A stretch of 64,000 nt of DNA from Gracilinanus agilis. Its lineage: Eukaryota. Position 1 is the first letter of the stretch; each line of letters starts with the position of its first letter. The position numbers and the translations under genes were made by a program. Under the pieces are notes generated by a model. That model made no database searches. It was given only the letters and a program-made list of their open reading frames with translations, and had not been told where the DNA came from. The stretch lies in NCBI RefSeq assembly GCF_016433145.1, contig NC_058131.1, positions 401,769,938 to 401,833,937 of the forward strand, in the 5' to 3' direction. This document shows, piece after piece, positions 1-64,000 of this stretch.

Positions 1-94
1 CTTTCAATATTGCTTTAAACGAACCTTTTCTTTTAAAAGAACTCCTTGTTTGCCTCAAATAATTCTGCTCCTGACATAATTCTTTTTTCTGACA

Positions 95-310
95 CAATTC
101 TTTTTTAATTTTAGTTTTAAAACATTTTCCCATGTTTCCATGATTCATTTTCTTTCCCTTCCCCCTCCCAAAGCTGGCAACTAATTCCACTGGGTTGTAC
201 AAATATTATCACTTGATATTATTTCATATTATTCATTTTTGCAATAGAGTGATTTTTAAAAGCCTAAACCCCAAATCACATACCCATACATACATGTGAT
301 AAGTGATGCC
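95..310 (-). mobile_element. LINE-1 3' UTR/poly(A) fragment (marsupial L1)
   Basis: T-rich run followed by aacattttcccatg..catgattc..aattccactgggtt, the same 3'-end pattern as the L1 copies at 30061 and 52157. Boundaries approximate. Confidence 0.65.
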
Positions 311-1169
311 TGACATAATTCTTACAGAACCTTATTTAGCTTTTGTACTCAACCACCATCATCTTCCCCTGTTTCTTTTTCTGTTACTTCTTTTAAAATA
401 ATCTAAACCTTAAAGTCCTAAAACACTCAAATTTCTGTGTTCCCTGAGAAAACATGGTCTTCTTTTTAGACAACACTCTCTTTTTACTTCTAGGAATTAT
501 TTCTCTTTGTGTCTTCAGAATTGTATTCATTAGAATTTTTTTATGATCCCGGGGTGATTTCCCATTTAGAATTGTAGCCAAGTTCTTAAATGTGAAAGGC
601 ATATTCAAATAATATATCTCGCATTTACTAAATGCAGAATTCAAGGAACATTTGCCAATATGAACATAATATAATCCTTTTTAATTAGATAGTATTTGAA
701 CAAGGATGGCCTTGTATCTGTTTTTTCCCCAAGGCAAAGTGATTCAATAAGTTCTTAAACTATCATCCTGGCAAGTAACTTTATTTGAAGCTGGAAACAT
801 CATTGAACCTTCTTCCCATTTATATGTAGCTTCATCATGATCAGATTACATTGAAAAGTAGGTTTCACCTGACATAGAAATCATAGGTATTTAGAGCAGA
901 AAAATATAAAGTCCAAATAATTCAACTCCATTTTCCAAGCAAGGAAAGTGAGCTGAAAAGAAGAGAAAATGACAGAATTGGATCCTCTAACTCTTATTTC
1001 ACTGCTCTTCCCACAACATCTATATTCTTTTCAATATTTTTATCAACATGGATTAAGAAGCAAAGTCATGCTTATTGTTTTTCAGATGATAAAACTCTAC
1101 AGATGATCATTAATAATGAGTGAGAATTTTTATCATATCTTAACCTGTATAAAGTACATTAATGCATTA

Positions 1170-1365
1170 TTTCATATGCTCTTCACAACTACCTTGAGGA
1201 ATATGTACAAGATGTGGAAGAATCTGTATTTTAAATCTGAGAAAACTGAAGCTTAGATAAGTTTAGTGGTTACACATCTAGTAAGTATGAGAGATTGGAT
1301 TTGAATCCGTATTTCTCCTAACTATAAATGTGACACACTCTTCACCATGACTTACTGCCTCTTAG
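1170..1365 (-). mobile_element. MIR-like SINE remnant
   Basis: cttcacaactaccttgagg ... ctgagaaaactgaagcttag ... ggatttgaatcc resembles the reverse complement of the MIR core. Confidence 0.5.
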
Positions 1366-1677
1366 TTAATATGCTAGCACTTAAACAGCAAATTAGGACT
1401 AACAGTATTTCAACAAACTGGAAAGATGAACAAAAACTTATTAATACTATCCCCAATTGATAACTTTGTGGGGTTATTTAACTTGTTACCAAAATGCTTG
1501 AAGTTTTATGTAGTCCAAATAGAAATGATGCAAAGAGGATTCTTGCATTGCTAAATTATAGCTAAGGTAATGTAAAATATCTAAAAAGTCATAAGCAAGT
1601 CTAGAATTGAAAAACCACTCTTAATATATAAGAAATATCAGGTCCAGAACAAATATATAAGGATAAGGCAAGCTTAC

Positions 1678-4101
1678 CTGAATGAATGATGGATTCTCTT
1701 TATAGAGAACTGACTCATCAGATATTAATAAAGTTTCCTTTTTCTCAGAGCTCTGTTGCATGATTGAATTATTTGTATAGTTAGGCTGATTGAATACCAC
1801 CTGGCTTTTTCTAGAGTCTGTGGTGACAGAAACCTCATGAGAATATGATTGCAGAAAATCTCTTACTCCATCTATGCCCATAACCTCTGAGGCTGGGATA
1901 TCTTGAAAATGCCCACTGCTGGATTCTAATATCTTAGAGGTCTGCCACTGGTAAAGCCTTTGGGCCAATAAAACAATAATGAAGAAAAAAAAGAGGCAGG
2001 ATACTGAAGCCACTGCAATGACCAGATAGAGGGTGAGATAAGAGTCTTTGGGGGGCTCTGAGGATGCCAGGCTGCTGAGATCAGAAAGGACCTCAGGAAT
2101 TGTGTCAGCGACTGCCACTGTGACACTGACAGTGGCAGAGAGAGGAGGATCTCCATTATCTGTGACTGCCACCACAAGATTCTGCTTGAGGGTATCTTTG
2201 TCCATGAAGGCTCTGGCTGTTCTGATCTCCCCTGAAAGGAGGCCCATGGAGAAGAGTCCAGGATCTGTTGCCTTGATCAGGCGGTAGGACAGCCAGGCAT
2301 TCTGGCCAGAGTCTGCATCCACTGCCACGACCTTGGTCACCAGGTAGCCTGGTTCTGCGGAGCGTGGGGCCAGCTCCACTCCAGTAGAACCATCGGTAGG
2401 TAAGGTTGGGTATAATATTTCTGGGGTGTTGTCATTCTGATCCAGGATGAAAAGAGTGAGAGACACATTGCTACTGAGAGGAGGGTTCCCAGAATCCCTG
2501 GCTGTCACTCCTAGCTTCAGTTCTCGTAACTGTTCATAATCGAAGGAACGAAGTGCATAGAGGACACCAGTTTCAGAGTTAATGGAAACATAGGAGGAGA
2601 GGGGTGCACCATGTACTGAGTCATCTGTAATGGAGTAAGAGACATGACCATTTTCCTCACTATCAGAGTCTCGGGCTGTCAGAGAGTAAATGGAAGTTCC
2701 CCTAGGATTGTTCTCCATGATATAGGCTGAGTAAGATGTCTGGAGGAAGGCTGGGGGGTTGTCGTTGGTATCTTCTAAGTGCAGGGAGATGTAAATGTTA
2801 GTTGACAGAGGGGGATTTCCCCCATCTGTGGCTGTCACGGTGACGTTATACCTGTCGACTTGCTCCCGATCCAGGGTTCTGTCGGTTACCAAACTATAAT
2901 AATTTCCATAGGACTTTTCGAGTTTGAAAGGCAGATGTTCTGGGATGGAGCACGTGACTTGGCTATTCTCCCTAGAGTCTCTGTCGTGCACATTGAAAAG
3001 CGCAACTATGGACCCGGCAGAAGAATTTTCAGAGATTGAACTGGTGACAGAGGTGACGGTGACATCGGGAGCATTGTCATTTACATCCAATACTGTGATT
3101 AGAACTTTAGCTCTGTCCAGAAGTCCAGGACCATCACGGGCTTCTATATCTATGTCATAGAAACTAGATTCCTCATAATCTAGATTTTCCAGTACTATTA
3201 TATCACCAGTTAGAGAATCCAATCTGAATACTCGAGAAGTTTTTTTGGTTATTTTCCTAAAAAAATAATTTATCTTTCCATTGATTCCCTCGTCGGGATC
3301 AGTGGCATTCACTGTGAGCAGCCAGGTTCCCACTGGCACATTTTCAGGAACATTCACAGTATACAAGGATTGAGTAAAAATCGGAGAGTTGTCATTTGCA
3401 TCAAGGACAGTCACACTAATGTTCATGGTGTCAGAGCGCACCGGATCTCCCCCATCTGAGGCTATGAGGGTGAGATGGTGAACAGGCTTCTCCTCGCGAT
3501 CAAGAGCCCGCTCCAGCACCAGCTCCGGGTACTTGGCCTCATCGATTCCTCTCTTCACATGCAGGGAGAAATAATGGTTCTGGCTCAGCTGGTAGTTCTT
3601 GAGGGAATTAACCCCGACATCCGGATCAAAAGCCTCAGGAAGAAGAAACCTTGTTCCTGGTGCTTCCTTTTCAATTATTTTTATTTCAGTCTCCTTTGTC
3701 TCAAATCGGGGAGAGTTATCATTAACATCAATTATTTCCACTTCAACTCCATAAATTTTCACTTTGTCTTCTAGCAGAATGTCTATGTTTACAGTGCACC
3801 CGGAAGCTTTCCCACACAGCTCCTCCCTGTCTATTCTGTCCGCGGTAACTAAGGCGCCGCTTTTGACATTCAAAGCAAAATACTGCGTCTTACCTCTTGA
3901 GACAATACGGACTCCACCGTCTAACAGTGTTTGAGGTTCCAGTCCTAGGTCCTTTTCGATGTCGCCTACGAAAAAGCCCTTCTCTGTCTCCTCGGGAACG
4001 GAGTAGTGGATCTGTCCTGATCCAACCTTCCACAGCGTCGCCAGGAGAAAACAAAGCAGGACTTTCCCAATGCAATTCCGGTGCAACTTATGAGACGCCA
4101 T
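1678..4101 (-). CDS. PCDHGA: Protocadherin gamma-A type variable exon, intact (signal peptide, EC1-EC6, TM, variable cytoplasmic region)
   Basis: ORF 1621..4101 has six cadherin repeats (DRE, DxNDNxP), the gamma-A EC6/TM pattern and YSHEVS. Phase-0 donor CAG/GTAAGC ends the exon at 1678 (2424 nt, 808 codons); the ORF beyond it is intronic read-through. Confidence 0.95.
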
Positions 4102-4304
4102 TGCTCTCTCGCTAAGAAATTTTCTGTATCTGTTCAGTCTCTTCGTCCGGATGAACTCTTATGTCCCCTGAGAAGTGAGTAACAGCACTTGCCAGAATCT
4201 CAGCTGATCTGTCCAGCCCCTGAAAGCGAGCAAGCTTCTGGGGCTTTGTGTAGTTTAAACCGGAGAACGAAGGACTGAAGTTCTCACTGCATTTCTCATT
4301 TTCC

Positions 4305-4348
4305 CTGATTGGTAAACAGCGGCGCCCTGAGGCCTAACGAATTACTAC
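4305..4348 (-). promoter_or_regulatory. Pcdh promoter conserved sequence element (CSE, CGCT box/CTCF site) with adjacent CCAAT
   Basis: Plus strand ctgattggtaaacagcggcgccctgaggc...aattac, about 215 bp upstream of ATG 4101. The same motif recurs upstream of the other exons. Confidence 0.85.
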
Positions 4349-5443
4349 ACCACTTCTGAGTTAAATTTGCACATTTCATACAAAAAGTTTTTGTTTCTGG
4401 TATTTCCCATTTTTTGAGACAATGAGTCATGAAAGACTTCCTGACTTCCTTTTTTCCATAGTAATATATATTTTTAAAATTTTTAAAGCTGGGCAAGAGA
4501 TGCCAACTTCACATTTCCATTTCTATTCGTCCAATTTCCCTTATTCCTTATCATCAGGCTGAATGTAAGCCTACTGCAATTCCCAAAGTTCCCTTCCTTT
4601 CTACGATGCCGCCCTCCCATCCTCTCCTCCACACCCACAGTGTTCTTACAGAAGAAATTTCTAGAAGGTGAAGTCCAAAATCATTATGCTTCATGAACTA
4701 GAGAATGAATGATTTACAGATGAATTTTTATGACCTCTATCAAATGAATCCTGAGTTTAGAATCACCAACTAAACTGGAGACGTTTTCATTGTTATATCC
4801 ATGTTGTATACTCAGAAAACTATTTTTTATATTGAATGACTACAGTACTGTTATTAAATTCTTCTACAGGAGCATTTTTCCAACCATAATTGGATATGTG
4901 AATGTCTGCAAGCATTTTTTTTAAGATACAAAAGAACTAGATATTAGAAAATGGCAAACAAGCATACAGATTTCCATTTTAATCATGCTACATTTGAACC
5001 CAGCTTTTTCTGATTTAATTTCCAGACCAACAATTTATTCCTTGTAGCAAGTTACTTCCAGTGCCTCAACAGTTTAGGTACCAAGATAATTTTCTTTTTT
5101 TTTTTTTTTCATTCTGACTTGTGGTTTCATTGGTAAAGGAGCGAGAAAATTCTCTTTACGCATGTAGAAAGATATATGAAATATTAACTAACTTGCACAG
5201 AGTCACACAGGCAGGATATTATAATATATCAGATCTTTCTCGGTTCCAAGGCCAGTCTTCAATCTATTATAATATCTTGTTACCCCCCCCCCAAAATACT
5301 GTCTAGTACCAGAGGAAAATTAATGTTATGGAAATCAAGGAAAACCCAAACTACACACTTATAGTATTTAAGTTAGAAGAAACCATACGGAATTGAGATA
5401 CGGGACAAAAAGATAAAAATTAAAAGGCGACAGAAAAACTTAC

Positions 5444-7814
5444 GTGAGAAGAAATGAGAAAATCAGAAATTATTTTGGATTCCCCGGTACTGTTATTCAG
5501 GCCACTGGAACTATCATTAAAGAGGAGATCTTGTGGAGTAGACATATCTCCAGTCAATTTGAGAAAATTATATTCCATTTTCCCCAATTGGGAGGCCACA
5601 CACAGATTATAAGAATATGGTAAAGTACCCTCGCTGTAGTTTGGGATTCTTCCAGGTGAAGGATGAGAGCAAAGATCTGTCCGAAAACAACCTAATACCT
5701 TGGAACTGGAGGATTTTCGAAGGCACAGGACAGTAGCCAGTATGACGCTGAACAGGAACAATATGGAAATTAAAGCTAAAGCTACTATAAGGTAAAATTG
5801 TAGTTCAGACTGAGGGTCTGGTATCTCTGAGTGCTCCTCCTTCATCTCTGGCAAAGCCTCCTGCACACTGTCTGCAAAGATCAGATGAAGAGTCACAGTG
5901 GCTGAGAGAGGGGGCTGGCCTCCATCCTGCACAGAGATTAGCAGGCGGTGCCGAGCAGAGTCTCGGTCAGCCAAAGCTCGCGCTGTCCTAACCTCTCCGG
6001 TGCGTAGTCCCAGGCTGAAGAGCCCCGGATCTGTGGCCTGCAGCACGCGGTAGGCCAGCCAGGCATTGTGTCCTGAGTCAGAGTCCACAGCCACCACCTT
6101 GGTGACCAGATAGCCGGTTTCGGCTGATCGAGGAACGGTGTCAAAGAGGGCTGAGCCTTCAGCTTCCAAAGCCGGATAGAGGATAATTGGGGCATTGTCA
6201 TTTCGATCTACTATGAACACTCGTAGGGTGACATTGTCGCAGAGGGCAGGGGAGCCAGCGTCACAGGCTTGCAGCATCAGTTCGAAGGTGCTGACCTGCT
6301 CATAGTCGAAAGAGCGCTGAGCGAAGATTTCCCCACTGGGGACGCTGACCGACACATAGGAGGAGAGAGGCAGAGGGGCCAGGTCACTGCTGACAACGGA
6401 GTAGGATAAGCGACCGTTTTGCTCCAGGTCTGGGTCCACTGCCGAGACACAGGAAATAGATGCACCTGAAGGATTGTTCTCGGGAACATAAGCCACATAG
6501 GAAGGTTGGAGGAAAACGGGGGCGTTGTCATTGACGTCTGCTATATGCAGAATGAAGGTTTTATTGGTGGATAGAGGAGGGATTCCTTTGTCAGTGGCAA
6601 TCACAGTGATGTTATACTCCGGGGTCTGCTCACGGTCCAGAGCTCCGTCTGTCAGCACCTTGTAGAAATTCTTAGAAGAGGATTCTAACTGAAAGGGGAT
6701 ATTTCCTTGAAGATAACAGATAACCTCGCCATTTTCTCCTGAGTCTCTGTCACGGATTTTCAGAAACGCAACTACAGTGCCAGATTCGGAATTTTCTAGA
6801 ACTGGACTGAACACAGATGCCACAGTCATTTCGGGAGCACAATCATTTTCATCGAGAATGCCTATGTGGATTTTGCAATGTGTTGCTAGATCTCCAAAGT
6901 CTTTTGCCTCTATGCTTAGTGTATAACTATTCGTTTTCTCGAAGTCCAAATTATCCTTAGTCGTGATCTCTCCTGTCTTTTCATCCAAGTCGAATAAGAG
7001 TTTCACATCCTGGGCTGTATTTTGGAAGGAAAAAGTAATTTCCGAATTGACTCCCTCATCCTGGTCAGTGGCTGTCACACGCAATACCGAGGAGCCTGGT
7101 GGCAGGTTCTCGCTCACACTGATTCTGTAGACCTGCTGACTGAAAACCGGGGGGTTATCATTGGCATCCACTACATTGATTCTGATCTGAGCTGTGCCAT
7201 TTAGGGCTGGCTGCCCACCGTCCAGGGCCATCAAGACCAAATGATGTGAACTCTGTTGTTCCCTATCTAGAGATTTTTTCAACATCAATTCAGGGTATTT
7301 ATTGCCATCTGGACTCTGCTTCACTGTTAAATCGAAGAAACTGTTTGGTTCAAGGTAATATCTTTGCAGAGAATTAGTCCCAACATCTGAATCCACAGCG
7401 GGGTCTAGAGGAAAGGACGTACCTACTTGAATGGATTCTGAGATCTTTAAATGTATATGAGACTGTTCGAATAACGGAGCGTTATCGTTAATATCTAGCA
7501 CGATCACTGTTATATGGAAAATATTGAGTGGATTTTCGACAACCGTTTCGAAATCAAGCGAGCACATAAGCTTCCTTCCACACATTTCCTCTCGGTCTAT
7601 TCTGCTGCTCACCAGCAAGTCTCCGCTCTCTGAGCTGATACTAAAGTATTCCCTCTCTGCGCTAACTCGCAGCTTTCTAACTGGCAAGTCCTGTACCTTT
7701 AGTCCCAAATCCTTGGCGAGGTTGCCCACCACTGACCCTTTTGCCATCTCCTCTGGAATGGAGTAGCGGATCTGCTCCGAAAACGCGCAATAGAACAAAG
7801 ACACAAAGAAGGAG
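5444..7814 (-). CDS. PCDHGB: Protocadherin gamma-B type variable exon, missing about 18 N-terminal codons at an assembly gap
   Basis: Begins immediately after the N at 7815 with SFFVSLFYCAFSEQIRYSIPEEMAKGS, which aligns to the signal peptide of the gamma-B at 13807. Six EC repeats, TM and EGTLPYSYNL tail are open. Phase-0 donor CAC/GTAAGT ends the exon at 5444. Confidence 0.88.
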
Positions 7815-7815
7815 N
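7815..7815. other. Single-N assembly gap joining two different genes
   Basis: n at 7815. Right flank is the end of gamma-A EC3 (DVNDNAP); left flank is a gamma-B signal peptide. Confidence 0.85.
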
Positions 7816-8851
7816 CGGGAGCGTTGTCATTCACATCCAGTATTGTGACTAGAACTTTGGCTCTGTCCAGAAGTCCAGCCCCATCTTGAGCTTCAATATC
7901 TATATCATAGAAATTGCATTCTTCATAATCTAGGTTTCCCAATACTGTTATATCCCCAGTCAAAGAATTCAGTTCGAATAGTTGCGAGGTTTTCTCGGTA
8001 ATTTTCCGGAAATAATAAGAAACATCCCCATTCATTCCTTCATCCGGGTCTGTGGCATTCACCCTGAGCAGACACGTACCCACTGGCACATTCTCAGGAA
8101 CACTCACGCTGTATTGGAACTGAGTAAACACCGGAGCATTGTCATTTGCATCAAGGACAATCACTAGGATGAGCACAGTGGCAGAACGAGATGGATTTCC
8201 TCCGTCAGAGGCAGTGAGGGTAAGGTGATGAATGGATATCTCTTCCCTGTCCAGGGTCTGTTCCAGCACCATCTCAGGATACTTGGCATCATCTCTTCCG
8301 GTTTGTACGTGCAGAGAGAAGTGATGGTTCGGGCTTAGTCTGTATTTCTGCACTGAATTCACTCCCACGTCTAGATCAAAGGCTTCCGGAAGGGGAAATT
8401 TTTTTCCTGGCAGTGTGTTTTCTCTGATTTTAATTTCCCTTTCTTCTGTTCCAAAGCTGGGGATGTTATCATTAACATCAATTATTTCCACTTCTACTTC
8501 ATAAATTTTCACTTTGTCTTCTAGTAGAATCTCTGTCTTTACAGTGCACACAGATGCCTTCCCACACAGCTCCTCCCTATCTATTCTGTCCGCTGTAACT
8601 AAGCTGCCGCTTTTTACATTCAGAGCAAAATATTGTTTTTTACCTCTGGAGACTATGCGGGCTCCGCGCTCCGACAGCTTGTGCGGCTCCAGCCCAAGGT
8701 CCTTGGCGATGTCGCCCACAAAAGATCCCTTCTCCATCTCCTCGGGCATCGAGTAGCGGATCTGCCCGGACCCGACATCCCACAGGGTCCCTAAGAGAAA
8801 GCAAAGCAGCACTCGCCCTCTGTTGCTGGAGAATCTCTGCCGACCAGCCAT
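7816..8851 (-). CDS. PCDHGA: Protocadherin gamma-A type variable exon, 5' part (signal peptide, EC1-EC3), truncated by gap
   Basis: [24 protein letters not shown] signal peptide starts at ATG 8851; the ORF-track start at 8938 is an upstream in-frame extension. Three open EC repeats closely resemble the gene at 4101. Confidence 0.88.
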
Positions 8852-9070
8852 TGTTATCTTGCTGCAGTTATTTCTTCTTTTTACTCTTGTAGCAGTTCTG
8901 TCTGGATCAACTCTTGGGCCTTCCGCATTCATCACCACTTAATTAGCTTGGGAAGTTTGCTGGCCGATTCTGTTCCACAGATTCTTGTGTCTGTAGCGTT
9001 TTCTTTGTGCTCCTGAGCAATCCTTGGCTCTGTGGGTTGGAAGCCGGAAGGAATTGCTGGATTTCTCTCC

Positions 9071-9110
9071 CTGATTAGTGAACAGCGGCACCCAGAGTCC
9101 GAAACAATTT
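9071..9110 (-). promoter_or_regulatory. Pcdh promoter CSE
   Basis: ctgattagtgaacagcggcacccagagtcc, about 230 bp upstream of ATG 8851. Confidence 0.85.
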
Positions 9111-9350
9111 TTGCATCATCGGGCAAAGCATGGAAACTACGGCTTGCATTTCAATTAAAACATATCTAATATACATCTACTTTAGTTTTTGTGAGAGTTA
9201 CAGAAAGCACTGGTCCAAAGTAGGGGTTCCTTACAGATATTTCATATTTTGTGTCATTTTATCATATTCGAAATAAATAATTTCTTTTACTATTTTTCAA
9301 AATAGTGAAAAGTGTTCATGCTCCCTTTCCAGTTTCTTTACTGTATCCTA

Positions 9351-10417
9351 TGTTGCCATCCTGAATCTCCAGGTCCTACATTAGCCTTTTAGCAATTTCC
9401 AAGATATAAAATGAACTATTTCTCTTCCCTACTTAATTTGGAGAAGCATTTAGGTCAAGGAGAGAGCAGGTCACTCAGGCTTTGTGAACTCTCTTGCTGA
9501 CTTGTTACAACTGTTGACCCCCTGAATTATTCTAAACTGTTGGTCATTCAATGAAAATAGAAGTTACTTAATGGTTACCTACAGCTATGTGTTATCCATT
9601 AATAAAGATGTTGGTTTTTTTTAAATAATGTAGAAGCTACAGTACATCCCATGTAAGATCTGAGGACTCTATCTCACCTTATCCTCCTTTGAAGAATTCG
9701 GCCCTCTGAATTTGGCTGTATCTCTTCCTCAGCATTCTAAGAGTAACCTTAGGCAAACAGGGAAATTGATAATCCCATTTTCTAAAGTTCCTTGCCAGTG
9801 TGCTTTCCCTCAAGTTTTTCAGTTGCTAATTAATTTAGTCATCCAGTCCTAAGTAGCTTTCAGAAAGTTTTTTTTTAAACTAAGGTAATACATTAGCCTG
9901 CATAGTTGGTGCAACACCCCCTCCCCCAATCTTTGAACTACTTTCCTACAAGGATATACAGATTCCAGGGCAAAGGGTGTTCAAGCTCCTTTTTCTCATT
10001 CCTAGGATGCTCAATAATTTTCCCTTAGGCATAGTGTTTTGTGTTGTTTTTGTTTTTTGCTAGGATACTTGTATAGTGAGCGAATGATTCCAGTCTTTGT
10101 TTGGCTCCCGATATAAACATTGGATTCATTTGGTTGGGTATGCTATTTACTGCATGAATACTTTGAAGGTTCAAAGACCTTCAGGGAAGGGGACAGAAGG
10201 GAGGAAGGGAAGAGGTATACCTAAACAAGGTCAAAGTTAAGGCATTTCTACACCTACGCCTCCCGAACCATTTCTACTTAGACATGTGCCGTAAATCCAT
10301 ACTTGCTTCATTTACTGTAGTTTCTCTCTCTTCTCTATCCTTGAAAATTAATAGCTGATTCCTGGAGGAGTCACCAAGTTTCCCAAACTATTGAAAAAGA
10401 GTTCCTTTCTGGTGTCA
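9351..10417. mobile_element. Possible ERV LTR-like element
   Basis: Block bounded by TG...CA (tgttgcca / tggtgtca) with an internal aataaa and LTR-like composition. No target-site duplication found. Confidence 0.3.
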
Positions 10418-11389
10418 TTTCACTTCATCTAATGGCTTTAAATAATTTTTTCACATATTTGTAAGGTCTTTTCATTTATTGATTCATCAGTGTTCATATC
10501 TAGAATGAATGGGGTGAGGTAGTTTCAACTCCACTCTTACAGTAGTAACAATATTTCTACATGCATCAATGGACTATCGAACTACTGAAAGATGGAAAAC
10601 TCTGAATTGATCAGTTTTGCATAATTGATATTAGTAATCATGATAACCTCTGTATGCAGGAAACAAGATTTTTTCACATCAAAGATCTGTGCATGGGGAA
10701 ATGCATTCATGTATGCAGAATTATTGGAATCTGGGATTTTGAATTAAGATATAGTAGGTACATTTCATGAATATTTTAATCAATGTCTCTAATTTGGACA
10801 AAGGCAATGCTTTGAGCAGAACATAAATAATTAGCAATTTATTCATTTGCCTTAGCAACTTAGTGATCATTATTTATGCAATAGCTTGATTTATAGATCC
10901 CATTAGCCCTTTAAACTACAACTAAGTTTTTCAAACAAGGAGCATATTTTTTAAATTAGTATGATAGAAAAAAAACCCTTTCTTAAAAAAAGCTTTACTA
11001 ACTGATGATTGTCAGTATCATTTTGCTTACTTAAAACCATGAAATAATCTGGTTGGAAAGTGCATATTTCTCATTTGATGATTCCAATAACTTAATTTCA
11101 TGGCAAATGTCAATGACCAAATATAAATAAAAGATTATGGAAGTTTATAGAAACTTTTTACTTTATACCCCAAATTGAGAAAGTATCACCAACTGGAATC
11201 AAGATATTTCAAGTATACATATTATTTGTTTACCAAGATAATGCTGTCTGATAAATTAGAGGAGATAGACAATATGAAAACAAAACCACAAATACTGAGA
11301 AATATAAGTTTAAGAATGAATGCGCAATGGAGTTGTTGCACAAAAAGGAAAAACAAAATAAAACAAACCAAGAGATTGCAAAAACTTAC

Positions 11390-13807
11390 CTGAGAAGAAG
11401 TGTCCAAATCAGATGTGACCTTGAGTTCTCCATTACTATTGTTTAGGACCCAAGAGTCCTCATTAAAGAGGAGATTCTGGGGAGGTGTCATTCCTTCAGC
11501 AAATTTGAGGAAATTATATTCCATCTTTCCTGCTTCTGAGGCCACAGACAGATTGTAAGAATATGGCAAAGTCCCCTCATTGTAGTTTGGGGGGACAACA
11601 GGCTTAGCCTTAGAGCAAACATCTACATGGACACAGCTCAACATGTTGGGATTACAAGATCTCCGGAGATGCAGAGTGACTGTAAGTGTTATTGTGATGA
11701 GGAAGAGCACAGAAATGAGGGATAAAGCTATTACTAGGTAAAATTGTAGCTCAGACTTGGGGTTCAGGAGATCTGAGTGCTCCTCCCTCATCTTGGGTAG
11801 CGCCTCCTGCAGGTTGTCTGCGAAGACCAAGTGCAAAGCTACAGTGGCCGAGAGTGGAGGCTGCCCACCATCCTGCACGGAGACCAGCAGGCGGTGCCTA
11901 GTTGCCTCTTTATCAGACAAAGCTCTGATGGTCCTGACCTCGCCTGTGCGCAGCCCCACACTAAAGAGCCCGGGATCCGTAGCCTGCAGCATCCGATAGG
12001 CCAGCCACGCATTGTGTCCTGAGTCTGCATCCACAGCCACCACCTTGGTGACCAGGTAGCCAGGCTCTGCCAGTCTAGGGACCGTATCAAAAAGGGCAGA
12101 ACTGTCAGACGCCAGGGCAGGGTATAGGACGTTTGGGGCATTGTCATTGCAGTCGACGATGAATACGCGCAGGCTAACGTTAGTTCTCAGAGCAGGAGAT
12201 CCAGAATCTTGGGCCTGCAACGTCAGTTCGAAAGTCTTGACCTGCTCGTAGTCGAAGGAATGCCGTGCGAAGATGTCCCCACTATGTCCATTGACAGACA
12301 CGTAGGAGAGCAGCGGGAGCGAGGCCAAGTCACTGCTCAGTATAGAGTAGGACACTCTGCCATTCTGTTCAAGGTCAGGGTCCTCTGCCAAGACCTTGGC
12401 GATGGAAGAACCAGAAGGGTTATTTTCAGAAACATAAGCGACATAGGAAGGCCGGAGAAAAACTGGGGCATTGTCATTAATGTCTGCAATGTGCAAGACA
12501 AATATTTTGCTGGTGAACAGAGGTGGGTTTCCCTTGTCTACAGCTACCACAGTGATATTATACTTCGGAGTCTGCTCACGGTCAAGAGGCCCATCTGTCA
12601 GCAATTTGTGGTAATTCCTAGAAGAGGACTCTAACTTGAAAGGAATATTTTCTTGGATATGACAAGAGACCTGGCCATTTTCCTTCGAATCTCGGTCATG
12701 TGTTTTAATGAGTGCGATAACAGTTCCTGGCAAGGAGTCTTCCGGAATTTGATCAGAGAGTGAGACAAAATTCACCTCTGGGGCATTGTCATTTTCATCG
12801 AGAATTTCAATTTGAATGTTACAATGTGCTGTGTGACTTCCGTCCTTTGCTTCGACATCCATCATATATCTATTTGTTTCTTCAAAGTCCAATATATCTT
12901 CAGTTATAATTTCTCCACTATTGGGATGGAGGTAGAACAATTGTCTACTATTATCCTCATTGCGGAAAGAGAAGGTAATCTCTGCATTGATCCCCTCATC
13001 TTTGTCGGTGGCGGTCACACGCAGTACTGAGGAGCCCGGGGGCAAGTTCTCTCGAAGACTGACCCTGTAAGTATCTTGGCTAAAAACTGGGGCATTATCG
13101 TTGGCGTCGGTGACATTGATCCTGATTTGGGCCGAGCCGCTTTGGGCCGGTTCTCCGCCATCGATAGCCATCAGGACCAAATTGTGAGAACTCTGAATTT
13201 CTCGGTCCAGAAATCTTTCCAAAAGCAATTGCGGGTATTTACTACCATCTAGTCTTTCCTTCACTGACAGAGAGAAATGGGGGTCGGGATTGATCTGATA
13301 TGTTTTAAGAGAGTTCATGCCCACGTCTGAATCGCGTGCTGAAGAAAGAGCAAATTTCGCTCCTGGAAGTGTCAGTTCACTTATTTCTAGGGAAATATAG
13401 TTTGTAAGGAATTGCGGCGGGTTGTCATTAATATCCTGAATCGTCACAATTATAAAGAAGACATTCATTGGATTTTCAGCTACTGTTTCGAACTCCAGGG
13501 CACATTCGGACCTGCTCCCGCATATTTCCTCTCGATCTATTCTGCCTCTTACTAGTAATTCTCCGCTCTCTGAGCTCACAGCAAAGTATTCATTCTCTGC
13601 ACTAATCCGCAGTTTCCGAATAGACAAATCCCGGGTATCGAGCCCCAGATCTTTGGCGAGGTTCCCCACCACCGACCCTTTCTCCATTTCCTCTGGAATG
13701 GAGTAGCGGATCTGCTCAGAAAGCGCGAAATTGAACAAAGACGCCAAGAAAAGAAACAATACCTGCGGCCTCAGTGCCCAGCCCTTCTGCTCTGCACTTC
13801 TTTCCAT
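11390..13807 (-). CDS. PCDHGB: Protocadherin gamma-B type variable exon, intact
   Basis: ORF 11222..13807 MERSAEQKG...[26 protein letters not shown], six EC repeats, TM and EGTLPYSYNL. Phase-0 donor CAG/GTAAGT ends the exon at 11390 (2418 nt, 806 codons). Confidence 0.95.
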
Positions 13808-14044
13808 CTTTCGGATTCTCCTGCTTCTAAATTCCCCAGAGCCTGTGTTTCAGATCACTTCCAGGTCACTAGATACCGTACTCTTCTGGATCCTTATGAA
13901 TCTGAGAATTTCAAAGGAATCCTTGGGAATCCGTGTTCTGGAAATGAATACTTACGAGTTCGCTTGCGAGCGCGCTAAGATCGAAGACGATTATCCTTCA
14001 GCCTTTTGTAGAGAGCACTAGTCTAGCGCGGACACACCATAAGT

Positions 14045-14066
14045 AGACAGCGACATCCAGAGGCTC
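14045..14066 (-). promoter_or_regulatory. Pcdh promoter CSE (gamma-B variant)
   Basis: agacagcgacatccagaggc keeps the CAGCG core and ccaga, about 240 bp upstream of ATG 13807. Confidence 0.75.
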
Positions 14067-16145
14067 TTATGGAAAACTGCATCCATCATATAACACAAAA
14101 CGTTGATTCCACCTCCACCCCAAGCATGAATCCTTGGATCAATTCAGATTTCTATTCTTTCTGATAATAATGTTTCACTTGATTTAAAATGTACAAATCT
14201 TAACTGTGGAATTTACCACATAGTTTGAGCAAACTTCAGGGCAACTCATCTCTGCAGTTTTGTTGTTGTTAATGCAATTTCAGTTTCATTTTATACTTCT
14301 CTAAAACTTCAAAGTAAAATTTCTTCTTAAGTTTATCTAAAAAAAATAAAACTATTCACTCAGTGGTGTTGGGGCAAAGTTGTCTAAAGTAGTATCTGGG
14401 TTTCTGCAAAATTCCTATCATCCAAGCTAATTCACTTGCTTTCTATTATCAAAAGATAACACTAGGCAAAATGCAAATGATTTAATTTTCTATTCAGAAA
14501 AATTGATCCATCATATTTATACTCTGATGCACTCATGATCTGATTGATTTTGGACTCATTTCAACAGTTCAGATGACAATCTAGTCTTAGTTTTTCATTT
14601 TATGTTATTCATGCCCATATTCTTCTAGAAACACTATAGCGTAACTATGCAATGGACTATATGTTATGCTTTGTGATTTTGAACATTACACTGAAACCAA
14701 TGAAGGACTTGGATCTGTTATCCTTTGTTCTCTATAAATGACCAGCCTATATATATTTTTTTGAACATACAAGGTTTTGGTCGCATATTTTACCCATTTC
14801 CAATTCACAGAAACATGCTGCATCTGAATTTGAAACAGATTCTTATAGGTAAGACTAAATCATTGTCCTAACAAATTTATCAGTGATCTTTCAAATCAAA
14901 TAAAACCAACGGTTTTAAAAAATCCTTAGGGAAAAAAGAAAGAAATGCAACATCTTATGATATAAGCCAAATAAATTTAAGGTAAGAAGGGGAAGAGTCA
15001 CTTAAGAATAGACCATTTTACTTTGCTCTTGATGACTATTGTATGGAAAGCTTCTTTGCATTTTCTTATATAAAATAAGTACTAAATGTCACAAATACTT
15101 TGCCTATAGGAATGGAAAAAAAGTCTGGATTGTCCTCTTTCAATTGGACATATATTGAAGGAATAAAGAATCCTTAACTTTGTCGGGATCTCAATTATTC
15201 CCTTAAATTGGTCTGTTTAGTAAAAAAAACAAAAATCTATTTTTACTAGGTAAATTAAGAAGTCAATTTTTTTTAACAAGTGAAATTTTGAAAAAGAAGA
15301 CATGAAGCCTAAAGCAGGATTTATGGTCTAAGTATTTAATAATCCAATTAAACAAGTATCATGAATTAGTAAAGTAATATAGAAATACAAAGTGTTAGTA
15401 GATATAAAAACAGCTCAAATGTTTAGAAACTTTGCTTAACATATATGATCTCATTTATTCTTGGCATCCATAGAAATAGAGGACCACATATATTTGACTA
15501 TATACTACATATAAAGTACATATTTCTATGTAGTAGGCATATAACTTATATGCATTATATACTAGAGATCGTACTAGAAAACTATATACTTGCTTAATAA
15601 TTGAGTTTCAGATAACTTCTAGAACTTTGAAAAGAGCACAGAAAAAATTACCCAGAGTGAAGTCAGTGAAATAAGGAAGCTTGCCCTTTACGATCACAGG
15701 AATTCTACTAGTGTTTAACATCAGATTAGTTAGGCATTGTTAATTAAAGCTTTTTATAAAAGTTTTTATGGAGACGAAGGATGCAATCATCAAATGTTGC
15801 TGTTAATATGTCCTCCAACAGCTACCCGGAAAGTCATGAAGAATAGATACCTTATGTGTATTCTAAATGCTTTGGAAAAGACAAAGAGATTTGGATCATT
15901 TGCAAAGCATCAGGAAATTGTAATTTTCTTAGAAAATCATTGCAGGTCAGTATAGCTGCAGAGAAACCCTCAAAGACATGAATGCATGGATTCAATGGCT
16001 ATCTCCAACAAATTAACCATGTGACTCTGGGCAACTCATTTATTCTCTCAGTTCTGAAGGCAACTCTCTAAGAGTATTAAGAGAACTTGCCCCCATTTTC
16101 AATAGAAGAGGTAGTTTCTTCACTAGGAAGTTTCATATACTAGAG

Positions 16146-16348
16146 CAGTGATGGGCAAACTAGGGCAAGGGCTAGATTCTGCCCCCTGAAATATTCTATA
16201 CAGCCCCTACAACATTATTCCTAATCTGACGAATACAATGAGTAGGATACAATACAATGAATCTTCGAAAGAGTTGAATTAGAAACAGACTGACAGATGA
16301 ACATTTCCTTTCCTTTGGCCCCCTCTTTAAAAAATTTGCCCATCACTG
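16146..16348. mobile_element. hAT (Charlie-type) non-autonomous DNA transposon, 203 bp
   Basis: Terminal inverted repeats CAGTGATGGGCAAA / TTTGCCCATCACTG. Perfect 8-bp TSD TACTAGAG at 16138-16145 and 16349-16356. Confidence 0.92.
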
Positions 16349-16510
16349 TACTAGAGTGATCAGTTGTCCAGTCCCTATATTTTCAACTTATATTACTCTA
16401 AGAGTGTGAAGTGTTATCTGTATTCAGAAAAAGGACAATTGTTCTTATATGTTAAAGAGCAATGAAATAAAATGTAAAGATTAAAAAATAATCTTATAGG
16501 AAGAACCCAC

Positions 16511-16632
16511 CTGAAAAGAAGCCAACTGATCCTTATTTATACCAAGACATTCTGATAGTACTGGAGGTTCTTTTGGTTCACAACTCTGCTGACTTATCAA
16601 GGTGTCTGCATAGTTGGGCTGAGGAAAGATCA
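16511..16632 (-). CDS. PCDHGA: 3' end of a gamma-A variable exon (variable cytoplasmic region) left of the gap
   Basis: Reads IFPQPNYADTLISQQSCEPKEPPVLSECLGINKDQLASFQ, then donor CAG/GTGGGT at 16511. Confidence 0.85.
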
Positions 16633-16633
16633 N
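16633..16633. other. Single-N assembly gap inside gamma-A exon sequence
   Basis: n at 16633 joins the start of EC4 (NAPEVTITSV) directly to the cytoplasmic IFPQPNY segment. Confidence 0.85.
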
Positions 16634-17688
16634 ACAGAGGTGATAGTTACTTCTGGGGCATTGTCGTTCATGTCTACAACTGTGACATGAATTTTAGTTC
16701 TATTCTTAAAGCCAAGGCCGTCTTTAGCTTCTGCTTCCATCATATAGAATTTCGCATCTTCATAGTCCAGATTTTTTAAGGTTGTTAATTCTCCAGTCAC
16801 AGAATTCAATTCGAATATTTGTGAGGTCTTCCCAGGTATTTTCATTAGAAAATATCTCACTTGAGAATTGATTCCTTCATCTGCATCCGTAGCATTTACT
16901 GTGAGCAGTGCTGTCCCCTGGGGCACATTTTCAGGAACACTGACCGAATACACAGACTGGGTAAACACTGGTGCATTGTCATTTACATCCACAACAGTCA
17001 CTTGGATTCGAGCAGTGCCAGAGCGGATGGGTTCTCCCCCATCCAAAGCTGTGAGCGTCAGATAGTGAATAGCCTCCTCCTCCCGGTCCAGAGCCTGTTC
17101 TAGTATCAGCTCCGGATACTTCAACCCGTCGTCTCCACTTAGCACTCTCAGAGAGAAATGAGGATTGGGACTCAGTTCGTAGCCCTGGAGGGAATTCACT
17201 CCCACATCCGGATCATAAGCACTTTCCAGGCGATGCTGGCTTCCCGGGGGCGTGATTTCACTGATTTTTAATTCTTGATCCTCAGCTAAAAATCGAGGGG
17301 CGTTATCATTAATGTCGGTTATTTCTACCTCCACTGAATAAATTTTCAATTTATCCTCAATCAGAACATTAAAATTTAGCAGGCACTCGGTGCTCTGTGC
17401 GCATAGTTCTTCCCTGTCTATTCTGTCCCTGACGATTAAGCTTCCAGTTCTGATATTTATAGCGAAATTCTGCTTCTTACCTCTGGAGACAATTCGAGCC
17501 CCTCGCTCCGACAGTTCCCTTGGCTCCAGCCCCAAATCCTTGGCTATGTCACCTAAAAAGGATCCTTTTTCCAACTCCTCGGGAACCGAGTAGCGGATCT
17601 GGGCAACCGTGGTCTCCCATAGCTTTCCCAAGAGAAAACAAAACAGGACTCTCTGGATGCAGCCTCTATGTATTTGCGCAACGATCAT
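16634..17688 (-). CDS. PCDHGA: Protocadherin gamma-A type variable exon, 5' part (signal peptide, EC1-EC3), truncated by gap
   Basis: ORF 16630..17688 MIVAQIHRGCIQRVLFCFLLG..., three open EC repeats. The apparent TGA arises only across the N. Confidence 0.9.
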
Positions 17689-17898
17689 TGTCCTTATTCT
17701 GCAGCTGTATCTGGGTTAATTCTTGGATCCTTTGACTGGTAGTAGATTTGATCTGTAGACAGTTTCCAGAATTGAAGTCCGGAATATTCAAGGTGAGAGT
17801 ACTGAATTTCTGTGTATCCTGAATCTTGTGAGTCTGATTTTCCCGAGCCTTGGGCACTAGGTCTGGGGAGGAACAGATTGACTCTAAATTTCTCTTCT

Positions 17899-17941
17899 TG
17901 GTTGGTGAACAGCGGCGCCCAGAGTCTGAATCAATTACTGC
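17899..17941 (-). promoter_or_regulatory. Pcdh promoter CSE
   Basis: ggttggtgaacagcggcgcccagagtctgaatcaattactg, about 220 bp upstream of ATG 17688. Confidence 0.88.
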
Positions 17942-19138
17942 ACTCTTTTGAAACACTGATGGTATATAGACTGGTATTCTGCTTGAGAGGTCATTTTAAG
18001 GAAAACTATTCTATTCTTGGATTTGGAGGAATCTTAAAAAGGCCATATATTTCCACAAGAACAACAATCTATTTACCTTTCGGTCAATCCTTATAAAATT
18101 TTTGTATTAACGTTTGTGCCCTTTACCTTCTCTATCTATTAAGTTACCTAACTTTAAACTCACTCTTGAGTACTATAGAAAATATTTTGCGTACCTTTGC
18201 TAGTAAGTCCCTTTGCAATTAATTATCTCTCATGCCATAATAAAGACAACATTTCCACACTTTTAATATTAATGTAAGTTTGCCTATCATTTATATTTTC
18301 ATCTGTAACTACATCTTTATGTCTACTTAAATCCATATATGTATATCTTTATATTTTTTCCATCATTTCTTTCTATGCTTCATGAAATGCTTTGTTATGG
18401 AATTAGCTTGAACACATCTTCAAATATGAATAAAAATTTCCAGTCCATTTAGTCATTAACTTGAAGTTCAAAATAGCACAATTGAATCTCTTCAGTATCT
18501 TATCTTTTGTTTCCCCAAAGAGAATAGTACAAAGGCATGGCCCCATGTTAAATTGGTAAATTGTTGCAATCTACCAGAATAGGCATGGCAAATGTGTCTG
18601 AGAAATTCTAGGACCTTTCTGGTAAAATGGAAAGATGGATCTGGTATCAGAGAACCTAGTTTTGATAGCGAGAGCTTCTACTTGCAATATATGTGTCCTT
18701 ATGCAAGTTTCTTAACTTCTTATTGTGTCTTGAATCATAAAAAATGAGGGTCTTGGACTATATGAACTTTTATATCCTTTAAATTGTATTTTGATAGTCT
18801 TATACACCTTTGATAAGTTCTTCAGTGTAAAACTGATTAATTGAAAAAATAATGTTTTAGGAATAAGAAAGATCTTCAAGGAAATACTGAGTGTTACAGC
18901 AGAACACTTGTATATGAGAGAATATATATCAGTATTCCAAGTATCCATGTGGTTCAAGGTGTAGGCAACCTCTTCTCTAACCTATTACCCAACCTTTCTA
19001 TCATTTAGCTGGTGGTCTTTGTGGTCAACATTTTGATTACTCTAATGATTAGTATCTCATAATTTCCCTGAGCTCATTTTCCAACCACTGATATATAGAC
19101 TGTAGGAAAGCTCCATTGGAGATCAAAACTAATTACAA

Positions 19139-19333
19139 GGGGGCAGCTGGGTAGCTCAGTGGAGTGAGAGCCAGGCCTAGAGACAGGAGGTCCTAGGTTC
19201 AAACCCGGCCTCAGCCACTTCCCAGCTGTGTGACCCTGGGCAAGTCACTTGACCCCCATTGCCCACCCTTACCCCACCCTTACCAGTCTTCCACCTATGA
19301 GACAATACACTGAAGTACAAGGGTTTAAAAAAA
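19139..19333 (+). mobile_element. Opossum-type tRNA-derived SINE (SINE1_Mdo-like)
   Basis: ggggcagctgggtagctcagtgg...ggttcaaacccgg...aagggtttaaaaaa, with near-perfect TSD aaa(c/g)taattacaa. Confidence 0.9.
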
Positions 19334-19652
19334 AAAGTAATTACAAAACAGCAGTGCATTGACTATTACTTTAAACGATCAGTTCCAGATAAAAGAGATA
19401 GTAAATTTGTCATTGCTTTCAGAAGATAATGTTGATAGTGTTTGAAATGTAGGGATTCTCTATTATTCACTGGTACATCAATTATAAAACAGAAACTTGA
19501 GAAATGCACATCACTTTATTTTATGGTTTAAAAAGTTGCCATTTATAAATCAATAATGTTAATTGGCAAAGCAGGGTGATCTAGTAGATAAAGTTTGTAT
19601 AGCACTCAAGGAAAATTAGATTCAAGTCCTTCTCCTAACAAGTACTCTCTCT

Positions 19653-19868
19653 GGGGCAGCTAAGTAGTATAATGGATAGAGCACATTGCCTGGAGTCAGG
19701 AAGACTTGAGTTCAAAGACACTTACCTGCTTTGTGATCCTGAGCGAGTCATTTAACCCTGTTTGCCTCAGTTTCCTTGTCCATAAAATGATCTGGAGAAG
19801 GAAATGGCAAACTGCTCCAGTATCTTTGTAAGGAAAACCCAAATGAGGTTACCACTGAAACGACTGGA
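19653..19868 (+). mobile_element. MAR1/MIR-like marsupial SINE
   Basis: ggggcagctaagtagtataatggatagagc...cctcagtttcc...ctggagaaggaaatggcaaac...ccagtatctttg. Confidence 0.7.
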
Positions 19869-20713
19869 AAACATGTGACCTCAGGGTCATTTAATATCTT
19901 TGTGCCTCAAGTAAAACTACAAATTCAGGATAAATAATGATCTGCATCAATGGATAAACATCCCTGATTTGGAGTGCACACACGAGAAATCCCAACTCTG
20001 CTTCAATACAATAACAAGAAAAATTTATAATAAATAAAAATAAAATGAGAATAATAAAAAGAGTAACAAAAGAAATAAAGATAATATTGTGAAAGTCCAC
20101 TTCCTAGATTTTTATACTCCCCCTTTCCTGTATTAATCCAAACCTTCTCCAGAGACCAAACTGCAGGAAAATTTTAAGAAAAAAGCAAACACCTCTCTCA
20201 TTTCAACTTTTCTAAATGAAGAAGTGAACATAACTCAGGTCATTTTGTCCTATCATAGCATTAAATTTCTAGATTTTTTATTTGAGGGGTAAATCACAGT
20301 TGGATTTTCATTCATATATTTAGTAAAAATTTTTGCATGTCTGACTATTTCTGTTTGTAGTAATAAACATTCAAATATAATTCTAAATTAGTGTGCTGGG
20401 TATTATACTATTGAGTCAATCCTCTTAGGGAAGTTAGTACAGCTTTTTGAGCAATGTTGCTCAAGCCACTGAAAATCTCTGGGCATCAGTTCACATACCC
20501 CAATAAAAACATGGATAATTAATCTCCAAAGTACTTTCCAATTTTAAATCTTGTGATCTTATTTATTAGAATGTTTCTTAGACTCAGATCCTTATTAGAA
20601 AAAGTGATATTTGTAGGCACAATAACTATAACATTCAAATGACATCTAGTAAGCTTTAGAGACAGTCATTAATTTCAAAATCACTTGTAATTTAATTCCA
20701 CAGAATTGTTTAC

Positions 20714-23055
20714 CTGAAAAAATGTTTGTTTATCTTTAACTTCAAGTAAAGACAGGGGTTGTAATGTTGACTTCTTATAGCTTTGTTGACTTAGAAGAGT
20801 ATCTGCATAGTTGGGCTGGGGAAAAATCAACTGTCTTTCCAGAGTCATTAGTAAGAGAAACTTCATGTGCATATGGAGAAAAGCTTGAACTCCATTGGTG
20901 CCCACAAATTGAAATGCAGGGATGCCCAAGAAATGGGTATCAAATGAACCCAAGAGCTGTGATCTTCTCCATTGATGAAGCCTGAGTGTCAGTAAGACAA
21001 TGATGAAGGTCCAAAAAAGCTCTTGCTACAACCAAATAGAGTGTGATGTTAGCACTTTCTAGAATACCAAGAGCTTCCTGGCTGGTGAGATCTGAGAGGA
21101 TCTCAGGGATGCTGTCAGCCACTGTCACAGTGACACTGATGGCGGCAAAGAGGGGAGGCTCCCCATTATCTGTCACTGCCACAAGGAGATTCTGCTTGAG
21201 GCATCTTTGTCCAGTAATGCCCAGGCAGGCCTAATCTCCTCTGAGTGCAGGCCCACAGAGAAGAGCCCTTTGAGAAGGCTCTGTGGCCTTGAGCAGATGA
21301 TGATAGGACAGTTAGGCATTCTGATCTGAATCTCACTGCCACCACCTTGGTCACCAGATAGCCTGGTTCTGCAGAGCATTGGGCTAGTTCCACTCCACTT
21401 GAACCATCTATGGAGAAGGCAGGATATAGGATCTCTGGAATATTGTCATTCTGATCCAGGATAAACAGAGTCAGGGACACATTGCTGTTGAAAGGAGGGT
21501 CCTCAGAATCCCTTGCTGTCATTCTCAGCTAAAGCTCCAGGGACTATTCATAGTCAAAGGAGCACAGAGCATAGAGTATATCTGTCTCTGAATTAATAGA
21601 GACATAGGAAGAAAGAGATGACCCCTGGAGATTGTCCTCTGAGATGGAGTGGCTTGGGTGTTATCCTCCTGGTGGGAATCCAATGCCATCACTGAATAGA
21701 CTCCTCTAGAATTATTCACTTGAATGTAGGCAGAGTAAGATGACTAACCAAAAGTGAGTGAGTTGTCATTAATGCCACCTATATTCAGTGAAAGATGAGT
21801 ATAAGTTACTATTGATGAAGTCCCTCAGTCTATGACAGTCATGTGAAGTTTGTACAATGAGATCTGTTCTCTGTGCAGGGCCCTATCTGTCTGCAAACTA
21901 ATAATTATCTCTTTTTTTCATTTAAAGGGCAGATTCTCTGGAACTGAACAGGTGATTCTCTGGAACTGAACATTAAAAAAGGAATTAACAGCCCTCGGAA
22001 GAGAGTTTTCTGGTATTGAACTGATGAGAGAAGTGATGGACACTACTGGTTACAACAACACATTGTTATTTATATCCACAACAGTGATCAGGACCTTTTA
22101 TTTGAACATTAAACCAGCTTTCTCTTGTACTTGAATTTCCAAGTTATAAAACTTTCTTCAAAATACAAGACAATTTTCTTTCTTATTTTCCCTCTATGAG
22201 AGTGCAAATGGAAGGTTTGCTTTCCTTTTGATGTTCCTAAAGGAATAGGTCACCTCCCCATTCCTCCCTCATCTGAGTCTTTGGCATTCATCATGAGTAG
22301 CGATGTTCCCACAGGCACATTCTCGGAGACACTAATGCTGTACACAGACTAAGTGAACACTGGTGTGTTGTCACTGAAATCAAGGACAGTCACTCGATTG
22401 TGCCCAATGTCAGGGCGGACCGGATCTCCTTCATCTGAAGCTGTAAGTGTAAGATAGTGAACAGGCTCCTCCTCCCTGTCCAGGGGCATTTCCAGCACCA
22501 GCTCTGGGTACTTGACTTCGTTATTTCCTCTCTGCATATGCAGAAAGAAGTGTTGGTTCGGACTCAGCTGGTAGCTGGGCACTGAATTCACACCCACATC
22601 TTCGTCCTGTGCGGAAGGCAGAGGGTAGAATGGAGTGGGTTTTTTTCGCCATTAATTTTGAAGAGCAGGTGCTCTGACCCAAACGAGGAGCGTTGTCATT
22701 AATGTCTTAGATTTCTGTTTATACAGGGTAACGTTTGAACTTATCCTCAATCAGGCATTAAATTCAGCAGGCACTGGCCGTTCTGAGCGCAAAGCTCCTC
22801 CCTTGCCTATTCTGTGTAGGGTCACTAAAGCTTCACCTTAAGTTCAGAGAGAAATGCTTCTTACCTCTGGAGATGATTCAAGCTTTGAGCTCTGACAGTT
22901 CCTGAGGCTCCAGCCTTTGGCGAAGTCACCCACAAAAGAGCTCTTTTCCATTTCCTCAGGCACCGAGAAGCAGAAATGGCCTCCCACAGAATCGCCAGGA
23001 GAAAGCAAAGCAAGACTGACCCTCGGTAATACCGTCGCCCGTGCCCAGCAGCCAT
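20714..23055 (-). pseudogene. PCDHGA: Protocadherin gamma-A pseudogene (full-length variable exon, multiple frameshifts)
   Basis: Broken ORF pieces cover the signal peptide ([21 protein letters not shown]), EC1, EC2, EC5-6, TM and the IFPQPNYAD tail. First frameshift is at the signal-peptide/EC1 junction. Donor CAG/GTAAAC at 20714. Confidence 0.92.
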
Positions 23056-23295
23056 TTTTGTCTCTCTTCAGAATTATGCTTTCCTTTATTATGAATTTAT
23101 TATGAATTCCTTTGAAATTATGCCTGAATTCAGCTCTTGGATTTCCTCTGTCCTGTCGAGTATCTGCAGTTAAATTTGAGTGTAGAAGCCTCATAAACTG
23201 AATCTTTGTGCGGCTCCAGGTCTGTGTATCTCGACTGAAGGCTCTTTGTGTAACGGAGAGGGGCGGGCAGAATCATTCTCCTAACTTCTCTCCCA

Positions 23296-23336
23296 GATTG
23301 GTTAACAGCGACGCCCAGAGTCCTAAGCAATTACTG
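23296..23336 (-). promoter_or_regulatory. Pcdh promoter CSE, apparently intact, upstream of a pseudogene
   Basis: agattggttaacagcgacgcccagagtcctaagcaattactg, about 250 bp upstream of ATG 23055. Confidence 0.85.
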
Positions 23337-24834
23337 TAGGATTTTTGAGAAATAAAATTTCTCCATACATTGTTTTCCTTTCTAATAATTTCCTAGGTCT
23401 TCTTTTCACATTTTATCATTCCCTATGAGAATTGCGAATTAACCTAAATCATGGTCTCATTGTTTAGAGTCATAACATTTGAAATCATGAAAAGCTCAAA
23501 AATGTTGATAAAAAAATCCTAATTGGTATACGAGGGTTTTTTTTTTTTTGGACCAAAGTTTATATATCTGACAAAATTTTAAATGAATTTATCATTTTTC
23601 CTTTCTAGAAGAATGCCATTTATAAAGCATTCCCAAGGGAGCAGTTCCTGATGGAGAGTCTACTGGTTGAGAGTTAGAAAATAGGGGTTGTAATACTTTA
23701 ATTATCTTCCTCCTTACCTGTGTGACTTTAGCCAATGTTCTCATCATTTCTGGATCTCAGTTTATGGTTTGTAAAGTGAGGAGTTTGGGCTAGAGAGCTT
23801 CTAAGATCTCAATTTTAAATCTATGATTATTCTTTATTTTTAAAGACTAACTTTTTATCTGTGTCATTCTGTATGTTTATTGGGTTCTGATCATTTCTTC
23901 ATGAACATTCTGGTACTTTTACTTCTTTTAGTCTGAATAAGGGCTTTATTAATGTATTGAGACTATCAGTTTCTGTGACTCCTCTTATGATATGTGGTTT
24001 AATTTCTTTTATTGTGAATATATTAATTTTTATTATAAAAATTCAAAAAATTTTAAAGCTATGCAAAGATGGGGGAAAACAAACTTTAAAATCAATTAAG
24101 CAAAGACCCACAAAAAGTGGCTATAAGTGAAAATATGCATTTTAAACTCCTTTACTTGGGTCCAGAATTGTGATTTCAAAAGTGCATAGAACTCCTGGTA
24201 AGAAAATTCTTTCCACTGAAAAAATTAACTGTTTGTCTTAAAGAGTTGCCTAAGACATGGAGAGATTAAGCCAGTGAGAGGTTAAACAAGTGAGAAGTTA
24301 AGTGCCCAAGCTATACAGCTTATAGATGTTAGAGGCAGAATTAACCCGTCTCTGATAGTGAGGTGGGCACTGTATCCACTAGACAAGCTGCCTTTCTCTA
24401 GACTTATAGCTGAAGGGAAAATCAGAATCAATCTAATATGATTCCTTCATTTTACATATGAGAAAACCAAGACTGAGGGAAGTTCAGTGATTTGCCCAAG
24501 GTCACACAGGTAGCAACAGATAAAAATATGTCCACATGCATTGTGGTTAGCAAGATATCCTCAATGTTACTCATCATTTTCTCTTTATTTTGTTGAGTTT
24601 GATTTTCTATTCTTTAGATAATTGAAAGCAGAATGTTTATTTTATTATAAGAATATTTATCTTACTCTTATGCTTTTTATTATATTACTTCATATATCTT
24701 CTCATATTTCTTTGCATTCCTGTTTGTCATTTCATTCACTTCTTTTTAGTAAATTTTCAAGATGTTGTCTTTGCATTTTGATAAAGCAAAAAAGAAAAGT
24801 ACTAGATATTTCCTCTGCTGAAAACTCTTCTTTC

Positions 24835-25040
24835 TTTTTTTTTTATTTAATCTTTTTTTTTTTAAACCCTTAACTTCTGTGTATTGGCTCATAGGTGGAA
24901 GAGTTGGTGAGGGTGGGCAATGGGGGTCAAATGATTTGCCCAGGGTCACACAGCTGGGAAGTTTCTGAGGCCAGATTTTAACCTAGGACTTCCCATCTCT
25001 AGGCTTGACTCTCAATCCACTGAGCTACCCAGCTGCCCCC
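24835..25040 (-). mobile_element. SINE1_Mdo-like SINE
   Basis: Full reverse copy ending cccagctgccccc, with perfect 16-bp TSD tgaaaactcttctttc at 24819-24834 and 25041-25056. Confidence 0.92.
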
Positions 25041-25094
25041 TGAAAACTCTTCTTTCTAAAAATTATCATTTTTCCTTTTGTCATCTTTGCCACT

Positions 25095-25490
25095 TTGATG
25101 AATCTCAGAATTGCTTTAATTCACATTTCTCCCATTCATGGTGATTTGGAGCATTTTTCACATGGTCATAGATATCTTGGATTTCTACCTTTGAAAACTC
25201 TTCATATACAAAATGCATTTGTCAGTTGGGGAATTTTTTCTCATAAATTTGAATAGTTCCTTAGATATCTTGGAAATGAGACCTTCATCAGAGATATTTA
25301 ATGATAATTTTTTCCCAATTAATTGCTTCCTTTTAATCGTTGCTTTGTTAGACTTATTTGTGCAAATCCTTTTTCATTTCATGAAATCAAAATTACCCAT
25401 TTTATCTTCTGTGTTTTTCTCTGTTCCTTGTTTGGTCATGAACTTTTCTTCTAGCTCTAGATCTGATGATGAAATATGCTATCTATTATA
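25095..25490 (-). mobile_element. Old LINE-1 ORF2 3' fragment
   Basis: gaattgctttaattcacatttct...gagcatttttcacatgg...ttagatatcttggaaatgagacc resembles the reverse of L1 ORF2 3' region; compare 30920-31040. Confidence 0.6.
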
Positions 25491-25653
25491 GAGAAGTGAT
25501 GGATTTAGGGTTCAGAATGAGACAAGAATATATTTTTATACAGTCATTAAGGGAATTTGTTATAAGATATTTCTTTTTTTTTCCCTTTTTCCATTGGAGT
25601 GAGGAATGGGAGGGAAAAATATATTTCTATATTTTTTAATAGAGAGGTGAAGG

Positions 25654-25796
25654 CGGCCTCAGCCACTTCCCAGCTGTGTGACCCTGGGCAAGTCACTTGA
25701 CCCCCATTGCCCACCCTTACCACTCTTCCACCTATGAGACAATACATTGAAGTACAAGGGTTTAAAAAAAAAACAAAAAAAAAAACAAAAACAATA
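25654..25796 (+). mobile_element. 5'-truncated SINE1_Mdo-like SINE
   Basis: Starts mid-element (cggcctcagccacttcccagctg), has an A-rich tail and perfect 16-bp TSD aatagagaggtgaagg at 25638-25653 and 25797-25812. Confidence 0.9.
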
Positions 25797-26304
25797 AATA
25801 GAGAGGTGAAGGGTGCTAAAATGTGAGGTGTTGCATGCACTTTCAGATAAGACCACTTTAATATTAGTTTTTCTATATTTTTTATATAAGATACCTATCT
25901 GGAGAGCAAACTTAAATATTGTAATTTAAAAACAAAAACACATCAATGAGGTTTGAATAAAACATTCATGGTATATTACCTGGTGGTATGATATGAAATC
26001 CACTTATTGCTGCATTGTTTTCATGTCAGAGAAATTCAAAGATGCAGTATTTTGTGCATTTGCAGGTTTCAAAATAACCAAGAGAAGGTTTTTAAAAAGG
26101 CAATCATGGAAATAACTTACAGTAAAGGTAATTGGGATCCAATTCTGTGGAACTACACCATGATAAACATCTTGAAGACAAGTGTTTAAAGTGTATTGAA
26201 TCAATATTTCTTTTGAGGAAAAATGTTTACTTTAAGAAAGACATGAGTTCATATTTCCAGTAGTATCAATAATTCTCAAAGCCCAACTTTAAACATAAAA
26301 TTCA

Positions 26305-26650
26305 AAGATACCCAGAACGACTTGTATGAATTGATACTGAGTGAAGTGAAGAGAACAAGGAGAAAAATTCAAACAATAACAACAATTTTGTAAAGACAGA
26401 CAATTGCAAAAGGCTTAAGGAGTCTGATCAATACAATGACTAACCATGATTCTAGATTCTTTATACCTTCTGACAAAGAGATGATGGAACTAAGGGGCAG
26501 AATAATACATATGTTTTTTGGACATGGCCACTAAGAGAATTTATTTTGTTGACTATGAATACTTATAAAATATTTTGCTTTTCTTTTCTAAGTAACAGAA
26601 GTAGAAGAAATAGAAAATAGACTTCTGTTAATTGAAATAAATTAAATTAA
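26305..26650 (+). mobile_element. Old LINE-1 3' end fragment
   Basis: gacttgtatgaattgatactgagtgaagtgaagagaacaaggagaa...ctgatcaatacaatgac, similar to the L1 3' portion at 39730-39900. Confidence 0.55.
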
Positions 26651-27099
26651 AAGAATCAAAATGCTGAAAAAACCAACAGAGGATCAATTCAAATATACTA
26701 CATTATAAGGAGAGAAAATAGAAATCCACTATTTTTTGCATTGAAAGATAAAAAACTAAAATTTTTGAAAAATTTAAAACTATTTAGATTGATAATCCAT
26801 TATTCGTTATAACCATAAAAATACTAAGACAATAGGTGAAGAGAGTAAAATTTTGGAAAAGCTAAATTCAAACTTTCTCCATTAGAATCCTAATGCTTGA
26901 AAAAAATGCCTTATTTTGAACACACTTACAAGCCTTATCCTAAAACTTATCCACAGCAAATAAACAGAGTAAGTTTGGAAAAATTGGAAGAGTAGTTTAG
27001 GAGTTTAGGAGCTATATAGACTTGATTACAAGACTACTTTGAGAGAAGGATGTTGGTGAAGAAAGAAAATATTTTTTTTTTAAAATGAAAGCAGACAAG

Positions 27100-28230
27100 T
27101 GTAAAGACCAATATAAATTAGGAGGCACATCAGGGACAATATTCCTGAAACTTGTTGCCTAGTTCTGATTAGTAGGAGGTCCTAAGGGGCCTCCATTTGC
27201 TGTTCTTTTAAGAAAGTTAAATTTGACTTTAAATAGATCTGAAGGCTATCAGAAATTGTAGGAATAAGAAAGAATTTCATTACTTTGTTGTTTTTGTTTT
27301 TTTTTTGATGATGCCAGGTCCATCTATCAGAAGCACCTATCAGAAGCAGCCCAACACTTTGGCATTAAAAGCTCTCCAAAAGTAGAGGCCCAAATCCAGT
27401 GTCACCAGGATAAGAAACAATATAGAAATTATGTCCGAAATCACAAGTGGCTAAAACCATAGCTCAGCTAAAGTAAAGCAGGGTTGATCAAGTTTTTTCC
27501 TTTAAAAAAATGTTTACCCTCTGCTTTATTATCAGTTCTAATATAAAAGAGCTAATGAATTGGAGTTAAGTGACTTGCCCAGGGTCAAACAGCTTAGAAG
27601 TATCTGAGGTCAGATTTAAATCCAGGACCTCAACCAGGCCTGGCACTCTATTCACTGTGCTAAATAGCTGCCCCCTGATGGGGTCTTTTTTACTGATCTT
27701 TGACAATACCTCTATGATAACTACACAAATATGAAGTATTAGCTTGAAAATTCTTATCTGCATATAGCTGAAAGAATGTTCTCATTATAGTTGCTAATGA
27801 GTTGGTACAAGTTAGAGGCAGCAGAGCCAAGTCTATGTTTACAATGAAGAAGGCTATCCTGCTAGTGGCTAAGGTCAGGGCTGGTTATAGAGCCTTTGGA
27901 GGGGTTATTTTCCTGGTTATTGGCTATGAAGGAAGATTGGAGGACAATAGAGGCATTCACATTGTCACAGCAGTATGCAGGGCAACATCCACCACTAGAT
28001 AACAGTTTGTTGAGTAGGGGGAGATTTCTCTTATTTGTGACTGTAATATTGATGCTTTACTGCAAGATCTGTTCAGTCTGAGGTTCTATAACTTAGCACA
28101 TTGTAGTAATTACTGGATGGGGATTCTATCCCATAGGACCCAAAGTCTTCTTTGAGAGTCATCTTTCCATTCACATCTGAATCTTGCTCCCTGATCAAGA
28201 AGATCCTTGACTATGTAATGGGACTTCTGG
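27100..28230 (-). pseudogene. PCDHGB: Highly degraded protocadherin gamma-B relic (EC4-EC5 pieces, TM, cytoplasmic), interrupted by a SINE
   Basis: Manual minus-strand translation gives IREQDSDVNGK, SSNYYNVL, QENNPS, DLALLPL (28200-27800), VISDIISILFLILVTLDLGLYFWRAFNAKVLGCF (about 27460-27345) and LSYSYNF..VKFNFLK (about 27260-27210). These match the gamma-B exons in this window. Confidence 0.75.
27560..27675 (-). mobile_element. Marsupial SINE inserted in the gamma-B relic
   Basis: gagttaagtgacttgcccagggtc...gaggtcagatttaaatccagg...tagctgcccc. Confidence 0.75.
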
Positions 28231-28541
28231 AAAAGACTCAACTCCACTTAAAAAATAATTTAAAGCATATTGTCATCGTCACATAGGATTACAAATTGAA
28301 TGATACATTATATGGCTTCCTACTTCCTCTGCTTGTATATCTATCATATCTAAACTTATACCTATATCTATCTTAAAAGTCATTGTTCATTTATTTGCTA
28401 TTTCCACATCAATTATATTATTTAATTCAGTTCAATTAAAAACACTACCCACTAAATGGAAGTATGTTGCAGGGCTGTGGGTCCCAGAATATTATAGTCT
28501 CTGAAGAATTGAAATTGAATATCGCTCAAAGAGTAATGGAG

Positions 28542-28732
28542 GGGGGCAGCTGGGTAGCTCAGTGGATTGAGAACCAGGCCTAGAGATAGGAGGTCCTAGG
28601 TTCAAATCCAGCCTCAGACACTTCCCAGCTGTGTGACCCTGGGCAAGTCACTTGACCCCCATTGCCTACCCTTACCAATCTTCCACCTATAAGTCAATAC
28701 ACAGAAGTTAAGGGTTTAAAATTAAAAAAAAA
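28542..28732 (+). mobile_element. SINE1_Mdo-like SINE
   Basis: Full copy with poly(A), and TSD aaagagtaatggag at 28528-28541 and 28733-28746. Confidence 0.92.
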
Positions 28733-29817
28733 AAAGAGTAATGGAGATGTGCATAGTGGGTGTGATCAAGATACAACACAACTCCATCAAAGAAATGGGA
28801 AGTTGAAAGATGTGAGATATGTCATCTACAAGTACAATTTACAAATGAAAAAGAAGAAGGGCAGGTCAAGATATCAGGATGGTCGGCCTTCCTGAGTTCT
28901 CTCTGGGAGTCAAGGAAAGGTAAGGAAAACCTTTTCCATGTTGGGCATGAGTGGTGAATCACATAGATTCTAGCAAGCTTAGATTGGTTAGAATCTACAT
29001 CACTGTAATGAAATAAGATCAAGAGATATGTGCAGTATTCTGATAAAGTTTAAATTTAGATTTTCCAAAATTCTACTCTCCTCGCCCATTTTTCCAGTAG
29101 TACTGATCTTTTTTTTAAAATTTCTATGGTTATAACTCAGAGTAGATTGTTAATCTATCTAGTTTAAAGCTATTCATGACCTATTAATTCCAGCTTGAAC
29201 ATACATTTCTTATGTTGTAAAGCTTAGATAGATTTCTACTTATGATGTGAAATTCAAATATGGAAAGCTTCAATAAAGTTTTACTTAATAGTCTTTCTTC
29301 AACTTTGACATATTTATTATTACTGTGATAGTGCTAAATGAGATAGTAATTTTCAGTGCACTGTATGTTCCCAGAAGAGATTGGAGCAAAATATAGCAAT
29401 AGTGGAAATATGTCAGGGAAGAATTAATGAGATTCAATAGAAGTGTAGCATAATAAGAATATATTAGAACAGATGTTCATTAAAAAGAGGTTCATAAAAT
29501 GTGACTGGTTTCAAGTTTTAAATTTTAAATCCTAAATTCATTTATATACATAGTTAGGACTGATAATTTAAGTTCAAACATCAGAAAAGAATAGCCTTCA
29601 ATTCCTTATAAAAATGTTTTTCATTTTGTTCATAAAAAACTTGCATTTACTTAAAGATGACATTATTTTAATGCAGATTTACAGATTCGTGTGCTAATGA
29701 AAGGGGCAAATACTACAACAGAGAAGGATGAAATTATTAATCTCATAAATTATGCAAGAAGAAAATGTAGTAAATGCAGAAGAAATCTTACTAGGAGAAT
29801 ATGAGAATAGTTTTTAC

Positions 29818-32800
29818 CTTCCAGTAAATTCTGAGATGGTGAAAGTGGTCTGTTTTTCTTACTTTTTTTCTTTTTTTGCATAGGAACCTTGGATGAAGAA
29901 GAACTAGTTCTTCCCAGAGCCTGAAGTGAGAGTAACCTCTTGAGTATATGTCTAGAGAAAAGCTTGGACTCCATTAGTGTCAACAAATTCTGAGTCGGGA
30001 ACACCAACAAAATGATTAGTGCCTAACCTCAGCAGCTTTGAAGCCCTCCACTTGCACTTTCTTTTTTTCTTTTTAATTTTATTTAATTAATTAATTTTGA
30101 ACATTTTCCCATGGTTATAGGATTCAGATTCTATCCCTCCCCTCCTCCCATCCCCTCCCATAGCCAATGCACAATTCCACTGGGTTTACATGTGTTATTG
30201 ATCAAGACCTATTTCCATATTATTGATATTTGCACTAGGGTGCTCATTTTGAGTACATATCCCTAATTATATTCCCATCCTCCCATGTGATCAGGCAGTT
30301 ATTTTCTTTTGTGTTTCTACTCCTACAGTTCTTCCTCTGAATGTGAATAGCTTTCTTTCTCATAGGTCCCTCATAGTTGTCCTGGATCATTGCATTGTTG
30401 CTAGTAGAGAAGTCTATTACATTCGATTTTACCACAGTGTATCAGTTTCTGTGTATAATGTGTTACTGGTTCTGCTCCTTTCACTCTGCATCAATTCCTG
30501 GATGTGATTCCAGTTCATGTGGAATTCCTCCAGTTCATTATTCCTTTGAGTACAATAGTATTCCATCACCAACAGATATCACAGTTTGTTCAGCCATTCC
30601 CCAATTGACAGGCATACCCTCATTTCCAGTTTTTTGCCACCACAAAGAGTGCAGCTATAAATATTTTTGTACAAATCTTTTTCCTTATGATCTCTTTGGG
30701 GTATAAGCCCAGCAGTGGTATGGCTGGATCAAAGGACAGGCAGTCTTTTGGCACTCTTTGGGCATAGTTCCAAATTGCCATCCAGAGTGGTTGGATCAGT
30801 TCATAACTCTACCAGCAATGCATTAATGTCCCAATTTTGCCACAGCCCCTCCAACATTTATTAATTTCCTTTGCTGTCATTTTAGCCAATCTGCTAGGTG
30901 CGAGGTGGCACCTCAGAGTTGTTTTGATTTGCATTTCTCTAATTATTAGAGATTTAGAGCACTTTTTCACTTGCTTATTGATAGTTTTGATTTCTTTATC
31001 TGAAAATTGCCTATTCATGTCCCTTGCCCATTTGTTAATTCCCACCTGCACATTCTGAGCACTAGCAAGACACCCACGAAGCCAAAGAACAGGCAGGACT
31101 AGGCAGCCAAAGACAGGACCAGATAGAATGTGAGACTGCATTCACTGGAGACTTCAGGGACAGTCAGGCCATTAAGATCTGAGAGGACTTTGGGGACAGT
31201 GTCAGCTACAGCCATTGTGATACTAACAGTGGCAGAGGGAAGACATTCCACTTTCTATGATTGGTAAGATTCTGTTTTAAGGAATCTTTTCTTAGGAAGT
31301 TTTGAGCAGTCCTGATTTCTCCTCTGTTCAGGCCCACAGAAAAGAGGCCTGATTCTGTGGCCCTGAGTAGATAGTAGAACAGTTAGGCTTTCTGGCTAGA
31401 ATCTCTATCCACCATCACCACCTTGGTCACTAGGTAGCCTGGCTATGCAGAGCTAGAAGCCATTTCTAATCCTATGGAGCCATTTGTGGGAAAGGCCGGG
31501 TACAAGATTTCTGGGGCATTGCCATTTTGATCCAGGACTAAAAGAGTCAGAGATACATTGCTACCAAGAGGTGGGTCCCCAGCATATTGGGCAATCACAA
31601 ACAGGAGAAAGTCCTTAAGTGTTTATAATTGAAGGAGTGCAGAGCACAGAGAACGGCAGCGTTAGAGTTGAAGGAAATGTAAAAGGAGAGAGGTGCTACC
31701 TGAAGAATGTCTTCGGCAATGGAGTAAGGGAAACAGCCATTCTCTTCTCTGAGTCTCTGACGATCACCGAATGGATAGAAGCATTTCTGGGGTTGTTTTC
31801 TCGGATGTACTTGTAGTAGAATGCCTTACCGAAGGTAGATGGGTGGTCGTTAATGTCTACTACACTCAGTAAATGTGGGTGCACAGGGGCAAAATCCCTT
31901 GGTGTATAACTGTCATCCTGACGTATGTGAGGAATTTCTCTCTGTCCAGGGCTTCAATTGGTATCAATTTAGGATGATTTCCACAAGATTTTATAAGTTT
32001 AGAAGGCAAATTCTTGGATATGGAGCACATCACATCCATTCTCTCCAGATTCCCGGCATACATATTTAAAAGGGTAATGATAGATCCTGGGAAAGTGTCT
32101 TCAGAGACTGACCTCATGAGAGATGTTATACTCTCTTCAGGAGTGTTGTCGTTTATGTTTGAGACAGAAACCATAACTTTAGCTTTCCCCCAGGAGCCTT
32201 GGTTTGTACTTCCACCTCATATAGGATAGATTCTTCATAGTCTAGATTTTCTGACTTTGATATTTCACCTGTAAAAGTATTCATTTGGAAGATCTTTGAA
32301 GTTCTTTCAGCCATTTTCCTGAAAGAGTACGTCACTTCTCCATTGAATTCCTCATCTCGGTGGCGGTCCTTGCAAGTAGCCACGTTCTCACAGGAATGTT
32401 CTCAGGAACATTTATGCTATAAACAGACCAAGTATACACTGGAGCATTGTCATTGAAATCAAAGACAGTTACGAGAATGTGCACCATGTCAAAGAGGATA
32501 GGATCTCCCCCATCCGAGGCTGTGAGAGACAGTTCCTCCTCATGGTCCAAGGCCCGTTCCAGCAACAGTTCTGGGTACTCAACCTCATCTGTTTAGCTTT
32601 GTACAGAAAGAGAGAAGTGATGGTTTGGCTTCACTTGATGGCTCTGAACTGAATTCACACAGTCATCTGAGTCAATTTGAATTTCACTGACTTTTACTTT
32701 TGTTTCCTCAATTCCACATCCACTCCATAAAATCTTCATTTTTCCTCCAGAAGGATGTCCATTCAAATTCAAAAGACATTTTGGGGCTGCGAAACAAAGC

Positions 32801-33082
32801 TCTTCCCGGTCTATTCTGTCTGCACTGACTAAGCTGCCACTTCTGAAATTGAGAACAAAGCGCTGTATCTTAACTTCTGGAGACAGTTTGGGCTCAATTT
32901 TCCAAAAGCTCACGGGGCTCCAGACCCAGGTCCTTGGCGATGTAGGCCACAAAAGAATCCTTCTCCATTTCCTCCAGCATGGACAAGCGGATCTGTGAGG
33001 CGCAAGATTCCGACAGAATACCTAGGACAAAGTAAAGCAGGACTTGCCCTCTGCATCCATGGATCGTCTCTACAACAGTCAT
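29818..33082 (-). pseudogene. PCDHGA: Protocadherin gamma-A pseudogene, frameshifted and split by an L1 insertion
   Basis: Pieces include MTVVETIHGCRGQVLLYFVLG...[52 protein letters not shown] and a TM up to 31042. After the L1 it resumes with KWRASKLL...NGVQAFL*TYTQEV. Probable donor AAG/GTAAAA at 29818. Confidence 0.9.
30061..31041 (-). mobile_element. 5'-truncated LINE-1 (ORF2 C-terminus, 3' UTR, A tail)
   Basis: INKWARDMNRQFS...MQIKTTLR..HCW is L1 ORF2 C-terminal sequence. Flanked by an imperfect 13-bp TSD (ccacttgcacttt 30048-30060 / ccacctgcacatt 31042-31054). Confidence 0.92.
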
Positions 33083-33304
33083 TTGTATCTCACTGATCCA
33101 CAAACTAGTCCTGGTTGCAACCGAGGTGTTTGAATCAATTATTTCCTCCTCTGACCCCTAAGTTCTAGACATTCATCAGAAAATCTGAATAGTAGAGGAC
33201 TTCGGCTGTTCGCGCTGTCACAGACGATGCCGGTCGGATCTGAGCAATGTTTTGTGCTTAAGGAGCAGCAAGCGCTGGTTGTCTCTCTTCTGGAATTGGT
33301 CTGG

Positions 33305-33348
33305 GTAAACAGTAAACATCGGAGCCCAGAGTCCTCCCCAATTACTGC
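33305..33348 (-). promoter_or_regulatory. Degenerate CSE upstream of the gamma-A pseudogene
   Basis: taaacagtaaacatcggagcccagagtcctccccaattactg: the cagcggcg core has changed to catcggag, at the expected spacing (about 230 bp) from ATG 33082. Confidence 0.7.
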
Positions 33349-34567
33349 AAACTACCTCTCGGCTTTTCCCCCCAAGTTGCATCTAGATTTAAATTTATTT
33401 TTCAAACTGGGAAGGGTTCTCAACAGTTTGTTCGCAAAGAATATATTAGGCATTCAATAAATGTGAAATTCAAATGCATGCCTTTTTGGATATTCTAGTG
33501 GATATTGATTTCCTTAGAGTCAGCACTTTTCACCTTTTGTTGTTCTTCATAGATCTACCATTCCCCTGAGACTTTTCTTTCAAAACCTAGGAGTATCACT
33601 GTAGTTAACCTTTTTTGCCCTCCATTAGTCCACTGTCTTTTCTGATGATACATATCCCCAATACAATATTGCTTATTTTAAATAACTTATTTTTATAGAA
33701 TTGGTTTAGACTTTTTCTTTCAAATTTACTATTATATATGTGGTTATATAATCTATTGTTGAACTGTAAGCATGTCAACACTAAGTGAAAAATCAAACTA
33801 CTACTCCCTCAGAGGAGAAGAAATTATCTTTGGAGGAGAAAATGGCTAATTTTTTTTCTAACAGCTATGCACAGTGGTTATTTTCAAATGTTATTTTTCA
33901 TATATATCATCACTAAATTTGTGACCAATCCTACATTCATTTTTATTAATATGGGTTGATTATAGATAATTATTCAGAAGAGGTGAGAGAGACAGAGAGC
34001 TACAGTCACAGACCCTTCTCTAATTTGCAATGAAGTTAAGTCTCAAAGGGGTACAGGAAGATTTTTAAAGAAACTCAATTTCCTGAGCTATGGTTACTGA
34101 AATAATAGTCTGATGAAAAATAGTGATCTAAAATATCCATTTCATAACTCCTCAAGCAGTCTGAAGTCCACAGATCCTATAGTACAATTTATAGACTTCT
34201 GCATTTAGAGAATGAGGGAGCCCATAGGTTCATTCAGCTTTTTTACAGGGATCAACATTAAGGAGAAGAAATAATTTAGAATAGAAATAGGGGGCTTTCA
34301 TATATTCTTACTTACCTCCTGAGCAAAATAACTAGTAACTATAATTTAAAACAGAAACCACCCATAAAAGAATAATATGAGACACTAAAAGAACGACATA
34401 GAAATGTAAATACTTTTCTCAAAGAGATGTTTCACGATATGCCGGGGCCTTTGTTGGACATGTTTAAGATGTTTGGATTTTCAGGATCTATTCAATAATT
34501 TCAAGTGTTTACAGAAAACTATAGCAATCATATTCCTAATTTTTAAATAAGAAGAACCAGAGCTCAC

Positions 34568-36920
34568 CTCTTGAACAGTATGTTTCACAGAAAGCCTTAT
34601 TATTCTGCACAAATAGTAGACTTGGAATGTCATTGTAAAGGACATGGTCGACTTCTTGACTCATACATCTGGATTTCAATAAGTTTAATTCTATCTTTCC
34701 AAGACTTGAAATCACATATAAATTGTAGAGATAAGCCATAGTACCTTCACTGTGATTTGAGAGAACTCTGGGTTCAGACCTGGAGCAAAGATGTCCCAGG
34801 AAACAGCCCAAAACCTTGGAATTAAGTCTTTCCAAAAGAGCTGGACTACCATGCTTGGTTACAGCCCTTGTCTAAGTGATAAGAAACAAAGCTGAGATTA
34901 GGTCCAGCTTTGGCAAAACTGCAACTGAAGATGAGGGCCCCAAACAGTTAAGGAATCACCCTTCATCTCAGGCAGTGTATCTTGCAGGCTATCCACAAAA
35001 ACCACTTACAGAGACAGTGGTGGAAAGGGGGGAGTAGTGCTATTCTGTACAGAGACTAGACCACGGTGCCTAGCTGGAAAGTTCTCATGGACCTGCCCTC
35101 ATCTGTTCAGCCCCAGCTGAAAAGTCCTGGATCTACAGTGCCCAATAGGCCAGTTAGGAATTTTGTTCCAATGCTGAGTCCACCGCTATCATGGTGAAAA
35201 CTAAGTAGTGAGACTCCACTGGAGCGAGAGACTGTTGAAGAGAGTCAAGCCATCAAGACTCAGGGAGCAATAAAGGATCTTGGGGCATTGTCATTGTGGT
35301 CAATAAGGAACACTTGCCCAGTGACACTGGCTCAGAAAGAAGGAGAGACTGCATCACTGGCTCCTAGAATTCAGTCAAAGATTCAGGCTTGGTCATAGCT
35401 GAAAAAGTGCTGTTCAAAAATGACTGGGTTATGGTCATTGACAGCTAAGCCTGAGCCAAGTGAGAGAATGATGGAACAGAACACTTGACAATTCCTTTCC
35501 AGGTCCGGGATACATGCGATGGAAACTCCAAATGGGTTATTCTCGGTATGTAAACAACATAGTAAGTTTAGAGGAAAATAGGGTGATTGTTACTGATCAG
35601 AGATTTACAGGAATAGGATTTTGCTGGAAGACAAATGAGGCTTTTACTTACCAGTGGCAGTCACAATGATGTTATAACCTGGAGTCTCTTCTATTCTCTG
35701 TTACCAATTAGCAATAGATGTTAGAGAATGGAACAATTTTCACTGAGAAATGTCTCTGTAAATAAAGCACTTGGCTATTTCCTTTGGAATCCTTGTCATG
35801 CACACTGTTGAGCACTATCACTGTTCAGAGGTCAGACTCATTGTGTATATGTGATCTGGGAGACATTACCATTGTGTATATGTGATTTGGGGGGCATTAC
35901 CATTCTCATACAGGATTTCTAGAAGAACTTTACATTGAGTCACCTGACCTACATCATCTTTACTTTGGATATTCAGATTTTAGTTTCTTCAAAATCCAAT
36001 CCTCCTTTTTGTGCTATTTCTTCAGGAACAATATAGAGACTGAAAAGGTATTGTGAAGTCTCTTGAACACTTCTGAAGTGTCCTGAAACGCTTCCATGGG
36101 TTCCTCCTTCAGGTCCGTGGTAATCACACACAGCAAAGAGGATCTCAGGGGAAGGTTCTTCCTTAGACTGAGTCTACAGAAGTCCTGGGATGTCTACTAG
36201 GACATTATCATTGGCGTCCACTACAGTGATCCTGATCTAAGCGGTGCAGTTTAGGCCTGGGTCTCTCCCATCCACTCCTGTGAGGACCAAGTGATAGATA
36301 TTCTGCTGTTCCTGTCCAAAGACTTCTCCAAAATTAATTCCGGTTGTTTACTGACATTGCAGATTTACTGACCTTTTGCAGGTTCAGGTAGGAAAACTCA
36401 TTAAGATCAAGACTGTAACTTTGGACTGAATTGTTACTAGGAGATAGATCTTCAGCTGGTTCTCGAGGAAATCTTGCAAACAGAATTAAGGATTCTAATT
36501 CTTTCTTATTCTTGTCATTTTGGTTGAGAACAGGAAAGCGATCGTTGATATCCTGTATTTCCACAGTCACGTGGAAAATAGGGGAAAAAAAGTTTTCGAC
36601 CACCATTAGGAAATTAAGAAGCAAAACGATAATTTCCCGCATATCGTCTCAATCTAATCTATCCTTTACATAAATGCATTCTTTACATACGCGGTAAAAA
36701 AAAAAAAAAAATCTTTTTTGATTCCGGAGAGTAGTCTGATCTTCCGAGCCTCCAGCCCCAGATCCTTCACCAGCATTCCCATGATTTATCTTTTCTCCAA
36801 CTCCTCTGGAATCGAGCAACTGCAGTGGTTGGAAAGCCTGTGCCATAAAGAGGACGCCGAGAACGGAAACAGCACCCGAGGCCTTATTGTCGTAACCCTC
36901 TGCTCCGCGTTGCTCCCCAG
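34568..36920 (-). pseudogene. PCDHGB: Protocadherin gamma-B pseudogene
   Basis: Signal region LGSNAEQRVTTIRPRVLF aligns to MERSAEQK but starts with CTG at 36920-36918. Other pieces: IPEELEKR*, FHVTVEIQDINDRFP, SKVLGCF...EGTMAYLYNL. Many stops and indels. Candidate donor GAG/GTGAGC at 34568. Confidence 0.88.
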
Positions 36921-38596
36921 TCCCCTCTTCTGTTTCAGCCGCGGTTTCGGGAGTTCCCAGATGCTGCGTTTGTTACTTGTCAAAAGGGAGTCTTCTCTCT
37001 AAAAGAAACAGCGAATCCTGGGATCCTGAGGCAGGATCTGAGCAGAAGCCAACCAGAGAGGATTAGTCGGAGCTCTCCTCAGTTAAGAGTTCTCGGAGAC
37101 TGCGCAGTAAATCTCCCAGATAATGTACAATGGATCCTGGCTTGGCCCAACAGCTCAGTCTCCGAGTCAGACAAGTCAGGGCTGGGGAAGGAATAAACGC
37201 CCAGCAACCCAACAACAAGGTCTGGATAATTTGGGGGCACAAATATTCATAAAACGATAGAATATTAATAAGGTGGTGAAAGGAACACTCACGATTTGGT
37301 TAAAAATTTAATTCTCAGGCATTTCAGTGGCTGTAAATTCTTTTGGGGGAACTGGATGGGGAGGGTGATCATGCCTTGTACATATGTGCCCTTAAAGAAA
37401 ATTTTTAAAATCCTCTGAAATGTGATATAGTAAAATGAAAAGGACATATCTCCCACACAATCAATCTTCATCCCTAATCAAAGTGTTTTTATATTGATAA
37501 TCTCATTTGTGCCATCTGGATGCTCTCTCTTCTGTAGAATATTTTTTTTCCTCACCTCACTTGCCAATTAGAATCTCTAGATTCCTTTCCCGACCAACTC
37601 AGGTACCATTCCTTATAGCAGACCTTTAGTGCTCTATAGATAATGAAATATCTTTCTTAAAAAACAAACAAACAACTTATTTTTTGTCTTAGCAAAAAGG
37701 ACTAAGAATGGTAAGGGATAGGCAAGTCAGTGACTTTCCCAGGGTCATACAGTTAGGAAGTGTCTGAAGCTAGATTTGCATCCAGGTCCTTCTGACTCCA
37801 GGCTGGCGTTTTATTTGCTGTCACTTAGCTGTTCCTGCTAGTGAAATATACAATATATTTAGAGTAAACATGTTTCACCTCCCAGCAGGACTGTGAATTC
37901 CTTTCAGAAAGAGACTTTAGGTCTCTTTTTATACACTCAGCACTTGGCCAGTGCCTTGAGCATTCAATAAAGGTCAGTTGAATTCAATTAAGCAACAAAA
38001 AAGCATGGCTCAGTGCGTTTATCTATCCAGCAATAATAAATTGTCTGAGATTCTTAATATTTTGTTCACTGGGATATTTCCCTATATTTAGCATGAAATA
38101 TTTTGGATCACTCGTGCTATTTATTTCTTTCACTGCTTTTTATTCATGCATCTACAATAAGAGAGCAATAAATGGTTCAACATTTGGTTACTTATAAAAT
38201 CATAGAATTCAGAGGATTGAAACATTTTTCAAGAAGTTACACATTCTAGGCTTCTGCTTAGAACTATTCCTAGAAAGATGCAACATCTGAGCAAATCAGA
38301 TTATCTCTTCTCCACATTTGGATCCAAGCTAAATAAGCATGTGGGCTAGAATAATGAGGAGGAATGTGGGAACAAAGAGGATAGTCAATGAGCTTGAAGT
38401 ATTGGGAAAGTCCTATACCACTTACTTGCCTTCTCTAAAAATTTCTTTACCTTCCTGGATCATTACCAATCCTTCAGGTCCTCATCATGTGAGTTAACTG
38501 AAAGTTAAACAGTAGAGATGGCTTAACGGAATGTTTCCTAAACCATGTTAAGATGGAAGAATTAATATGTTTTTATAATGCTAAGAATTAATTCTG

Positions 38597-38790
38597 GGGG
38601 CAGGTAGATAGCTCAATTAATAGAGAGACAGGTTGGAGGCAGGAGGTCCTGGGTTCAAATCTGACCTCAGACACTTGCTAGCTGTATGACTCGGGGCAAT
38701 TAATTTATTTAATCTCAACTGCCTACCCCTTATTGTTTTTCTATCTTAGAACCAATACTTCTTAGTATCCATTTGAAGGCAGAAGACAAG
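38597..38790 (+). mobile_element. Older marsupial tRNA-derived SINE
   Basis: ggggcaggtagatagctcaa...gggttcaaatctgacctcagacacttgctagctg...aaggatttttaaaaaa. Confidence 0.7.
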
Positions 38791-38924
38791 GATTTTTAAA
38801 AAACAAAGTAATCCTGAAAGCAGGAAGCCTGGGAGAAGAGGAAATTTTACAGCAATTTTCTTTGACAAATGTCTCATTTCTCAAATATATATGGAACCGA
38901 ATCAAATTTATAAAAATAACTTTT

Positions 38925-40130
38925 GCCCAATTGATAAATGGTCAAAAGATATGAACAAGCAGTTTTCAGAAGAAATCAAAGCTATCGATTGTCACATAAA
39001 ACATTCTGAATCACTAATAATTAGGGAAACAAATTAAAATAACTCTGATATACCACCTCGCTCCCATAAGATTACCTAATATGACAGAAAAGAAAAATGA
39101 CAAATGCTAGAGACAATGTGGGAAAATGGATACACTAATGCACTGTTGTCGGAACTGTGGACCGCTCTGACCATTCTGGAGTGCATACCCTTTGATCCAG
39201 CATTACTGTTATTAGTTCTGTACTCAAAAGAGCTCAATGAAAAAAGAAAAAAAATTAATATGTACAAAGAAAATTTTTTGCTCTTTTTGTGGTAGCAAAG
39301 AATTGGAAACTGAGGGGTGTGGGTTTTAAAAATATTGTCGGGGGGGGGACTGCATCCCCCAGAATGCCCCAGGAGAGGTACTCCCCCCCATTTCCTGGAG
39401 TGGAATTGGTCTTGAACGGGCCAATCTTTTGCTAGGGAGGGGCCACACCCCCTACTTCCGCGCATGGGATTGTCTATATAAAGACCAATCCCGCCAAGGA
39501 GGGACCTTTTGAATCTAACTAGATTGGGTTTAGCGGGATAGTCAATTTCAGGCTAGGGGAACTCCTGTGTTTTTTCTTTAAATAAAGTTTTTGTGATATC
39601 AAAGTGATAGAGTTTCTTTCAGCATTTACAGGGGATTCCACTCAATTGGGAATGGTTGAAGAAGCTATGATATTGGACTATGATGGAATGCAGTTATGAT
39701 ATAAAGAAATGAAGATGGTAATGGTTTCAGAAAAAGTAGGAAGATTTATGTGAACTGATGCCAAGTGAAATGAGCAGAGCTAGGAAAACAATTTACACAA
39801 TAAGAGCTATATTATAAATATAATCAACTATGAAAGACAGCTCTTCTGATCAACACAATGATCCATGTCCAAAGGACTCATAAAGAAAACTACTATCCTT
39901 CTCCAAAGAGAAAATTGAGGAATTCTGAGAGCAGTTTGAAGAATATTTTATTTTCTTGCCTTTTCTACCCCCCCAACATGGCTAATATAGAAACATATTT
40001 TAAAGTTTTCATATGTATAATGTTATCATATTTCTCATGTTCTCAATGGGTCAGGAAGAGGTGGACAGCAGGAAAGAATATGAAACTGAAAATAAAAGTT
40101 TTTAATGTAAAAATAAAAATAAAGTTGACA
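38925..40130 (+). mobile_element. LINE-1 3' portion interrupted by a solo LTR
   Basis: ttgataaatggtcaaaagatatgaacaagc... through gcaaagaattggaaactgagggg, resuming after 39630 with ...caattgggaatgg and ending in an A-rich tail. Confidence 0.8.
39318..39630 (+). mobile_element. Solo ERV LTR (313 bp) nested in L1
   Basis: TGT...ACA termini, GGGG duplication at 39314-39317 and 39631-39634, CCAAT at 39421, TATATAAA at 39475, AATAAA at 39581. Confidence 0.8.
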
Positions 40131-40214
40131 ATTTGATTAATATAACAGAACAAATTAACTTTGGCAGTGTTGTCATTTTTACTATATTGGCATAGTCTAG
40201 TCATGAGCATATTT

Positions 40215-41060
40215 CTCCTGCTGTTTAAGTTATTTCTTTTCTTTTTAAAAAATTTCTTTAAGGCCTATTTTAAATTTCATCTATACAAGTCTTCTTGTAC
40301 TTTTGTAGGTCAATCTCCAAATATTTTATGAAATTTGTATAATTTGAAATGGAATTTCCTTTTCTATTTTTGCTTTTTAGGTTTTGTTATTATATAAAAG
40401 GCTTTTAATTTTAAAGGCTTATTTTATAGCCTGCAACTTTTTTGATGCTACTAATTGTTTCAATTAGTATATTTGCTGATTCGCTAGGATTATTCAAGAA
40501 TACTACCATATTGCCAACAAATAAATTTAGTTTTGTCTCTTTTTTACCCATTTTTATCCATTTAATTTCTTTCTCTTGTCTTATTCCTATTGCTAGCATT
40601 TCCAGATATTACTCCTATAACTATTAAAAATATTTCTTGTGTATCCCCATTGCTTGTGATGCAAAATTTTAGGTGGATGCATTTAATGATATTAAAAAGA
40701 TTCATATGCGCCTATGCTTTTAATGATTTTTTTTAGTATAAAAGAATGCTGCACATTGTCAACTAGTTTTTCATTATCAAATATTGAGATGATTTCTATG
40801 GCTTTGGATGTTTCTCTTTTTAATATATTTAATTATGCTGATTGTTTTCCTAATGTTGAATCATCCCTGCATCCCTGATGTAAATTACCCTTGGTTATAA
40901 TGAATGACTTTTGTGGATAAATTGCTGTAGTCTGTTGACAAGATTTTGTTAAAAAATGTTTGTGTCAATATTCATTAAAGATATTGGATTATAGTTTTTC
41001 TTCTGTGTTTTATTTCCCTCAGTTTAATTATTAGAATTTTATTTGTCACATAAAAAAGAT
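40215..41060 (-). mobile_element. LINE-1 ORF2 reverse-transcriptase region fragment
   Basis: ORF 40411..40599 LAIGIRQEKEIKWIKMGKKETKLNLFVGNMVVFLNNP...VAGYKI matches the L1 ORF2 RT-region pattern (IRQEKEIKGI..EVKLSLFADDM). Confidence 0.8.
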
Positions 41061-41499
41061 TCCTTTTTTTAAACCCTTGTCTTCCCTCTTGGCATGACTT
41101 CTTAAAGAAATTTTTAAGTTCTTTAAAATAAAAAATATCCCTTCCCTTTCATCTTAGAATCAATATTGTGTATTGGTTCCAATGCAGAAGACTGATAAGG
41201 CAATGAAGATTAAGTGACTTGTCTGAGTCATAAAACTAGAAGTGTCTGAGGGCAGATTTGAACCTATGTATTCTCAGCCCCAAGCTTGGTACTCCAACCA
41301 CTGTGCTACCTAGCTGACTCTTGTAAAAGGATTCTTGTAACATGTTTTCTTTCTAAAAACTTTAGAATAATTTGTGAAGTATGGATACTAACTGTTCTTC
41401 ACAAGTTAGGCTGAGTTCTTTTTTTCCTTACTGAATTTTTAATTGTATTTTAGATGTCCCTAAGAATTATCCCTTAATATTTCTCCTTTAATACCTTTT

Positions 41500-43460
41500 T
41501 TCTGTTAAATATATAGTGCAAACCTGAACATGATGAATATTTTGGCAAAATGGATGAAAATTTTGGGGTAGTGAATGTAATGAGATCCTCAGAGTTCTTG
41601 GCTTATGTTCTTTACTGCAATTCTCAAAATTATTCATAATCAAAAGAGGTTAAAATATAGAAGACACTGGACTCTGGGTTGATAAAGATGTGTAAAGAGA
41701 GAAGCATATCCAGCATGGACTTCATGATGTAGATGTTCTCCCACTCAAGACCTGTTACCTTCACAGAACAAAAATAGCCATTCCTTGTGAATTATTTTCA
41801 AGGACTTTGGCCATATAGGACTTCTCCAGAAATATAGGTCCAATATCACTCCTATAAGTAATCATTAGGCATATTATACTTGCTGCTGAGAAATTGTGTT
41901 TCCCTTGGTCTGTAGCTGTCATGGTTATATTGCAGTCTTAGATGAGTTCTTTGTTCAAAGCACTGTCAGTAATTAAACTGCAATAATTGTCAAAGGATTT
42001 TTGAAGTTAGGTTGAAGAGTGACTTGGAGATGAATTAGGTAACCTGAACACTTCTCCGTAAATATTAATTCTCTATATGAAAGAGAAAAATTACTGTCCC
42101 AATGTCTTCTGGGACTGAGTGGGAACAGGAAGCCATTTTAACTTCGGTAATATTATTTTCACCTGAGATTTCCAGAAGGATCTTGGACCTGACAGATAAT
42201 TCTCTGTAGCCAATCAACTTAATGGCAATTCATAGATTTGAGATAATTCAAAGATAATTTTGCCAGTCACTCTGACCTTTCTAGTTGGAGAATTTATGTA
42301 ACATATTTTTGATTTCTCCTTTCTATGAGGGAATAATTTTTGCATATGAACATTCATCATCAGCTTCAAAAAGTTTTCAACAATCTAAGATTTATAAATA
42401 GTTTGGTTACAAACAGGAGTTTTGAATTAGCATCCAGAAGAAAAATTTGGATTTTCTCAGTAGGGGGATTTCACTTTCATTCTTTGAAGTTAAGACCAGA
42501 TGGTGTATAGTCTTGCTCTTGCTCCAAAGACTTGACCTCCTGTCCCCCAAATTCTACATTTCACTCTCTCAATGGCAATACATTTATTTCCAGTGAGAAC
42601 AGTTACAGAACTGATCATCTAGGGATATGAATGGAAAGAAATTAATTGTCATATTTGGAATTTGTTCCTCATTGAGAGAAAACTGGAATCTTGGTAATGT
42701 CATCTCACTGGGCTCTTTAGGCTCTACTCCTGACTCTTCAAGATCTCTGTCTACACAATGCTTCAGTGACTTTCTCAAATTGGAAGATTCCTCTGACTCT
42801 GTGGCTTTTTCCTTTGATTGATCAGTTTCTCTCAGAACTTCCATTGTAAATAAGGACTCAAGATAGCCATGTTCGCTGTTCTGTTCTTCTCCAGGGCTGC
42901 ACACCTGACGCTTTGCCTGTGTTCCTTCTTCCTCCTATTCTATACTTTTTATTTTCATATATTGCCTTTTTTCATTACAATATAAACTCCTTGAGGGCAG
43001 CGCCCTCCTCTCCTCTTGCATTTGTATTCCCAGGACTTAATAAATGCGTTGTTCAATAATATCTTCATTTTGTAGAAAGTGAGAACATTATCATTTATAT
43101 CCAGAATATACCCCTCTGCTTGGTAAAGCTTTATTGAATTCTAGTAATAATTTACAAATTCCAAAAGACACTAGGGATTATTTGTACATACCTAATCTCC
43201 AGCTATCTTTTCATTCATACGCAAAATACCATTTTTAACATTAAGAGAGAAATTCTGAGTCTTACACTGGAAGACAACATGGACTCCATGTTCCACCAGC
43301 ATGAAGGGTTTCACCTCCAGGTCCCTGGTGATATCACTCACAAAAATATCCTCCATCTTCTTGGATGTTAAATAACACATCTTCATGATTCTGGGCTCTC
43401 ACCATATTCCCAGAGAAAGCAAAGCAGGACTCATGCTTATCATTGCTGTTGCTGCAGTGG
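41500..43460 (-). pseudogene. Highly degraded protocadherin gamma relic (signal peptide to EC5), interrupted by old repeats
   Basis: Signal-peptide motif cccagagaaagcaaagcaggact near 43410; EC1 DITRDLEVKP..GVHVV..QNFSLNVKNG; IKLYQAEGYILDINDN; IHHLVLT; LDAN..PV; KSFDNYCSLITDSAL..NITMTATDQG; FINPESSVFYI; DYE*F*ELQ. Confidence 0.75.
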
Positions 43461-43609
43461 AGAATCCATTTTAAATATGAAAAATTTGCAGATTCATTCT
43501 TAAAAGGACTTGGAGATAATGGATAATTAAACCAAGACAATTGTGTATCTCTCTAATAACACAGTTATTGCTTCCTAGACTTGGAAAATGTCATTTTTTC
43601 TATCTAGCT

Positions 43610-43865
43610 AAGCAGCTAAGTGGCACAGTGCCAGGCCTGGAGTCCAGAAGACCCGAGTTCAAATATGACCACAGATACTTATAATCTTAGTAATCCTAGG
43701 CAAGGTATTTAACCTCCATTCACTTTGTTTTCCTCACCTGTAAAATGGAGATGATAGCATCTAATTCTTAGGGTTATAGTAAGGATGAAATGTAATAATA
43801 TTTATAGAGTGCTTAGCACAGCGCCTGGCACATTGGAAACACTATATAAATGTTAGCTATTATTA
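43610..43865 (+). mobile_element. MIR-like SINE
   Basis: ctaagtggcacagtgccaggcctggagtcc...gagttcaaat...tttcctcacctgtaaaatggag...gtgcttagcacagcgcctggcaca. Confidence 0.7.
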
Positions 43866-44509
43866 TCCATGGTGCCATAAAAGGAGTGCTCTGAGGATCC
43901 CTCAATAATTTCTTCCCTGACTGGATAGCATTAATGATAAAAGAGTCAGCTAGAGATTTGTGGGTATGACTCTGATATAATTTTTGAATTGAGAATTTAG
44001 ACTACAGGTTAAAAATTTTTAAACATTATCTATAATTTTATAAAAAGTAACACTTTAATGTTTCATGTTTATAAATACATGTTCACAACTATATATATCA
44101 TTTTTTTTTGTTGTGGACTTTTAACATACAGAAATCTGAGTTGGAAAATAAGAAATTTATTATACTTTTGACTAAATAATTAATTCCTTTGAAAAATGAC
44201 AATGACTGAAAAAGAATGAGAGAAGGACTATTCCTATACTTATCTGACACATATATGTTTCTATATAGTAGTTGATCCCCCAAGCTGCTAATTCCCCTCC
44301 CCAATATTTACTTTGAATATATATTTTTATACACTTCTATGTATACATATTTTCCCCTGATTACAAGCTCCTTTGATGGCAGGGACTTGCTTCTCTTCTC
44401 TCTGCATCCTCATGTCTCAGCAGAATGCCTGGTATATTGTAGGAAGTAAAAAAATACTTACTTGTTGACTTATCTACTTTAAAAAATTGTAACCCTTCTG
44501 TAATCATCC

Positions 44510-44750
44510 CTGTTTCACATGACTAAATTATTCATGATTTTGCTATATTGTTCAGGTGTTTTTGTTCATGTCTGACTTTTAGTGTCCCTATTTGGGGTTT
44601 TCTTGGAAGAAATACTGGCATAGTTTGCCATTTCCTTCTCCGGCTCATTTTATACATGAGAAAACTGAGGCGAACAGGGCTAAGTGACAAAAAGATGAGT
44701 CTTCCTGACTCCAAGTCTAGCACTTTATCCATTATATCACTTAGCTGACG
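44510..44750 (-). mobile_element. MAR1-like marsupial SINE
   Basis: ttggggttttcttgg...tttgccatttccttctcc...gagaaaactgaggc...cctgactccaag. Confidence 0.7.
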
Positions 44751-45044
44751 TTATTCATTGTGAAATTATTTATATACTTACATTTTTAAACTGATTCAAC
44801 ATCTTGGGGTAGCAAATTCCATGGTTTCATTAAGTTTACTGCTCTTTGTATCAGATAATACTTCTTAGGTTCATAGAATATTAGCGATAGAAGGGATCTT
44901 AATATTTTTAAATCTAATTCATTTTATAGGAAAATGACAGCAAAAATAAATGACTTGCTTCATGTCAAATAGATATTCAGATTTAAAACTAATTAAAATT
45001 GAACTGTTCTCTTCCAAATTACCAAGGAGACCAGTTTTTCCAAT

Positions 45045-45325
45045 TGTCATCCTGGTTGACCTACCTACAGCCCTGACACCATTGATTATCCTGTCCTTCT
45101 GGATTCACCTCTTCTATTAGAGTTTTACGACAGTACTTACTCCTGGTTTTCCTCCTGCTTAACTTCCTTCCTGTTTTTTTTTTCTGGATCTTTGTTCAGG
45201 CCAAACTCATTATCCCTGAGTATCCCCCAAGCTTCTTTTCTGGGCCCTCTTCCTCATTTATATTGTCTTGTTCAATGATCTATCAACCTCTTTGAAGATG
45301 AAGATCACATCTCTATATCAAGACC

Positions 45326-45360
<35 letters not shown>

Positions 45361-46300
45361 GTTTCTATCTTATATCATCAATTGTCCTATTAATATATTG
45401 ATTTGAATGTTTCATAGATGTTTAAAAAGTCTAAATATCTAAAATAGAATTCATTGTCTTTCAATTCAAAATCTCCATTCTCCTGATCTTTTCTATTACT
45501 ATCAAGGACATCATCATTCTTCCAGTCACTCATTCTCATATACATAGTATTGTTCTTCAATCTTCATTCAAATTCAACATACATTTGTACTCAATGTGTT
45601 GTCAAGTCTTATTTCTACCTTCAAAAGCTTCCCTTCTTCCCACTCACATAGCAATCACCTTGGTGCAGGCCTCATAAACTCATGCCTGGACTATTGTTGT
45701 AGTCTTCTGCTTGGTACCTCTTCCTCAAACCTCTCCCCTTCTCCAATTCATACTCTAGTCAGCTGCCAAAATGATTTTCCTGCAACTCAGATCCTAAATA
45801 TCAACTTCTACCTAAAAAACAATACTGACCCCCATGTTACCCACAGGATCAAATATAAAATACCATGTTTAGCATTTAAAGCCCTTTACAACTTTTTCCC
45901 TTCACACCTCCACATAATCTAGCTATATAGACCTACTTGTTAATTATCAATCATTATATTCCAAAACTTTTAATGGGCTCTCTTGCATGACTGGAATGCT
46001 CTCCTTTCTCACCTCAAATTCCTGACTTCATTGGCTATTCAAGAATCAGCCCAAATTCCATCTTCTGTAGGAGTCTTTTCATAGTGGTTCCCTTCCTTCA
46101 CATCTCCTCCCCTCCAGTGGCTTTTCACAGAGATTACCTTCCATTTCTTTTGCATTTATCTTCAAATTGCACAGCTATTTTCATGTTCTCTCTTTAGAAT
46201 GTAAACTTTTTCAAGGCAGGGAATTTTTTGCCTTTCTTCATATGTCAAGTCTTCTCATAGTGCCTTGAATACAGTAAAGGCTTAATAAAATTTTGTTGAC
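45045..46300 (+). mobile_element. LINE-2 fragment (RT region to 3' end)
   Basis: VILVDLPTAPDTIDYPVLLDS...SWFSSCL resembles the L2 RT pattern LDLSAAFDTVDH..LL..SWFSSYL; ends ttaataaaattttgttgac. Confidence 0.7.
45329..45358. repeat. (TC)n microsatellite
   Basis: About 15 perfect TC units. Confidence 0.95.
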
Positions 46301-46480
46301 TTCTTCTACAATTTGGCAATTAAGTCCATATTCTTCCTATTTATCCCCCTCACAGATTTAAAAATTTTTTTATCTTCTTTCTGTATTTTTTTCTCAGATT
46401 GTATCTTTTCTCATTTCCCTAGTCTCCTGGCATTGCTTCAGAAATGCTATTGTAATAAGTAATTCCCTGCTGCATTTCTT

Positions 46481-47602
46481 TTTTTTTTTTTTCCTTTTGA
46501 CTCACCATTTCCTTTATTTGTACAAAATAGTGAATAATCATACCCTGGCTGAGAAAAAGTGGTGGTTTAGGGTTTAAACAAGTCCTTCTGTCCTGAAGCA
46601 TCTACTTTGAAGGCTTGGGACTAGAAGCTTTAGCCCCAGCATCTTTTGGTTTGGCACCCTTAGAGTCAGTGGACTCAGCAGGCTTAGAAGCCTTGGCATC
46701 GCTGGACTTTGTAACCTTAGAATCAGATTTGGTGGCCTTGGCTGCTTTGGGATCGGACTTGGTGACCTTGGTGTCAGACTTGGTAGCCTTAGTGACCTTG
46801 GTATCAGATTTAGTAGCCTTGGAGCCAGATTTGGTGGCCTTGGGGTCAGACTTGATCTTGGAGTCAGACTTGGTGACCTTGGGGGCAGTGGACTTGGTTG
46901 CCTGGGATCAGTGGGCTTGGCAGCCTTGGGGTCAGTGGGCTTGGGATTCTTGGGGTCAGTGGTTCTGGCAACCTTGGAGTCAGGCTTTGTGATCTTGGAG
47001 CCTGGACGTTTGATGCCAACCCTAGGGCCTGGACGCTTGGTGGCCATCTTGTGGCCAGCACGCCGGGCATTGGCCTTGGAGATCTTGGGCCTGAGGAGCT
47101 TGGCCTTGGAGGCCTTGGTGCTCAGAGCCTTAATGGCTTTGGCATTGTTGGCCTGCATCTTCTTCAGTCCCTTCTTGTTGTGTTTCTTGGCAAAGCGCAT
47201 GTTTCTCAGAAACTTAGGATCAACCCCTTTCAGAGACTCGTATCTCTGTGACCTAGGTTTCTTTTTTTTCTTTTTTTTTTTAATTTTAAACCCTTAACTT
47301 CTATGTATTGACTTATAGGTGAAAGATTGGTAAGGGTAGGCAATGGGGGTCAAGTGACTTGCCCAGGGTCACACAGCTGGGAAGTGTCTGAGGCTGGATT
47401 TGAACCTAGGACCTTCTGTCTCTAGGCCTGACTCTCAATCCACTGAGATACCCAGCCGCCCCCCTAGGTTTCTTGATGCCATTTCTGTGCCATTTTCATG
47501 ATTGGTTGTGGGTGGTGTGGTTCTTCGACTTAGCCATTTTTACACTGAAGCCTGCGCTAACAGGTACTCCACAGACCGGAAGAGAAAGTGAGAGAGAAAG
47601 AG
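46481..47602 (-). pseudogene. RPL29: Processed pseudogene of 60S ribosomal protein L29
   Basis: [24 protein letters not shown][SINE][42 protein letters not shown] at 47537, TGA at codon 14, 1-nt deletion near 46903, TAG at 46604-46602, AATAAA at 46518-46513, poly(A), no introns, and a 16-bp TSD ccct(g/a)ctgcatttctt at 46465-46480 and 47603-47618. Confidence 0.97.
47264..47462 (-). mobile_element. SINE1_Mdo-like SINE inserted into the RPL29 retrocopy
   Basis: Full copy with perfect 12-bp TSD cctaggtttctt at 47252-47263 and 47463-47474. Confidence 0.93.
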
Positions 47603-48131
47603 CCCTACTGCATTTCTTAATAGATCTCATTGGCCAAAGGCAAAAGTCAATCTCAGAGAAAGCAGCAGTATAATAAAGGATTAACCTTATCTACACCATA
47701 AAAACAATTTCAATCCCACCCAGATCTAGACTTCTGAGATAAAGAAAAGGTAACACGGGTTAGTGGATATTAGTTTCAGTATTTCAGTTAATAAGACCTG
47801 ATTCTGAATTTGTTTATGTGGCTCTGGATAGGCCATTTAACCTCAATATGTCCTAGGTAACTACCTAGGAATAAAACCAGTAAACTGTAGAGTGGTTTCC
47901 ATGGGTAGAGGGGATTCCAACATTGAAAATGTGCTATGTAAACAAAATAATACATTCAGTTGGGCTTATGAAACAGGGGAGACTCCATGGGATTTTCTTG
48001 GCAACAACAGATGTGATAATTACAATGGCAAAAAGAGATCCTCTTTATCTAGAAAGAACTCCACATGAGGACGTCTGTGATATTTCCACTTAAACTGTTT
48101 TCACATCAACCAAGAAAGGTTTTGAGTTGAT

Positions 48132-48966
48132 TGTGGGAGAATTTAGTATTCAGATTAGTTTTATTCTGTGAAAGGGAATTCTTTATTCTCTTTGTCTATT
48201 TTTAAATTTATCAACCAAAAGCTTAAACACCCCAACATAACACTAAGCAAGGGAGTTCCCAAATCATTTACTAAAATGGGTTACAGTTCCAGAAAGTTGT
48301 GAATCCTTTGATAAGAGTTTATATCTTCAGAGGATGAGAGGTAGATCCCACAGACACTACCCCACTGGGAAGTGCTAGGCAATTTGGAAGCTGTGATTGG
48401 CCCCGTGAAGAGAGGAAGGGACAGGATATGGAAAAAGGACTACTTCCTGTCCAAGAGGTCTTCAGCTTGAGTCTTTGGCTTGAGTCTTCAGCTTGAAGCT
48501 TTGACTGGTGACCTGCCTCTTGGAGGTGGCTTTGGACTTGGACTGGTTTTGTCTTGGGACTTTGGTTCTTGGACCACTTCTTGAAGGACTGCTCCTGGAT
48601 CTTCTCCTTAGACTGCTTCTTGGGTGAGTGAGTAGCTGGCCTTCCCTTCCTGGCTTCTGGAGAGATTATTTCCTGAGAGGCCTCCTTCTCCTGGAGGAGG
48701 CTGCATTGGTGGAACCTTTGTATAAGACATCATTGGGTCCTCTGGCTGAGCCAGACACAGTCAGACACCACAGCAATATTTGGTGTGATAGGCTAGATAT
48801 TTTCTCTACTCTCCTTACATTTATCTACTTTTACTCTTTCCACCTCTTTGTAAATAAAAGCTACAAAAATTCACTTGACGAGCTATAATATTTTTTAATC
48901 AGTGACTGTAATATTAATTCAGAATTCTCATATTTTAGTCAAACTCCTAACATTTTAATCCCTACA
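48132..48966 (+). mobile_element. ERV LTR-like element
   Basis: Starts tgtgggag and ends tccctaca, with internal short repeats (cttcagcttga), aataaa near 48853 and an LTR-like U5. No clean TSD. Confidence 0.55.
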
Positions 48967-50579
48967 GTTCCAAGGTTGCATATTGGTTTCCTGGTTGCTT
49001 GTCTTTGAAAGTCATGAGACCAACTTAGTCTATGGGGAGAGATAGAGAATTTCCAAATAATGTTTTGTTATTTTCATTACAAGTGGAACAGACTCAATCA
49101 TGCTCAGAGAAGTGTCTTTGGGCTGTAGGACTTTAATCATTATTTCATGGCCTGAAAGTTTTAGTAATTGAAGGAACACAGAGAGTAAAGGACTTTGAGC
49201 AGGGGCTTAATGGAGAAATAGAAGAGGTACTTCCTTGTGTTATTCTCAAAGGAATAAGTGATTTAAGCATTTTTGTCATCATTAAGATTATTGGTCTTTA
49301 ATGAAATTAAAGATACTTAAGAAATAAAGTGGATGGGTTATTATTTTCATCTGAAAGATCTATATCCAGTGTTTCACCCTCCTTTTTGCTATATTTTTTA
49401 TTTAAATGTTTTGCAGACATAATTTACTTCCCTCACTTTTATTTACCAACCTATTATCAGAGGGAAAAAATTCTGTATTAAAAAATTCCACATTACAAAG
49501 AATTAAGGGGAAAGAAACTAACATCAACAGAGTCCAACAGTATATTCAGCTTTGACATCCATAGTCCTCCAACTCTTCAAAGAATGAAGGGAATTACACT
49601 CTCATATTTCTTCTTCAGGGTTAAGCTCAGACATTATAATTAGACAGGATTTGTATTTTTTTTTCATTATATACATTGTTGTAGTCATTTTATATATTCT
49701 TTTCCTGGTTCTCCTTGATAAATTTTGCATCAGGTTATATATCTTCTCTGGTTTTCTCTATTCTTCATATTTATTATTTCTTATTGGACAAAACTATTCT
49801 GTTATTAATGTACCACAATTTAAAAGATATGCTATAAATATTCTGTTATAAATGGAACATTCTTTTTCCTTTTATATTTGACCTCCTTTGGAAATTATAT
49901 GGTGTGTAAGCATGTGGTCTACTGAGGAAGTATCATTTGAAAAAGCCTCCTTGTTCACCCTAAAAGTCAAAAGAATTTAGACCAAATACAATGACCAATG
50001 TTGGTTCTTGAGTACTTGTTATAACATACTTTATTTATGTTAAGAAATAGAAAGTGATATTAAAATTGATGATCATGCCCAAAGCAATATGTAAAAATAT
50101 AACATTAAACATATATTTAATATATAACATATGTCATTTATGCCATGTACCATATTACATATAATGAGAGGGATTGGGTTTGAGATAGCTTTCTCTAAGT
50201 TAGCTTTCTCTAAGTTTGAGTTAGCTTTCTCTAAGATTGCAGATTAGCATTTTCACACAGATATTAAATGATTTTTTTCAAGGTCACACAACCAGTATGT
50301 GTCAGAGTCCAGCTCTCTATCCACTATGCTAGGATGCTCCCATGTATGTATGTGTACATACTTATAGGGATATATGTACATACCACATGTATGCATGCAG
50401 TATAGCCATATATTTGTATGTATGTGTACATTTATATGTATATGTATATATAGTTATAGACAAAAATCAGTAGAGATTGCTATCTTTTAGACCAATTATT
50501 CTTATAATCATAAAATCAGTGATACTTTCTAGTTGTTCAGTGTCTATATCTACATAATAGATATCTGGGTCAATAGAGT

Positions 50580-51057
50580 TGAGTTGTGCTCAAAGGAATA
50601 ATGAACTGGAGGAATTCCATGTGAACTGGAATGAACTCCATGAATTGATGCAGAGTGAAAGGAGCAGAACCAGGAGAACATTGTATACAGAGACTGATAC
50701 ATTGTGGAAAAATAGAATATAATGGACTTCTCTACTAGCAACAATGCAATGATCCAGAACAATGCTGAGAGACTTATGAGAAAGAAAACTATCCACATTC
50801 TGGGAAAGAACTGTGGGAGTAGAAACACAGAAAAAAAACAACTACTTGAACACGTGCTGATGGGGATATTACTGGGGATGTAGACACTAAATGACCTTCC
50901 TAGTGCAACAATCAATAATATGGAAATTGGTCTTGATCAATGATACATGTAAAACCCAGTGGAATTGCATGTCGACTATGGGGGGGAGGGGATTGGGAGA
51001 GAGGGAAAGAACATGAATCATGTAACCATGGGAAAAACATTCTAAATAAAAAAATTA
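50580..51057 (+). mobile_element. LINE-1 3' end
   Basis: gaataatgaactggaggaattccatgtgaactgg...catgtaaaacccagtggaattg...aacatgaatcatgtaaccatggg...A tail; reverse of the 52157 copy. Confidence 0.85.
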
Positions 51058-52156
51058 CTTGCCTAGAGTCACACAGCTAATAACTGTCTCTGAGATCAAA
51101 TTTGAACTCAGGTCTTCTGATTCTAGGCTCAATGTTCTAGCCTCTGTGCTACCTAGCTGTCCAGTTCACACACTTGTTAAAAAGGTTTCCACTTCTGATT
51201 CACAAAGCTTTATTCTGTTCCCTAAAACTTCCTTGAAATATAGACCTTCTTTGTCAGTTTTTTCAACAAGTTCAAATGGGCGCATTTACAAAATTTTCCA
51301 GTCAAGAAAGTTTCCAGTCCCAAGTTTCTGTATTAAAGACTTCTTCCTCCACATCCTTGGACACTAAGTAGAAGATCTTATGAGATGTTGGCCTTCATCT
51401 AGAAGAGAAATCTGGACTATCTGGAGGAGAAATCAAGGCAAGTTTTGCCCTTAGCAGCACCAATGTCCCTCTTTCCCAGTGATTATTGCTTTCCATGATG
51501 CTTAAAAGATTTATTCTCTTATGTAGGTTAAGACTTTCATTAAAGAATCAAGAAATAGTTCAGAACAAAGATTCCTTCACTTGTAATTCTTAATGTATAT
51601 AGAGTTATTCTTCAAATAAGTAGTTAGTCTTCCCCTTTAAGATTATATTCCGTCCACTTTACTCTGTATGTATCACACTCACACACTCATTCATAGAGCT
51701 CCTTTCTTTGGCTGTAATCTTAAAGGCAGGGACTATTTTTACTATTTTTGCTTTTGCGTTGTATGCCTAGTTCTTAGTCTCATGGCTGGCACACAGAAAA
51801 TACTTAAATGATTTTTGGATCGTCTTAATTTAGCCACTTGTGAACTACTCTGCCTTTTATTTGGTGCAATGTTAGTAGAGAAAGTAGATTTTGGTGTGTT
51901 CCTCTCCTTCACCGGTAAGCAGCAATAACCAGAGTTTGTAGCCAGCCTTTCATTCATTTCTGAAAACATTTCACATGTAATAATTTGTTCTGCATTTTAG
52001 AAGTTATGGGATTCTTAGCAAATAATAGATGTAAAATTGTTAACCTTAATCTTTAAGACTCTTTATTATCTTGAAATTTTATCTGAATCTCTCATCATAG
52101 TGTAGAGGCAGATAACATTGAGCTTCTTAAATGCTCTGAAAATTCTGCTCAATTTT

Positions 52157-52787
52157 TTTTAATTTAAACATTTATTAATAATCATTTTTAACATGGTTAC
52201 ATGATTCATGCTCCTACTTTCCCCTTCACCCCCCGCACTCCCCTCACCCATGGCCGACGCACATTTCCACTGGTTTTATCATGTGTCCTTGATCAAGACC
52301 TATTTCCAAATTGTTGGTGGTTGCATTGGTGTGGTAGTTTCGAGTCCACATCCCCAATCATGTCCACCCCGACCCATGCGTTCAAGCAGTTGCTTTTCTT
52401 ATGTTTCCTCTCCTGCAGTTCTTCCTCTGAAAGTAGGTAGCGTTCTTTACCATACATCCCTCAGAGGTGTCCTGGGTCATTGCATTGCTGCTGGTACAGA
52501 AGCCCATTACATTTGATTTTACCACAGTATATCAGCCTCTGTGTACAATGTTCTTCTGGCTCTGCTCCTTTCGCTCTGCATCAGTTCCTGGAGGTCTCTC
52601 CAGTTCACCTGGAACTCCTCCAGTTTATTATTCCTTTTAGCACAATAGTATTCCATCACCCGCATATACCACAGTTTGTTCAGCCATTCCCCAATTGAAG
52701 GACATACCCTCCTTTTCCAGTTTGTTGCTACCACAAAAAGCGCAGCTATAAATATTTTCGTACAAGTCTGTTTATCTATGATCTCTT
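52157..52787 (-). mobile_element. Young 5'-truncated LINE-1
   Basis: ORF 52519..52734 (CPSIGEWLNKLWYM..MEYY) is the L1 ORF2 C-terminus. Perfect 16-bp TSD aattctgctcaatttt at 52141-52156 and 52788-52803. Confidence 0.92.
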
Positions 52788-52957
52788 AATTCTGCTCAAT
52801 TTTGCCAAGTCAGACAGACTTGGAATGCACTGTATGTCTGAGACCAAATCTAGAAAGGCGTAGGCTTCAAGGTGATTTTTGGCCACATTAGATTCAAAAA
52901 GACTATCTACTAAGTTAACAAGAAGCAACCAAATGTGTGTAGAGAGGTAAGTATCTC

Positions 52958-53190
52958 AATGCATAGTCAGGGAACTGGAGTTAGGAAGATCTGAGTTCAA
53001 ACTCAGCCTCAGATACTTTGCTGTGTGAACTTGGGCAAATCTATTTGAATGTGTTTGCCTAAATCCCTTGGAGAAGGAAATGGCAAACCATTCTGGTATT
53101 TTTTCCAAGAAAATCCAATGGACAGTATTGGTATAGTATGACCCATGGGGTCATGAAGAGTTGGGTATGACTGAATGACTGAACAACACC
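52958..53190 (+). mobile_element. MAR1/RTE-tailed SINE
   Basis: ggagttaggaagatctgagttcaaa...ggagaaggaaatggcaaacc...catggggtcatgaagagttggg...gactgaatgactgaacaac. Confidence 0.7.
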
Positions 53191-53649
53191 ACAACCATAT
53201 GTGTATGTGAATATGTGCTGCCATGGAAGAATCAGAGGTCTTTAAAGTATGAAAGATCTTTAAAGTATTGAAGATGGTGCATCAGAATTGTTGAATTTAA
53301 TGAATTTTTTAAAATACAATATATATGATTGTTCTATCTTATGTGACTGATTTTATTCTTTAGGTTACATTCACAAAGTAAGTCATGAATATTTTAAATG
53401 GCACTGTCCATTTGACAGAACCTCATTGGAATTGTTTGTTAAAATTTCCCATAAAACAATTCTGCCTTAATTTTTTTCAAATGATCTTGATTTCTAGGTA
53501 GTATTTGTCCACAGAAGGGGAGGGATAAGTTCTCCAAAGAAGGGAGACAGCAGTTGTTCATTTCTGATAGAGAGCTGTGACCCATCAATATTCAGAATAT
53601 CTTCAATGTTATATATCCCAAGACTGATTTTGAATATTACAGTCTAAGC

Positions 53650-53890
53650 AACTAGGTGGTGAGGTGAATTAGCATTGGGCCTGGAGACTGGAAAACTTGA
53701 GTTCAAATCTGGTTTCAGATAACTACTAGTTTGTGACTCTAAGCAACTCACTTTACCTCTGCTTCAGTTTCCTCATCTGTAAAATGAAGATAACAATAGT
53801 AGAGTTGTTGCATAGATAAACTAGATAAACTTAGCTAAACTAAATAAACTTAGCACAGCACCTGGCACATTCCAAGAGTTATATAAATAA
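53650..53890 (+). mobile_element. MIR-like SINE
   Basis: gggcctggag...gagttcaaatctgg...cttcagtttcctcatctgtaaaatg...ttagcacagcacctggcac. Confidence 0.7.
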
Positions 53891-54924
53891 GCATTAGTTA
53901 TATAATAATTATTATTATCATTATTGTTTATAATATATAGGACTCATATGTGAGGCTTTTTCTTGAGAAAGAAGTCTTTCCTGGAAATAGGAAACTTGTT
54001 CTGATTGAAAGGTGAAGAAAATATGATTCCTTTCACTAAACCTGCCCCATTCAGTAATCCATTCTTTTGTGTAGCAATACAGGTGCACAGGAAGAGGATA
54101 ATAGTATAAAAAGGAGGAAATATTAAACTTAAAGTGAAGCTATAATATTCATTCTCTAAACTTAATCAGGCTGGCAGCAGTTTTTGGCTAGTACAATGAA
54201 AGTGAAGATAGTCACTAGGTCGTGGTTCATCTCCTTCAGTTTCTTCTATGAATGTCTTCTCTGTCAGAGAGACATTCACTTGAGCCTTTTTAATACTAAA
54301 CCATGTGCATTTCCTGATTGATGAGGACTGCAGGTAAAAGACGGAGCAGGTCAAAAGTTTAAAGGCTAACATATCTCTAGCAACTTGAAACCAGTATGGT
54401 AGTGAGTAAATTGAAGAAACCAGCCTTTTTGACAGACATCTTATCAAATCTGCCAATATAAGAAGCCAACTATTTCAAAAAATCCTTCCCCCCTCTTTAA
54501 AGCCTTAGATTAAAGGGCACTAAAACTGCAGATCAGAAAACTTACCCTTGCCAGACATATTTAAGTATTATTTGTCATAATTTTGGGACAAAAAGGAAAG
54601 AGGTTTTCTATTATCCCTTTTTGTCATGTTAATGGTGGTGCCTCTACATACTCACAGTAATTCAATTTGGTAATGACAAATTGAGTGTCTACTCTCTACT
54701 TGGACCATAGTGCTATTTTGGCCACTAGTGCTTCTAATAACTTGTTGATTTTGATATATTGAAGTTTGCAGAACACAATGGGATTGGGGACCCAAGACCA
54801 AATTATATGTATAAGCAGTGAATGTGATTGTATTGTTGTAATACTCTACATACCTTTATGGGTACTCAGGATTTAGTGGTCCCATAGTAGAAAAAGTACC
54901 CAATGATGTACCCAAGCTCTAGGG

Positions 54925-55131
54925 CAGGGGTTGGCAACCTTTTTGGCTGTGAGAGTCATAAACGCCACATTTTTTAAAATGTAATTTCATGAGAGCTGTA
55001 CAGAGCTCACAGTGCGTGCTCCCGTAACAGCGCCTGAAAAAAAATTGACTTTATGGCTCCTGCAGAAAGAGCCATATCTGGCCCTCAAAAGAGCCAGATA
55101 TGGCTCTCGAGCCATACGTTGCCGACCCCTG
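54925..55131. mobile_element. hAT (Charlie-type) non-autonomous DNA transposon, 207 bp
   Basis: TIRs CAGGGGTTGGCAAC / GTTGCCGACCCCTG. Perfect 8-bp TSD CTCTAGGG at 54917-54924 and 55132-55139. Confidence 0.93.
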
Positions 55132-55790
55132 CTCTAGGGTATGAATACAGTCTCTGCCACTTACTAGATATATAACTATATGATGTTAAATTTCAATGTT
55201 GTAAACTTCAGTTTTCCTATTTTTAAAAGGCATTAACATTATCCATTACTACCTATATCACTGACATACGTGGAGAGTGCTTTGAAAAACCTTAAAATGT
55301 TATATAAATATGAATTGTTCTTTAAAAATGGAACCAATATCATATTCTGTGTCTACCTCAGAGAAGTAGCTTCAAATGATATCACAAATGTAAATAAATT
55401 ATAATTGTAATTATTGTCATTGTAGTGGTCCATGAATAACTAATTGTTGGTTATGATGATTGTCACCCTAGAAACAAATTTTGCTAAATCCTGTCTTTGA
55501 AGTTTTCCTTTAACAACTTTTTTATACCCAACATGACATAAAGAAGTAAAGACTTTTGTCTACCTAAAAATATTTTACATTAAACTTCTAAAGTAGAGAA
55601 AAGAAATTTAATATAATGCAGACCATTACCTTATTTCTTCATAAATGCCCCTCTTTAAACTATTTTATGGTTAAATTAAACACATGGATCAACAGAACAT
55701 AGCTTTATAAGGGAATACTTTCATACTAGTAGGCAAACATGCTAAGATATTCAAATTCCTAAAATTAAAATTGTAAAAGAAGATTCCCAC

Positions 55791-58205
55791 CTTAATGAAT
55801 GCTTGCTCTTCATTTGCTTTGTTGCAGGCATCCCAAGATATAATAGATTCTCTCTGTTCAGATCCTTGCTTACTAGTAAATTCTTGTGAATTACTTGCTG
55901 AAAAATTTAAATGGCTCTTCCTGGAATTGATAGTACAGGAAACCTCGTGTGAATATGCCTGAAGAAATGCTTGTACTCCATCTATCCCCAGAAACTGTGA
56001 AGTTTGAATACCCTCCAAATGTGTACTTGTTGATCCCAGCTCCATACACCACTTTCGAAGCCTGAGTGCCAATAATAGGATAATGAAGGAAAAGAATAAG
56101 CAGGACTCTGCAGCTACTGCAATCACCAGGTAGAATGTGAGACTGGAGTCATTTGGGGATTCAGGTGTCACTAGGTTGCTGAGATCTGAAAGGATCTCAG
56201 GGATGCTGTCAGCCACTGCAATTGTAACACTGATAGTGGCAGAGAGAGGAGGGTCCCCATTGTCTGTGACAGCTACTACCAGAGTTTGTTTGATGGAATC
56301 TTTTTCCAGGAAAGCTCTGGTAGTAGTTATCTCACCTGTGTGTAATCTCATTGCGAAGAGCCCAGGCTCTGTGGCCTTGAGTATATGGTAGGACAGCCAG
56401 GCATTCTGACCAGAGTCTGCATCCACTGCCATCACCTTGGTCACCAGGTAGCCTGACTCTGCAGAGCGTGGGGCCAGCTCCACTCCGCTAGAACTATCTG
56501 AGGGGAAGGCAGGGTACAGGATTTCTGGGGCGTTGTCATTCTGATCTAGGATGAAAAGAGTCAGAGACACATTGCTGCTGAGAGGAGGGTCCCCAGAATC
56601 CCTGGCTGTCACTCTCAGCTGAAGCTCCGGGAACTGTTCATAGTCAAAGGAGCGCAGAGCATACAGGACACCGGTCTCAGAGTTGATCGAAATATAGGAA
56701 GAGAGAGGAGATCCCTGGAAAGTCTCATTGATAATTGAATAAGTAAGTTGGGCATTCGCTTCCGTGTCTGCATCACTTGCCTTGGGAGAAGATATTGTAG
56801 CTCCAGGCGAATTGTTTTCCATTAGATAAGCCAAATAGTGACTTCGGTGGAATAATGGGGGGTTGTCATTTTTATCAGATACCTGCAGTTGTATCACTTG
56901 GCTTGATGTTAGGGGTGGATCCCCTCTGTCTTCCGCGGTAATAGTAATATTGTAGCTGGAAATTTGCTCCCTGTCCAGGATTTCGCTGGATATCAAACTG
57001 TAATAGTTATCAAATGAACCCGAAATCTCGAAGGGAACTTGCTTGGAAATCGTGCACCGGATCTGTCCATTTTCTCCAGAATCTCTGTCATGGGTGTTAA
57101 AAAGGGCAATTATCGTCCTTAGTGGAGAGTCTTCTGGGATTGGACTGAAGAGGGAAGTGATAGTGATTTCTGGGGAATTGTCATTGACATCGGTCACTCG
57201 AAGTAGAATGTGGGCCAGGGCAAAAAGTCCTCCTCTGTCAATAGCCTGCACTTCAAGCTCATGTAACTGATCGGCCTCGAAATCCAGGCCTCCCACTATT
57301 CTGAGCTCTCCACTGGTGGACCCGATATGGAACAGCAAGGAAGAAGCCTCAGAGAGCTTTATTAACGAATAAGTTATCTCGGAGTTGGAACCTTCATCAC
57401 GGTCGGTGGCCTGCACCTTGACCACCACTGTGTCCGCTTGCACATCCTCAGGCACGCTCACCTCATAGAGAGAGCGCTGAAATATGGGAGCGTTGTCATT
57501 CACATCTAATACTTTGATTCGGATCTGAGTCTCTCCGGTTCTCACTGGATCCCCACCGTCTACAGCTATGAGGAGAAGCTGGTGTTCAGCTTGCTCCTCT
57601 CGATCCAGAGATTTTTCCAACACCAGCTCCGCATATTTTGTACCCCCAGCTTTAGTATGCACATTGAGGCTGAAATATGCGCTCTGACTAAGTAGGTAAT
57701 TCTGGAGACTATTACTGCCTACATCTGGATCCTTTGCATCCTGGAGATGAAAGCGGGTTCCTGGAGTAGTTATTTCTCTGATCTCTAACAAAATTTCCTC
57801 GGCAGGGAAGCTGGGCGAATTATCATTTATATCTAGAATTTCCACTTCAGCACGAACCAGCTTTATTGGCTCCTCCATAAGAACCTGGAGGGTCATCAGA
57901 CACCGAGGGATTTGTCCACATACTTCCTCTCTGTCTATTTTCTCACTGACATACAAACGACCATTTTGTAAATTCAGAGTGAAATGCTGCTTTTTACCTC
58001 CAGAGGCTATGCGAGCTCCTCGCTCCCACAGTTCCCGTGGCTGCAGCCCCAGATCCTTTGAGATGTCGCCCACAAAAGAGCCCTTCTCCATCTCCTCCGG
58101 AACCTCATAGCGGAACTGCCCGCATCCGGCCTGGCACAGAGTCCCCAAGAGAAAACAAAGAAGGACTTGCCCTCTGCAGTCTCGGAGCCTCGGTCCAGCA
58201 CCCAT
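55791..58205 (-). CDS. PCDHG: Protocadherin gamma variable exon, intact, atypical (gamma-A-like ends, divergent EC1-EC5 core)
   Basis: ORF 55689..58205 has six EC repeats, TM and GIDGVQAFLQAYSHEVS. Phase-0 donor AAG/GTGGGA ends the exon at 55791 (2415 nt, 805 codons). Confidence 0.92.
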
Positions 58206-58430
58206 TTTCCTCTTCAGGAGGAACCACTTCTTGTTTTTGGTGAAGATATGCCGTTATTTTCCCGCTTTTGTTTTCGTTTCTAGGCTCCAATGATCGATCC
58301 TGGGCATAAGGGTCTAACTTAACTGTAGTCACTCTGCTCTTATACATTCAAGTTATATTGTTTAAGGTCAATGTTGTTCTATCAGTAAAATTCAGGAGAA
58401 TATCTCTTGGTGTCTGAGTTTTCAGACTTT

Positions 58431-58460
58431 GGTAGAATAGCGGCACCCAGAGTCTTTGCT
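58431..58460 (-). promoter_or_regulatory. Pcdh promoter CSE
   Basis: ggtagaatagcggcacccagagtc, about 230 bp upstream of ATG 58205; nearly identical in core to the CSE at 9081. Confidence 0.8.
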
Positions 58461-61400
58461 GACAATGGCAAGGCATTAAGTTAAGTTGCTATATTGATTT
58501 GCATCTTCTGGTGATGATTCTTAATCCATTCTTTCTCGCTCATTCAACATGAATCCAAAAGCATTTATTAAATGGCCACTGTATTCAGAGGTGTGGGCAA
58601 AGCTTAGATAACATAATATCTATGGCTTCTTCAAGTTCCCGCTAGCAGGTGTGTAAGACACAACTGCTATAACTGTAATACACAATATTACTAGATAAAG
58701 ACTTTAAAGAGGTGTAGAACAGAGTACTATATGGGAGCAAGGGACGTTGTTATAGATCAGTCAGGTTTTAAAATTGTATTTGGGGGTTTGCTTTTTTTGG
58801 TTGTTTTTTTTTAACGTTTTTTAATTTAATTTTGATACAGCAGTCATATGAAGTGGAAAAAGTAGTTAGGACACTGTGCTTAGACTACTGTGCTTGGAGA
58901 TAGGAAGGTCTGGGCTAACATCCTGCCGCTGTATGATCCAGAGTCAGTTAATCTTTGTGAAGTTCAGGACTCTATCTCAGTCTCTCTGTTTTGTCACTGT
59001 CTCTGTCTCTGCCTATTTGTCTGTTTGTTCCTCTTTCTCCTCTTCATCCATCCCTCACTCTTGTTATTATTTGACCAAAAGTTCTTCATTCCTCTGGAAA
59101 ATTCAACCTACATTGATTTAGACGTTTGTTGACAAGAAACTTGAATTAAGTAGTATTCTGAACCTTCAAAAATGCTTATTTGCATTATAAAAAATACTTA
59201 TTTAGGCCAGGTGAAGTAAAAGCAGAGAACCCTATTTCTTTAATGTGAGATAACATGTTCTCCAAGAATCATCTTTATCCATCAATACTTTTATGGTTTA
59301 TGGTTTGCTTCATTGATTCTGTCACTGTTTATGCTATCACTGCCTTCTATCAATGCTTATTCGCATAATAAAATATTGTACTTGCTCTCAAGCATTAGTT
59401 TATCTCTGAGATAAGATTGAGAGAGAATTGAAAATGAATTGCAACAATATGATTAATCTTATTTATATATACTGTTTCTGTTTTTTCAAAAACTATTTTT
59501 AAAACTCTAAGACACCATCTCTGGGTCTCCCTGCTATCATTTTCCTTGACTCTCCTTGCCATTTTATGAAAGAAATCTGTTTCTCCATTGAGTTTAATTT
59601 TGAGCTTGGAAAAGATCTGCCATAGAAGGAGTTCGAATTATTTATGTAGATATGAAATGTAAGAATAAAAAATTAATATCCAATACTCCAAGAATTATTA
59701 TTTATAAGATTTATTAATAATCACTTGAAGTAAAGGAATAAAATAGCCTGAGTAAAGAGGAGTTTACCCAGACTGCATTAGCAGGAGAAAAGAGAGAAAG
59801 GGCAGAGTTACAGAAAGTTTTATCTATACAGTGTAAGGAAGTAAGGTGGGGATGAAAGGAAAGGGATTCTGGTAGATGAAGTCCAAGGGCACAAAATTCT
59901 AGTTACATTATATATATATATTGAACTAAATCATCAAAAAAAGAAATTATTTGGATGATTCTTTTTGTGTATACACCCAAAAATAATATAATGTAAGGAA
60001 ATATTATTATATTAAGGATAATTAAAATGAGTACTGGGAATCAGCAAGAAGGCATAGTAGCATGATAGATTGATGCAGGGCCTTTGGAAATGTCTGGGAT
60101 AGGAATGAGTAAAAGTCACTAAAACACACAAAAGAAGGAATTAAATAAATGGAGGACTATATATTAAGGAATTCTAGATAGTAGATCCAAAATGAATAAA
60201 TAGTGCATTCCATAGAATATTTTACAAGAAATAAGAACCAGAAAAGAACATCTGGGATAAATATCAAGATAATTTTTGCAAGACAGAAACAGCAGAAAGA
60301 GAGGAAAGACGAATTAGACATGTCAGTGACTGAGGTCAACATAATCTCTGAATTGTTTCTTTCTAAGCATAGAGACAGTATGGTAGAGTAGACAGAGAAC
60401 TGGACTCAAATCAAAAAGATCCTAAATTCAAGTCCATACTCTGTGACCTTGGCCAGCTCACTCCATTTCTCAGTTCTCTAAGACTCAAAATTGCAGAGAA
60501 GGTGTTGACCTGCATTGGTAGAGGGAGTTTCCATACCTAGAAGTTCTCTATAGAAACAAAATCACAAAATTAGTCCTTATGTTTATCTCTTTTTAACCTA
60601 AAACTAAGGAGAGACTAGAATCACAAAAGTAAGGAATACTATTCCCTCAGGGACTAGAAAGGATGGACTAATTAAGTAGTGTAATATACCTTCAGAATAT
60701 GAAGAATTCAGTGTTGTATAGTGTGGCCATAAAATATATAGTGTAAGCAGAAATGTGATCCAGGATGCAAGTGTTAAAGTATTAAGGACCACTCCACTTA
60801 GCTGAAGACAGGTGGCTGTTAATAAGTGAGACTTAGGGACTGTGTATTTTTCAGCTTTGTGCTCCTTGCCTTGAAAGAAAGGTGGTCGCTTTTGATCTGC
60901 TTTATTAATGTGAAAATGAAGCTATGGAACTGTGAGACAGATTCAACAACAATAGTTCTTTTACCTCAAGGTTTATTTTTGAATCAGAATTGTTTTTATT
61001 GGATCTGGTCTAAGCAGATGGGGGATGGGCTACCATAAGAAAATATAAAGACCACAGACTTTAATGGGGAAAAAAATCCCTTGGGAAGTATGAGCAAAGA
61101 GATTTGGATGTCCATTCATCAAGATAATCTTGGAACTGCTTAAGTTTACTCTTTTTCTTATATTTATAGTCACATGCCATCTGAAAAAAATTATGCAAGT
61201 TAGACGCTACCACAAGTTTCTGGTAACTACTGTGCTCCTTGACATTAGTCAAATAGGACTTCCCACACAAGTAAGAACTACTACTCTAGCCTCTCGCAAA
61301 GGGGAAGGGACTTATTTATGGCATGACCACCATTTTACAGGTCACCTGAGGGTAGAATAAATCAAGTTAGATTCTGCATCCTTTTTTAAAATAGCATGCT

Positions 61401-64000
61401 TTTAGGAACAGAAGTATGTTGTTTATTCTCATAAAGAAAAGATATAGAAACTTAGCTCTGTACCTGGCATATAGTAGGAGCTTAATAAATATTTATAGAT
61501 TGGTTGATTAAGAAGAAAAAGTTATAGAGAGTACTCTTCTTTGTCTCTTATACTCAAACTCAATCTGACTTTACTTACAATTAGTCTGTACTGATAATTT
61601 ACAGAAGTATCATAACACAACACAGTAGTCTTGACACATCTGAATTGAGTACTGCCAATCACTAGCCTAGATTGCTCTAAACTTCAGGAAGATGTCACGG
61701 TACCATTTATATTCCATTCCCACCACTCCACTGTGTCCTTTGTATAAAAGGCTGTCATACCAGTAGGATTTACTTAAGGGCATATTCACATGACTGAACT
61801 TTAACTTTTAAATAAAATAATCAGGAGACCATTTTTTCATGGCAAATTGAATCGTTTTCTTTATTTTTAGTTCCTAGTTAGAGTTGCAGTGCTACACCTG
61901 GGAAAATCAAAACAGGAAGCAGTGCTAACCAGCACATTATTATCTGATGTTTTTATTCATTAATTCTTAATTAAAATGTAATGTCAATATGTAGTTTGTA
62001 GTCACTGAAATCTATGTAGATTCTGTTTTTTCCCTCATCATGGAGAATTCATGAGGGATTTCACTAATGTGATTTCACCAATATGGGGATTCTTTTCACT
62101 AACTCAGAAAATAATATCTCTATCATTACTAGAGAAGTTCTAGGGAGTAGTATGGAGACATATAGTGATTGCCTAAGATTTCCACGTCAAGCTCAGAGAC
62201 TGGATTTGAACAAACGGTTTTTCCCACCTCTACATCTGGCATTCTAATCACTATGTGAAGGGGGCCTCATATTAAGTAAGTATATATTAAATATTTTAAG
62301 ATATTATAATTCATTCAAATATTAGATCAGACGCAAACTTTAATGACATCCATCCTCATGCAACAACATTGTTTACTGGAGCAGTCTGGTAGAATTGAAA
62401 GTTCCTTTTGATTGGGGAGTCAGATAATCATTGAATATATGGATTGAGTTGCCTTTTGCAATTTACTGAACTGCATCAAAGGAATTAGTCCCTAAAATAG
62501 GTGGCAATGGTATTTGCTACTTATCTTTAGAAGAAAAAGATATTTTGTTCTTCAAGACAGAGGAGTTATACTATTCAAAAGTTATACTATATACTATGTT
62601 ATACTCTTTGATAGGATTATAAGATTCTTCACAGATTTGGAGCTAGAAGCAAACCTAGATATCAACTGGTTTTATAGCCTCACTTTATAAATGCACAAAT
62701 TGAGATCCAATGAGGTAAAGGAATGCCCAGTATCACACAAATAGCAAATCATCGATCTCAGATGTGAAATTCGGGTCATTTGCTGCCTCGTTATATTTTG
62801 CTAATTTTTTTCCCTCTTCTTCGATTCAGACAAATATAGATAATGTCACCAAATAGAGCCACTCCAGGAAAGTAAGAACATTAACTGATATTAAAATGGA
62901 AATGTTTGGTTGAACTGAGTAGAGCCAGGTAAACAATTCACATGCTGATCAAAAGAGAGTAAAGCAAAACTGTTGGTGAATCTTGCTTACTCCCTCTTGG
63001 CAAAGAAGTGTTAGACTACAGATGTGGAATGAAGAATACATTTTTAGACAGCTAATATGCAGGTTTCCTTTCATTGGAATGTTACAATGAGCAAGTTTAC
63101 AGAGTAAAGATGAAGAATCATCAGGAAGTGACAGGAATTTTTTTAAAAAGAGCACCAATGAAACATCAAAAAATAACAAAATGCACAAATTATAGACAAA
63201 TACAGATAGAACCAATTAGAGTTAGAAATGCATACGTGCAAGTATTGAGAAAATTAAATTCTGAGGAATGTTGGGGTTGCTGGTCACAAGATCAGCCAAA
63301 AACCATTTAGAAACCATCAAAAGCAGCAGCAAGAAAGACTAAATAGAAAGCTAGTAATGGAGGGCACACACAAAAAATGGATGAAAAAGTCACAGACTTC
63401 AATTGGATCCAAAATGTACTAAAGAAGGGCTTGGAGCAAGTGGGGTAGGAACTGTATTTAAATGAAAAATAAGATAATTAGGACATTGCTAATCTGGAAG
63501 ACATAGGCTATTTCTTTATCTAATGATGGAGATGTTGGATTGGGTTTTAAGGTAACACTGATATTCTCCATTTCCAGTTTCATTTCTCCCCCACCACCAC
63601 CTTTATAGATGTAATAAGCTTCCTGGCTTGGTTCTTGAAGATTGCTGGAGGGAATGGAGCAATGTGTAGGTTCATCTATTTGAGTTTCAGAGTTTTTAGA
63701 AAGAAAAGGTCACGACTTGTAAAAGATAATAAAAAAATTATATTCCACAATATAGTGCTGTGATGTTTTAGATATAGAATGAGTGGGGTAACAAGTGATG
63801 AAGAATAGAGGTTAAGATGTCTATCGGAAGAGGAATAGAATCAGATCATGTCAATTAAAATAAATAAATATCTTAAGAGGGAGGGAGGAAGGAAGAAAAG
63901 ATGAGAGAGAAAGAGAATTTGGAATTAAATTGTTTTTAAATGTTAAAAAATATTTTTACAAGTATCTGAGAAAAAGCAAAATACTTAAAAAAGAAAAACA

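What the first reader, a model, noticed from the sequence alone, without database searches (positions are those of the whole stretch)
55791..58205. Intact gamma exon with a divergent recognition module (EC1-C-terminal to mid-EC5) between gamma-A-like ends: candidate unrecognised Pcdh-gamma subtype
Seen in sequence: the signal peptide and first ~35 aa of EC1 track the local gamma-A genes closely at DNA level (58001-58170 vs 8646-8815), as does everything from GSPLSSY in EC5 onward (56340-56715 vs 2220-2600 and 21240-21610). Between about 56720 and 57980 the protein departs from both local classes, e.g. CLMTLQVLMEEPIKLVRAEVEILDINDNSPSF vs [32 protein letters not shown], and LDFEADQLHELEVQAIDRGGL vs [21 protein letters not shown]. 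It has its own CSE and a phase-0 donor. Established: clustered Pcdh trans-homophilic recognition uses EC1-EC4 (specificity largely EC2/EC3), cis-dimerisation uses EC5-EC6, and gene conversion homogenises the 3' ECs. Inference: this is an ancient or lineage-specific clade whose ends were converted by gamma-A, giving a distinct recognition code on a gamma-A cis module. From memory the core motifs look more like Pcdh-beta or non-mammalian gamma exons than eutherian gamma-A.
Basis: partly seen in the sequence, partly recalled or inferred. Interest (0 to 1): 0.75.

Follow-up and report, generated by a model that had tools for sequence, protein, structure and literature searches.

The report
Ancient mosaic protocadherin-gamma exon in marsupials
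An intact exon of a neuronal cell-recognition gene (protocadherin-gamma) in a mouse opossum keeps an old recognition region that was found only in other marsupials and platypus. Its tail, and probably its start, were copied over from neighbouring gamma-A genes, so it is a real but modest addition to a well-known gene family.

Summary
Window 58205-55791 (minus strand) is an intact 805-codon clustered-protocadherin variable exon of Gracilinanus agilis. It has a signal peptide, six cadherin repeats, a membrane span, a promoter CSE and a phase-0 AAG|GT donor.

- **Mosaic.** Residues about 86-490 are 20-65% identical to local gamma-A genes, with saturated synonymous divergence. Residues about 491-720 are 68-87% identical, with dS 0.4-0.7.
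- **Core history.** Trees of the core and of EC2-3 join it to five other marsupial orthologues (85-88%) and one platypus gene (58%). This clade lies outside the mammalian gamma-A crown and outside the amniote gamma-A clade. Holding it with the crown gave AU p 0.028. Its branch is not long.
- **No eutherian partner.** No eutherian protein exceeds 52% identity in the core. The neighbouring gene at 1720-4101 is a plain gamma-A4 orthologue at 65-69%.
- **Tail history.** The 3' part groups by lineage instead (monotremes, eutherians, marsupials). The core topology is rejected there (AU p 0.0005), which is classic gene conversion.
- **5' tract.** Conversion there is suggestive only.
- **Selection.** dN/dS against Petaurus is 0.17.

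It is a deep gamma-A-type lineage, not beta-like, and already auto-annotated as "gamma-A10-like". Expression and binding specificity are untested. An unchecked note of this scan on adjacent DNA reports a beta-type relic just upstream.

The parts
55791..58205 (-). Complete Pcdh-gamma variable exon coding region (805 codons, ATG at 58205, last exon base 55791)
   Evidence: ORF and translation. Pfam Cadherin_2 plus 5 Cadherin repeats plus Cadherin_C_2. Identical to the RefSeq model P0006 of Gracilinanus agilis over this part. dN/dS 0.17 against the Petaurus orthologue.
58429..58454 (-). Promoter conserved sequence element (CSE) with CGCT core at 58439-58442, 237 nt upstream of the ATG
   Evidence: 16-nt match to the CSEs of the local gamma-A promoters. 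Conserved at -234 in Petaurus and -211 in platypus. The rest of the 400-nt upstream region is at background identity of about 55%.
58119..58205 (-). Signal peptide (residues 1-29)
   Evidence: Alignments to the mature chains of solved mouse Pcdh structures begin at residue 29-30. Hydrophobic LLCFLLGTL stretch in the translation.
57951..58205 (-). 5' tract (residues 1 to about 85) that resembles gamma-A genes more than the core does; possible short conversion tract
   Evidence: 76-79% DNA identity and dS 0.55-0.71 to the gamma-A exon start at about 8850. Four-fold sites 54-61% the same against 35-44% in the core, not significant. The platypus orthologue is 82-88% identical to its platypus neighbour here.
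56736..57950 (-). Divergent core: C-terminal part of EC1, EC2, EC3, EC4 and N-terminal part of EC5 (residues about 86-490)
   Evidence: 20-65% identical to marsupial gamma-A, 50-72% to platypus P0150, 78-95% to marsupial orthologues. dS saturated against local gamma-A genes. Trees place it outside the gamma-A crown.
56046..56735 (-). 3' homogenised tract: rest of EC5, EC6, membrane span (residues about 491-720)
   Evidence: 75-87% DNA identity and dS 0.4-0.7 to the gene at 1720-4101. Four-fold sites 63% against 35% the same, p 0.0004. The tree groups sequences by lineage. The core topology is rejected here, AU p 0.0005.
56064..56126 (-). Transmembrane segment (residues 694-714)
   Evidence: Best 21-residue hydrophobic window, at the same place as in the local gamma-A4 gene and in platypus P0150.
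55791..56045 (-). Variable cytoplasmic domain (residues 721-805)
   Evidence: Pfam Cadherin_C_2 at residues 688-769. 82-92% identical to marsupial orthologues and 20-58% to gamma-A genes.
55785..55790 (-). 5' splice donor GTGGGA after AAG, phase 0
   Evidence: Read from the sequence. The same AAG|GTGGG is present in Petaurus. The Dromiciops RefSeq model P0018 joins ...EEQAFVK to QAPPNTDW of the gamma constant region at exactly this point.

Best explanation
This is a working variable exon of the protocadherin-gamma cluster of the agile gracile opossum. It is the first intact exon downstream of the beta-type array.

**Origin.** Its recognition part (end of EC1 to the start of EC5) descends from a gamma-A-type gene that split off before the mammalian gamma-A genes radiated, and probably before the amniote gamma-A clade. 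That lineage was found only in marsupials and platypus. Eutherians appear to have lost it.

**Mosaic.** The rest of EC5, EC6 and the membrane span were homogenised with the other gamma-A exons of the lineage by gene conversion. The last event dates to about the marsupial common ancestor. The first 85 or so codons were probably homogenised too.

**Inferred working, by analogy with mouse and human clustered protocadherins.** A promoter with a CSE is chosen stochastically. The exon is spliced to the three gamma constant exons. EC1-EC4 make an antiparallel homophilic contact with a specificity of its own. EC5-EC6 let it form cis dimers with other isoforms. Expression and specificity were not shown here.
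For: **Species and annotation.** P0006, 'protocadherin gamma-A10-like' of Gracilinanus agilis, is 100% identical.

**Orthologues.** Vombatus, Dromiciops, Petaurus, Macrotis and Notamacropus carry orthologues at 85-88% in the core. Next come platypus P0150 (58-59%), caecilians (55-58%), turtles (54-55%) and coelacanth (54%). Eutherians reach at most 52%.

**Control.** The core of the neighbouring exon at 1720-4101 is 65-69% identical to eutherian gamma-A4 genes of many orders.

**Core tree (361 columns, IQ-TREE with C20).**
- X plus the marsupial orthologues: 100/100. Adding platypus: 97/96.
- The mammalian gamma-A crown (100/98) holds proteins named gamma-A1, A2, A4, A7 and A10, an echidna gene and the marsupial gamma-A genes. 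The amniote gamma-A clade (97/79) also excludes X.
- Holding X with the mammalian crown costs 36.5 lnL, AU p 0.028.
- The EC2-3 tree agrees: X plus platypus 99/96, and an amniote gamma-A clade at 95/92 that holds all three local gamma-A exons.
- Root-to-tip length is 0.67 for the X clade, against 0.84 for marsupial and 0.91 for eutherian gamma-A. A long branch is therefore an unlikely cause.

**3' tree.** Monotremes group together (98/94), eutherian gamma-A together (100/99), and marsupial gamma-A together with the X orthologues (97/91). The core grouping is rejected there, AU p 0.0005.

**Function.** dN/dS is 0.17 overall and 0.13-0.15 in the core over the opossum-glider split. All calcium-binding motifs are intact. 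The CSE and donor are conserved. The Dromiciops model is spliced to the gamma constant region.

**Synteny.** In platypus and Petaurus the gene just upstream of the orthologue is of the same non-gamma type, closest to a gecko protein. In platypus the order downstream is P0150, P0217, then a gamma-B gene. Our window shows a matching order: X, a relic closest to P0150/P0217, then a gamma-B-like relic.
Against: - The AU rejection of a place beside the gamma-A crown is modest (p 0.028), and the group was named after the tree was seen.
- The base of the gamma-A-type group is an unresolved polytomy, so the exact age of the lineage is open.
- My eutherian sample held proteins named gamma-A1, A2, A4, A7 and A10, plus solved mouse A1, A4, A8 and A9 by score only. 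Named A3, A5, A6, A11 and A12 were not in the trees.
- Absence in eutherians rests on ranked search lists, not on genome scans.
- Orthologues were listed for only five other marsupials. None was listed for Monodelphis, dasyurids, koala or possum, although their gamma-A4 genes were.
- No RNA run exists for this species.
- The RefSeq model of this species joins the exon to an odd exon at 54169-54336, not to the constant exons.
- 5' conversion is not statistically supported.
Confidence: 0.66

Rival explanations
1. It is an ordinary gamma-A paralogue that arose by duplication within mammals. Its EC1-EC4 then diverged quickly under diversifying selection, and the trees push it to the base by artefact.
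For: - The best solved-structure match of the core is still a gamma-A protein (mouse gamma-A9, 418 bits).
- The clade sits within the wider gamma-A-type group.
- The AU test is only p 0.028.
- Its ends are gamma-A-like.
Against: - The X clade is not long-branched: 0.67 against 0.84-0.91 for crown gamma-A genes.
- Two separate partitions give the same place with starred support for the excluding clades.
- The platypus orthologue breaks the branch.
- The core is under strong purifying selection now, dN/dS 0.13-0.15.
- Apart from gamma-A9 (418 bits), the core scores much the same against mouse gamma-B (349-372 bits) as against gamma-A8 and gamma-A1 (340-360 bits). The neighbouring gamma-A4 gene shows a margin of about 50-120 bits.
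Confidence: 0.2
2. Eutherians did not lose the lineage. Its positional counterpart (the first gamma exon, gamma-A1) is the orthologue, but the eutherian core was overwritten by conversion from other gamma-A genes or diverged beyond recognition.
For: - X and gamma-A1 both occupy the first place after the beta array (and established knowledge of the eutherian gene order).
- Conversion is active in this cluster.
Against: - The protein named gamma-A1 falls inside the crown with 100/98 support.
- Mouse gamma-A1 EC1-4 scores lower with the X core (340 bits) than gamma-A9, gamma-A8 or gamma-B2 do.
- Conversion in clustered protocadherins is known mainly for EC5, EC6 and the tail, not EC2-EC3 (PMC2764143).
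Confidence: 0.1
3. It is not a working gene: a pseudogene kept open by chance, or a chimera made by the assembler from two paralogues.
For: - There is no RNA evidence for this species.
- Several decayed Pcdh exons lie nearby.
- The RefSeq model has an odd 3' exon.
Against: - The 805 codons are open in six marsupial species, with dN/dS 0.17.
- The same mosaic is present in independent assemblies of five other marsupials.
- The CSE and donor are conserved.
Confidence: 0.03

Closest known systems
Mammalian protocadherin gamma-A isoforms (PCDHGA1-A12; solved examples mouse gamma-A9 5szn, gamma-A8 5szm, gamma-A1 5szl)
   Same: - Same exon architecture: signal peptide, six cadherin repeats, membrane span and a short variable tail in one exon.
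- CSE promoter, and a donor that joins the gamma constant exons.
- EC5 (C-terminal part), EC6 and the membrane span are gamma-A-type.
   Different: - EC1 (C-terminal part) to EC5 (N-terminal part) lie outside the mammalian gamma-A crown.
- Identity to any eutherian gamma-A is at most 52%, where a true orthologue pair in the same window shows 65-69%.
Platypus 'protocadherin gamma-A10-like' (P0150), first gamma exon after the beta-type array
   Same: - Sister of the marsupial clade in the core (97/96) and in EC2-3 (99/96).
- Same position in the cluster and a conserved CSE.
   Different: - Only 58% identical in the core.
- Its own ends are homogenised with platypus paralogues (82-95% to P0217), not with marsupial genes.
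Region-limited gene conversion in protocadherin clusters (synonymous divergence lower in ECD5-ECD6 within a paralogue subgroup; summarised in the green anole study, PMC2764143)
   Same: The 3' part groups by lineage and has much lower synonymous divergence than EC1-EC4.
   Different: Here the partners are not members of one recent subgroup. A much older lineage has been drawn into the gamma-A pool at its 3' end, and perhaps at its first 85 codons.
Protocadherin-beta genes
   Same: Neighbouring position (the beta-type array ends just upstream) and the same six-repeat ectodomain.
   Different: - X has a donor and a gamma-A-type tail.
- Its core is 42-46% identical to eutherian betas and scores lower with solved beta-6 and beta-8 than with gamma-A or gamma-B.
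- It does not join the betas in either tree.

Membership tests
Clustered protocadherin variable exon | One large exon that encodes a signal peptide, six extracellular cadherin repeats with calcium-binding linkers, one membrane span and a short cytoplasmic piece | tested here: met
   Pfam domains. Five DxNDNxP linkers, DRE and DxDxGxN motifs, and a membrane span at residues 694-714.
Clustered protocadherin variable exon | Own promoter with a CSE (CGCT core) about 200 nt upstream | tested here: met
   CSE at -237, conserved in Petaurus and platypus.
Pcdh-gamma cluster member | 5' donor at the exon end that is spliced to the gamma constant exons | tested here: inconclusive
   Phase-0 AAG|GTGGGA donor, conserved in Petaurus. 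The Dromiciops orthologue model is joined to QAPPNTDW of the constant region. No RNA data exist for this species, and its RefSeq model uses another exon.
Pcdh-gamma cluster member | Lies in the tandem array with gamma-A and gamma-B exons on the same strand | tested here: met
   Gamma-A and gamma-B exons and relics lie downstream on the minus strand.
Mammalian gamma-A subgroup (crown: A1-A12 and their marsupial and monotreme orthologues) | EC1-EC4 (specificity region) groups within the mammalian gamma-A clade | tested here: not met
   Excluded from the crown (100/98) in the core tree and from the amniote gamma-A clade (95/92) in the EC2-3 tree. AU p 0.028.
Mammalian gamma-A subgroup (crown: A1-A12 and their marsupial and monotreme orthologues) | Subgroup-type EC5-EC6, membrane span and proximal tail | tested here: met
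   Nested in the marsupial gamma-A clade, 97/91. 68-87% identical to the local gamma-A4 gene.
Mammalian gamma-A subgroup (crown: A1-A12 and their marsupial and monotreme orthologues) | One-to-one eutherian orthologue, as for most mammalian cluster genes | tested here: not met
   No eutherian protein above 52% in the core. The control gene reaches 65-69%. The test rests on ranked lists, not on genome scans.
Gamma-A-type total group (coelacanth plus tetrapods) | Groups with coelacanth and tetrapod gamma-A-like genes to the exclusion of gamma-B and C-type genes | tested here: inconclusive
   Met in the core tree (53 rows, 97/84, gamma-B apart at 100/100). Unresolved in the EC2-3 tree.
Pcdh-gamma-B subgroup | Ectodomain and tail group with gamma-B genes | tested here: not met
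   Gamma-B forms its own clade at 100/100. Tail identity to local gamma-B is 13-35%.
Pcdh-beta | No splice to constant exons; ectodomain groups with beta genes | tested here: not met
   Conserved donor. 42-46% identity to betas. Not with the betas in the trees.

The most novel reading that the evidence does not exclude
The exon and its platypus partner represent a separate, pre-amniote paralogue subgroup of the gamma cluster (a 'gamma-A0' at the beta-gamma boundary). Monotremes and marsupials kept it, and eutherians, and probably sauropsids, lost it. It would give non-eutherian mammals one homophilic specificity class that placentals lack. It would also be a natural case of an old recognition module carried on a freshly homogenised gamma-A cis-dimerisation and membrane module.
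Probability: 0.4. Interest if true: 0.5.

Novelty: new member of a known kind. Interest (0 to 1): 0.36.

Why it matters
Clustered protocadherins give neurons their surface identity. How the repertoire changes between lineages is usually described as lineage-specific duplication and decay of recent paralogues.

This case differs in two ways.
- It shows differential retention. An old gamma-A-type recognition lineage has been kept under strong purifying selection since marsupials diverged from one another. It has a platypus counterpart but no detectable placental one.
- It is a clean natural example of the modular logic of these proteins. EC1-EC4 keep their own history, while EC5-EC6 and the membrane span are pulled into the family pool by conversion. 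This fits the known split between trans recognition and cis dimerisation.

It would be a handy natural chimera for testing that split. It does not change the picture of how the family works, and the gene is already auto-annotated under a misleading name.

Tried and rejected
**Steps that gave nothing.**
- Search of protein representatives with the core. The best 150 were giant multi-cadherin or fused proteins with summed scores, so it says nothing about close kin.
- RNA evidence. Only one run holds the stretch, it is not on record as RNA, and it is probably the assembly's own sample.
- Read laying on 55600-58500. Later searches used 56856-57923, another gene, or the platypus protein. Local scripts on files already held were the only further use.
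- Synteny of a kiwi gene and a caecilian gene from the basal polytomy. One gave tandem duplicates and the other gave no neighbours within 10 kb.
- The first 182 residues of the 'gamma-A1' model of Fukomys, tested as a possible X-like relic. They are ordinary gamma-A.
- Four literature searches. They found no study of marsupial or monotreme protocadherin-gamma phylogeny. An Antechinus genome paper only counts gamma genes.

**Readings rejected.**
- Beta-like core.
- Pseudogene.
- Assembly chimera.
- Orthologue of gamma-A10, which is the name RefSeq gives it.

**Rules kept.** The N gap inside 5420-8938 was left as it is.
Full report
**What is there.** The window is part of the protocadherin-gamma cluster of the marsupial Gracilinanus agilis, with the genes on the minus strand.
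- A RefSeq protein of that species, 'protocadherin gamma-A10-like' (P0006), is identical to the finding's frame.
- The open frame runs from the ATG at 58205 to a stop at 55689.
- The exon itself ends at 55791, where AAG is followed by GTGGGA, a phase-0 donor.
- Pfam finds the N-terminal Cadherin_2 domain, five further cadherin repeats and the protocadherin cytoplasmic domain.
- All five DxNDNxP linkers, the DRE and DxDxGxN calcium motifs, the EC1 cysteine loop and one membrane span (residues 694-714) are present. They sit at the same positions as in the neighbouring gamma-A gene, so there are no indels.
- A CSE with its CGCT core lies 237 nt upstream. Its 16 nt up to and including the CGCT core match the CSE of a local gamma-A promoter, while the rest of the upstream 400 nt is at background identity.

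**Other exons in the window.**
- An intact gamma-A exon at 1720-4101. Its core is 65-69% identical to eutherian gamma-A4 of many orders and 82-90% to other marsupials, so it is a plain gamma-A4 orthologue.
- A gamma-B exon at 11222-13807.
- A gamma-A N-terminal half and a gamma-B exon run together across an N gap at 5420-8938.
- A truncated gamma-A exon at 16630-17688.
- Four decayed relics between 20.7 and 43.4 kb.
- Nothing protocadherin-like lies between 58206 and 64000.
- An unchecked note of this scan reports a beta-type relic 1.5 kb beyond the window's end.

**The mosaic is real.**
- Protein identity to the local gamma-A exons is 55-67% over residues 1-90. It is 28-60% over residues 61-510, lowest at 28-33% around residues 271-330, where gamma-A exons are 50-73% identical to each other. 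It is 68-87% over residues 481-720.
- In a codon alignment with the gamma-A4 gene, synonymous divergence is saturated (1.2 to infinite) between residues 51 and 500. It falls to 0.4-0.7 between 501 and 700, at 75-87% DNA identity.
- At four-fold degenerate sites the two genes agree at 35% of sites in the core and 63% in the 3' part (Fisher p 0.0004).
- At the 5' end the exon is 76-79% identical in DNA to the gamma-A exon that starts near 8850, with dS 0.55-0.71. With so few sites the contrast to the core is not significant (p 0.1-0.23).

**Who its relatives are.** Searching with the core alone (residues 95-480) gave a clear ranking.
- Orthologues at 85-88% in Vombatus, Dromiciops, Petaurus, Macrotis and Notamacropus.
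- Then a gap down to a platypus protein (P0150, 58-59%), caecilians (55-58%), turtles (54-55%) and coelacanth (54%).
- No eutherian protein exceeded 52%, and betas reached 42-46%.
- Against solved mouse structures the core scores 418 bits with gamma-A9. It scores 340-360 with gamma-A8 and gamma-A1, the same as with gamma-B2, B4 and B7 (349-372), and 324-329 with beta-6 and beta-8.
- The gamma-A4 gene next door shows a margin of about 50-120 bits for gamma-A over gamma-B. The platypus protein behaves like X.

**Trees.** I cut all retrieved proteins into variable-exon units with a profile, because many database entries are fused models. I aligned the units to that profile.
- *Core tree* (residues 110-470, 61 rows, IQ-TREE LG+C20):
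  - X joins its marsupial orthologues at 100/100, and platypus P0150 joins them at 97/96.
  - The mammalian gamma-A crown (100/98) holds proteins named gamma-A1, A2, A4, A7 and A10, an echidna gene and the marsupial gamma-A genes.
  - The amniote gamma-A clade has 97/79.
  - The X clade lies outside both. It sits in an unresolved polytomy at the base of a gamma-A-type group (97/84) with coelacanth, caecilian and some bird and turtle genes.
  - Gamma-B is apart at 100/100.
- *AU test.* Holding the X clade together with the mammalian crown costs 36.5 log-likelihood units (AU p 0.028). This is a modest rejection, and the group was named after the tree was seen.
- *EC2-EC3 tree* (214 columns). It gives the same answer: X plus platypus at 99/96, and an amniote gamma-A clade at 95/92 that holds all three local gamma-A exons.
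- *Branch length.* Root-to-tip length from the gamma-A-type node is 0.67 for the X clade and 0.68 for platypus P0150. It is 0.84 for marsupial and 0.91 for eutherian gamma-A genes. Fast evolution and long-branch attraction are therefore poor explanations.

**The ends have another history.**
- In a tree of residues 500-715 the sequences group by lineage. The platypus orthologue groups with its platypus neighbour and an echidna gamma-A gene (98/94). All eutherian gamma-A genes group together (100/99). All marsupial gamma-A genes group together with the X orthologues nested among them (97/91).
- Forcing the core grouping (X orthologues plus platypus) on this part is rejected (68.3 log-likelihood units, AU p 0.0005).
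- A window-by-window table shows the same in each species. Platypus P0150 is 82-88% identical to its neighbour P0217 over residues 1-60 and 85-95% over residues 500-760, but 45-68% in between. The Dromiciops orthologue is 95-100% identical to Dromiciops gamma-A4 over residues 501-580.
- This is the region-limited gene conversion long described for these clusters, where it is read from lower synonymous divergence in ECD5-ECD6 (PMC2764143).
- Synonymous divergence between X and the gamma-A4 gene in the 3' part (0.4-0.7) is close to that between the opossum and glider orthologues (0.41-0.45). The last exchange in this lineage therefore dates to about the marsupial common ancestor (inference).

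**Is it a working gene?**
- Against the Petaurus orthologue (locus L002), dN/dS is 0.17 overall. It is 0.13-0.15 in the core and in EC2-3, with an even dS of about 0.43.
- The CSE and the donor are conserved in Petaurus, and the CSE also in platypus.
- The Dromiciops RefSeq model joins the exon to the gamma constant region at exactly the predicted point, and that protein carries the Cadherin_tail domain.
- No RNA run exists for Gracilinanus.
- This species' own model joins the exon to a small exon at 54169-54336, which may be an annotation artefact or a short form.
- Expression is therefore inferred, not shown.

**Position.**
- In Petaurus and in platypus the gene just upstream of the orthologue is of one and the same non-gamma type, closest to a gecko protein.
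- In platypus the order is that type, P0150, P0217, then a gamma-B exon.
- In our window the order is X, a relic closest to P0150/P0217/X (43374-41585), a gamma-B-like relic (36900-34674), then gamma-A pseudogenes.
- The exon thus holds the first place of the gamma array in monotreme and marsupial alike, which supports orthology.

**Reading.** I take the exon to be a functional gamma isoform with two parts of different age.
- Its recognition part belongs to a deep gamma-A-type lineage, retained in marsupials and platypus and not detectable in eutherians.
- Its cis-dimerisation and membrane part was drawn into the gamma-A pool by conversion.
- How it works is inferred from mouse and human work: stochastic promoter choice, splicing to the constant exons, trans homophilic binding by EC1-EC4, and cis pairing by EC5-EC6.
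- Confidence is about two-thirds. The main rival is a mammal-born gamma-A paralogue that is misplaced in the trees.
- The gene is already annotated under a misleading name. Turnover of paralogues is the rule in this family. I found no paper on marsupial or monotreme gamma phylogeny.
- I therefore rate it a new member of a known kind, of moderate interest.

Noticed in passing
window 5420-8938 (minus strand): The 1172-codon 'ORF' is an artefact. The N-terminal half (EC1-EC3) of a gamma-A exon runs across a two-letter N gap into a complete gamma-B exon. The gap was left as it is.
   Followed up: partly
window 16630-17688 (minus strand): This gamma-A exon ends with a stop after EC3, and no EC4 to membrane-span part lies downstream. 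It is a truncated exon and probably a pseudogene. In the EC2-3 tree it sits on a long branch (0.49) inside the gamma-A crown.
   Followed up: partly
window 41585-43374, 34674-36900, 31000-33064, 20762-23055 (minus strand): Four decayed protocadherin exons. The first is closest to platypus P0150/P0217 and to X (207, 199 and 180 bits against 130 for gamma-A4). The second is gamma-B-like and the last two are gamma-A-like. The order mirrors platypus: P0150, P0217, gamma-B.
   Followed up: partly
window 54169-54336 (minus strand): The RefSeq model of this species (P0006, 858 aa) joins the exon to a small exon here, about 1.45 kb downstream of the donor, and not to the gamma constant exons. It could be an annotation artefact or a short form.
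   Followed up: no
window 1720-4101 (minus strand): This exon is a clear orthologue of eutherian PCDHGA4. Its core is 65-69% identical to gamma-A4 of elephants, rodents, bats, whales and primates, and 82-90% to marsupials.
   Followed up: yes
L001 18457-20919 (platypus, P0217): The platypus neighbour of the X-like gene also falls outside the mammalian gamma-A crown, on a long branch (0.66-0.71), and no marsupial orthologue was seen among intact genes. It may be a second old lineage at the 5' end of the gamma array.
   Followed up: no
Dromiciops proteins P0018 and P0231: The Dromiciops orthologue of X is 95-100% identical to Dromiciops gamma-A4 over residues 501-580. This points to a more recent conversion in that species.
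   Followed up: no
trees: Eutherian beta genes joined the protein named gamma-A1 inside the gamma-A crown in the core tree (100/99, very long branch of about 2.1). They stood alone at the base in the EC2-3 tree. Their place is unstable in this data set.
   Followed up: no
Nothing was laid, and the places were kept out of all later searches.
   Followed up: no
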